From Candidatus Eiseniibacteriota bacterium (GTDB taxonomy: Bacteria; Eisenbacteria; RBG-16-71-46; SZUA-252), in contig JAEHDN010000033.1 of the NCBI GenBank assembly GCA_016880395.1, positions 1 to 35,014 of the forward strand: DNA of 35,014 nt, given 5' to 3'. The number at the start of each line of letters is the position of its first letter. Position 1 is the stretch's first letter. Below the pieces are notes generated by a model, which saw only the letters and a program-made list of their open reading frames with translations, was not told where the DNA came from and did no database searches. Positions 1 through 35,014 of the stretch are shown in pieces. The position numbers were made by a program, and so were the translations under genes.

Positions 1-188
1 ACCGGAAGGAGCTACGCCCGACGCGGCACCGCCGGGGCCGGAGCCGTTCGGTTCACGTGGTGCGGCGGGGCGAGACGCTCTCCCAGATCAGCGCGCACTA
101 TCACCTGAGCACGCGCCGCCTGCGCCAGCTCAACGACATCGCCGACGCCGGCGACATCCGCGCCGGACAGCGACTCCGCCTCCAGTAG
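1..188 (+). CDS. C-terminal fragment of a LysM peptidoglycan-binding domain protein (5' end outside window)
   Basis: The + strand frame 3 reads ...VHVVRRGETLSQISAHYHLSTRRLRQLNDIADAGDIRAGQRLRLQ and stops at TAG 186-188. This fits the canonical LysM pattern (V..GDTL..IA..Y.....L...N.....I..GQ.L.). It is absent from the ORF track because it is truncated. Confidence 0.6.
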   Translation, partial: RKELRPTRHRRGRSRSVHVVRRGETLSQISAHYHLSTRRLRQLNDIADAGDIRAGQRLRLQ

Positions 189-225
189 CCGCGCGTCGGG
201 GTCCCGGCCGCCGCGCTCCGATCCT

Positions 226-1485
226 CTAGCCCCGCTCCAGCACGTCCCCGCTCGCGAGTCCCTCCCGCGGAAAATCCTCCTCCGCCAGATCGGGAGCGAT
301 CCGCACGTTCCGCCCCACCGTGATGCCCTCGGGCACACGCGTCTCCTTGCCGACGAGCGTCAGGCCCGAGCTCAGGTGCTCCGGGCAGGAGCGATTCGGG
401 ATCGATGGGCCCGTGCCGATAACAGCCGCGCGCCCCACGTGCACGCGCTTGTCCAGGATGACGCGGTCGAGTACGGCGTCGGGTCCGATCCAGCACTCAC
501 CCATGACGATCGAGTCGCGCACGACCGCCCCCTCCTCCACCACGGCCCCGGGAAAGAGAACCGACCGCTCCACGGTGCCGTGCACGATGGTGCCGTGGGT
601 GACGATCGATGAGCGCACGTGCGCACCCGCCCCGATCCGCGCCGGCGGGTACTCCGTGCTCGGCGTGAAGATCGGCCAGCGCGGATCCTCGAGCGGAAAC
701 GGCGGGTCCTCGCTCACGAGGTCGAGGTTTGCCCGGTAGAAGGAATCGAGCGTCCCGATGTCCTGCCAATAGCCCGGGACGACGAACGCCGCCACCCGCC
801 CGCGCTCGACCAGAGCGGGCAGGATCTGCCGGCCGAAGTCGTGCGCCGAGTTCCGCTCGTCGTCGCGAACCAGCTCCTCGAGGAGAGCCGCGGTGCGGAA
901 GACATACACCCCCATCGAGATCCGCCCCGAGGGAGGATTCGCGGGCTTTTCGAGGAAGCCGGTGATCCAGCCCGACGCGTCGGTGCGGACGACGCCGAAC
1001 TGCGACGCCTGCTCGATCGGGACCTCGGTGACCGCGACCGTGGCGTCGGCGCCCCGCTCCAGGTGGGCCTCGATCATCGGTCGATAATCCATGCGATAGA
1101 CGTGATCGCCGGAGAGGACGAGGATGTGCTCCGCTTGGCGGTCCTGGACGCGGTGCCAGTTCTGCCAGACGGCGTCCGCCGTGCCTCGGTACCAGTCGTT
1201 CTCCGCCCAGCCCTGGAACGGCTGCAGGAGCTCGACGCCCCCACGCTTGCGATCGAGGTCCCACGCGCGGCCGATACCGATGTGGTCGCGCAGCGAGAGC
1301 GGCCGGTACTGGGTCAGGATCCCGACGTCGAAGATCCCGGAGTTCACGCAGTTCGAGAGCGTGAAGTCGATGATCCGGTACTTGCCGCCGAACGGAACGG
1401 CCGGCTTCGCGCGCTTCTCGGAGAGGAGGCAGAGCCGGCTCCCGACGCCTCCCGCGAGGATCATGGCGTAGCCGACGAAGCTCAT
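226..1485 (-). CDS. glgC: glucose-1-phosphate adenylyltransferase (ADP-glucose pyrophosphorylase), catalytic-type
   Basis: 419-aa ORF with GlgC motifs: [11 protein letters not shown]-loop, [30 protein letters not shown] and FLEKP, plus a C-terminal left-handed beta-helix region. Confidence 0.9.
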
Positions 1486-2729
1486 CGCGCAGCTCCGACC
1501 GGCCGCGGCCGCACGGTGGAGCCCGAAGGCACCTCGCCCCGCCCGTAGTCGCGCTCTCGCACGCCGATCTCGACGAGCGTGTTGCGGCCCACCTTGGCGC
1601 CGGCCGGGACCTCGGCTCCCTTGCCGATCACGCAGAGGCCCGCGCCCAGGTCGTGGGGATGCTCGCGATGCCGCACCGGCTCGCCCACCCCGACCTCGGC
1701 CCCCTCGCCGATCCGCACTTCCTTGTCGATGATCGCGCGGTGGAGCTTCGCGCCCCGGAGGACGCGCGTGTCGTGCATCACGATCGAATCCTCGACGACC
1801 GCTCCGGGGCCGACGTGGACGCCCGGGAAGAGGATCGACCGGCGGACCGTCCCCTCGACCCGCGTTCCGTGCGCGATCATGCTCGAAGCGACCTCCGCGC
1901 CCGCGCCGAGGAGCGACGGGGCGCGGTCCTCGCTTGGCGTGTAGATGAGCCAGTCGGGATCATTGAGGTGGATGGGCGGGAGCGGCCGAAGGAGAGCCAT
2001 GCTCGCTTCGTAATAGGAGTCGATCGTCGTGACGTCGCGCCAGTAGCCGTCGAAGGGCTCCGCGTGCACGGGCAGCCCCTCGTCGATCATCGGTCGGATC
2101 ACGTCGGCCACGAGGTCTGGCCCGAGCGATGGGTCCGCCAGGCGGGCGAGGAGGTCGCGACCGCGGAAGAGGTAGATCGACGCCGAGACGACAGTCCCCG
2201 CGTCGCCCGTGCGGCGCGCCTCCACCGAGCGGATCCGTCCGGCGTCGTCGGTCTCGAGAATGCCGTAGCGCTCGGCCTCCTCGTCGGGACTCGCGGTCGT
2301 GACGACCGTCAGGGCCGACCCGCGCGCCTCGTGCCGCGCGATCAGGCGGCCGTAGTCCATCTTGTAGATCAGATCGCCCGAGACCACGAGGATGTGCCGC
2401 GCCTGCGCGTCCGCGATCACGTTCCGATTCTGGACCAGCGCGTCGGCGGTGCCGCGGTACCAGTTGGTCGCCCGCTGCCGCACGTACGGAGGCAGGAGGC
2501 GGATCCCGCCGTCGCGGCGATCCAGATCCCACGCCCGGCCGATGCCGATGTGCCCCTGGAGCGAGAGCGGCGCGTACTGCGTCAGGACGCCGATCCGCAT
2601 GAGGCCCGAGTGGACGCAGTTGGAGAGGGTGAAGTCGATGACGCGGTACTTGCCGCCGAACGGGAGGGCTGAGGCCGTGCGCATGCGGCCAAGGGCGTGG
2701 AGCCGCTCGCTCTTCCCCCCCGCGAGCAC
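1482..2729 (-). CDS. second ADP-glucose pyrophosphorylase paralog, GlgD-like (probably regulatory or non-catalytic)
   Basis: 415-aa ORF with a 4-nt overlap onto glgC. It shares [19 protein letters not shown] and VSGDLIYKMDY. The G-loop is degenerate (LAGGKSERL) and the EKP sugar-phosphate motif is replaced (SVEARR). The start is GTG 2727-2729 in the track; a CTG at 2757-2759 with an upstream GGAGG may be the real start. Confidence 0.8.
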   Translation of the reverse strand: MLAGGKSERLHALGRMRTASALPFGGKYRVIDFTLSNCVHSGLMRIGVLTQYAPLSLQGHIGIGRAWDLDRRDGGIRLLPPYVRQRATNWYRGTADALVQNRNVIADAQARHILVVSGDLIYKMDYGRLIARHEARGSALTVVTTASPDEEAERYGILETDDAGRIRSVEARRTGDAGTVVSASIYLFRGRDLLARLADPSLGPDLVADVIRPMIDEGLPVHAEPFDGYWRDVTTIDSYYEASMALLRPLPPIHLNDPDWLIYTPSEDRAPSLLGAGAEVASSMIAHGTRVEGTVRRSILFPGVHVGPGAVVEDSIVMHDTRVLRGAKLHRAIIDKEVRIGEGAEVGVGEPVRHREHPHDLGAGLCVIGKGAEVPAGAKVGRNTLVEIGVRERDYGRGEVPSGSTVRPRPVGAAR

Positions 2730-2783
2730 GAGGACGAGGATCGGCGGTACGACGGTCAGGCGCGGACCTCCGGCGCGGAGCGC

Positions 2784-3818
2784 CTAGAACGCGAACGAAG
2801 CGGAAATGCGGTGGCTCGAATCCAGATCCTGATGGTCCAGGTACGCGTAGTCGAGCCCGAATTTCTTGAAGCGGAATCCGGTTCCCGCCGCGAAGTTCTG
2901 CCCCTCGAAGCCGGCGCGGAGCGCGAGCTTCCGCTCGAGCCAGTACTCGAGCCCCGGATGGAAGAGGAAGGTCACCGAGCCTAGGTGCGCCTGGCTGGAG
3001 AGCTGCTCGTCGGAGAAGCCCATGTCGACGTCGAACGCGGCGGTCAGGACGTGTTTGCGGTTCGAGAAGGCCTTCGTCTTGGCCACGCCCAGCCGCAGGG
3101 ACGGTGCAATGTACTCATCGGTGCCCGTGTTCCATAAGATTCGCGTGGTGGTGGCGTCGCTCAGCTTGGCGCCGGCCGACCAGCCGTGCGACCCCACGTA
3201 GAGCGCGCCCAAGTCCAGTCCGAAGCCGTTCGAGCGGAGGCTGTCCCCCAGCCACTGCCGGATCAGCTTCACGTTCCCCCCGAGCGAGAAGCCGCGGCTC
3301 ACCTCGCGGGCGTAGCTGAAGAGGAGCGCGACGTCGTTGTCGCTGTCGAACACAAAGCGGCTCTCGTCCACGACCAGGCGGTCCTCGGGATAGTCGAACC
3401 GACCGTTTCCGTTCACGTCGATGATCTCGAGGCCGCGCGTGTCGGGGATCTCGTCGACGCCGAGCCGGATGAGCGAGACGGCGAGCCCCTGCTTGGCCTT
3501 GCCGGGGGCACCGATCGGTGTCGCGTAGGAGAGGAAGTCGTACTGCACGATCGAGCCGAACTGCTCGGCGTGCATGGCCGAGACCTCATGGGTGCCGAGG
3601 GTCGCGAGCCCGGCGGGATTCCAGTAGGCGGCGCTCCCGTCGTCGGCCAGCCCGGCGAAGGCACTGCCCATCCCGAGCGCGCGTGCGCCAACGCCGATGC
3701 GGAGGAATTCCCCGGCGTAGCGGGTCGCGTGGGCCGGCCGCGCGAACAGGAGGAGCCCGAGGGTCGGAAAGGCCAGGAGCAGGGCCAGATGGCGCATGCG
3801 CGGGAACGATGAGGTCAT
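2784..3818 (-). CDS. outer-membrane beta-barrel protein, PorV/PorQ (FadL-like) family
   Basis: The signal peptide is MRHLALLLAFPTLGLLLFARPAHA. It is followed by GARALGMGSAFAGLADDGSAAYWNPAGLA, the hallmark N-terminal motif of PorV/UPF0164-type barrels, and the protein ends in an aromatic residue (..SASFAF). The track ORF extends to 3956, but that Arg/Gly-rich extension overlaps the PilZ gene. ATG 3816-3818 or ATG 3795-3797 is more plausible. Confidence 0.6.
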   Translation of the reverse strand: MTSSFPRMRHLALLLAFPTLGLLLFARPAHATRYAGEFLRIGVGARALGMGSAFAGLADDGSAAYWNPAGLATLGTHEVSAMHAEQFGSIVQYDFLSYATPIGAPGKAKQGLAVSLIRLGVDEIPDTRGLEIIDVNGNGRFDYPEDRLVVDESRFVFDSDNDVALLFSYAREVSRGFSLGGNVKLIRQWLGDSLRSNGFGLDLGALYVGSHGWSAGAKLSDATTTRILWNTGTDEYIAPSLRLGVAKTKAFSNRKHVLTAAFDVDMGFSDEQLSSQAHLGSVTFLFHPGLEYWLERKLALRAGFEGQNFAAGTGFRFKKFGLDYAYLDHQDLDSSHRISASFAF

Positions 3819-3909
3819 GGGCGGGTGACGGGATCCTCGCGTGGACGACGCGGCCGTTCCGTAGCAACTACCCGCGGGCCGAGCCGCCGGTTCCCCCCGG
3901 CGGCGTCCG

Positions 3910-4344
3910 TCACGGCGCGGCGCTCCGCCGCGGCCGGGCCGCTTCCGGCTCCCCATTCGACGTCGGGATCCGGCGGATCGTGCGCCAGAGGACGTACTGC
4001 TCGATCAGCTCCCGGTCCCCTTCGGCGAGGTCGGTGAAGTAACAGGCCATCTCGTAGCGGGTCGTCTGGCGGGGGCCCGTCCGCTCCTCGCAACGCACGA
4101 TCACGCCCTGGCACTGGAGCATCCGCTCCCGGCGGAGGCGGCGCCCGAACGGAGGCAGGAGCAGCGTCAGCGCCACCTTGGTCAGCGGGGAGAGGAACAG
4201 CCGGCTCCCGAACTGGATGCCGCTTGCGGAGAGGTTGATGCTCTCGGTGGTGACGACGGACGCGTCGTCCTGTCCCGAGACCTGCATCGCGAGCTTGGCG
4301 GAGATGCGGGGCGCTTGGCGTCGCTCGCGGGTCGGCTTGGTCAT
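3910..4344 (-). CDS. stand-alone PilZ domain protein (c-di-GMP receptor)
   Basis: Both PilZ signatures are present: RxxxR (RRQAPR) and D/NxSxxG (NLSASG). ATG 4342-4344 is preceded by AAGGAGAGG, so it is preferred over the track start at 4374. Confidence 0.75.
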   Translation of the reverse strand: MTKPTRERRQAPRISAKLAMQVSGQDDASVVTTESINLSASGIQFGSRLFLSPLTKVALTLLLPPFGRRLRRERMLQCQGVIVRCEERTGPRQTTRYEMACYFTDLAEGDRELIEQYVLWRTIRRIPTSNGEPEAARPRRSAAP

Positions 4345-4379
4345 GGACCTCTCCTTGTGGGGGCGTCGTTCCATGGGGC

Positions 4380-6359
4380 CTACCGGCGGCCCCCCTGACG
4401 CCGGTGTGCGGTGCGCTTACCCTGCGACCGCCGTTTCTGTCTCGGGCCGCCCCCCGACCGGGGAACGAGCCCCAACTCGATCTCCCGCCGGTCGAGGTCC
4501 GCGCGGCTGACCACGACCGAGATGGCGTCGCCCAGACCGAAGCGGTGCCGGGACCGTTTCGATCGGTACGAGAATCCGTGCTCCGCGAGGCTCAGCGACG
4601 GATCGCCGAGCGACCGCTTCGGCAGGAACCCCTCGATGTTCCAGTCGGGGATCCAGACGAAGAGACCGTTGGGCGACAGCCCGGCGATCATGCCTCTCGC
4701 TTCCTCGCCGAGGCGCGAGAGCGCGAACCGCACCGCCTTGCGCTTCTCGACGTCGCGCTCCGCGTCGTCGGCGGAGATCTCGGCCTCTGACGCGCGCCCC
4801 GCGACCGACGCGTTGAGCCACTCCCCCGCGAATGTCCAGGGATCGCCCCCGGAGCGCTCCTTCTCCTCGAGGAGGAACCGCTTCACGATCCGGTGATTCG
4901 CGAGGTCCGGATAGCGTCGGATGGGCGAGGTGAAGTGCGCGTACCCCGCCATTCCCAGCCCGAAATGCCCCACGTCGACCAGATCGTAGCGAGCTTTTTC
5001 CAGGGCACGCAGCAGATACAGGTTGAGGAGCCGGTCCTTCGCCGCGCGACCGTGACTGATCCAGCGCCGGAGCTGCCGCGCGTCGGTCACGATCTGCGCC
5101 GGTCCCTGCCTGCCGAGATAGCGTGCCGCCTCGAAGAAGGAGCGCAGCTTATCATACCGGGGTCTCTCGTGAACCCGGTAAAGAAACGGCAGCTCCCGCG
5201 CATGGGCGCGCTGCCCCACGATCTGGTTCGCGAGCAGCATGAACTCCTCGATCAAGCCGTGTGTGGGAAGCCGCGCGGCTTCCTCGAAGCGGATGGGATC
5301 GCCGGACGCGTCGAGCTCGGGCTTGATCTCCGGCAGATCCAGCTCGAGCCCGCCCCGCTCGAAGCGGCGCGCGCGAAGCGCGTGCGCGATCCGGTCGAGC
5401 GTGCGGAGCGTGAGCGCCACGTCCCCCGACTCCTCGCGCAGGATCCGGTGCGCCTCGGGATAGCTGAGGGAGGCCGCGCTCCGGATCACGCCCTCGACCA
5501 CGCGCGCGCCTCGGAGCTCACCGCTCTCGGCGATATCGGCCAGAACGGAGACCGTGAGCCGGTCGTCCCCTTCGGTGAGACTGCAAAGCCCCGACGAGAG
5601 CGCCTCGGGGAGCATGGGATAGGTCGTGTCGGCGAGATAGACGCTCGTCCCGCGCTCCCGCGCCTCGCGGTCGAGCGCGGTCCCGGGGCGGACGTAGTGG
5701 GTCACATCGGCAATGTGGATACCGACGGTGGTCACGCCCCCTTCGTGCGCCTCGATCGAGAGAGCGTCGTCGTGATCCTTGGCGTCCGCGGGATCGATGG
5801 TCAGCACACGGCCCGTTCGGAAATCGGTCCGTCCCCGGATGGCGTGGCCCACGGAATCATCCCGGAACGCCGAGGCCTCCCGCTCCGCCTCGGGATCGAA
5901 CTCGATGCGGATGCCCTCCTCGAGAGCGACGATCCAGCTGTCCTCGCGCGGGTCATCGTCCGCGAATACCGCCTCGACCCGACCCACCAGCGGATCCGGC
6001 GGCGTGGGCTCGAGGCGTACGAGCACGCGCGTCCGCGGCGGGATCCGGGCGCGACCGTGCAGGGTGAGGACGATCTCGCGGGGATATTCGGGGCGCTCGG
6101 GAAGCAGGAGCGCGTTCCGACCACGCCCCTCGAAGCGACCCATGATGCCGTACCGTGTGCGCTCGAGGACCTCGACCACCTCGTGCGCGTCCCCCTGCGG
6201 GCCCGAGTCGAGGAAGCCGACCCGCACACGATCGCCGTGGAGCGCGCCCCCCATGGCGAACGGAGGGATGAAGAGGTCCTCGCCGCCGTCCTCGACGCGC
6301 ACGAAGCCGTAGCCGAACCGCGTGCGCTCAAGCCGTCCGATGAGGGTGCGCGGGGTCAT
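4380..6359 (-). CDS. rnr: ribonuclease R (RNB-family 3'-5' exoribonuclease)
   Basis: 659 aa. The N-terminus has cold-shock-like OB folds (GYGFVRVEDGGEDLFIP). The RNB core has motifs such as TIDPADAKDHDDALS and HFGLGMAGYAHFTSPIRRYPDL. There is a C-terminal S1 domain and a Lys/Arg-rich tail. Confidence 0.9.
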   Translation of the reverse strand: MTPRTLIGRLERTRFGYGFVRVEDGGEDLFIPPFAMGGALHGDRVRVGFLDSGPQGDAHEVVEVLERTRYGIMGRFEGRGRNALLLPERPEYPREIVLTLHGRARIPPRTRVLVRLEPTPPDPLVGRVEAVFADDDPREDSWIVALEEGIRIEFDPEAEREASAFRDDSVGHAIRGRTDFRTGRVLTIDPADAKDHDDALSIEAHEGGVTTVGIHIADVTHYVRPGTALDREARERGTSVYLADTTYPMLPEALSSGLCSLTEGDDRLTVSVLADIAESGELRGARVVEGVIRSAASLSYPEAHRILREESGDVALTLRTLDRIAHALRARRFERGGLELDLPEIKPELDASGDPIRFEEAARLPTHGLIEEFMLLANQIVGQRAHARELPFLYRVHERPRYDKLRSFFEAARYLGRQGPAQIVTDARQLRRWISHGRAAKDRLLNLYLLRALEKARYDLVDVGHFGLGMAGYAHFTSPIRRYPDLANHRIVKRFLLEEKERSGGDPWTFAGEWLNASVAGRASEAEISADDAERDVEKRKAVRFALSRLGEEARGMIAGLSPNGLFVWIPDWNIEGFLPKRSLGDPSLSLAEHGFSYRSKRSRHRFGLGDAISVVVSRADLDRREIELGLVPRSGGGPRQKRRSQGKRTAHRRQGGRR

Positions 6360-6360
6360 G

Positions 6361-6410
6361 GGGAAAACAGGGCCGGCCCGACCGTCCCCAAAGGGAAACT
6401 GTCGGGCCGG
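6361..6410 (-). terminator. intrinsic-terminator-like hairpin downstream of the bS22-like ORF, ending 2-5 nt before the rnr ATG
   Basis: The minus strand reads CCGGCCCGAC-AGTTTCCCTTTGGGGACG-GTCGGGCCGG. This is a 10-bp perfect stem (6373-6382 / 6401-6410) with an inner TCCC/GGGA pairing, followed by CCCTGTTTTCCCC and then ATG of rnr (6357-6359). Confidence 0.5.
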
Positions 6411-6455
6411 AGACCGGTCCGGGAGCGGCGCGCAGCGGGCCGCGGAATCACGTGA

Positions 6456-6551
6456 TCAGCGAAGCTTCTTCTTGTGCCGATCGCGCCGGAGCCGCTTCTT
6501 GCGCTTGTGGGTGGCGATCTTCTTCCGCTTCCGCTTCTTTCCGCTTCCCAT
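6456..6551 (-). CDS. 31-aa Lys/Arg-rich micro-protein resembling ribosomal protein bS22 (AURKAIP1/COX24-domain family)
   Basis: Manual translation gives MGSGKKRKRKKIATHKRKKRLRRDRHKKKLR followed by TGA. AAGGAG lies 5-6 nt upstream of the ATG. The ORF sits 24 nt downstream of the HU gene and is below the ORF-track size cutoff. Confidence 0.6.
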   Translation of the reverse strand: MGSGKKRKRKKIATHKRKKRLRRDRHKKKLR

Positions 6552-6575
6552 CGGTCTCCTTCGGCCGCCCGCAGA

Positions 6576-6854
6576 TCAACCGCCGCGGACCGCGCCTTTG
6601 AGCTCGTTCGACGCCTTGAAGACCGGCACCAGCTTCGCCGGCACCATCACCTCGGCGCCCGATCTCGGGTTACGGGCCTTGCGGGCCTTCCGCTCCCGCA
6701 CCTTGAACGTCCCGAATCCCCGGATCTCGATATGCTTCCCTTCGCTCAGCGCACGCGAGATCGCGTTCAACAGCTGATCGACGATCGTGGCCGTCTCGCT
6801 CTTCGAAATCTTGGTCGAGGACGAAATCTCGTCCACGAGATCGGCTTTCGTCAT
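6576..6854 (-). CDS. HU/IHF family DNA-binding protein
   Basis: The protein starts MTKADLVDEISSSTKISKSETATIVDQLL and contains RGFGTFKVRERKARKARNPRSGAEVMVPAK, the DNA-binding arm with its conserved proline. ATG 6852-6854 is preceded by GGAGGA. The track start at 6932 is an extension. Confidence 0.9.
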   Translation of the reverse strand: MTKADLVDEISSSTKISKSETATIVDQLLNAISRALSEGKHIEIRGFGTFKVRERKARKARNPRSGAEVMVPAKLVPVFKASNELKGAVRGG

Positions 6855-6903
6855 GTTGGTTCCTCCATCGGCTGCGGCCGCGTAACCGCCGAAGCCGGGC
6901 CAG

Positions 6904-6932
6904 AATCTAGCATCGGCCCCCGGAGCCGTCAA
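6904..6932 (-). promoter_or_regulatory. candidate sigma70-type promoter for the HU/bS22-like (and possibly rnr) transcript
   Basis: The minus strand reads TTGACG (6927-6932), a 17-nt spacer, then TAGATT (6904-6909). It lies directly after the sppA stop codon and about 45 nt upstream of the HU ATG. Confidence 0.45.
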
Positions 6933-7826
6933 TCAACGCAGGCGGTACTCCAGGCGGGGGCCCATCGAGGAGAACCCGGCGGCTTCGCCGACCTGGTTCA
7001 TCTTCTCGTCGAGCAAATCCAGCAAGCTGACTTTGTGACGCTCCTTGCGGACGATCGTCGGCTCTCCCCGGATCCCTCCCAGCTTGGCGGCCATATCGAT
7101 CGCGTCGTCGAGATCGCCGAGCCGGTCCACGAATCCGTACTCGAGCGCCTGGTCCCCCGAGAAGACTCTTCCGTCCGCATAGGGCAGAACGTCCTCCCGG
7201 TCCATGCCGCGGCCATCGACGATCGCGTCCACGAACTGGTCGTACACGTTGGTCAGCACGCCCTGCAGGAGCTCGCGCTCGTCGGCGGTCATCGGACGCC
7301 AGATGGAGCCGACGTCCTTGAACTTGCCCGTCTTGATCACCTCGAGACGGATGCCGACCTTCCGAAACAGCTCCTCGGTGTTCGGGAAGCTCATGATCAC
7401 GCCGATGCTCCCCGTCAGCGTCCCCGGATTGGAGACGATGGAATCGGCCGCGCACGCGATATAGTACGCGCCCGACGCCGCCACGCCCGCGAACGACGCG
7501 ACCACGGGTTTCTTGTCGTCGTGGAGCTTCCCGAGCGCCTCGTAGATCTCCTGCGAGGCCGCAACGCCCCCGCCGGGACTGTCGAGACGGACCACGACCG
7601 CGCGCACGCTGGCGTCCCGATCGAGCCGCTCGATCTGGGCCACGATCGCGTCTGAGTCGTCGATCTCGCCGAACACTTCCACGAGACCGACGCGCCCGCC
7701 GAGACCTCCCCACGCGGGGCGATCTCCGCTCAACGCCATGTTGACCACGAGGAATGCCAGTGCCACCGTCGCGACGGTCCCCACGAGCAGGAGCGCACAG
7801 CCCCACAGCCAGCGATTCCGAGCCAA
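6933..7826 (-). CDS. sppA: signal peptide peptidase SppA, 36K type (S49 family)
   Basis: S49 motifs are present: VVVRLDSPGGGV, GVAASGAYYIACAADSIV and GTLTGSIGV. The track ORF runs to 7991, but its first 55 aa are Arg-rich and contain a strong hairpin. TTG 7824-7826 is preceded by GGAGG and yields MARNRWLWGCALLLVG..., a short tail plus TM as expected for SppA. The start is uncertain. Confidence 0.8.
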   Translation of the reverse strand: MARNRWLWGCALLLVGTVATVALAFLVVNMALSGDRPAWGGLGGRVGLVEVFGEIDDSDAIVAQIERLDRDASVRAVVVRLDSPGGGVAASQEIYEALGKLHDDKKPVVASFAGVAASGAYYIACAADSIVSNPGTLTGSIGVIMSFPNTEELFRKVGIRLEVIKTGKFKDVGSIWRPMTADERELLQGVLTNVYDQFVDAIVDGRGMDREDVLPYADGRVFSGDQALEYGFVDRLGDLDDAIDMAAKLGGIRGEPTIVRKERHKVSLLDLLDEKMNQVGEAAGFSSMGPRLEYRLR

Positions 7827-7906
7827 CCGTCCCTCCGATCCCTGGATCAGCACTGAGGATAGCCGGAACCAACGTACCAGACCGGAAGGGGGCTTGAAAG
7901 GAGGAA

Positions 7907-7931
7907 GGCGCCGCAGTCTCGCCGCGGCGCC
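7907..7931 (-). terminator. GC-rich hairpin with pyrimidine/U-rich tail (terminator or attenuator candidate)
   Basis: The minus strand reads GGCGCCGC-ggcgagact-GCGGCGCC, a perfect 8-bp stem, followed by TTCCTCCTTTC. It lies about 80 nt upstream of the proposed sppA TTG start. Confidence 0.35.
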
Positions 7932-8197
7932 TTCGGAGGCCCGGGGGAAGTCGGGCCCTTGTAGTACATGTTCCCCACGTGTGCCGTGCATCCGGTGCCG
8001 TTGGAACTGCGTCGTCTCGTCGAGGGGATCAGCTCAGGACCGGACGATTCTCGCGAGCACCGCAGGGAACAAGATCAGTTTTTTTGTTGCGTCCTACGCC
8101 CAGTAGATACAGCAACCCCCGTTCCCCGCGGCGACCAGGCGTGGGAAATCGCAAAGAAACCTGGTCGAGCCTTGGCTCGAACGGGCCACATCTAAGT

Positions 8198-8226
8198 TAT
8201 GTAATACGAATGCGATACGATCACAA
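8198..8226 (-). promoter_or_regulatory. candidate sigma70-type promoter inside the GC-poor spacer
   Basis: The minus strand reads TTGTGA (8221-8226), a 17-nt spacer, then TACATA (8198-8203). It sits in the most AT-rich stretch of the window. Confidence 0.25.
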
Positions 8227-8311
8227 TCTTGAGCTTAAGTTGAGGACGGCCGGCGGAGTGTCCCGATGCGGGGACCAGCGACCGTGCAGCGATCGTGCGA
8301 GTGGCTGGATC

Positions 8312-8348
8312 CGGGGTTTTGCGCCCCATTGGCAGGGGCGAAACCCGC
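8312..8348 (-). terminator. imperfect GC-rich hairpin just downstream of the gpmI stop
   Basis: The minus strand reads GCGGGTTTCGCCCC-TGCCAAT-GGGGCGCAAAACCCCG and begins 7 nt after the gpmI stop codon. There is no clear U-tract. Confidence 0.35.
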
Positions 8349-8354
8349 AGCCGA

Positions 8355-9878
8355 TTACGGCAGGATGAGCGAGGCTCCGGTCATCTCCGGCGATGGAGCG
8401 AGGCCTAGGAGCTGAAGGAGGGTGGGCGCGACGTCGGCCAGGATGCCGGACCGCAGGGGGAGTGGAGGGCCGCCGCCGGCGACGATGGGAACGGGATTCA
8501 GCGTGTGGGCCGTGTGGGGACCTCCGGTCGCCTCGTCGATCATCTGCTCGGCGTTCCCGTGGTCGGCCGTGACCAGCGCCACGCCGCCTCTCGCCTCCAC
8601 GGCCTCGAGAACGCGCCCGAGGCACGCGTCCACGGTCTCGACCGCGCGGATGGCCGCGGCCAGGACGCCGGTGTGCCCCACCATGTCGGCGTTCGCGTAG
8701 TTGAGGACGAAAAACCCGTACGGCTCCGAGAGCCGGCGCACCACCTCGTCCGTGACCTCCCGAGCGCTCATCTCGGGCTTCAGGTCGTAGGTCGCCACCT
8801 TCGGCGAGGGGATCAGCGCCCGGTCCTCCCCGGCGAAGGGCGTCTCCTCGCTTCCGTTGAAGAAGTAGGTGACGTGAGCGTACTTCTCCGTCTCCGCGAT
8901 GCGGAGCTGGCGAATCCCCGCCCGGCTCACGACCTCGCCGATCGTGCCTCGGAGCGGCTCGTCCGTGAAGATGACCGGGAAGCGGAAGGTCTCGTCGTAC
9001 TCCGTCATGCAGACGTAGTGGGTCGCGGGCGGCGCGCCGGGCCGAGGAAATCCGTCGAACGCGGGATCCGCCAGGGCGCGGGAGATCTGCCGCATGCGGT
9101 CCGGACGGAAGTTGAACGCGACGACCGTGTCCCCGTCCCGGATCCTTCCATCGTCGCCGCGCACCACGGTGGGCTCGACGAATTCGTCGGACTCGCCGCG
9201 GGCGTAGGCCAGAGCCAGCGCGGCCTCCGGGGAATCGGCTTCGTGGCCCGTGCCCAGGGCGAGCGCGCGGTAGGCCTTCTCGGTCCGCTCCCATCGCTTG
9301 TCGCGGTCCATCGCGTGGTAGCGTCCCGAGATCGTAGCGATCCGGCCGTCCGGCACCTCGGCGAGCACCGATTCCGTCGCACGGATGGAATCGCCCGCGG
9401 AGCGTGGAGGCGTGTCGCGGCCGTCGAGAAACGCCTGCACCCGGATGCGGCGCACGCCCCGTGCCGCCGCCTGGCGGATCATCGCGGCCAGATGCCGCTC
9501 GTGGCTGTGCACGCCGCCCGGCGAGACGAGCCCGACCAGATGGAGCGTGCCCGAAGCGCGCGCTCGCTCGAGCGAGGCCACCCAGACGGGGTTCCACTCC
9601 AGCGATCCGTCGCGAAGCGCCTGATCGATGCGGGTGAGGTCCTGATAGACGATCCTTCCCGCCCCCAGGTTGAGATGTCCCACCTCCGAATTCCCCATCT
9701 GACCCGCCGGCAGCCCGACCGCTTCCCCGCAGGTCGTGAGCGTCGCGCTCGGGCGGCCCGCGAGCAGCGCGTCCATGACGGGCGTGCGCGCGAGCGCCAC
9801 TGCGTTGCCCTCGCGCTCCGGACGGATCCCCCAGCCGTCGAGCACGATGAGGCCGACGAGCCCCTGGCGTCGATTCAT
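8355..9878 (-). CDS. gpmI: 2,3-bisphosphoglycerate-independent phosphoglycerate mutase
   Basis: The protein starts MNRRQGLVGLIVLDGWG and contains MGNSEVGHLNLGAGR, GLVSPGGVHSH and ADHGNAEQM, all iPGM hallmarks. ATG 9876-9878 is used. The track extension to 10064 overlaps the upstream gene. Confidence 0.92.
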   Translation of the reverse strand: MNRRQGLVGLIVLDGWGIRPEREGNAVALARTPVMDALLAGRPSATLTTCGEAVGLPAGQMGNSEVGHLNLGAGRIVYQDLTRIDQALRDGSLEWNPVWVASLERARASGTLHLVGLVSPGGVHSHERHLAAMIRQAAARGVRRIRVQAFLDGRDTPPRSAGDSIRATESVLAEVPDGRIATISGRYHAMDRDKRWERTEKAYRALALGTGHEADSPEAALALAYARGESDEFVEPTVVRGDDGRIRDGDTVVAFNFRPDRMRQISRALADPAFDGFPRPGAPPATHYVCMTEYDETFRFPVIFTDEPLRGTIGEVVSRAGIRQLRIAETEKYAHVTYFFNGSEETPFAGEDRALIPSPKVATYDLKPEMSAREVTDEVVRRLSEPYGFFVLNYANADMVGHTGVLAAAIRAVETVDACLGRVLEAVEARGGVALVTADHGNAEQMIDEATGGPHTAHTLNPVPIVAGGGPPLPLRSGILADVAPTLLQLLGLAPSPEMTGASLILP

Positions 9879-9906
9879 GGGCGGGACGGTACCACAGCCG
9901 CCGAGG

Positions 9907-10383
9907 TCACCGGCGGGCGTCGATCCGGGCGGTCGCCGATGGATGCGACACGGTGGCGCGGAGCCGGAGCGCGATCCCAAGCAGCGCCGCGCTGACGAGG
10001 AGCGGGACCCAGACCGGAAGGATCCAGGCGATCGGCACGAGGAACACCACGTCCAAGTCGCCAAGCCCTCGTGGGAAGCCCGTGAGCCAGCGGAGGAACG
10101 CGTAGTAGAGGATGTCCCACACGCCGAAGATCCATAGCCCCGCCGCGAGCCGTCCCCGCACCGACCTCCCGGCCAGGCAGGCCACGGTGCCGATCATGAC
10201 GAGCGTCGCCACCTCGCGCGCCTGCTCGAGGAGGAGCGGGCCGGCGGGAATCGGCGCGAAGGGGGGCGTCCAGCCGCCTGGGTAGAAGAGCCGCTTCAGG
10301 GTGACCACGCACGCGGCTTCCACGAGCGCCATGGCCGCCGCGTAGACGGTGATCCAGGTCCAGACCGATCGACGAACGATCAA
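9907..10383 (-). CDS. hypothetical integral membrane protein (about 4 TM)
   Basis: 158-aa ORF with a TTG start that overlaps the stop of the ligase gene (TTGA). It has four hydrophobic segments and codon usage typical of the window. No family was recognised. Confidence 0.55.
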   Translation of the reverse strand: MIVRRSVWTWITVYAAAMALVEAACVVTLKRLFYPGGWTPPFAPIPAGPLLLEQAREVATLVMIGTVACLAGRSVRGRLAAGLWIFGVWDILYYAFLRWLTGFPRGLGDLDVVFLVPIAWILPVWVPLLVSAALLGIALRLRATVSHPSATARIDARR

Positions 10384-11180
10384 GCGACCTCCACCTCATG
10401 GGCTGCCCCGTCCTGGACCGGATCCCCCGCCATGCAGGCGGCGAGGGGCGCGGACTCGATTCGGGTGCGGAGTCGAGCGGCGATCGCTTCGACGAGCGCC
10501 CTCCCCAGCTCCGCCCCACCCACCGGGGATCCCAGGATCTCCGGAACCGACCGGGCATGCTCGAGGAGCCGTTCCCGCTCGCCGGGCCTCTCGCCCCGGA
10601 AGCGGGCGATCTCCCGGTGCCGCGGCGAGAGCGGAACCGAAGCATGGCAGAGGGCGGCTCCCCGCGTGAAGCGGGAAGCGATGCCGGCGATCTTGAAGGG
10701 GCCGGAGCGGAGCTCGCCGGGGACGGCGAGCGCGAAGCAGGGTGCGGCCCCGGGGCGAGCTGCCTGGCCCGGCGAAGTCGGCCGCAGGACGAGGTCGGCG
10801 GGCACGCCCAGACCTCGCACCGCCTCGCCCAGAGCCTCGGCCACGAGATTCGCGAATCCGCGCGGGCCCAGATCCCACGGACCCGGAAGGCTCGCGGCGA
10901 GCGCAAAGGTCAGCTCACCATCGTGGAGGACGGCATCGCCACCGGTCGGACGGCGCACGACGTCGAGTCCGGCCCCGCGGATCGCGCCGAGGTCCCAGCC
11001 GGCCGGGAACGGCTCCGCGCGTCCGAGGCTGATCGCGGACGGCTCCCAGTCGTAGGTCCGGAAGACGGCGCGATCGGGGCCGCCCGCGGCCCAGGAGAGG
11101 AGAGCGCAGTCGATCGCCATCTGGAGCGCGCCTCGATCGCGACGGTGAGGGAGCTGGAGGAGCCTGGAGGCGGCGTTCAC
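10380..11180 (-). CDS. lipoate-protein ligase / octanoyltransferase family protein (BPL/LPL catalytic domain)
   Basis: GTG 11178-11180 gives VNAASRLLQLPHRRDRGALQMAIDCALL... The sequence also contains YDWEPSAISLGR, VRRPTGGDAVLHD and FKIAGIASRF (the lysine motif of LplA/LipB-type enzymes). The 475-aa track ORF fuses it to an out-of-frame read of the upstream gene. Confidence 0.7.
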   Translation of the reverse strand: MNAASRLLQLPHRRDRGALQMAIDCALLSWAAGGPDRAVFRTYDWEPSAISLGRAEPFPAGWDLGAIRGAGLDVVRRPTGGDAVLHDGELTFALAASLPGPWDLGPRGFANLVAEALGEAVRGLGVPADLVLRPTSPGQAARPGAAPCFALAVPGELRSGPFKIAGIASRFTRGAALCHASVPLSPRHREIARFRGERPGERERLLEHARSVPEILGSPVGGAELGRALVEAIAARLRTRIESAPLAACMAGDPVQDGAAHEVEVA

Positions 11181-11188
11181 GGCCCGCG

Positions 11189-11839
11189 TCAGAAGCGGAG
11201 GGCGCCCAACCAGTCGTCGAGCAGGAACATCACGCGGCCGATCAGGAGCGAGACGCGCGCCATGACGGTGTATCCGTACGACGCTCCGAAGCTGACCATG
11301 AGGAAGTAGATCCCGAGCCGAGCCGTTCCGCCCATCGCGCCTTTGTGCTCCTTCGAGAAGAAGAAGAAGATCAGCGTGCAGAGGAGCCCGACCACGAGCA
11401 GCAGGTTGCCGATCGTGGTGCCGAGATGCCCCGGGACCCAGAGCGGGAGGATCGTGCCGTGGATCTGCTCCACGAAGTCCCCCTGGCCGAATCCCGTGAT
11501 GCGGAGCGCCGGATAGACGCCGAGGACGAACGCGATCGGCCATCGGGAGAGCCAGTCCCCGCGCGGGAAGAATCGCGAGAAGAGCATGATGCCGAGCACG
11601 AGCGGAATGATCAGGAGGTAGTGCCGATCGCTCGCGAAGGACGTGAAGAGCGGGTGGATGAGGTTCGGGTAGACCGAGGACATCATCGTCAGCACGACGT
11701 AGTAACCGGCCGACACCCCCACGAACAGGTGCTCGCAGAACTTGTAAACCGGATTGTCCTTGTAGAGGAAGCTGAAGATGCCGAGCGTGAGGAGCGCGGC
11801 GATCCACACGCCGATGTCGTGGCTCGGATGGAAGCTCAC
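11189..11839 (-). CDS. polytopic membrane protein, unknown family (membrane module subunit D)
   Basis: GTG 11837-11839 overlaps the stop of the upstream gene (GTGA). The 216-aa product, VSFHPSHDIGVWIAALLTLGIFSF...FLLDDWLGALRF, has about 6 hydrophobic helices. The rest of the 500-aa track ORF is an alternative-frame artefact. Confidence 0.65.
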   Translation of the reverse strand: MSFHPSHDIGVWIAALLTLGIFSFLYKDNPVYKFCEHLFVGVSAGYYVVLTMMSSVYPNLIHPLFTSFASDRHYLLIIPLVLGIMLFSRFFPRGDWLSRWPIAFVLGVYPALRITGFGQGDFVEQIHGTILPLWVPGHLGTTIGNLLLVVGLLCTLIFFFFSKEHKGAMGGTARLGIYFLMVSFGASYGYTVMARVSLLIGRVMFLLDDWLGALRF

Positions 11840-12672
11840 GACGTCCCCTTTCCCTTGCCCTTGCCCTTCGGCAGGAAGGCCAGGTTGCCGAGCACGATCA
11901 TGAAGGCGATGAACGCGTGCGCCAGCGACTGCGCGTCCATGCCCCGGGTGGCGAGGGCGGGTGCGCCCACGAGCACTTCGTACTCGGCCGCGCCCGCCAT
12001 GCCGCCGAGCAGCCCGTGGAGCTGGCCCGCCTGGAGATACGGGTAGTACTCGGGTGCGCTCACGGCCGTCACACCGGCGACCATGGGAAGGTGGAACCGC
12101 GACACCACCTGCTGCACCCACTCCTTCGTCCCCGGATATCCGGCGCTGATGTTCACGAGGAGCCGGATCTGCTGGAAATTCTGGATGCCCTTCATGATCG
12201 GAATCTGCCCGACCGGGACCCCGCGGTTGTCCACGGGGAAGGTCTTCGGAATGCTCTGCCCCATTTGCGACATCACGAGCTCGTTCCCGACCTTGTAGCC
12301 CAGGTTCACGTAATCCACGCTCTCGCGCTTGTGGTACTCGCGCGCCGCGATGCGGAGGACCTGGTCGGTGAGCGGCGGGCCCGCGGGATAGAGCGCCATG
12401 GCGATGATCTTCATGTTCCGTCGCATGAGCTGCCGCGCCGCCGCGAGGTGCATCGGATAGTTCTCCGCCGCCGTGCCGGGATCGTAGTCCCCCGCCAGGA
12501 GGACGACCGATCCCTCGGGGATCTTCTCGATGGCGTCGTAGAAGCCGCGCGCCCGGTTGCTCGGCTGGACCGGCGCGATGTGGAAGTTGAACAGGAGCGG
12601 CAGGATCACGAGGAGCGCCACCGCGAGGAAGATCCAGCGCCGGTCGAGCCGGCGGAGCGAATCCGGGCTCAT
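11836..12672 (-). CDS. bitopic protein with N- and C-terminal TM helices flanking a ~210-aa soluble domain, unknown family (subunit C)
   Basis: ATG 12670-12672 overlaps the stop of the upstream gene (ATGA). The product starts MSPDSLRRLDRRWIFLAVALLVILPLLF, has a C-terminal TM (LAHAFIAFMIVLGNLAFL) and ends in a KGKGKGKG tail. Confidence 0.65.
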   Translation of the reverse strand: MSPDSLRRLDRRWIFLAVALLVILPLLFNFHIAPVQPSNRARGFYDAIEKIPEGSVVLLAGDYDPGTAAENYPMHLAAARQLMRRNMKIIAMALYPAGPPLTDQVLRIAAREYHKRESVDYVNLGYKVGNELVMSQMGQSIPKTFPVDNRGVPVGQIPIMKGIQNFQQIRLLVNISAGYPGTKEWVQQVVSRFHLPMVAGVTAVSAPEYYPYLQAGQLHGLLGGMAGAAEYEVLVGAPALATRGMDAQSLAHAFIAFMIVLGNLAFLPKGKGKGKGTS

Positions 12673-13304
12673 GCCCCGTCCCCTCCGCCATAGGTCTTCT
12701 CGAGTCCCAGGATCACGCGGATGCCCGTGGCCATGACGCCGAGTGCGGCCCCGATCAGGATCCCGCGCTTGGCCGCGTTCTGCGGGATCTCCATCAGCCA
12801 GTCCGCGGCCGCTGGAATCGCCGGGTGGATCGCGGCCCCGAGCGGCACCCGTCCCAGCATCAGGATGAATGCGGCGATGGCGAGGAGCATCGCTTCGACG
12901 GATCGGATCCGGAACGCCCGGAAGGCAGCGGACGCGATGAAGAAGGCGAGGAGCGAGAACATGGTTGCGGTCATGGGCGAGTAGAAGGTGCCGTAGATCC
13001 ACTGGAAGCGCGAGTCCACGTCCGTGTAGTGCGTCCATTCCGAGAAGCCGACGGCCATCGTGACGAGGAGTCCCGCGATCAAAACGAGCTTGAAGGGCCA
13101 GTCGCGCTCGCGCCGCGAGACCTGGCGCAAGTTGATGCGCAGCAGGTTGGCCACCCCCAGCACGTACGTGCACCCGACCACGACGATCGCCCAGTTCTGC
13201 ATGTCCTCGTAGAGGTTCCGCACCTGGGGATGGGGCACGAAGAAGGCGATCAGCATGAAGAGGCCCGCCACCAGCGTGATGACGATCGGGATCTCGCGCT
13301 TCAC
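12669..13304 (-). CDS. polytopic membrane protein, unknown family (subunit B)
   Basis: 211-aa ORF starting MKREIPIVITLVAGLFMLIAFFV, with about 6 hydrophobic helices. It lies 10 nt downstream of subunit A. Confidence 0.65.
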   Translation of the reverse strand: MKREIPIVITLVAGLFMLIAFFVPHPQVRNLYEDMQNWAIVVVGCTYVLGVANLLRINLRQVSRRERDWPFKLVLIAGLLVTMAVGFSEWTHYTDVDSRFQWIYGTFYSPMTATMFSLLAFFIASAAFRAFRIRSVEAMLLAIAAFILMLGRVPLGAAIHPAIPAAADWLMEIPQNAAKRGILIGAALGVMATGIRVILGLEKTYGGGDGA

Positions 13305-13314
13305 GCGTGCGTCC

Positions 13315-14172
13315 TCACTGGGTGGCGAAGAAGTCGCCGAGCCACGTGTGGCCGAAGGTGGCCAGCAGACAGCCCAGCACGATGACGATGATCATGAGGA
13401 CCTTGACCATGTCGGAGGCCTTGAGGCTACCGAGGAGGCGCGGGTCATTGGAGAGGAGCGCGCTCGCCGCGAAGTACTCCTCGCCGATCAGCGTGTAGTC
13501 GCAGGCCACCACGAAGAAGGGCATCTGGTGGACGTTCGCGGTGCCTGCGATCTGGATCGCCCCGACCGCGTGCCCCGTCTCCGCGAGGAGGAGCGACTCG
13601 GCAAAGAAGGCGCCCAGGAGCAGGTTCGCCGCGGGCCTCTCGCGCAGCATCATCCCGTTCACCGCCGCCACGTACGCGAACTGCTCCGAGGTGACGTAGC
13701 GGACCTGGTCGCTCCGGTACGCGTCCCGGCGCCCGACGTCCGAGTAGGCGGACTTCACCACCTCCTCGGCCACGGTGTACACGCCGGGCGAGTTCGTGGG
13801 GACGTTGAGCGCGGTCTCGTACTTGGCGGCGACCCGCGCCACCCGGCCGAGCAGGATCATGCTCGCGATGGTCTGGATGTCGTCGATGTCCTGGACCCCG
13901 GGCACGTAGAGGACGCCCTTCCCCATCTCCGTCGCGCGTCCCACCGCCTCCTCGATCGCGTCGAGGCCGGGGATCTTCCGGAAGACCCACCGGGCGCCCC
14001 GCTCCGCGAGGCGGATGTAGCCGAAGAGCAGCGCGAAGAAGATCCCCGTCACGATGAGGACGTTGAGCTTGCTCCAGTCGAAGAAGTTCGCGGCCGCGCG
14101 CGCCGGACGCGATACGTCGGAGTCGAGCGCGGCATCGGCCGGGGATGCGACGAGCTGGTACTCGTAGGTCAC
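13315..14172 (-). CDS. membrane-anchored protein, unknown family (subunit A); probably extends upstream to about 14484 with a signal peptide and Fn3-like domain
   Basis: The track ORF starts at GTG 14170-14172. It has a TM (LNVLIVTGIFFALLFGYIRLA), a ~215-aa soluble region and a C-terminal TM (VLMIIVIVLGCLLATF). The same frame stays open to 14610 and encodes a signal-peptide-like segment and an Fn3-like domain without any ATG/GTG/TTG (see findings). Confidence 0.65.
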   Translation of the reverse strand: MTYEYQLVASPADAALDSDVSRPARAAANFFDWSKLNVLIVTGIFFALLFGYIRLAERGARWVFRKIPGLDAIEEAVGRATEMGKGVLYVPGVQDIDDIQTIASMILLGRVARVAAKYETALNVPTNSPGVYTVAEEVVKSAYSDVGRRDAYRSDQVRYVTSEQFAYVAAVNGMMLRERPAANLLLGAFFAESLLLAETGHAVGAIQIAGTANVHQMPFFVVACDYTLIGEEYFAASALLSNDPRLLGSLKASDMVKVLMIIVIVLGCLLATFGHTWLGDFFATQ

Positions 14173-14584
14173 CCCCGCCTGCGCGTTGTCGTCCTCGAAG
14201 CGCGCGGCGGTCCCCTCGACGGTCGCGATCGGAGCGAAGGTTCCGCCCTGCTCCCGCCGGACGACGAGCCAGGCGTGCGGTGGGACGGCGGGCGGATTCC
14301 AGGCCAGGGTGACGCTGCCGCCCGCGTCGTTGGGCGTGTCCTGGGCGCCGAGCGGAAACGTCTGCGCGTCGCGCGGCAGCGCGAGGGCCGGAACCGCGGC
14401 GACGAGGAACAGGAGCGCCGCGAGCCGCCAGGAGGGCGCGCGTGAGGATGGGAGCGTGGTCCGCGGGTCGCGGAGATTCGTCAGGAGGAGGCTCCCTGGC
14501 TGGGACGGGACGCTCCAACTCTGCCGCGATCGGATCTCAGCACGTGGTGCGCTTCCTCCCAGGTATCGGCCGGAAAACCGCTCA

Positions 14585-14614
14585 ACGGTAGGCTCTTCCC
14601 GCCGGCGGTGTCAA
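14585..14614 (-). promoter_or_regulatory. candidate sigma70-type promoter for the membrane module
   Basis: The minus strand reads TTGACA (14609-14614), an 18-nt spacer, then TACCGT (14585-14590). It lies in the ~140-nt spacer after the stop of the 375-aa gene. Confidence 0.3.
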
Positions 14615-14628
14615 GCATCGTGCAGTCG

Positions 14629-15756
14629 TCAGGACTCGATCATCTCCACGTTGGCCCGGGGAAGGATGCTCTTCGACCCATTGCCGAAGTCCACCTCGAG
14701 CACGCGAACCTTGGCCTCCGTCTCGAGCGCCATGAGCTCCGGCGGAAGGGCGACCACCTTGCCCAGGCGACCGAAGAAGGGCTCCCGGATGACCCGGATG
14801 ACGCTCCCGAGCTCGAGGCCGGCGTGACCCCCGCCGTCCCCGTCCGCGCCCGCGCCGGGGGCCACCGCCTGAGGCACGACGATCTCGGGCCGGAGGACGC
14901 CGGCGCGGATCTGGGTCGCCCCGCTGACCGAGGCCTTCTTCCCCTCACACTGCTTCAGGAGCTCGAACGTCCGGCCGGCCATCGGGATCTCCCCGAAGCC
15001 CTCGGTCACGACGAGCGTGATCCCCTTCTCCTCGGATCCCGTGATCGCGACGCCGAGGTCGTAGCCCAGGAACTCCCGGAGGTCGTGATCGTCGAACCCT
15101 CCGACGACGACCGCCCGCGCCCCGCGCTGGATGGCGTAGCGCAGGACCTTCGTGCTGACGTGCGAGCCGCCCACGAGGATCTTGCCGCGCACCTCCTCGC
15201 CGATTCTCGCCTCGGTGAGGACGTCGCCGGGTCCGTCCACGCAGATGTGGAGGCTACCGACCGTCTCACCGCCGATGCCAAAGATCCCCTGGATGAAGCT
15301 GCCGCGCGTCTCGACCGTCACGCCCTGCCCTTCGTGGACCTCGACGACGGTGCCGTCCACGTAGGCGTCCACCTCGACCGGGATGGGAGGCTCGCGGAGG
15401 ATGGCCTGCCCCGTCACGGTGGAGATGATCTCGAGCGTGCTGTCGACCGGCGCCGTGCACCGGGACTTGAAGAGACCGAAGAAGGAGCGGCTCTCGGCGA
15501 ACGCCTCCCCCTTCTTCAGGTGTGATCCAATTGGCTTGATGAGGCAATCCGGAACGTCCTCGGGAAGCACCCCAAGGATGTTCGCCGCGTTCACCGTCTG
15601 CACGTTGCCCGGCAGCTCGGTGCGGGCCACCACGGTCTCGGCTTCGACCGTCTGGCCGACCGTCACGAGCACGGTTCCGGCGAGGGGGAGCTTCCGCTCC
15701 CGGCGGACCACGGTGAAGCGGGCGACCTTGAGTCCGGGCGTGTACGAGTGGGCCAT
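14629..15756 (-). CDS. hypothetical cytoplasmic protein with N-terminal barrel-sandwich (lipoyl-like hybrid) motifs and a KOW-like C-terminus
   Basis: 375 aa, with GAGGAG upstream of the ATG. The sequence contains GTVLVTVGQTVEAETVVART and a KOW-like C-terminal GSVIRVIREPFFGRLGKVVAL. No signal peptide or TM was seen, and the family was not recognised with confidence. Confidence 0.65.
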   Translation of the reverse strand: MAHSYTPGLKVARFTVVRRERKLPLAGTVLVTVGQTVEAETVVARTELPGNVQTVNAANILGVLPEDVPDCLIKPIGSHLKKGEAFAESRSFFGLFKSRCTAPVDSTLEIISTVTGQAILREPPIPVEVDAYVDGTVVEVHEGQGVTVETRGSFIQGIFGIGGETVGSLHICVDGPGDVLTEARIGEEVRGKILVGGSHVSTKVLRYAIQRGARAVVVGGFDDHDLREFLGYDLGVAITGSEEKGITLVVTEGFGEIPMAGRTFELLKQCEGKKASVSGATQIRAGVLRPEIVVPQAVAPGAGADGDGGGHAGLELGSVIRVIREPFFGRLGKVVALPPELMALETEAKVRVLEVDFGNGSKSILPRANVEMIES

Positions 15757-15759
15757 GGC

Positions 15760-17580
15760 TCAGCTCCTCACCGCGACCGGGTAGATGTCGAGCGCCTCGT
15801 TCCACTCGGCCAGCTTGGCGATCCGCTGGGTTCGATCCGCGGGGAGCACGAAGGGTTGGCGGCCACGGGCGTCGAGGATCACCCCGACGATCCCACCGCG
15901 GAGGGTCACCGAGCGCTCCTTCCCCTTGCCGGCCCCGACGTCGAGGCCACGGTCGGGGCGGAGCACGGCGTTCACCGTCTGCCCGTCGGGAACGGGGATC
16001 AGCTTCAGCTGGCCGAAGGGAACCGACACCTCCTCCTTCCGACCGTCCGCGTACTCGAGCGCTGCCCGGAGCGCCACCGTCCCCTCCTTGCACGGCCCCA
16101 CCGGTGCGACGCTCGACCCGAGCCGGATCAGGCAATCCTTCTCGAAGACGTGTTTCGCGGCCTCCGGGTGTACGGTCGAGAGGACGCCGAGCTGGGGCAT
16201 CATGAAGATGGAGTCGACCGCCAGCTCCGTCACGTGCTCGGGCAGGAACGCGTCGAGCATCATGAGGGCGGACTGGGCGCGGCGCGGCGCATGCGACAGC
16301 ACGCCGCCGCTCCCCACGAGCAGGTCGAGATGGTCGAGCCGCACGAGCGAGGCGCCACTCCCGGTCTGCTCGAACGTGTCGGAAATCGTCCGCTCCTGCT
16401 GCACGCCCTTCAGCCCCACGGCGAGCATCTTGTGCTGGTCGAACGCGAGCCGGAGCGCTTCCCGCGCGATCGCCTGCTCGATCACCAGCTCGTCCAGGGT
16501 CTGCGGGATCGTCGTCGGGCGGATCATCTTGTTCTTGATCCGGTTCCTGAGATCCGGCTCGCTGATCTCGAAGGGGACCCACCGGAGGATGTTCGGCAGC
16601 CCAGCCTCGGCGAGAACGTTCGAGACGCTGTAGGACATCCCGAGGTTCGCGCTCACGGTGCGGTTGAAGACGCCCTGGAAGACGGAGAAGACGTCCGTGG
16701 TCGCGCCGCCGATGTCCACGCCGAGGACGTTGATCTTCTCGTCCCTGGCGATCGTCTCCATGATGAGGCCGACCGCGCCGGGCGTCGGCATGATGGGGAC
16801 CGGCGACCAGGTCATGAGCTTCTTGTACCCGGGCGCGTGCGCCATGACGTGCTCCATGAAGAGGTCGTGGATCTTGTCGCGCGCCGGCGTGAGGTTCTCG
16901 CGCTCGAGCACGGGCCGGAGGTTGTCCGTCACCACGAGCGCCGTCTTCGAGGCCAGCCGCTCCTCGACGATCGACCGGGCGTCCTTGTTCCCCGCGTAGA
17001 TCACGGGCAGCTCGTAGCCGGCGCCGAGGCGCGCCTTCGGATCCGCCGCCGCCAGCAGCTCCGCCATCTCGGCGACGTGCGAGGTCGTGCCGCCGTCGAT
17101 CCCTCCCGAGAGGAGGATCATGTCGGGCCGGAGCTGGCGGATCCGCTTGATCTTCTCGTGCGGGAGCCGTCCGTCGTTGCTCGCGATGACGTCCATCACG
17201 ATCGCCCCCGCGCCGAGCGCCGCGCGCTGCGCGCTCTCGCCCGTCATGCTCTTCACGACGCCGGAGACCATCATCTGGAGCCCGCCCCCCGCGCTCGATG
17301 TCGAGATGTAGAGATCGACCCCCTCGTTCCCCTTCTGGGGCGTGAGTATCCGCTCACCATCGAGCAGCTTCCGACCCGCCAGCTCCTCGACCTCCATGAT
17401 GGCGTTGAGCACCCCGCGGGTGACGTCCTCGAAGGGAGCCTCGACCGTGGTGGGCGCCTCGCCGCGCACGATGAGGCGATACTCGCCGCCTCGGCGCTCG
17501 ATCAGGATCGCCTTGGTGGTCGTGCTGCCGCAGTCGGTCGCGAGAATCGAGTTCAGCTCGTCGGGCTTCGGAAGGGTCAC
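15760..17580 (-). CDS. GlmL/MutL-like ASKHA-fold ATPase (glutamate mutase L family-like)
   Basis: 606 aa. It has two actin/HSP70-type phosphate motifs, ILATDCGSTTTKAIL and VLGVDIGGATTDVFSV, plus LLSGGIDGG. The layout resembles GlmL/MutL-type accessory proteins. The start GTG overlaps the upstream stop (GTGA). Confidence 0.65.
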   Translation of the reverse strand: MTLPKPDELNSILATDCGSTTTKAILIERRGGEYRLIVRGEAPTTVEAPFEDVTRGVLNAIMEVEELAGRKLLDGERILTPQKGNEGVDLYISTSSAGGGLQMMVSGVVKSMTGESAQRAALGAGAIVMDVIASNDGRLPHEKIKRIRQLRPDMILLSGGIDGGTTSHVAEMAELLAAADPKARLGAGYELPVIYAGNKDARSIVEERLASKTALVVTDNLRPVLERENLTPARDKIHDLFMEHVMAHAPGYKKLMTWSPVPIMPTPGAVGLIMETIARDEKINVLGVDIGGATTDVFSVFQGVFNRTVSANLGMSYSVSNVLAEAGLPNILRWVPFEISEPDLRNRIKNKMIRPTTIPQTLDELVIEQAIAREALRLAFDQHKMLAVGLKGVQQERTISDTFEQTGSGASLVRLDHLDLLVGSGGVLSHAPRRAQSALMMLDAFLPEHVTELAVDSIFMMPQLGVLSTVHPEAAKHVFEKDCLIRLGSSVAPVGPCKEGTVALRAALEYADGRKEEVSVPFGQLKLIPVPDGQTVNAVLRPDRGLDVGAGKGKERSVTLRGGIVGVILDARGRQPFVLPADRTQRIAKLAEWNEALDIYPVAVRS

Positions 17581-17870
17581 GAGGATTCCTTTCGTCGGTT
17601 CCGCTCGGCGTCGCGCTCCGCGCGGCGTCGCGCCTTGTCTGCCCGCTCCTCGGCGCGCGTCGCCTCGTCCCGCGCCTCGATCTTCACGAGGAGCGTCTCG
17701 AGGGTGTCGCGCCGCTCCACGAGGGCGGCGAATCGTTCGTAGTCCGGAACCGAGACGAAGGCCCGGACCATCGGTTCGAAAAAGTAGAGCGCCTGGCTCC
17801 CCACGAACGAAAGGGGTTTGACGCTCTCGAGCGTCAGGATCGCGGGCACCGTCATGCGGAGCGCGACCAC
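17577..17870 (-). CDS. small hypothetical protein with a hydrophobic N-half and a highly charged helical tail
   Basis: 97 aa. The N-half reads ..PAILTLESVKPLSFVGSQALYFFEPMV.. and the tail reads EARDEATRAEERADKARRRAERDAERNRRKE. It is coupled to the ATPase gene by a GTGA overlap. The start is uncertain because the frame is open further upstream without a canonical start. Confidence 0.5.
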   Translation of the reverse strand: MVALRMTVPAILTLESVKPLSFVGSQALYFFEPMVRAFVSVPDYERFAALVERRDTLETLLVKIEARDEATRAEERADKARRRAERDAERNRRKESS

Positions 17871-17976
17871 CCGCTCCGCGATCCGCTGGAGGAGCGCGTC
17901 GTCCTCGGGCGAGAGGCCATGCTGCCCGCTTCCCCCCGGGGGCCCGAACGCCCCGGAGCCCGGCGCGACCGGCCCC

Positions 17977-18432
17977 TCAGGACGCGGCGGCGCCGGACTT
18001 GAGGCGCGCTTCCACGAACGCCACCACTTGATCGCGATTTCCTCCGAACAGGAGCCGGACGCCGCGGTAGGCCTCCAGCCAGCTCCGCCGCTCGAACGGG
18101 CTCAGGAATACGCCCGTCCGGTCCACCGTCATACGCCGCATCTCCGTCCAGGGACGGACGCGGGCCACGCCCAGCGACCGCACCTCGACCGCGTCCTCGG
18201 TCAGCCGGTAGGCGGTGGGAAAGAGAAAGGACGAGAGTGAAGCCAACACGAACAGCGGCGTCGCCACTCCGAGGACGGCATCCTGGGTCCCTCGCGCCAC
18301 GAGCACGCCCAGGACCACGGCCGAGCCGACCAGCACCGCCGCCGCGAGCGGACGCTCGCGGGCCGGCCACGCGGTCCAGCTGAGCGCGCCCCCCGGTGGC
18401 GCCGGGCGGCGCCCGCGATCAGCCTCCGGCAC
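17977..18432 (-). CDS. 2-TM membrane protein with a possible bacterial PH-like (bPH) C-terminal domain
   Basis: 151 aa, with a GTG start overlapping the last codons of gcvPB. It has two hydrophobic helices, then YRLTEDAVEVRSLGVARVRPWTEMRRMTVDRTGVFLSPF, which resembles YdbS/YdbT-type bPH domains. The domain call is tentative. Confidence 0.5.
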   Translation of the reverse strand: MPEADRGRRPAPPGGALSWTAWPARERPLAAAVLVGSAVVLGVLVARGTQDAVLGVATPLFVLASLSSFLFPTAYRLTEDAVEVRSLGVARVRPWTEMRRMTVDRTGVFLSPFERRSWLEAYRGVRLLFGGNRDQVVAFVEARLKSGAAAS

Positions 18433-19888
18433 CCTCGGCCTCGAGATCCTGCCACGAGAGGATGAGCTTGCGCGCTGCCCGAGCCTCGTCCAGCCGGCGG
18501 ACCGGGGTGCGGGTCGGGGCCGCGTGGACGCGGTCCGGATCCTCCGCGCTCTCTCGGTCGATCTGGAGCATCGCGTCCGCGAAGGCGTCGAGGCTCCCCT
18601 TGGTCTCCGTCTCGGTGGGCTCGATCATGAGCGCTTCCTCGACGATGAGCGGGAAGTAGATCGTGGGCGCATGCATGCCGAAATCGAGGAGGCGCTTCGC
18701 GATGTCGAGCGCCTTCACCCCGCGCGCCTTCTGCCGGGACGCGGAGAGGACGAATTCGTGCATGCAGGGGCCCTCGTGGGAGGCCGCGTACGCGTCCTTC
18801 AGTCTGGCCTTCAGGTAGTTCGCGTTGAGGATCGCCTCGCGGCTCGCCTCGCCGATGCCCGAGGCGCCGAGCGAGCGCATGTAGCAGAGCGCCCGCACCA
18901 GAATTCCAAAGTTCCCGTAGTAGGAGTGCACGCGCCCGATGGAGCGCGGCCGGTCGACATTCCACCGGTAGTGGTCACCGTCCTGCTCGAGCACGGGCAT
19001 CGGCAGGTAGGGCTCGAGCTCCTTCCGAACGCAGAGCACGCCTCCCCCCGGGCCGCCGCCGCCGTGGGGGGTCGAAAAGGTCTTGTGGAGATTGATGTGC
19101 GCGAAGTCGAAGCCCATCGCCCCCGGGCTCGCGAGCCCCATCATCGCGTTCAGGTTCGCCCCGTCGAGGTAGAGGAGCGCCCCGGCATCGTGGATGAGCC
19201 GCGCGATGGTGCCGACCTGCCGCTCGAAGATCCCGAGCGTGTTCGGATTCGTCAGCATCATGGCGGCTGTCCGCGGCGAGATCGCCCGCTCGAGCGCGGC
19301 CAGGTCCACGCATCCGTCCGGACCCGAGGGGATCTGGACCACCCGGTACCCGACCTGGTGCACGGTGGACGGGTTCGTTCCGTGCGCGGAGTCGGGGACG
19401 ATGACCTCCTCGCGCGCGTCGCCCCGGTCCGTGTGATAGGCGCGCGCCATGAGCACGGCGGTGAGCTCGCACTGCGCGCCGGCGGCCGGCTGCGTGGTGA
19501 TCCCGGGCATGCCCATGATCGCCCGGAGCCACTCGTGCAGCTCCGCGACCACGGCGAGCGCCCCCTGCACGAGATCATCCGGCTGCATGGGGTGGATCCC
19601 CGCAAAACCCGGGATGCGGGCCATCTCGTCGTTCAGCTTCGGGTTGTATTTCATGGTGCAGGAGCCGAGCGGATAGATGGCCTTGTCGATGTGATGGTTC
19701 AGGGTCGAGAGGTTCACGAAGTGGCGCATGGCCGTGGGCTCGGAGATCTCGGGTAGCGCCGCAGGCTCCTTCCGCACCCGGTCGGCCGGGAGCAGGCGAT
19801 CGATCCCCTGCGCGGGCACGTCGAGCGGCATGAGCCGCGGGCCGCGGTGCCCGGGGACCGACAGCTCGTGGAGGGTCAGCTCCGGCAT
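18419..19888 (-). CDS. gcvPB: glycine dehydrogenase (decarboxylating) subunit 2
   Basis: ATG 19886-19888 gives MPELTLHELSVPGHRG... The PLP-lysine region is HINLHKTFSTPHGGGGPG. The track extension to 20200 runs into gcvPA. Confidence 0.92.
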   Translation of the reverse strand: MPELTLHELSVPGHRGPRLMPLDVPAQGIDRLLPADRVRKEPAALPEISEPTAMRHFVNLSTLNHHIDKAIYPLGSCTMKYNPKLNDEMARIPGFAGIHPMQPDDLVQGALAVVAELHEWLRAIMGMPGITTQPAAGAQCELTAVLMARAYHTDRGDAREEVIVPDSAHGTNPSTVHQVGYRVVQIPSGPDGCVDLAALERAISPRTAAMMLTNPNTLGIFERQVGTIARLIHDAGALLYLDGANLNAMMGLASPGAMGFDFAHINLHKTFSTPHGGGGPGGGVLCVRKELEPYLPMPVLEQDGDHYRWNVDRPRSIGRVHSYYGNFGILVRALCYMRSLGASGIGEASREAILNANYLKARLKDAYAASHEGPCMHEFVLSASRQKARGVKALDIAKRLLDFGMHAPTIYFPLIVEEALMIEPTETETKGSLDAFADAMLQIDRESAEDPDRVHAAPTRTPVRRLDEARAARKLILSWQDLEAEGAGG

Positions 19889-21261
19889 GCGGCCTCCTCC
19901 CGGGGTCTCCCCGCGTGGGCCTTGGCCCACGAGGCGAGCGTGTCGACGTAGCGGTCGAGGTCCTCCCGGCTTCGCTTCTCCGTGACCGCGACGAGCAGGT
20001 GGTTCGGGCGCGTCCGATCGAACCGACCGAGCGGGATGCCCGCGAGGATGCGGCGGTCCAGCGCGGCCCTCGCGAAGGACTCGGCCGGCGCCGGGAGTCG
20101 GAGCACGAGCTCGCGGAAGAAGGGTGCCTCCGCGTGCGCGAGCCGCACGCCGGGGATCTCCCCGATCCGGTCCGCGAGATAGTGCGCCCGCTCCAGGCAC
20201 TGGGTCGCCACGTCGCGGAGTCCCTGCGCCCCGAGGAGTGCGAGGTAGACCGTGTTGGCGAGCGCCATGAGCCCCTGGTTCGTGCAGATGTTGGAGGTCG
20301 CGCGCTCGCGGCGGATGTGCTGCTCGCGGGTCTGGAGGGTGAGCACGTAGCCGCGCTTCCCGTCGAGATCCACGGTCACGCCGGCGAGGCGGCCCGGAAG
20401 GCGGCGCACCTCGGCCTTGCGAATGGCGAAGAAACCGACCAGCGGTCCGCCGTAGCTCATCGGAACGCCGAGCGGCTGCCCCTCTCCGAAGACAACGTCC
20501 GCGCCGTCATGGCCCGGGGGGCGCAGGATCGCGAGCGCCACCGGATCGGCGGCCGCCAGCGAGTAGGCCCCGATCTCGTGGGCGGCCTGCGTCAGCGCGG
20601 CCCCGTCCTCCACCACGCCCTCGAAGTTGGGCTGCGCCCAGATCACGGCGGCGACGTCGTTCCCGGCCGAGGCGATCGGCCCGATCGCGGTGCGGCCGGC
20701 CTCGAGCGGGATCTCCTCGAGCCGGAAACCACCCGCCGACGCGTACGTGCGGAGCACCTCGCGCGTGTGCGGGTGGACGCCGGTCGAGCAGAGTACGCGA
20801 GGGCGCCCCTTTGCGCCTGCCGCGAAGACGGCCGCCTCGACCGCGGCGGTCGCGCCGTCGTAGAGCGAGGCGTTCGCGACCTCCATGCCGGTCAGCTCGC
20901 GGATCATCGACTGGTACTCGAAGATCACCTGCAGCGTGCCCTGCGCGACCTCGGGCTGATAGGGTGTGTAGGCGGTGGCGAACTCGGATCGTGAGACGAT
21001 GGAGCGGAGCGCGGCGGGGATGAAGTGGTCGTAGATGCCGCCGCCCAGGAAGCAGGCGTACCGGCTCGCATCGGCGTTTCGTTCGGCCCACAGCTCGAAG
21101 CGCCGCGCGATCTCGTACTCGGCGAGTGGCGCGGGGAGCGGGAGGGGTCCGGACAAGCGGAACTCCGATGGGATCGAGGCCCAGAGATCCTCTTCCCGCG
21201 GGACGCCGATCCGCTCGAGCATGGCCCGGCGCTCGGCGTCGCTGCGGCCGACGAAGCTCAC
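19876..21261 (-). CDS. gcvPA: glycine dehydrogenase (decarboxylating) subunit 1
   Basis: GTG 21259-21261 overlaps the gcvH stop (GTGA) and gives VSFVGRSDAERRAMLERIGV... The sequence also contains TAYTPYQPEVAQGTLQ, which is typical of GcvPA. Confidence 0.92.
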   Translation of the reverse strand: MSFVGRSDAERRAMLERIGVPREEDLWASIPSEFRLSGPLPLPAPLAEYEIARRFELWAERNADASRYACFLGGGIYDHFIPAALRSIVSRSEFATAYTPYQPEVAQGTLQVIFEYQSMIRELTGMEVANASLYDGATAAVEAAVFAAGAKGRPRVLCSTGVHPHTREVLRTYASAGGFRLEEIPLEAGRTAIGPIASAGNDVAAVIWAQPNFEGVVEDGAALTQAAHEIGAYSLAAADPVALAILRPPGHDGADVVFGEGQPLGVPMSYGGPLVGFFAIRKAEVRRLPGRLAGVTVDLDGKRGYVLTLQTREQHIRRERATSNICTNQGLMALANTVYLALLGAQGLRDVATQCLERAHYLADRIGEIPGVRLAHAEAPFFRELVLRLPAPAESFARAALDRRILAGIPLGRFDRTRPNHLLVAVTEKRSREDLDRYVDTLASWAKAHAGRPREEAACRS

Positions 21262-21644
21262 GCGTGAGCCCCCAGGCTCTTCTCGTAGTCGTCGGCGGAG
21301 AGGAGCGCGTTCACCTCGGCCGGGGACTCGAGGCGGATGCGCACCATCCACCCGTCCTTGTAGGGGGACCGGTTCACGAGCGCCGGATCGTCCTTCAGCG
21401 CGCCGTTGACGGCGACGATCTCGCCCGTGACCGGAGCGAAGAGGTCGCTCACCGTCTTCACGGCGTCGATCGTGCCAAAGGCCTTCATCTGGGCGACGCG
21501 GGTGCCGGGCGCCGGGAGCTCCACGAAGATCACGTCGCCCAGCTCACCCTGCGCGTAGTCGGTCACCCCGACCACGGCTTCCCCGCCCTCGACCTTGATC
21601 CACTCGTGCTCCTTGGTGTAGCGCAGCTCGCGCGGCACGTTCAT
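21258..21644 (-). CDS. gcvH: glycine cleavage system protein H
   Basis: 128 aa starting MNVPRELRYTKEHEWIKVEG. The lipoyl-lysine motif is IDAVKTVSDLFAPVTGEI. An ATGA overlap joins it to gcvT. Confidence 0.95.
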   Translation of the reverse strand: MNVPRELRYTKEHEWIKVEGGEAVVGVTDYAQGELGDVIFVELPAPGTRVAQMKAFGTIDAVKTVSDLFAPVTGEIVAVNGALKDDPALVNRSPYKDGWMVRIRLESPAEVNALLSADDYEKSLGAHA

Positions 21645-22774
21645 TCGGGCCTCCTCGGTTTCGGCGATCGCACGGATCCTTCGCGGTACATCGGGCGCGC
21701 GGTGACCTTCGCGGGCACGGCGTGGCCGCGCGTGACGACCTCCACCCGCTCGCCGGGTGCGGACACCTCGCGCGCGAGATAGGCCATGCCGATCGGCCGT
21801 CCCATCGAGATCCCCATCGAGCCGCTCGTGACCCGTCCCACGGACTGCCCGCCGCGCGTCACGTCGGCACCGGCTCGCGCGATCTTGTCCTCTTCGAGGA
21901 CGAACCCCTGGAGGCGGCGGGAGACGCCGACTTCCTTGGCGCGGCGGAGCGACTCGGCCCCGATGAACTCCTTCTTGTCCCAGCGGACCGTCCAGCCGAG
22001 CCCCGCCTCGACCGGGTTCGTGGTCTCGTCGATGTCGTTCCCGTAGAGGCAGTAGCCCATCTCGAGCCGCAGCGTGTCGCGCGCGCCGAGCCCGATCGGG
22101 CGGATGCCTTCGGGGGCGCCCGCCTCGAACACGCGGTCCCACAGCTCGAGCGCCCGAGGCGCTCGGACGTAGATCTCGAATCCGTCCTCGCCGGTGTAGC
22201 CGGTGCGCGAGACCAGCGTCCAGTCGTCGCCGCTCCCGATCTCGAACCCTTCGTAGAACCCGAGCGCGCGCACCCGGTCGCCGTAGAGGCGCGCGACCAC
22301 GTCCTCGGCGCGGGGCCCCTGCACCGCGAGCTGGGCGGTCTCCGCGTTCTCATCGACCACGGTCACGTCCGGGGGCGCGTGCTCCCGCACCCAGGCGAGG
22401 TCCTTGTCGAAGTTGGCGGCGTTCACGACCAGGAGACGATCGGCGCCGAGGCCGTAGACGAGGAGGTCGTCGATGATCCCGCCGCTCTCGAGGCACATCG
22501 GCGTGTAGACGACCTTTCCGATCGGCATGTCTCCCGCCTCGTTCGTGACGAGGCGGTTGGCGAGCGCGATCGCGCCGCGGCCCGTGAGCCGGATCTCTCC
22601 CATGTGGGACACGTCGAAGACGCCGACGCCGGCCCGGACGGCCTTGTGCTCGGCCATGATGCCCTCGTACTGGATCGGCATCTCGTGGCCGGCAAAGGGG
22701 ACCATCTTGGCTCCGAGAGCCACGTGGCGGGGATGGAACGGGGTGCGTTTCAGCGCGGAGGCGGTTTCGAGCAT
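21641..22774 (-). CDS. gcvT: glycine cleavage system aminomethyltransferase T
   Basis: 377 aa starting LKRTPFHPRHVALGAKMVPFAGHEMPIQY and containing VFDVSHMGE. AAGGAAAGAGG lies upstream of the ATG. Confidence 0.95.
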   Translation of the reverse strand: MLETASALKRTPFHPRHVALGAKMVPFAGHEMPIQYEGIMAEHKAVRAGVGVFDVSHMGEIRLTGRGAIALANRLVTNEAGDMPIGKVVYTPMCLESGGIIDDLLVYGLGADRLLVVNAANFDKDLAWVREHAPPDVTVVDENAETAQLAVQGPRAEDVVARLYGDRVRALGFYEGFEIGSGDDWTLVSRTGYTGEDGFEIYVRAPRALELWDRVFEAGAPEGIRPIGLGARDTLRLEMGYCLYGNDIDETTNPVEAGLGWTVRWDKKEFIGAESLRRAKEVGVSRRLQGFVLEEDKIARAGADVTRGGQSVGRVTSGSMGISMGRPIGMAYLAREVSAPGERVEVVTRGHAVPAKVTARPMYREGSVRSPKPRRPE

Positions 22775-22841
22775 CCTCTTTCCTTTGTGACAGATACGGC
22801 GTCGTTCGGGACGGGCAACCTTAGCACATCCCGGGGGGAAT

Positions 22842-25715
22842 TCAATCGGCGGCCTCGACCCGCGCGGCGCCCCGCGCGGCCGCTTCGAGCGCCGGCTGGA
22901 GCGCCTCCCCAGTATAGGATTCCGGGGTGCGCGCGACTTCCTCGGGCGTTCCTTCCGCGATGATGCGCCCTCCGGCCTCGCCCCCCTCGGGACCGAGATC
23001 CAGGATCCAGTCGGCGCGCTTGATCACGTCGAGGTTGTGCTCGATGACCACGACCGTGTTGCCGCGCTCGGTCAGCCGGTCGAGCACGTCGAGGAGGAAC
23101 CGGACGTCCTCGAAGTGGAGCCCGGTGGTCGGCTCGTCCAGGATGTAGAGCGTGCGTCCGGTCTCGACGCGCGACAGCTCGGTGGCGAGCTTCACACGCT
23201 GCGCCTCGCCTCCCGAGAGGGTCGTGGCCGACTGGCCCAGGTGGATGTAGCCGAGCCCGACGCCGGCGAGCGTTTCGAGCTTCCGGCGGATCGGCGGGAT
23301 CGGGCCGAGCAGCTCGAGCGCGTCGTCCACCGTCATCTCGAGGACGTCGGCGATCGACTTCCCCTTGTAGGTGACTTCCAGCGTCTCCCGGTTGTAGCGC
23401 TTCCCCCCGCAGACGTCGCACACCACGTACACGTCGGGAAGGAAGTGCATCTCGATCTTCACGAGTCCGTCCCCCGCGCACGCCTCGCACCGTCCGCCCT
23501 TCACGTTGAAGCTGAAGCGGCCGGGGAGATAGCCGCGCACCTTCGCCTCGGGCACCTGCGCGAAGAGATCCCGGATGAGCCCGAACACGCCGGTGTACGT
23601 GGCCGGGTTGGACCTCGGAGTGCGCCCGATCGGGGACTGGTCGATCGCGATCACCTTGTCGATCGCCTCCACGCCGAGGATCTTGTCGTGCGCGCCCGGC
23701 GTGTCGAGCGCATGGTGGAGCCGGCGCGCGAGCGCCCGGTGCAGGATGTCGTTCACGAGCGTGCTCTTGCCCGAGCCCGAGACGCCCGTGATACAGATCA
23801 GCGTGCCGAGCGGGAAGCGCGCGCGGATGTTCTTCAGATTGTTGTGACGCGCCCCGACGACCTCGATCCAGGAGCCGTTCCCCGAACGGCGGATCTCGGG
23901 CACGCGGATCTCGCGCGCGCCGGAAAGGTACTGTCCCGTGAGCGAGTGCGGCGCGGCCTCGATCATCGCGAGGGGCCCTTCGGCGACCAGGTAGCCCCCG
24001 CGCCGCCCCGCCCCCGGCCCGAGATCCACGATGTGGTCCGCCGCTTCCATCGTCTCCCGGTCGTGCTCCACGACGAGGACCGAGTTGCCCAGGTTGCGCA
24101 GCGTGAGGAGCGTGTCCAGGAGCTTACGGTTGTCGCGCGGATGGAGCCCGATGCTCGGCTCGTCGAGGATGTAGAGCACGCCGGTGAGCCGGGACCCGAT
24201 CTGCGTGGCGAGCCGGATGCGCTGCGCTTCCCCTCCGGAGAGGGTCGACGCCGTCCGGTCGAGCGTGAGATACCCGACCCCCACGTTCAGCAGGAACTCC
24301 AGTCGAGCCCGCAGCTCCTTCAGGATGGGGCCGGCGATCGACGCCTCGCGCGGAGCGAGCGCGAGGCCCTCGAGCGATTGGAGCGCCGCCTCCACGGACC
24401 GACCGACCCAGCCCGCGATCGAGTCGCCTCCCACGCGGACCGCGAGCGATTCGGGACGGAGCCTCGCTCCGCCGCACGCCGGGCAGGGCTTCTTGGCCAT
24501 GCACCCCTCGATATCGCGCCGCACGGACTCGGATTTGGTGTCCTTGTAGCGGCGCATCATCTCGGGGATCACGCCCCGGAAGCGCCCGTGGTGGGACCAG
24601 ACCTTCCCGCTCTTCAGCTTGAACTTGTACTGGAGCTTCTCGTCGCCGAGCCCGAAGAGGATCGTCTTCTGCGCCGCGGCCGGGAGCTTGCCGAAGGGCG
24701 TGTCGAAGGAGACGTCCAGGTGCTTGGCGATCGCGGCGAGGAGCCCCTTCGTCCAGGTCCCCTCGGGGTCGCCCCACCAGGCCACCGCCCCTTCGCGGAG
24801 CGACTTCGAGCGGTCCGGCACGACCCGATCCGGGTCGATCTCGAGCGTCGTCCCGAGCCCGTCGCAGGTCTTGCACGCGCCGTAGGGGCTGTTGAACGAG
24901 AACGAGCGGGGCTGGAGCGGCTCGTAGGAGATCCCGCAGACCGGGCAGACCGCGCTCGCGGAGAGCGTCTCCTCCTCGCCGTTGGCGCCGATTACGAGGG
25001 CCATGCCCTCGGCAAGGCGGGTCGCCGTCTCGAGCGACTCGTGGAGGCGGCTCCGCCGCTCGGGGTCCGCAACGAGTCGGTCGACCACGATCTCGATCGT
25101 GTGCTTGCGTTTCTTGTCGAGCGCGATCTCCTGCTCCAGCTCGACCAGGGCTCCGTCGACGCGGGCGCGCACGAAGCCGAGCTTCCGCCACAGCCCCACT
25201 TCCTTCCTGTACTCCCCCTTCCGGCCGCGGACGACGGGAGCGAGGATCTGCAACCGCTGGCCTCCGCGGGTCTCGAGGAGGTGGTCGACCATCTCCTGGA
25301 CGGTCTGGCTCCGGATGGCGCGGCCGCAGGTGACGCAGTGCTGCACACCGACCCGGGCGAAGAAGAGTCGGAGGTAGTCGTAGATCTCCGTGACGGTCGC
25401 GACGGTCGACCGGGGGTTGCTTCCCGCCGTCCGCTGCTCGATCGAGATGGCCGGCGAGAGACCCTCGATCTGGTCGACATCGGGCTTCTCCATCTGCCCC
25501 AGGAACTGGCGGGCATAAGCCGACAGCGATTCCACGTAGCGCCGCTGCCCTTCGGCGTAGAGCGTATCGAACGCGAGCGAGGACTTGCCGGAGCCGGACA
25601 CGCCGGTCAGCACGACCAGCGCGTTCCGCGGGATGTCGAGGTTGAGGTTCTTGAGGTTGTGCTCGCGGGCGCCGCGAACGCGGATCTCGTCCATGGGAGC
25701 CGAAGATTTTAGCAC
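22842..25715 (-). CDS. uvrA: excinuclease ABC subunit A
   Basis: 957 aa with [13 protein letters not shown], two ABC modules (GVSGSGKSS and GVSGSGKST), [10 protein letters not shown] signatures and zinc-finger cysteines. The start is either GTG 25713-25715 or ATG 25692-25694. Confidence 0.97.
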
Positions 25716-25739
25716 ACGAGGGCCGCGATGGCCCCCGGC

Positions 25740-26966
25740 TCATTCGTACCGGAGGGAGTCCACCGGGTCGAGGCGCGCCGCTTTCACGGCGGGGTACATC
25801 CCGAAGAAGAGCCCGATCGACGTGGCGGACCCGAACGCGAGCAGGATGCCCCAGATCGGCACCGCGAACGTCAGCGGCGTCACGAGGTCGATCACCTTGC
25901 CCGCTCCGAGGCCCGCGAGGACGCCGATGATCCCGCCCACACCGGTGAGGGTCATGGCCTCCACGAGGAACTGCCAGAGGATGTCCCGCTCCCGGGCGCC
26001 GAGCGCCTTGCGGACGCCGATCTCGCGCGTCCGCTCGGTCACCGAGACCAGCATGATGTTCATCACGCCGATCCCGCCGACCATGAGGCCGATGGACGAG
26101 ATGACCACCATCACCAGGTAGAAGGCACCGGTGATCTGCCCGTAGAGATCGACCAGGGACTTGTCGGTGAAGACGGCGAAGTTGTCCCCCTGGTCGTACC
26201 GGACCCGGCGCTGGCGGCGGAGCACATCCGCGATCTGCTCGCGCGCCACGTCGATCAGCTCCGGCGACGCGGGCTTCGCGTTCAGTACCATGGGCAGATT
26301 CGGCCCGAAGAGCTTCTCCAGGGTGGTGTAGGGGACGAGCACGATCTCGTCCATGCTCATCCCGAGGAAATGGCCGCGGGGCTCCGCCTGGCCGATCACG
26401 GTGAAGGGCTGACCGCCGATCGTGATCGTCTTCCCCACGGGGTTGACGTGCGGGAAGAGCGTCTCCACGTGGTCCATGCCGAGCACGCACACCGCCGAGC
26501 GGTGCTCCACCTCCGCCTCCGTGAACCCGCGTCCGTTGTCCACGGCGTAGTTGTTCGTCACCATGTAGTCGGGCGAGGTGCCGATGACGAAGTTCGGGCG
26601 GGTCTGGATCTCCCCGTACCGGAGCCGGAGCTCCGCGAAGTTGAGCGGGGCGACCGCGAGCACCGCCGGGGCCGCGCGGCGGATCGCCTCCGCGTCCTCC
26701 GGCTCGAACCCCTTCCGCCGGCGGAGGCTGTCGGGCATCTCGCCCACCCAGGCCCCGGGGGCGAACGGGCGGATGTAGAGGACGTCGGTCCCGAGGGACG
26801 CGAGCTGCGCCTTCATGCTCTGGTTCAGCCCCTCGATGATCGAGATCATGGCCATGATGGCCGTGATCCCGATGATCACGCCGAGCACGGTCAGGAAGGA
26901 GCGGAGCTTGTTCTCCCGGAGCGCCTGGAACGCGATGGTGACGCCTTCGCGGACGGGGATGGCCAT
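25740..26966 (-). CDS. ABC transporter permease, MacB/FtsX type (permease 2)
   Basis: 408 aa. It has an N-terminal TM, a large periplasmic domain and a C-terminal FtsX 3-TM bundle with [15 protein letters not shown]. It is paralogous to the adjacent permease. Confidence 0.85.
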
Positions 26967-26969
26967 CGG

Positions 26970-28223
26970 CTACTCGTGCCGCAGCGCGACGATCGGATCG
27001 AGCCGCGCCGCGCGCGTGGCGGGATAGACGCCGAAGAAGAGTCCAACCGCCGAGGCCACGCCCAGGCTGATGGCGACCGACCAGGGCTGGATGGTCGCCG
27101 GCAGCGGGGTGATCGTGCGGATCAGGAGCGCGATCGCGACGCCCGCCACGACCCCGAGCGCGCCGCCGAAGAGAGCCAGCACGACCGCCTCGCTCAGGAA
27201 CTGCGACACGAGGTCCGACCGGCGCGCCCCCACCGCCTTGCGGATGCCGATCTCACGGGTCCGCTCGGTGACCGCCACCAGCATGATGTTCATGATCACG
27301 ATGCCCCCGACCACGAGCGAGATCGCGACGAGGCCGATCGTTCCCGCGAAGATCCCTCCGGTCAGGGTCTGGTACAGGGCGAGGTAGGTTTCGGCGGTGG
27401 AGATCGCGAAGTCGTCCGGAGCGCCGAGCGGAACGTGGCGCGCCGATCGAAGCACCACCCTGGCCTCGTCCTCGAGCCGGTCCAGCGTCACGCCGGAGGC
27501 CGCGCTCACGATCAGGGTGAGCGATCGATGGCCGCCGTACATCTTCTGGAACTGTCCGAGCGGCACGACCACGAGGTTGTCCTGGCTCTGGCCGAGCACG
27601 TTCCCGCGGGCCGCGAGCGTGCCAACCACGAGCAGCTCGTAGCCCGACACCTTGATCGACTGGCCGATGGGGTCGAGCCGCGGGAAGAGCGCCTCCGCCA
27701 CCTCGGATCCGATCACGCAGACCGGCCGCCGGCGGTCGAAGTCCATCTCCTCGAGCTCGCGCCCCTGATCGGTCTCGTACTTCCCGACCGATGGGTAACC
27801 CTCGGTGGTCCCCAGGATGCGAACGTTCTTGAGCTCCGTGCCCCGGTGGCGGACCGATTTGTTGGCCTCCGCCTGCGCCACCACCCGGTCCGCGAGGCGC
27901 ATGCGGGACGCCAGGGCATCCGCCTCGAAGGCCGTCAGGTCCCGGCGACGGGATGCTTCCCGGAACGCATCGTCGTCGGTGATGAGGCCGAACTTGTCGA
28001 TGTAGATGACGCCCAGACCCTGGTCCAGGATCCGCTCGGAGACGTACTTGTTGACCCCGTCGATGATCGAGACGACGGCGATCACCGACATGACCGCGAC
28101 GACGTTGCCGATCACGGTCAGCACGGTGCGGAGCTTGTGGGCGCGGAGCGCCCCGACCGCGATGGAGAGGTTTTCCGCCAGCGCGACCAGGGCGTCGCGT
28201 CGGGGCCGGCGGACCGCGGTCAC
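26970..28223 (-). CDS. ABC transporter permease, MacB/FtsX type (permease 1)
   Basis: 417 aa with the same architecture as permease 2, including [15 protein letters not shown]. Its start overlaps the ATPase gene stop by 4 nt. Confidence 0.85.
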
Positions 28224-28948
28224 GGGTTCGGCGGCGCGGCGGGCTGGACGGAGCGGTCGCTCTCGATCTTGCCGTCCCGGAGCCGGATGATCCGGCGGGC
28301 CCGCGCGGCCACGTCCTCCTCGTGGGTGACCAGGATGACCGTGTTCCCCTTCGCGTGGATCTCATCCATGAGGGTGAGGATCTCGATCCCGGTGCGCGAG
28401 TCGAGGTTCCCGGTGGGCTCGTCCGCGAGGACGAGCGAGGGGTTGTTGACGAGCGCCCGCGCGATCGCGACGCGCTGGCGCTGGCCGCCGGAGAGCTCGT
28501 TGGGGCGATGGTGCGTGCGATCGCCGAGGCCCACCATCGCCAGCATCTCCTTGGCGCGCTCGCGGCGCTCCGCGGATGGCTTGCCCGAGTAGATGAGGGG
28601 CAGCTCGACGTTGTGAAGGGCGTCGGCGCGGGGGAGCAGATTGAAGGTCTGGAAGACGAACCCGATCTCCTGGTTCCGGATCCGCGCCAGCTCGTCGTCG
28701 TCCCGCTCCCGGATCTCCGTTCCCCGGAGCTTGTACGATCCGCTCGTCGGCGTGTCGAGACAGCCGACGATGTTCATCAGCGTCGACTTGCCCGACCCGG
28801 ACGGCCCCATGACGGCGACGTACTCCCCGACGTGGATCCGGAGCGTGACCCCGTCCAGGGCGTTCACCTCGGTCGTGCCCATCTCGTAGATCTTGCGCAC
28901 ATCGGTGATATCGATGAGAACGCCGTGCTCGGCGCCATTCGCGCTCAC
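28220..28948 (-). CDS. ABC transporter ATP-binding protein (MacB/LolD-type)
   Basis: 242 aa with Walker [10 protein letters not shown], signature [15 protein letters not shown] and Walker [13 protein letters not shown]. Confidence 0.92.
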
Positions 28949-30234
28949 TGCCGCTCCTTTCCCTTCGCCTTCTTCGGCTCTTCGATCTTGATGCGCTGCC
29001 CGGGACGGAGCGTGCGCAGGGTCTTGTGCGGTCCGATCACGACCTTCTCCCCGGGCTTGATCTCCCCGGTCACCTCGAAGTCGGTGTCACTGGCGATGCC
29101 GGTCTTGACGCGCCGGAACTCCGCCTTGCCCGCCGCGATCACGAACACGCCGCGGATCTCCTCCGGGCGTGCGCGCTCGCCCGACGGCTTGACCGCCGGG
29201 TCGGCCTGGGCCCCGCCACGCTTGCGCTTCCCCTTCTCGGGCGGCTTGAGATCGTCCGGCGTTCGGATCACCACGGACTGGATCGGCACCGCGAGCACGC
29301 TGTCCTTGCGCGCGGTGCGGATCTCGACGTCCGCGGTCATGCCGGGGCGGAGCGTCGGCGGAGGCCGGTCGATGGTGACGTCGACCTTGAAGTTGGTCTG
29401 CTGCTCCTGGGTCTCGGCTCCCGAGATGATGGGTGAGTTGGCGATCTGGGTCACGTGCCCGATGAGCGTGGTATCCGGGAGCGCGTCCACCTTGACCGTC
29501 GCCTCCTGCCCGAAACGCACCGTGGCCACGTCCGTCTCATCCACGTCGGCCTCGACCTTCATGCGACTCAGGTCCGCCACCGTGAGGAGGACCGTGCCGG
29601 GGTTGTTCATGGTTCCGATCACCGCGATCTCGCCCCGCTCGATGGTGAGCTGCGTCACGATGCCGTTGATCGGCGAGATGAAGCGCGTCTTCCGCAGATT
29701 GTCGTGGGCGGCCCGCAAGGTGGACTCGAGCCGCCGGACGTCCTCGCGCCCCGCCTCGACGCGCGCCCGGTCCGTGCTCGCGTTGGTGCGGGCCTGATCC
29801 AGCTCCTCCGGCGAGACGAGGTTCTGCGTGAAGAGGGATTCCTTCCGCTTGAGGAGCGACTCCGAGTGAGAGAGGGACGCCTCGGCGAGCTTCAGGTTCG
29901 AGCGCGCGGCCGCGAGCGCCGCGCTCGCCTCGCCCACCTGGGCCCGGTACTGTGCGTCGTCGATCTGGAGCAGGAACTGCCCCTTCCGCACCGGATCCCC
30001 CTCGTGGATGGGGAGCTGACGCACCTCGCCCGGCACGTTGGCGCTCAGCTTGACCTGGGTCTCGGGCTGCACGCGCCCGGGGGCTCGCACGGTGGCGGTG
30101 ACCGTCCCCCGGCGCACGTCCCCGGACTGGACGCCCGTCGTCCCGCCCGCCGAGCGCTTCAGATTCGCCACGACGATCGCCAGGAGCAGGATCGCCCCCA
30201 CGACGATCCAGATGATCCGCTTCCGGCCGGTCAT
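28945..30234 (-). CDS. efflux transporter periplasmic adaptor (HlyD/MacA membrane-fusion family)
   Basis: 429 aa with an N-terminal TM anchor, a coiled-coil hairpin region, and beta-barrel/lipoyl-like segments typical of MFPs. It overlaps the ATPase gene by 4 nt. Confidence 0.85.
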
Positions 30235-30259
30235 TCCTCGCGTCTCCTTCGCCCGAGGG

Positions 30260-31732
30260 CTAGTAGCGCTTCACGCCCATCGCGAACTCCAGCCCAGCTT
30301 CCGCGATCCGGGCGTCCGCCACAGCCTCGATCAGGCGCTCGCGCGCGTTGGCCAGGTCCACCTCGGCCGTCAGCAGGTCGAGATAGGTGCCCGCGCCGAG
30401 ATCGTAGCGGCCCTTCGAGAACTTGTAGTCCTCCTCCGAGGAGACCAGCCCCTCGCGGGCCACGTCGATCCGCTGGACCGCCTCGCGCAGCGTCAGCCAG
30501 GCCTCCTGCACCTCGACCGCCACATCCAGCTCGCGCTGGCGGCGCTGGGATTCCGCCTCGAGGAGCGCCCCCTTCGCCCGGCGAACGTCTCCCTCGGTCT
30601 GGAGGCCGGTGAAGATGGGGAGCGAGAGCTTGACGTTCCCCTGCCATTCCGTGGTGTACCGCGTCGTGTCCAGGCTCGCGGGCGGATTCGGCACCCCGAC
30701 GAGGTCCTCGATTTTCTCATCGAGCTTCGTCCGCTGCACGCCGAAGGAGCCCGAGACCACGGGGAGCCGCTGCGACCGGGCGCCGAACACCCCGGAGTGC
30801 GCGGCCCGCTCCACCGCTCGCGCGCTCTCCATGAGCGGACGCGTGGTGACGGCCTGACGGATCGCGTCCGAGGAGTCGGGCACCACGACCTGGTCGTTGA
30901 GCACCGGGTCGGGAACCATGCGCGAGGCCGGATCGACCCCGACGATCTGCGCGAGCCGGGCGGACTGGACGAGCACCTGGTTGTCGGCGCGAATCCGGTC
31001 CACCTGCGTGGTCGCTCGGCGCGCGCGCGCCTTGAGGAGATCGCCGCGCGCCACGGTGCCCACCTGGAGGAGCGCCTCCGAGCGCGTCTCCTCGTCGTGC
31101 GCGAGCTTGTCGGTCTCCTGGGCCACCTGCGCCAGCCGGATCGCCTTGAGGAGGTTGAAGTACTGCTGCTTCACCCGGTAGACGACTTCGTTCCGCGTCT
31201 CCTGCTCGTCGTGCTCCGAACCCTTCCGGAGATGGTCGAGCTGCTGCTTGCGCCCGATGGCCGGGCCGCTCAGGATGTTGGACGTCACGTCCGCGCGGAT
31301 CGCCCCGATCTTCTCCTCCGTCGCCAAGCCGGTCGCGAAGAAGGTGTCGACCTGGGCACCCCGGAAGGAGCTGGTCTTGTCGGGGATGACGTACGTGTAG
31401 GAGGCCTCCGTCCCCAGCGAGGGAATGATACCGCTCCAGGCGGAGAGGGCGGAGCCGCTCGCCTGGTGGCGCCTCGCCTCCGCGATGCGGATGTCGGAGT
31501 TCCGCTGGAGGGCCGTCTGGATGCAGCGGGCCAGGGTCCAGCGCTCCCCCTCGACCGTGATCGGCGAGACCAGGAGACTCTCGACCGGAGTCGTGGGGGT
31601 GAAGCGGATCGTGTCGCCGGCAGCCGCGGCGGGCGGCGGCACGGTCGCGGGCGGAGCCTGCGCCCCCGACGGGGCGGGCGCCAGAGTCGCCAGGAGGGCA
31701 AGGATCAGCGTCCATCTGTGTTCCCGGTTCAT
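30260..31732 (-). CDS. TolC family outer membrane efflux protein
   Basis: ATG 31730-31732, preceded by GGGAGAA, gives MNREHRWTLILALLATLAPAPSGAQA (signal peptide). Two repeated alpha/beta halves have TolC-like motifs (LTLARCIQTALQRNSDI; DYKFSKGRYDLGAGTYLDLL). The track extension to 31834 overlaps the Yip1 gene. Confidence 0.85.
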   Translation of the reverse strand: MNREHRWTLILALLATLAPAPSGAQAPPATVPPPAAAAGDTIRFTPTTPVESLLVSPITVEGERWTLARCIQTALQRNSDIRIAEARRHQASGSALSAWSGIIPSLGTEASYTYVIPDKTSSFRGAQVDTFFATGLATEEKIGAIRADVTSNILSGPAIGRKQQLDHLRKGSEHDEQETRNEVVYRVKQQYFNLLKAIRLAQVAQETDKLAHDEETRSEALLQVGTVARGDLLKARARRATTQVDRIRADNQVLVQSARLAQIVGVDPASRMVPDPVLNDQVVVPDSSDAIRQAVTTRPLMESARAVERAAHSGVFGARSQRLPVVSGSFGVQRTKLDEKIEDLVGVPNPPASLDTTRYTTEWQGNVKLSLPIFTGLQTEGDVRRAKGALLEAESQRRQRELDVAVEVQEAWLTLREAVQRIDVAREGLVSSEEDYKFSKGRYDLGAGTYLDLLTAEVDLANARERLIEAVADARIAEAGLEFAMGVKRY

Positions 31733-31830
31733 CCCGTTCTCCCTAGAATGCGGTTCGAGGCGGAGGGCAGTTGGGCCCTTGACCCTATACATACGCCGGT
31801 CGGAAGCCGTTGGTTTCCCGCCGGTTCGCG

Positions 31831-32523
31831 TCAACGCATGCCAGCGAGGAGCACGCTGAGCAGGAATCCCGGCAGGATGGCCAGGACCCCGAATCGGTAT
31901 CCCTTCCTCGCGTAGACGGCGATTCCGAGCGCCGCGATACCCGTGCTCCAGAGGACGAAGGGGTCCGTGGCCGCGTCCAGCATCCGCCCGAGAGGCCCAA
32001 GCTCGTCCCCGAGGAAGTTTCCGAGCCCGAGCCGGATGTCCAGCGTCCCCTTGTTCGAGGCGATGGCCGTCCGGATCGTCTGATCGATGAGGCCGATGGT
32101 AGCGCCATGGGCCTGGGCCGAGAGGTAGTGCCGGTAGGTGAGGCCGGCTCCCATCATGAGGTTGCCCATGAAGAACGCGATCCCCGCCCCCAGGAGGAGG
32201 ATGAACGCGATCGTCACCGCGCCACCGATCCCGATGACGGCCGGCGCCGCGGGAGACTCGAAGAACTGCTGCATGTGCTCGATCTGCTCGGGGGGCGTTC
32301 CCTTCGCCTCCGCCTTCGCGACCGCGTCGTTCACCACGGCGCCCGACTGGAGGACGATCAGCGAGAAGGCGATCTGCGCCAGGGCGAGAATGAGCACGGG
32401 CGCCCAGTAGCGGGGACGCGGCCGCATCCCTTCGAAGGTCTCGCGCGGCCGGACGAAGACGCCGGCCATCGCGCCCAGGGGAGACGGGACGGGCGGCTCG
32501 GTTACGGACATCACCTCGGCCAT
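31831..32523 (-). CDS. Yip1-family integral membrane protein
   Basis: 230 aa. An N-terminal GVFVRPRETFEGM segment is followed by 5 hydrophobic helices, the layout typical of YIP1/DUF1282 proteins. The family call is tentative. Confidence 0.55.
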   Translation of the reverse strand: MAEVMSVTEPPVPSPLGAMAGVFVRPRETFEGMRPRPRYWAPVLILALAQIAFSLIVLQSGAVVNDAVAKAEAKGTPPEQIEHMQQFFESPAAPAVIGIGGAVTIAFILLLGAGIAFFMGNLMMGAGLTYRHYLSAQAHGATIGLIDQTIRTAIASNKGTLDIRLGLGNFLGDELGPLGRMLDAATDPFVLWSTGIAALGIAVYARKGYRFGVLAILPGFLLSVLLAGMR

Positions 32524-32524
32524 G

Positions 32525-33238
32525 TCACTTCCTCCCGGAGTCCAGGACGCGTTCCAGATGGAACAGGAACGGGATCGCCACCGTGCACGGCACGGCTTTG
32601 TCCTTCTGGCGTCCCGGCTCGAACTCGAACTGGTAGATCGCGTCCACGGCCGCGCGGATCAGGACCTCGGGCGCATCTGCGCGCGCCACCCAGGCACGTG
32701 AGATCCTCCCACGCTCGTCGAGGTTGACGTGCAGGATCACGGTTCCCTCGAGACCCTGACTCCTCGCCTCCTGGGGATAGACGGGCTCCACACGCCGGAT
32801 CACCCGGGGCGCGACGTCGTAGGCGTAGAAGACCGGCGGCGCGTCGCCGTCCCCGGTTCCCCGGCCTCCTCCCACACCCCCGCCTCCGCCTATCGCGCTG
32901 GCCCCGGCCGCGGCCGTCAGCGCCGCGGGTGTGGTCTCGACCCGAGCGGCGGACTCCATCTGGACCGGCCCCCCATCCGCTGCCGAGGGCGCCGCCGAGA
33001 CGCGGCTGTCGGCGTCCGGCGCCTTGGATCCCGGCGAGCCCGGCCATGGCTCCCGGCTCCTCCAGGGACGCACATCCACCATCCGGATCCAGTCGCGCTC
33101 CGTGCGAGCCGGGGCGGCCGTATACGCCGGGACGACCGCGAAGAGAATCGCGTGAACGACCACCGCGGCCGCGAGCGCCCGGCGCAGATTGCGCCGGTAG
33201 CGGGCCTGGGATGGATGCCGATGGTCGAGTGCGCTCAT
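32525..33238 (-). CDS. tonB: energy transducer TonB
   Basis: 237 aa with an N-terminal anchor (LAAAVVVHAILFAVV), a Pro/Gly/Ala-rich linker and a C-terminal TonB domain (VEPVYPQEARSQGLEGTVILHVNLDERGRI). Confidence 0.8.
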   Translation of the reverse strand: MSALDHRHPSQARYRRNLRRALAAAVVVHAILFAVVPAYTAAPARTERDWIRMVDVRPWRSREPWPGSPGSKAPDADSRVSAAPSAADGGPVQMESAARVETTPAALTAAAGASAIGGGGGVGGGRGTGDGDAPPVFYAYDVAPRVIRRVEPVYPQEARSQGLEGTVILHVNLDERGRISRAWVARADAPEVLIRAAVDAIYQFEFEPGRQKDKAVPCTVAIPFLFHLERVLDSGRK

Positions 33239-33645
33239 CCTCGCCTCCGGCGATCCACCGCGAGCGAGACGCGAGGGGCGCGCGCCGCCTCGAGCTGATC
33301 GATCAGCGCGGCGACCTCGGTGAAAGGCGCAGCCGCGTCTGCGTGGAGCGAGATCGCGAGCGCCGGGTTCGCGCGGAGCTTCTCCGCCAGGATCGCGCCC
33401 ACCTGGGCTGGATCGACCCGCGCGTCGTTGAGCGCGACATCCCCGTTCGGCCCGAGGGACACGCGGATGGCCGACTCGCGACCGAGTGGCACACCCGACG
33501 TGGCGCCGGGAAGGCGCACTCCGAGCGGCTCCTGCGACCCGATGAAGGTCGTGCTCAGGAAGAAGATGAGGAGCAGCATCGCGATGTCCGCCATGGACGC
33601 GGTCGGGATTACCGACTGGGTGTGGACGCGGCGGCGGATCCTCAC
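33235..33645 (-). CDS. exbD: biopolymer transporter ExbD/TolR (copy 2)
   Basis: GTG 33643-33645 overlaps the upstream stop (GTGA). The sequence contains ..SMADIAMLLLIFFLSTTFI.., the ExbD TM motif. The 288-aa track ORF is an overextension. Confidence 0.85.
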   Translation of the reverse strand: MRIRRRVHTQSVIPTASMADIAMLLLIFFLSTTFIGSQEPLGVRLPGATSGVPLGRESAIRVSLGPNGDVALNDARVDPAQVGAILAEKLRANPALAISLHADAAAPFTEVAALIDQLEAARAPRVSLAVDRRRRG

Positions 33646-34049
33646 GACGGGGCTCCGCTCTTCAGCGTGATGTCGCGCACCCCGGCGAGCTTCACCTGAT
33701 CGAGCGCCTCGACCAGCGCGGCATAGGAAGCCGCCGGGTCGACGGTGAGCTGCACGATGAGCCCAGGCTCCGCGCGCCGTCGCGCGACGAGTGCGTTCCG
33801 AAGCCCTGTGGGCGGGAGCACAGCGCCGTCGAGAACCACATGATGCTCCGCGTCCACGAGGATCCGCGCGATCCGCTCCGGCCGGACGAGGCGCTGGGGC
33901 GCACCGGGCACCGGGAGTCCGAGCACGATGCCCCGCTCGGCGGTGAAGATCGCCGTCGAGAGGAAGAAGATGAGGAGCAGGAACGACACGTCGGCCGTGG
34001 ACACGAGCGGGATCTCGGGGTGAGGCTGTCGCCTGCGGAGCGGCTTCAT
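33642..34049 (-). CDS. exbD: biopolymer transporter ExbD/TolR (copy 1)
   Basis: 135 aa starting MKPLRRRQPHPEIPLVSTADVSFLLLIFFLSTAIF. An ATGA overlap joins it to exbB. Confidence 0.85.
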   Translation of the reverse strand: MKPLRRRQPHPEIPLVSTADVSFLLLIFFLSTAIFTAERGIVLGLPVPGAPQRLVRPERIARILVDAEHHVVLDGAVLPPTGLRNALVARRRAEPGLIVQLTVDPAASYAALVEALDQVKLAGVRDITLKSGAPS

Positions 34050-34834
34050 CGAGTCGACGTGGCCGACGGTCCCCGGAGCGGCGACACGAAGGGCTGCGCA
34101 TCGCCGTCGTGCGTCGTCAGCACGTCGATCAGCTCCGCCCCCGACTCCTCCATGTCGATCACGAACTTGTCGATCCGGGACACGAAGTAGTTGTGCGCGG
34201 TCTGCACCGGGATGGCGACCATCAGCCCCGCCGCGGTGGTGATGAGCGCCTCGTAGATCCCGGTGGCCACCAGCTTCGCGGACACGTCCTCGGCCGCGGC
34301 GATGGCCTCGAAGGCGTGGATCATTCCCGAGACCGTGCCGAGGAATCCGAGAAGCGGGGCGATGTTCGCGACCGTGGCGAGCCAGATGAGCCCGCGCTCG
34401 AGCTGCGCGGTCTCGATGGAGGCCGCGGTCGTGATGGCCTTCTCCACCGCCTCGGGCCCCTTGCGCGCTCTCGCGAGCCCCGAGTGGAGGACCGCCGCGA
34501 TCGGACCGCGTCGTCCATGAAGGAATCGCTCGGCGCCCTCGAGCCCCTGTTCCTGGAGCACGCGGATCAGCTCGTTCATGAGCCGTCCCGTGTCCGTGCG
34601 AGCCTTGGCGAAGAACGTGAACCGCTCGATGATGATCGCGAGCCCGACGATCGAGCAGACGAGGATCGGGTGCATGAAGATCCCACCCGTCCAGTAGAGG
34701 TCGATCAGCTCCGACTGGCGTCCGGGTCCCGAGAGGGGCTCGGCCCAGGCGGGGGCGGCCGCCAGGACTGCGGGGAGGACCTCCACGAAACGTCGGAACA
34801 CGTTACGGAATCGCAGCTTGGACGGAAGCGACAT
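34046..34834 (-). CDS. exbB: MotA/TolQ/ExbB proton channel family protein
   Basis: 262 aa with the conserved C-terminal helices ..LATVANIAPLLGFLGTVSGMIHAF.. and ..GIYEALITTAAGLMVAIP.. Confidence 0.9.
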   Translation of the reverse strand: MSLPSKLRFRNVFRRFVEVLPAVLAAAPAWAEPLSGPGRQSELIDLYWTGGIFMHPILVCSIVGLAIIIERFTFFAKARTDTGRLMNELIRVLQEQGLEGAERFLHGRRGPIAAVLHSGLARARKGPEAVEKAITTAASIETAQLERGLIWLATVANIAPLLGFLGTVSGMIHAFEAIAAAEDVSAKLVATGIYEALITTAAGLMVAIPVQTAHNYFVSRIDKFVIDMEESGAELIDVLTTHDGDAQPFVSPLRGPSATSTR

Positions 34835-34843
34835 GGAGCGAAG

Positions 34844-34872
34844 AGCCTAGGCCCGGGACCGCGGACTGTCAA
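34844..34872 (-). promoter_or_regulatory. candidate sigma70-type promoter for the exbB-exbD-exbD-tonB operon
   Basis: The minus strand reads TTGACA (34867-34872), a 17-nt spacer, then TAGGCT (34844-34849). Only 9 nt (cttcgctcc, no SD) separate the -10 element from the exbB ATG. Confidence 0.45.
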
Positions 34873-34958
34873 GACCGCAGCGCCGGGGTGTGACTGCTAC
34901 ATAGAAATGTCCTCCCCCAGCTGCTCTGTGAAAATGTCCCCCCATGGGGACAATCACG

Positions 34959-35014
34959 ATGAGCGTCAAAGAGGCTCAGCGGCCGGGCCTGATAAGGGCC
35001 GCACGGGATGGGAA
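34959..35014 (+). CDS. 5' fragment of a + strand ORF; the N-terminus resembles the HTH leader of some IS transposases (very tentative)
   Basis: ATG 34959-34961 gives MSVKEAQRPGLIRAARDG and then runs off the window. It is preceded by a GC-poor stretch with the repeated motif AAATGTCC(T/C)CCCC and the palindrome TGTCCCC-CCAT-GGGGACA. Confidence 0.3.
   Translation, partial: MSVKEAQRPGLIRAARDG

Follow-up and report, generated by a model that had tools for sequence, protein, structure and literature searches.

A tightly packed run of eight co-oriented genes occupies positions 11189–18432 on the minus strand of the window, by which we mean the whole 35,014-nt stretch of Candidatus Eisenbacteria genomic DNA that was analysed. 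The run is flanked by gcvPB and by a gene for an LplA-like lipoate ligase. All eight open reading frames of the initial annotation were found on the minus strand at the coordinates given here, and each has conserved homologues (8/8). In order of transcription, the genes and the spacer between g4 and A are:

17977–18432, minus strand: g1, 151 aa, GTG start, defined by its open reading frame, hydropathy and an orthologue HMM
17577–17870, minus strand: g2, 97 aa, open reading frame with a GTGA overlap with g3
15760–17580, minus strand: g3, 606 aa, ASKHA-fold ATPase of the Pfam MutL/GlmL family (aa 12–483)
14629–15756, minus strand: g4, 375 aa, predicted cytoplasmic partner of g3, described from an AF2 model, Foldseek and profiles
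14485–14628, minus strand: 144-nt spacer between g4 and A with TTGACA-N18-TACCGT and an AGGGAG Shine–Dalgarno-like site
13315–14484, minus strand: A, 389 aa, signal peptide, Fn3 domain, transmembrane (TM) helix, cytoplasmic DUF6754 and C-terminal TM helix
12669–13304, minus strand: B, 211 aa, polytopic membrane protein with about 6 TM helices by hydropathy
11836–12672, minus strand: C, 278 aa, N- and C-terminal TM helices around a domain of ~215 aa, by hydropathy
11189–11839, minus strand: D, 216 aa, polytopic, with about 4–6 TM helices by hydropathy

The junctions described initially were all recovered: g1 overlaps the end of gcvPB by 14 nt (stop at 18419), g2 and g3 share a GTGA overlap, g3 and g4 are separated by 3 nt and A and B by 10 nt, and B/C and C/D overlap through ATGA and GTGA, respectively. 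Third-position GC was 0.85–0.92 in the screened open frames (those holding g2, g3, g4, A and B), as expected for real genes at the 70% GC of this genome. The frame of A contains no ATG, GTG or TTG upstream of 14172; judging by the sequence, A probably starts at a CTG at 14484, 8 nt past the AGGGAG, and the same CTG/AGGGAG geometry occurs at A in two close relatives. The TTGACA-N18-TACCGT motif noted in the spacer is present, but it was not called by a consensus promoter scan, which returned 0 promoter-like sites. A MacB-like ABC system at 25740–30234 of the window forms a separate cluster.

The product of g3 aligns with the entire Pfam MutL profile (PF13941; profile positions 1–450 of 450, E = 9.5e-128, 427 bits against a gathering threshold of 27) and carries both of the ASKHA phosphate loops reported for it, DCGSTTTK and DIGGATTD. 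On this full-length match and the two loops, it belongs to the MutL family of the ASKHA superfamily. Homologues are 49–88% identical to the window protein, with many invariant columns among 12 aligned sequences from loci of ~38–70% GC. No relative of the g3 sequence was found in the PDB; in Pfam, MreB-like_C gave a weak sub-threshold match (E = 0.015), and PilM and FtsA gave none. GlmL/MutL (the glutamate mutase accessory protein, PF13941) and Or-4 (ornithine degradation) share the whole profile and both motifs with g3, but g3 has an extra C-terminal domain of ~120 aa past the MutL domain, and its constant neighbour is g4 instead of a mutase. Its scores fall below the NCBIfam cut-offs for GlmL (NF040745; 228.5 versus 475 bits) and Or-4 and below that for the TIGR01319 subfamily (158.7 versus 204.05 bits). 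Scanned with Pfam, the window's genes include no B12 mutase subunit (glmS/glmE or other), in line with the absence of such a signature from the block in the initial annotation, and none was found in related loci with scanned or annotated genes; the sole B12-binding match in the window, sub-threshold at E = 0.09, lies inside g3 itself. Given the cut-offs, the lack of a nearby mutase and the constant presence of g4, we rejected g3 as a GlmL accessory protein of a B12 mutase.

The barrel and KOW architecture proposed for g4 was seen in profile matches, in the AF2 model and in Foldseek. In the model (mean pLDDT 92.6), beta domains of the barrel-sandwich type at the N terminus are followed by a PA-like alpha/beta domain and, at the C terminus, by a KOW. 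Foldseek matches were at the domain level, to T. maritima NusG (domain 2 separately, 2xha), PA domains and the KOW of Spt5/L24; whole-chain TM scores did not exceed 0.2, and no solved structure fits the entire chain. Some g4 relatives match Pfam RnfC_N, weakly, and NQRA_N. The best domain-level likenesses for the barrels and KOW are the NusG/Spt5 KOW, T. maritima NusG domain 2 and the barrel-sandwich of RnfC/NqrA; no solved structure corresponds to the PA-like middle domain and the overall arrangement. Some JGI records label g4 homologues ‘NusG’. An assignment to NusG/Spt5 was rejected, as there was no Pfam NusG (NGN) match and the structural matches were confined to single domains and the KOW. 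The g4 family comprises 2331 clusters at 50% identity.

Hydropathy predicts the two TM helices claimed for g1 (about aa 28–46 and 53–71), which leave a soluble C-terminal part of ~80 aa. The PH-like domain suggested initially would lie in this part, as in bacterial PH-domain membrane proteins of the bPH_2/YdbS type, where it comes after two TM helices. No match was found for g1 in Pfam or NCBIfam. With the orthologue-built HMM, g1 was found to adjoin g2-g3-g4 in many loci, including lineages of GC 0.42–0.48 that lack gcvPB. The protein encoded by g2 has a hydrophobic stretch followed by a charged helix, as described initially, but no segment rises above the TM hydropathy threshold. Its hydrophobic motif VPAILxLESxKPLxFxGSQ is kept in loci L050, L051, L064 and L110, and g2 occurs alongside g3 in 12 of 16 well-flanked loci.

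Among the membrane subunits, A belongs to Pfam DUF6754 (PF20539; E = 1e-111, 372.6 bits against a gathering threshold of 27, profile positions 2–256 of 257), a family without a described function on which a full-text literature search returned no paper. Its exported domain, suspected to be Fn3-like, matches titin Fn3 (E = 1e-14). In the AF2 model (pLDDT 79), Fn3 spans aa 45–113, the TM helices aa 137–161 and 348–376, and a beta-alpha-beta core aa 172–290. An alignment of A has 52 invariant columns, and DUF6754 carries a highly conserved acidic motif. Foldseek with this model retrieved Fn3 matches only, so the structural comparison for A in effect covers the Fn3 domain. B was always accompanied by A, C and D; in one Zixibacteria paralogue it carries fused FG-GAP repeats. 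The ~215-aa domain of C is predicted, from the abundance of Lys/Arg at both ends of the protein, to be periplasmic, and a relationship of C to DUF6754 was rejected (hhalign probability 1.7%). D has the invariant charged residues E36, R89, R99, H165, R195 and R202 and is not homologous to B (hhalign probability 0.8%). No match was found for B, C or D in Pfam, NCBIfam, PADLOC or PDB-sequence entries. Over A–D together, hydropathy gives about 14–16 TM helices, which bears out the initial figure of ~16.

The initial annotation had made its proposal depend on the genes occurring together beyond this genome, and they do so in many lineages, in varied orders and as fusions. The arrangement gcvPB-g1-g2-g3-g4-A-B-C-D-lplA recurs throughout Eisenbacteria and, at only ~50% identity, in a further clade; in both, the block sits within a gcvT-gcvH-gcvPA-gcvPB ... 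lplA operon. Elsewhere, a 38% GC locus has a g2-like gene, then A-B-C-D, then g3-g4 (L051), A–D flank g2-g3-g4 on both sides (L074), g2 follows g4 (L115), or A–D lie about 5 kb downstream (L065). In P0150 and P0227, g3 and g4 are fused into one protein of 995–1003 aa, and in L050 the g3-g4 fusion lies directly upstream of DUF6754. Zixibacteria, L071, L074, L075 and L128 carry two or three full A-B-C-D sets behind a single g3-g4, and in L079 two sets follow g4, with no g3 within 7.3 kb upstream. Because the linkage of g3-g4 to A–D persists through these varied orders and from 38% to 70% GC, simple inherited synteny is insufficient as an explanation.

The association is modular. In a census of 25 well-flanked metagenomic loci anchored on g4, g3 and A–D were both present in 10, g3 only in 6, A–D only in 1 and neither in 8; A–D thus accompanied g4 in 10/16 loci with g3 and in 1/9 without it. 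In the 6 of 16 loci having g3 and g4 without A–D, none of the latter was found within 7–10 kb downstream, and in Planctomycetales and two uncultured lineages neither g3 nor g4 was found within 10 kb of A–D. The idea that all eight proteins form one stoichiometric complex is weakened by these counts, as g4 or g3 and g4 often occur without A–D, and A–D without g3/g4 in Planctomycetales.

Envelope-type genes stand nearby in other lineages, which speaks for an envelope role. They encode a Wza-like Poly_export/SLBB protein, an FG-GAP protein with a T9SS sorting tail and giant TIG/PKD proteins. In addition, tolQRAB-pal-cpoB directly follows g3-X-g4, and g4 was also found between an LpxB-like gene and one for an outer-membrane-barrel-like protein, the former judged by sequence only. 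A counterpoint is that g3 and g4 also occur next to quite other partners: a Peptidase_M1 fusion together with Band_7 proteins, tol-pal, or genes none of which encodes a membrane protein. Outside the gcv/lplA clades, A–D stand near truB and genes for TIG proteins, next to a Wza-like gene, or repeated in tandem.

As first noted, the block could not be assigned to a characterised pathway or machine by Pfam, NCBIfam, PADLOC, PDB sequence profiles or Foldseek (with two good models), and a full-text literature search on DUF6754, GlmL/ASKHA, the family accessions and ASKHA membrane complexes returned nothing on this system. With about even confidence, we propose that it encodes an undescribed modular membrane or envelope system in which the ASKHA ATPase pair g3/g4 serves A–D. 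The cytoplasmic module would consist of the GlmL-family ATPase g3 and its dedicated partner g4, usually with g1 and g2. The membrane module would consist of the four unrelated subunits A–D, with the alpha/beta domain of DUF6754 in the cytoplasm and a second alpha/beta domain, that of C, on the periplasmic side, together with domains that vary (Fn3 in this block, FG-GAP or longer inserts in others). Because Fn3 is exported, DUF6754 is cytoplasmic and the termini of C are Lys/Arg-rich, domains are expected on both sides of the membrane. In our scheme, g3/g4 would attach to A–D from the cytoplasmic side, most plausibly at DUF6754, and ATP binding and hydrolysis could drive or gate a conformational change acting across the inner membrane. 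The outcome might be transport of a substrate, or the assembly or operation of an envelope structure, and several paralogous A–D modules are apparently served by one ATPase pair.

The alternative that fares best, though we consider it fairly unlikely, is that two independent units lie side by side through inherited synteny: g1–g4 as a chaperone or enzyme module, cytoplasmic or peripheral, linked with glycine cleavage or some other housekeeping process (it might, for instance, reactivate a non-B12 enzyme through a GlmL-type ATPase), and A–D as an ion-driven transporter. Independence agrees with the loci that have g3 and g4 without A–D (6/16) or g4 alone (8/25), with A–D alone in Planctomycetales, and with a gene for a DAO-family oxidase, identified by sequence judgement, directly upstream of g3 in L113. 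It also agrees with the gcvPB-(g1)-g2-g3-g4 linkage, which recurs in loci of GC 0.40–0.65, once without A–D (L110). The invariant acidic E36 of D lies just N-terminal of the predicted second TM helix, and such acidic residues are frequent in ion-coupled proteins. Against independence, the g3-g4/A–D linkage outlasts changes of gene order and of base composition, the g3-g4 fusion sits directly upstream of DUF6754, A–D are enriched beside g3, and gcv genes are missing from most g3-g4 loci.

The position between gcvPB and lplA in Eisenbacteria might instead indicate a metabolic role. It is improbable, in our estimate, that A–D, with g1–g4 as accessory or regulatory proteins, take up or export a small molecule related to the flanking genes for glycine cleavage and lipoylation, for instance glycine, one of its derivatives, or lipoate/octanoate. 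The coherent gcv–lplA operon of Eisenbacteria and the ~50%-identical clade, and the translational coupling of g1 to gcvPB, would fit such a role, but A–D are not beside gcv or lplA outside those clades, resemble no transporter family, and have variable large exported domains (Fn3, FG-GAP) and a module triplication that would be atypical. Least probable, and in our view very unlikely, is a highly divergent member of a known machine (Rnf/Nqr redox pump, Tol/Exb/Mot motor, ECF/ABC transporter or defence system): the subunits loosely resemble those of Nqr/Rnf in size (a pair of 6-TM proteins of ~210 aa, one of ~280 aa bearing a periplasmic domain, and a peripheral subunit that begins with a barrel-sandwich), and RnfC_N and NQRA_N match some g4 relatives, but no Rnf/Nqr, ABC, MotA/ExbB or PADLOC model fits any subunit, B and D are non-homologous, unlike NqrD and NqrE, which are homologous to each other, NqrA and RnfC are absent among the best 50 Foldseek matches listed for g4, hhalign of A–D against TolQ and TolR of L104 and L113 gave probabilities of at most 0.4%, none of the eight proteins matches ABC_tran or a permease family in Pfam or NCBIfam (as the initial annotation had held for ABC signatures), PADLOC returned only g1 (E = 0.0087, 13.6 bits), and the block lacks flavin motifs, Fe–S motifs and a P-loop ATPase.

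The proposed ATPase-served membrane system has several partial parallels. HSP70-type import motors docked on membrane channels (mtHsp70–Tim44–TIM23 and BiP–Sec63–Sec61) share the principle of an ASKHA ATPase and a partner beside a membrane complex, by analogy and not by homology; the block has no J-domain, Tim44 or Sec homologues, g3 falls in the hydantoinase/GlmL branch and not in HSP70, and docking and substrate are extrapolated in our scheme. PilM–PilN–PilO–PilP, MreB–MreC–MreD and FtsA likewise combine a cytoplasmic ASKHA protein with bitopic or polytopic membrane proteins, periplasmic domains and an envelope context, but no Pfam match relates the membrane subunits here to PilNOP or MreCD. 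In ECF-type transporters, several substrate-specific membrane components share one energising module. One g3-g4 pair with two or three paralogous A-B-C-D sets differing in their exported domains is reminiscent of this, but the block lacks an ABC ATPase, EcfT and homology to S-components, and duplication affects all four subunits together instead of one S-component.

To our knowledge, nearly all primary active membrane machines run on P-loop or P-type ATPases. It is possible, and we suggest it tentatively, that g3/g4 with A–D form the first membrane or envelope machine powered by an ASKHA ATPase of the GlmL/hydantoinase branch in place of an ion gradient or an ATPase of the P-loop or P-type kind. 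Such a machine would be assembled from four membrane-protein families that have no known relatives, would occur widely among uncultured bacteria of the FCB and PVC types and could serve several paralogous modules with differing surface domains. If so, an ASKHA ATPase coupled to four unknown membrane-protein families would be a new kind of membrane machine. The envelope-type neighbours (Tol–Pal, Wza-like, LpxB-like and large surface proteins) and the gcv–lplA embedding provide testable leads. Even if the modules are independent, each is a large conserved family without an assigned function. If they work together, the system would give a first function to DUF6754, to the g4 family (~2300 clusters at 50% identity) and to three membrane families without Pfam coverage, in families abundant in soil and sediment phyla without a cultured model, such as Eisenbacteria and Zixibacteria.

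The uncharacterised gene block lies on the minus strand, as does every gene in this region, in a window of about 70% GC. Its eight open reading frames were borne out by ORF coordinates at the positions claimed in the initial annotation:

17977-18432, minus strand: g1, small protein, 151 aa
17577-17870, minus strand: g2, small protein, 97 aa
15760-17580, minus strand: g3, ASKHA ATPase of the Pfam MutL/GlmL family, 606 aa
14629-15756, minus strand: g4, partner protein of g3, 375 aa
13315-14484, minus strand: A, membrane protein with Fn3 and DUF6754 (PF20539), 389 aa
12669-13304, minus strand: B, membrane protein, 211 aa
11836-12672, minus strand: C, membrane protein, 278 aa
11189-11839, minus strand: D, membrane protein, 216 aa

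The gcvPB stop overlaps g1 by 14 nt and, as had been claimed, the genes from g2 to D are joined by a GTGA overlap, a 3-nt gap, a 144-nt spacer, a 10-nt gap, an ATGA overlap and a GTGA overlap. Third-position GC was 0.85-0.92 in the open frames passing the screen, which hold g2, g3, g4, A and B. The TTGACA-N18-TACCGT motif reported earlier is present in the g4/A spacer but fell below calling strength in a consensus promoter scan, and scanning the window for promoters and terminators yielded no usable operon boundaries. The reading frame of A is open back to 14610 (minus strand), with its first canonical start, a GTG, at 14172; the signal peptide and Fn3 are encoded upstream of this codon, where in-frame ATG, GTG and TTG are all absent. 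A CTG at 14484, 8 nt after AGGGAG, fits as the start, and the same geometry (CTG/GGGGAG) occurs in two relatives (L001 and L002) whose A is about 78% identical. Judged from the sequence, CTG 14484 is probably the non-canonical start codon of A.

The block, whose nearest relatives are in Candidatus Eisenbacteria MAGs, is preceded by uvrA, gcvT, gcvH, gcvPA and gcvPB and directly followed by an LplA-like lipoate-protein ligase gene; further on come iPGM, an S49 peptidase, HU and a ribonuclease of the RNase II/R type with an RNB domain. The eight genes interrupt an operon for glycine cleavage and lipoylation (gcvT-gcvH-gcvPA-gcvPB ... lplA; window 10380-22774) that is otherwise coherent. Elsewhere in the window, a tandem pair of GlgC/GlmU-like nucleotidyltransferases (226-1485 and 1482-2729) precedes a putative outer-membrane protein resembling UPF0164 (2784-3956) and a protein with a PilZ domain (3910-4374).

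Across 48 A-anchored genome loci, every contig of the Eisenbacteria type kept the order gcvPB-g1-g2-g3-g4-A-B-C-D-lplA, and the same gcvPB...lplA arrangement is retained in a clade of only about 50% identity (L136 1735-14261; L049). Six contigs with this synteny and an A 47-71% identical (L005, L012, L015, L024, L025 and L036) carry Hyphomicrobiales, Limnocylindrales, Binatia, Dormiibacterota, Bacteroidota and Saccharimonadaceae labels; these are probably mis-binned MAG contigs. Beyond this arrangement the genes are reordered, multiplied and fused. Two or three complete A-B-C-D sets stand in tandem in L046 (2642-15534), L048, L071, L074, L075, L079 and L128, mostly with a single g3-g4 pair ahead (L079 has g4, with no g3 within reach). 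Zixibacteria carry three complete sets after g3-g4, with FG-GAP beta-propeller repeats fused to one B paralogue and exported N-terminal regions that differ among the A paralogues. In L051, from a lineage of 38% GC, a g2-like gene is followed by A-B-C-D and then g3-g4; in L050, g2 precedes a 995-aa g3-g4 fusion protein and A-B-C; in L074, g2-g3-g4 is flanked by A-D on both sides; and in L115, g2 is placed after g4. A second g3-g4 fusion family occurs in Candidatus Ozemobacteraceae. That linkage outlasts reordering and fusion across lineages is our main argument that the genes of the block work together.

The g3 protein matched the Pfam MutL/GlmL model from end to end (E = 1e-127), contains both ASKHA phosphate loops and is strongly conserved, at 49-88% identity to the window protein in 12 sequences whose loci range from about 38 to 70% GC; a sequence-profile search of the PDB returned no relatives. 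Since its scores stay under all NCBIfam cut-offs of GlmL type and no B12 mutase is encoded nearby, g3 represents a subfamily of its own rather than an accessory protein of a mutase, and a GlmL reactivase role was rejected. Its partner g4 has no Pfam family; the family to which it belongs is large (2331 clusters at 50% identity, E <= 1e-3). The AlphaFold2 model of g4 (89-sequence alignment, mean pLDDT 92.6) shows two domains of beta-barrel type, one alpha/beta domain and, at the C-terminus, a small barrel. Foldseek against the PDB gave likeness at the level of domains only (whole-chain TM-scores <= 0.2), to T. maritima NusG (with a separate match to its domain 2), to PA domains from ZNRF3 and from aminopeptidases, and to Spt5/L24 KOW domains. 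PDB sequence profiles likewise gave only weak NusG/KOW-type matches (best E = 0.0024), and longer g4 relatives match RnfC_N, NQRA_N, Biotin_lipoyl and KOW.

Membrane protein A consists of a signal peptide, Fn3 (matching titin Fn3, E = 1e-14), a TM helix, DUF6754 (E = 1e-111) and a final TM helix. In its AF2 model (pLDDT 79), DUF6754 forms a beta-alpha-beta domain; the segment after it is of low confidence yet almost invariant in sequence (AESLxLAExG...IQxAGT...FFxxxCDYxLIGEE). Fn3 matches dominated the Foldseek search with the full model, so that the comparison covers in effect the Fn3 part of A; against PDB sequence profiles, full-length A again gave Fn3 matches only, and DUF6754 by itself none. 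The positive-inside rule places DUF6754 in the cytoplasm. B and D are polytopic and mutually unrelated, and C has a domain of about 215 aa between two TM helices, which should be periplasmic because both termini of C are Lys/Arg-rich. PDB sequence-profile searches returned nothing for C and D and four weak matches for B (best E = 0.018); these apart, Pfam, NCBIfam, PADLOC and the PDB sequences offer no relative of B, C, D or DUF6754. Weak Pfam matches among 44 C and 41 D homologues formed no consistent pattern, and a D-profile search returned solely Eisenbacteria proteins, 74-98% identical. Internal duplication was rejected by hhalign, which found no relationship between DUF6754 and C or between B and D; B and C, D and C, and DUF6754 and B or D were likewise unrelated.

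The block separates into two modules, g3-g4 (with g1 and g2) and A-D, which occur often but not obligatorily together, as the separated loci attest. Of 25 metagenomic loci anchored on g4 (at least 3 kb upstream and at least 5.5 kb downstream), ten had g3 plus A-D, six g3 only, one A-D only and eight neither. Stand-alone g4 homologues, 52-57% identical to that of the window and with no g3 within 10 kb (L078 9998-13878; L084, L087, L091, L101, L122, L125 and L130), lie in the conserved order LpxB-like gene, g4, a 280-314-aa outer-membrane-barrel-like protein, accA and era; the LpxB-like gene, assigned by sequence only, is upstream of g4 in L084, L101 and L125. In L078, dnaK and grpE lie upstream of g4 in divergent orientation. 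In L104 (740-9706) and L113 (2072-11035), g3 and g4, with an exported protein of 265-279 aa between them that has a TM anchor at its C-terminus, stand directly upstream of a complete tolQ-tolR-tolA-tolB-pal-cpoB operon; a putative DAO-family FAD oxidase precedes g3 in L113. L053 (1557-9319) encodes a 1331-aa Peptidase_M1-MutL/GlmL fusion, after which come a g4 homologue of 457 aa and a pair of Band_7 (stomatin/HflK-like) proteins. Conversely, A-D occur with no g3/g4 within 10 kb in Planctomycetales and in two uncultured lineages. In Planctomycetales (L042-L045, L047 and L135), A-B-C-D follow 1200-aa TIG/PKD surface proteins and precede truB; a conserved signal-anchored protein of about 190 aa also lies ahead of A, and its identification as g2 was rejected since it is not g2-like. 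In L039 (7907-9751, 15377-17695), A-D lie between a Wza-like Poly_export/SLBB protein, directly upstream, and, downstream, an FG-GAP protein bearing a T9SS sorting tail. The occurrence of such envelope-type neighbours in unrelated lineages supports an envelope role.

We give about an even chance to the block being an undescribed membrane or envelope system. Less probable, though the strongest competitor, is that the modules are independent and that g1-g4 work in the cytoplasm, perhaps in connection with glycine cleavage; the gcvPB-(g1)-g2-g3-g4 linkage, recurrent in loci of GC 0.40-0.65, speaks for it, and the linkage of both modules through reordering and fusion for joint function. It is improbable that A-D form a transporter of a small molecule connected with the flanking gcv/lplA genes, and very improbable that the block is a known machine that went unrecognised. 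An Nqr/Rnf analogy, prompted by the subunit sizes and the RnfC_N/NQRA_N matches of g4 relatives, was rejected: Pfam matches are absent, B and D are unrelated, and neither NqrA nor RnfC is among the best 50 Foldseek matches of g4. A Tol/Exb-type motor was rejected by hhalign against TolQ and TolR, and a defence system on a negative PADLOC result.

Taken singly, the ASKHA, barrel-sandwich, KOW and Fn3 folds are ordinary, and for DUF6754 the catalogues offer nothing beyond its DUF entry, but no described system combines them; B, C and D are three membrane families without any family model. Full-text literature searches turned up nothing relevant on DUF6754/PF20539, PF13941, GlmL/ASKHA or the membrane families of the block. 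By sequence comparison, which sets DUF6754, B, C and D apart, the block appears categorically new as a system. In the envelope system that we favour, the g3/g4 pair would dock on the cytoplasmic face of A-D, with DUF6754 as the obvious candidate site, and would power or gate some process across the inner membrane; the contact, the ATP coupling and a substrate are what we infer here. A single g3/g4 pair could then serve several paralogous A-D modules with different exported domains.

Follow-up and report, generated by a model that had tools for sequence, protein, structure and literature searches.

A conserved four-gene DUF6754 module predicted to encode one inner-membrane complex in mostly uncultivated bacterial phyla

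Several described systems share features with the locus studied here. One of its four membrane proteins is covered by a Pfam entry, DUF6754, which describes a one-protein domain of unknown function and is silent on the three partner proteins, on tandem arrays and on function. Among multisubunit systems, TRAP, TTT and Mrp resemble the locus in setting small polytopic subunits beside subunits with soluble domains. Rnf and Na+-NQR are alike in architecture only, with two six-helix subunits of ~210 aa in opposite predicted orientation (compare RnfA/E and NqrE/D) and a bitopic subunit carrying a periplasmic alpha/beta domain (compare RnfG-NqrC); additionally, a neighboring gene product, E375, belongs to a family matching the RnfC_N/NQRA_N barrel-sandwich domain. 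Type VII ABC systems (MacB, FtsEX and LolCDE) and the ASKHA-linked envelope machines MreBCD and PilMNO likewise combine membrane subunits bearing sizeable periplasmic domains with an adjoining gene for a cytoplasmic NTPase. We analyzed the locus within a 35,014-nt stretch of DNA from a soil or sediment bacterium (Candidatus Eiseniibacteriota), referred to below as the window. The four genes, their four conserved upstream neighbors and the lplA-like gene that follows lie on its minus strand.

Gene layout and distribution of the module

The locus comprises four ORFs between 11189 and 14484: gene A (13315..14484, 389 aa if started at CTG 14484), gene B (12669..13304, 211 aa), gene C (11836..12672, 278 aa) and gene D (11189..11839, 216 aa). 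The ORF list reproduced these coordinates, which had been proposed in a sequence-only reading of the same DNA, and the junction sequences contain the linkages described there, namely a 10-nt gap between A and B, an ATGA overlap between B and C and a GTGA overlap between C and D. A GAGGA Shine–Dalgarno motif lies within the A/B gap, and gene calls in another genome show the same spacing. The four genes are translationally coupled. Because GC3 reaches 0.92–0.96 in the four frames, they were judged to be coding. For A, the previously noted start at 14484 is a CTG codon; since no in-frame ATG, GTG or TTG was found between the upstream stop and 14172, the gene caller returned a product of only 285 aa (P0007). 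Homologues of A cover the N-terminus, so that its signal peptide and fibronectin type III (Fn3) domain belong to the protein, and a related strain showed no indels in this region.

For comparison across genomes, we defined the DUF6754 four-gene module as homologues of A–D that are adjacent, on one strand and in that order, as is the case in the window. We identified 87 strict-order sets in 80 loci. A was present in 78 of these loci, B in 74, C in 72 and D in 67, with absences mostly at contig ends, and B directly followed A in 74. The order is kept in ~ten bacterial phyla, mostly uncultivated, with hosts among Eisenbacteria, Zixibacteria, WOR-3, Fermentibacteria, Latescibacteria, Ignavibacteria, Poribacteria and others. 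These seven named phyla, the FCB-related candidates in which the module is concentrated, are common inhabitants of soils and sediments and largely lack cultured members. The four-subunit membrane module proposed from sequence is borne out by this pattern, as A–D co-occur in the same order and with tight spacing across phyla in which A is merely 40–50% identical. Clustered at 50% identity, the A family alone forms at least 2,600 groups, and species-representative genomes contained at least 597 stretches that matched. Many invariant polar residues are retained in the A–D families across sequences of 39–53% identity. All host phyla appear diderm, and the window itself contains OEP, HlyD and MacB genes.

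Loci often contain the module two or three times in tandem, in divergent copies. Tandem paralogous modules share ~50% identity with one another versus 70–88% with their positional orthologues, which indicates that duplication and retention acted on entire modules and not on individual genes. In the third tandem copy, A is just 267–303 aa long and lacks the ectodomain. The conserved unit also reaches past the four genes, upstream as far as 18432. Tandem copies in other genomes and the four additional conserved upstream genes, including one for an ASKHA NTPase, were absent from the sequence-only reading.

High-GC DNA yields many spurious ORFs, and A–D could in principle be artefacts of this kind or unrelated membrane proteins adjacent by chance. 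This explanation has a negligible probability: the GC3 values, thousands of A and C homologues and confident AF2 models all speak against it, and the order and adjacency conserved across phyla already refute it. The A–B–C–D arrangement is far beyond chance, and the four genes are inherited as a unit across ~ten phyla. We consider it highly probable (about 85%) that the four proteins assemble into a single hetero-oligomeric complex of the inner membrane, here termed the ‘DUF6754 system’.

Architecture of the four subunits

Subunit A matched Pfam PF20539 (DUF6754) over residues 131–385 (E = 1e-111), covering model positions 2–256 of 257 with 372.6 bits against a gathering threshold of 27 bits, which places it in this family. 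An AF2 model was obtained with a pLDDT of 82.7 and a pTM of 0.70. The N-terminal, signal-peptide-like hydrophobic segment (residues 16–40, 14365..14439), which ends in AVPALA followed by LP, was identified by hydropathy, corresponds to an AF2 helix at residues 18–34 and aligns with signal peptides found at the N-termini of homologues. It is followed by a periplasmic Fn3 domain (residues ~45–115, 14140..14352), modeled as a beta-sandwich at residues 46–113 with Foldseek matches to Fn3 at E values of 1e-4 to 1e-6; source names in the A family include ‘fibronectin type III domain-containing protein’. Hydropathy and AF2 place TM1 at residues 137–161 (14002..14076), running out-to-in with a K/R-rich flank past the helix, and TM2 at residues 348–376 (13357..13443). 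Between them, AF2 secondary structure delineates a cytoplasmic six-stranded Rossmann-like alpha/beta domain (residues 172–345, 13450..13971), which together with TM1 and TM2 corresponds to the PF20539 model. With invariant columns in an alignment of 28 sequences of 39–53% identity and the motifs GRATEMGK, AESLxLAETG, IQIAGTA, QxPFF and ACDYTLIGEE, this domain is more strongly conserved than any other part of the system. It had no match in a PDB sequence search, and Foldseek with the A model returned Fn3 matches only, with no specific analogue for the Rossmann-like domain. In the modeled topology, A exposes a variable domain to the periplasm (Fn3 in this case) and keeps a highly conserved one in the cytoplasm, with a two-helix TM hairpin as anchor. 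Across the family, DUF6754 always occupies the C-terminal end of proteins 282–1272 aa in length. N-terminally, these proteins bear Fn3 repeats, a PQQ_2/BamB-like beta-propeller or no recognized domain. We found no mention of DUF6754 in the literature searched.

Subunit C, modeled with a pLDDT of 91.6 and a pTM of 0.85, consists of an N-in TM segment (residues 11–27), an alpha/beta domain of ~200 aa, a second TM segment (residues 240–265) and a basic cytoplasmic C-terminal tail, PKGKGKGKGTS (11839..11874). The KG repeat of this tail is lineage-specific; the family keeps only a K/R-rich basic tail. AF2, the family alignment and charge analysis assign the alpha/beta domain (residues ~38–239, 11956..12561) to the periplasm. 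In the models, C is thereby a mirror image of A, the conserved Rossmann-like domains of the two proteins lying on opposite faces of the membrane. No homology was detectable between these two soluble domains, whose scores equal those of reversed-sequence controls. Invariant positions in the periplasmic domain of C are D62, E70, D120, W185, T202, Q217 and E230-Y231-E232, with D148 near-invariant and GxTAVSAP as a conserved strand-end motif. Among 2876 homologues of C, every source-named one is a ‘hypothetical protein’, and Pfam domains occur in none.

Structure searches with C bear on the possibility that the module is an enzyme system anchored in the membrane whose substrates are lipid-linked or belong to the envelope, as in glycan or phosphate transfer, with catalytic Rossmann-like domains on both faces and B and D as flippase or scaffold. 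Foldseek matched the C model best to the Rossmann halves of GT-B glycosyltransferases (OtsA, VldE and GT4) and to SDRs, and acidic residues are conserved at strand ends, with invariant D62 and near-invariant D64 after beta1 and E230 and E232 as further examples. However, all matches were weak and generic (TM-score 0.24–0.35, rmsd 10–17 A, 9–14% identity), sequence comparison gave no match to a GT, HAD or phosphatase family and the periplasm lacks nucleotide-activated donors. We regard an enzyme system of this type as quite unlikely.

B shows six hydrophobic segments in its hydropathy profile, while D has four strong and two weaker ones, which makes ~six TM segments plausible. Charge bias in a family-level positive-inside analysis predicts B to be N-in, with its C-terminus also inside, and D to be N-out. 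The topologies originally described for all four proteins agree with the hydropathy profiles and with the AF2 models of A and C. The distant paralogy of B and D suggested at the same time was not supported by profile–profile comparison (hhalign probability 0.6% with ~100-sequence alignments; BLASTP E = 0.13), nor was the pseudo-symmetric core built on it, with half-versus-half hhalign values of B and D at or below 12.5%. B, C and D had no match in Pfam, NCBIfam, PADLOC or PDB sequences. In family alignments, few polar and no acidic residues are conserved within the TM segments of either B or D, a scarcity that is unusual among ion-coupled transporters, and no cysteine occupies an invariant or near-invariant column in either protein.

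Neighboring genes and putative energy coupling

In the window, the module is embedded in the order gcvTHP, H151, G97, F606, E375, A–D and an lplA-like gene. H151 (17977..18432) encodes a protein with two TM segments, and its start overlaps the end of gcvPB. G97 (17577..17870) encodes a small associated protein, its stop overlapping the F606 start by 4 nt. F606 (15760..17580) is an ASKHA NTPase of the GlmL/MutL family that is extended at its C-terminus by 120 aa; it resembles GlmL/MutL in matching PF13941 (E = 9.5e-128, residues 12–483) and in its readable ASKHA phosphate and adenosine motifs. Assignment as a GlmL equivalog was rejected, with 228.5 bits against the NCBIfam cutoff of 475 and 158.7 against 204 for TIGR01319 (GlmL family), and no gene for a B12-dependent (glutamate) mutase, GlmS/GlmE, was found nearby in the window. 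On sequence grounds, F606 can be placed only in the wider Pfam MutL family. The cytoplasmic protein E375 (14629..15756) combines a barrel-sandwich hybrid domain of the RnfC_N/NqrA_N type with an alpha/beta region in the middle and a KOW-like C-terminus, and its homologues pass the Pfam cutoff for RnfC_N (33 bits versus 25.6) and also that for NQRA_N. The lplA-like gene (10380..11180), of the lipoate/biotin-ligase family (Pfam LplA-B_cat, 1.5e-15), starts 9 nt past the D stop, follows D in ~19 loci and probably represents operon context outside the complex. PADLOC defense models gave no match for A–D, E375, F606 or G97 and only a chance-level one for H151 (E = 0.0087).

The H151-G97-F606-E375 set lies immediately upstream of the module in ~40% of genome loci and in 23–24 of 80 loci centered on E375, and E375 itself directly precedes A in ~32 of 80 genome loci and in 23–24 of 80 metagenome loci. 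In the window subtype, A–D are probably co-transcribed with F606, E375 and the two small proteins within the gcvTHP...lplA gene run. Linkage to gcv tracks the H151-G97-F606-E375 genes, not ABCD, as illustrated by a locus (L143) with gcvP-G97-F606-E375 and no ABCD. Since the F606/E375 pair is found without ABCD and ABCD without the pair, energy coupling through these proteins is putative.

The same evidence bears on a trans-envelope mechanotransducer or envelope machine following the logic of FtsEX, MacB, Tol and MreBCD. In such a machine nothing would cross the membrane; F606 and E375 would drive the DUF6754 domain and, via the TM hairpins, the periplasmic C and A domains, while Fn3 or propeller modules would touch peptidoglycan or outer-membrane partners. 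The frequent adjacency of F606 and E375, the polar-poor TM segments of B and D, the diderm hosts with OEP, HlyD and MacB in the window and the variable, at times very long periplasmic scaffolds of A would fit this idea. Yet many modules lack the A ectodomain, as in the third tandem copy, many have no F606 or E375 nearby and homology to any known mechanotransmission system is absent, which leaves such a machine unlikely.

Proposed mechanism and comparison with known systems

In the DUF6754 system, B and D would form the membrane core, giving ~16 helices in total with the hairpins of A and C. According to the secondary structure of the models, the glycine-rich loops and the acidic or polar residues that are invariant in the A and C Rossmann-like domains lie just past beta-strands, and in Rossmann-like folds such positions usually form the ligand crevice. 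This placement suggests, tentatively and with low confidence, that ABCD is a translocation or hand-over device with putative ligand-binding domains on both faces. The same kind of small ligand would be bound on either side and passed through the B/D core, so that ABCD might act in transport or else be an enzyme or flippase embedded in the membrane. The ectodomain that A exposes to the periplasm would serve as an exchangeable docking module, and F606, E375 and the two small proteins may regulate or energize ABCD as separable units. More speculative, and doubtful at present, is that ABCD represents a new, ‘quaternary inverted’ machine class (A in and C out, B N-in and D N-out) that would alternate or relay a ligand or conformational signal between cytoplasm and periplasm, the window subtype being powered or gated by the F606-type ASKHA NTPase and the NqrA/RnfC-like E375 and wired into a glycine-cleavage/lipoylation operon. 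We know of no precedent for coupling of an ASKHA NTPase to a membrane complex in this manner, and A–D might reveal a new way of achieving it.

The module is widespread, strongly conserved and often multi-copy, and of its four proteins one is assigned to a DUF and the other three to no described family. Working out its function would fill a gap in the understanding of transport or processing across the inner membrane in the FCB-related candidate phyla where it is concentrated. Its recurrent placement between gcvTHP and lplA offers a physiological handle through glycine catabolism and lipoylation.

That placement, found in many lineages, together with the architectural parallels to Rnf and Na+-NQR introduced above, raises the idea of a redox or ion-translocating complex that possibly joins glycine-cleavage lipoyl/NAD redox to the membrane. 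By analogy, B and D would correspond to the inverted pair RnfA/E (NqrE/D), C to RnfG/NqrC and E375 to NqrA or the RnfC N-terminus. Nevertheless, B and D lack an Rnf-Nqr family (PF02508) match in Pfam at E<=0.1 and any match to NqrD/E, RnfA/E or other Nqr or Rnf chains in the PDB sequence search, are not paralogues of each other by the hhalign result and have no conserved cysteine ligands for an intramembrane Fe-S center. C has neither an FMN_bind match nor a flavinylated (S/T)GA(T/S) motif of the SGAT type, the cluster encodes no NADH-, NAD-, FAD-, ferredoxin- or Fe-S-binding subunit and A is without counterpart in Rnf or Nqr. An Rnf/Nqr-like complex is accordingly improbable.

Comparison with the remaining systems likewise separates them from the DUF6754 system. 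A match to a known transporter family would have refuted the sequence-only reading, but A–D matched neither TRAP, TTT, Mrp nor any other transporter in Pfam or NCBIfam, with DctQ/DctM, TctA/B/C and MrpA-G all absent at E<=0.1. Unlike the NTPases of type VII ABC systems, MreBCD or PilMNO, F606 is a GlmL/hydantoinase-type ASKHA protein and neither an ABC ATPase nor an actin-like filament former, and many ABCD loci contain no NTPase gene. FtsX, MacB_PCD, MreC/D and PilN/O domains are missing from A–D; ABC_tran, FtsX and MacB_PCD, absent from A–D and the four upstream genes, occur in the window only at 25740–28948, where the MacB-type genes form a cluster unrelated to A–D. F606 itself differs from GlmL/MutL in its sub-cutoff NCBIfam scores, its C-terminal extension and its mutase-free surroundings. 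Matching no characterized transporter, pump or enzyme, the proposed A–D complex is of a kind not yet characterized.

Conservation and organization of the ABCD module

Four membrane-protein genes, A (13315-14484), B (12669-13304), C (11836-12672) and D (11189-11839), are consecutive minus-strand ORFs in the window, which has ~70% GC and, by GC3 analysis, carries nearly all its real genes on this strand. Pfam assigns A to DUF6754 (E=1e-111). In a database clustered at 90%, 7,803 of 8,000 scored candidates matched the A family at E<=1e-5; at E<=1e-3, the family comprised at least 2,607 clusters (50% identity). Species-representative genomes contained at least 597 stretches with matches. Hosts are Candidatus Eisenbacteria, the lineage of the window, Zixibacteria, WOR-3, Fermentibacteria/Aegiribacteria, Stahlbacteria, Latescibacteria, Ignavibacteria, Poribacteria and Coatesbacteria. 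Four fetched metagenome-assembled genomes (L005, L006, L065 and L079) with Eisenbacteria- or Latescibacteria-type synteny are labeled Dormiibacterota, Bacteroidota, Gemmatimonas or Acidoferrum, probably reflecting binning or labeling errors in public records.

We retrieved 80 genome loci centered on A and used the window proteins as queries against their ORFs. A was followed by B in 74, by C in 72 and by D in 67 loci, with absences mostly at contig ends, and a strict adjacency filter retained 87 A-B-C-D sets. Many genomes feature two or three tandem modules. Three divergent copies were present in L013, L024, L026, L045, L051, L059, L062 and L075, arranged as F606-E375-ABCD-ABCD-ABCD in L013, L026 and L051 (F606 and E375 are upstream neighbor genes), and the third A copy in the arrays of L013, L024, L026 and L051 lacks an ectodomain (267-303 aa). 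Tandem copies are ~50% identical to one another and 70-88% identical to the same-position copy of other genomes. Whole modules were duplicated long ago and have been kept as modules since, which provides strong comparative evidence that the A-D proteins work together.

The junctions agree exactly with those described in the sequence-only reading, which had proposed a four-subunit module: 10 nt that include GAGGA separate the TGA of A from the GTG start of B, ATGA is common to the B stop and C start, and GTGA to the C stop and D start. The start of A is less straightforward. Because its frame contains no ATG, GTG or TTG from the upstream stop near 14610 down to GTG 14172, the publicly annotated product (P0007) is a fragment of 285 aa. 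Homologues 64-82% identical align across the signal peptide and fibronectin type III-like (Fn3) domain and start just before the hydrophobic segment, and a closely related strain from rhizosphere metagenomes carries substitutions and no indels in the 5' region. The homologue alignments show the predicted signal peptide and Fn3 domain to be translated. With this coverage and the lack of indels, CTG 14484, located behind GGGAG, is a reasonable candidate for a non-canonical start and the likely one. In the near relative P0001, the annotated start lies further upstream, where the window has TTT.

Topology and conserved residues of the subunits

We derived subunit anatomy from hydropathy, family-averaged hydropathy with K/R counts and AlphaFold2 models of A and C. 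The A model (pLDDT 82.7, pTM 0.70) contains a signal-like helix (residues 18-34), a seven-strand beta-sandwich (46-113) matching Fn3 domains in Foldseek (E 1e-4 to 1e-6) and a six-stranded alpha/beta, Rossmann-like domain (172-345) between two transmembrane (TM) segments (137-161 and 348-376) supported by both hydropathy and the model. A strongly basic flank after the first TM segment indicates that the alpha/beta domain is cytoplasmic and Fn3 periplasmic. Across the family, the N-terminal part varies between Fn3, a PQQ_2/BamB-like propeller or nothing, with protein lengths of 282-1272 aa.

B has six hydrophobic segments and is K/R-rich at the N-terminus and in loops 2-3 and 4-5, which indicates an N-in/C-in arrangement. 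The C model (pLDDT 91.6, pTM 0.85) consists of a TM segment (residues 11-27), a six-stranded alpha/beta domain (~39-235) and a second TM segment (240-265). As its N-terminus, with a DRR motif, and its tail are both basic, the domain is assigned to the periplasm. The KGKGKGKG tail noted earlier is present, but the repeat occurs only in close relatives, while the family conserves just a K/R-rich tail. For D, with six hydrophobic segments, of which four are strong and two weaker, and with basic loops 1-2, 3-4 and 5-6, charge bias predicts an N-out orientation, that is, inverted relative to B.

Conservation was assessed for B, C and D with members 37-59% identical to the window protein plus one relative at 86-90%. 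Mean column identity was 40-47%, with many invariant polar residues. According to the secondary structure of the models, invariant or near-invariant residues directly follow beta-strands in A (G196, G291, E296, S297, G314, T315 and E335/E336) and in C (D62, near-invariant D64 and S176, G125, G178, T202, G223/G224 and E230/E232). The intramembrane parts of B and D show little conservation of polar residues and none of acidic ones. Distant paralogy between B and D, as suggested by the sequence-only reading, found no signal in BLASTP (E=0.13) or in hhalign comparisons of whole proteins (probability 0.6%) and halves (<=12.5%). The A and C soluble domains look similar in motif order by eye, but their homology was rejected as unsupported because hhalign scores were no better than those of reversed-sequence controls. 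We consider it highly probable (roughly 85%) that the four proteins assemble into one hetero-oligomeric complex of the inner membrane, in which each face bears a conserved Rossmann-like domain and the periplasmic module of A is exchangeable.

Neighboring genes and the link to glycine cleavage

ABCD is part of a run of very closely spaced genes on one strand, in the order gcvT (21641-22774, minus strand), gcvH (21258-21644, minus strand, with lipoyl-lysine motif), gcvPA, gcvPB, H151, G97, F606, E375 and A-D, followed by an lplA-like ligase-family gene, a 158-aa membrane protein and iPGM. H151, containing two TM segments, overlaps the gcvPB end with its start and begins the conserved, unannotated H-G-F-E set (14629-18432). 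The lplA-like gene starts 9 nt past the D stop and, together with the next gene, spans 9907-11180; this 158-aa protein, overlapping it by 4 nt, has ~3 hydrophobic segments, belongs to no family and was detected in only eight loci, mostly Eisenbacteria. As listed, the iPGM ORF (8355-10064, 569 aa), which starts with TTG, reaches too far at the 5' end and overlaps the 158-aa gene; its L001 homologue has 508 aa. Searches for operon delimiters yielded no Rfam match (riboswitch) and no promoter- or terminator-like sites above shuffled expectation; the sequencing runs found were all of DNA. Elsewhere in the window are a pair of neighboring paralogous genes of the NTP_transferase plus hexapeptide (GlgC/GlmU-like) type (226-2729; 419 and 415 aa) and a complete MacB-type efflux set (25740-31834) of two MacB_PCD/FtsX permeases, an ABC ATPase, an HlyD-family adaptor and an OEP outer-membrane factor, which is unrelated to ABCD and indicates a diderm organism.

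F606 belongs to the GlmL/MutL family of ASKHA NTPases (PF13941, E=9.5e-128) and retains intact motifs for nucleotide binding. It scores below the GlmL equivalog cut-offs; no B12 mutase was found nearby. H151-G97-F606-E375 directly precedes ABCD in ~32 of the 80 A-centered genome loci, and ABCD lies directly 3' of E375 in 23-24 of 80 E375-centered metagenome loci. ABCD also occurs alone, for example in fetched Poribacteria and WOR-3 loci, and such modules have no conserved neighbors beyond ABCD itself. The recurrent adjacency speaks for, and the stand-alone modules against, a rival reading that we consider doubtful, in which the ASKHA NTPase would drive ABCD as a mechanotransducer or envelope machine.

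E375 itself gave no match; close homologues, which have a KOW-like C-terminus, reach Pfam thresholds for RnfC_N and NQRA_N barrel-sandwich domains. Architecturally, the system has striking parallels to Rnf/Nqr, but every testable defining feature of such a redox or ion device failed, making this reading very improbable. The idea that the product of the lplA-like gene lipoylates or biotinylates E375 was also rejected, as the barrel-sandwich hairpin has no invariant lysine and the window carries Arg at the candidate position. With or without F606, E375 also adjoins unrelated genes. In L108, L117, L155 and L158 (around 10000-14000), its homologues stand alone, followed, as judged from N-terminal sequences, by a ~295-aa signal-peptide protein and an accA-like gene, with an era-like gene next in three of the four. 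We regard E375 as a widespread housekeeping-type protein without family assignment.

The gcvTHP genes immediately precede H-G-F-E in at least 17 genome loci spanning several phyla. The same holds for 15 of the 80 metagenome loci, 16 of which have detected gcv genes, and one locus with this arrangement lacks ABCD (L143). The lplA-like gene follows D in ~19 loci and precedes H151 in two. This variable co-occurrence reveals an arrangement nested in three layers, from gcv/lplA through H-G-F-E to one, two or three copies of ABCD. Glycine cleavage is tied mainly to the second of these, H-G-F-E, and the position of this set directly after gcvT-H-PA-PB in many lineages, also without ABCD, suggests an unrecognized accessory function of the glycine cleavage system.

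Possible function and comparison with known systems

B, C and D had no Pfam or NCBIfam match at E<=0.1, and profiles of A, B, C, D, E375 and F606 gave nothing meaningful against all PDB chain sequences. PADLOC returned no matches, leaving a defense system unsupported, and this idea was rejected. None of 2,876 detected C homologues has a Pfam domain, and all with a source name are called 'hypothetical protein'. These searches exclude, at the sequence level, TRAP, TTT and Mrp, the transporter families raised in the sequence-only reading, as well as ABC, Rnf/Nqr and MotA/ExbB-type families. In Foldseek with the whole A model, Fn3 matches swamped the list as the only ones below E=1e-3, with none listed for the DUF6754 domain (the C-terminal TM, Rossmann-like domain and TM), which thus has no strong structural neighbor. 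The C model gave weak, generic Rossmann matches (TM-score 0.24-0.35, rmsd 10-17 A, identity 9-14%) to GT-B glycosyltransferase halves, SDRs and GPCR fusion constructs, the latter presumably carrying an inserted glycogen-synthase domain on which the match descriptions are silent. These matches would favor an enzyme or flippase that is anchored in the membrane and handles envelope precursors, but they are weak and generic, and we consider this reading unlikely. A search of the literature library available retrieved nothing on DUF6754 or PF13941, the ABCD cluster, GlmL with membrane or glycine cleavage, or host phyla with conserved clusters.

Tentatively, and at clearly less than even odds, we propose that ABCD translocates or hands over a small ligand. 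In Rossmann-like folds, positions after beta-strands usually form the ligand crevice; A and C both have invariant acidic or polar residues and glycine-rich loops there, which may build a putative one. The polytopic B and D, with opposite predicted orientation, could provide a conduit. Uptake systems are commonly found in catabolic or cofactor operons, and the operon setting of ABCD would fit such a system. Against translocation stand the scarcity of conserved polar, and the lack of conserved acidic, residues in the membrane parts of B and D. We use 'new' for ABCD in the sense of uncharacterized: with one DUF protein, three family-less subunits and no close structural neighbor for A or C, the module lies outside every characterized kind of membrane system compared here.
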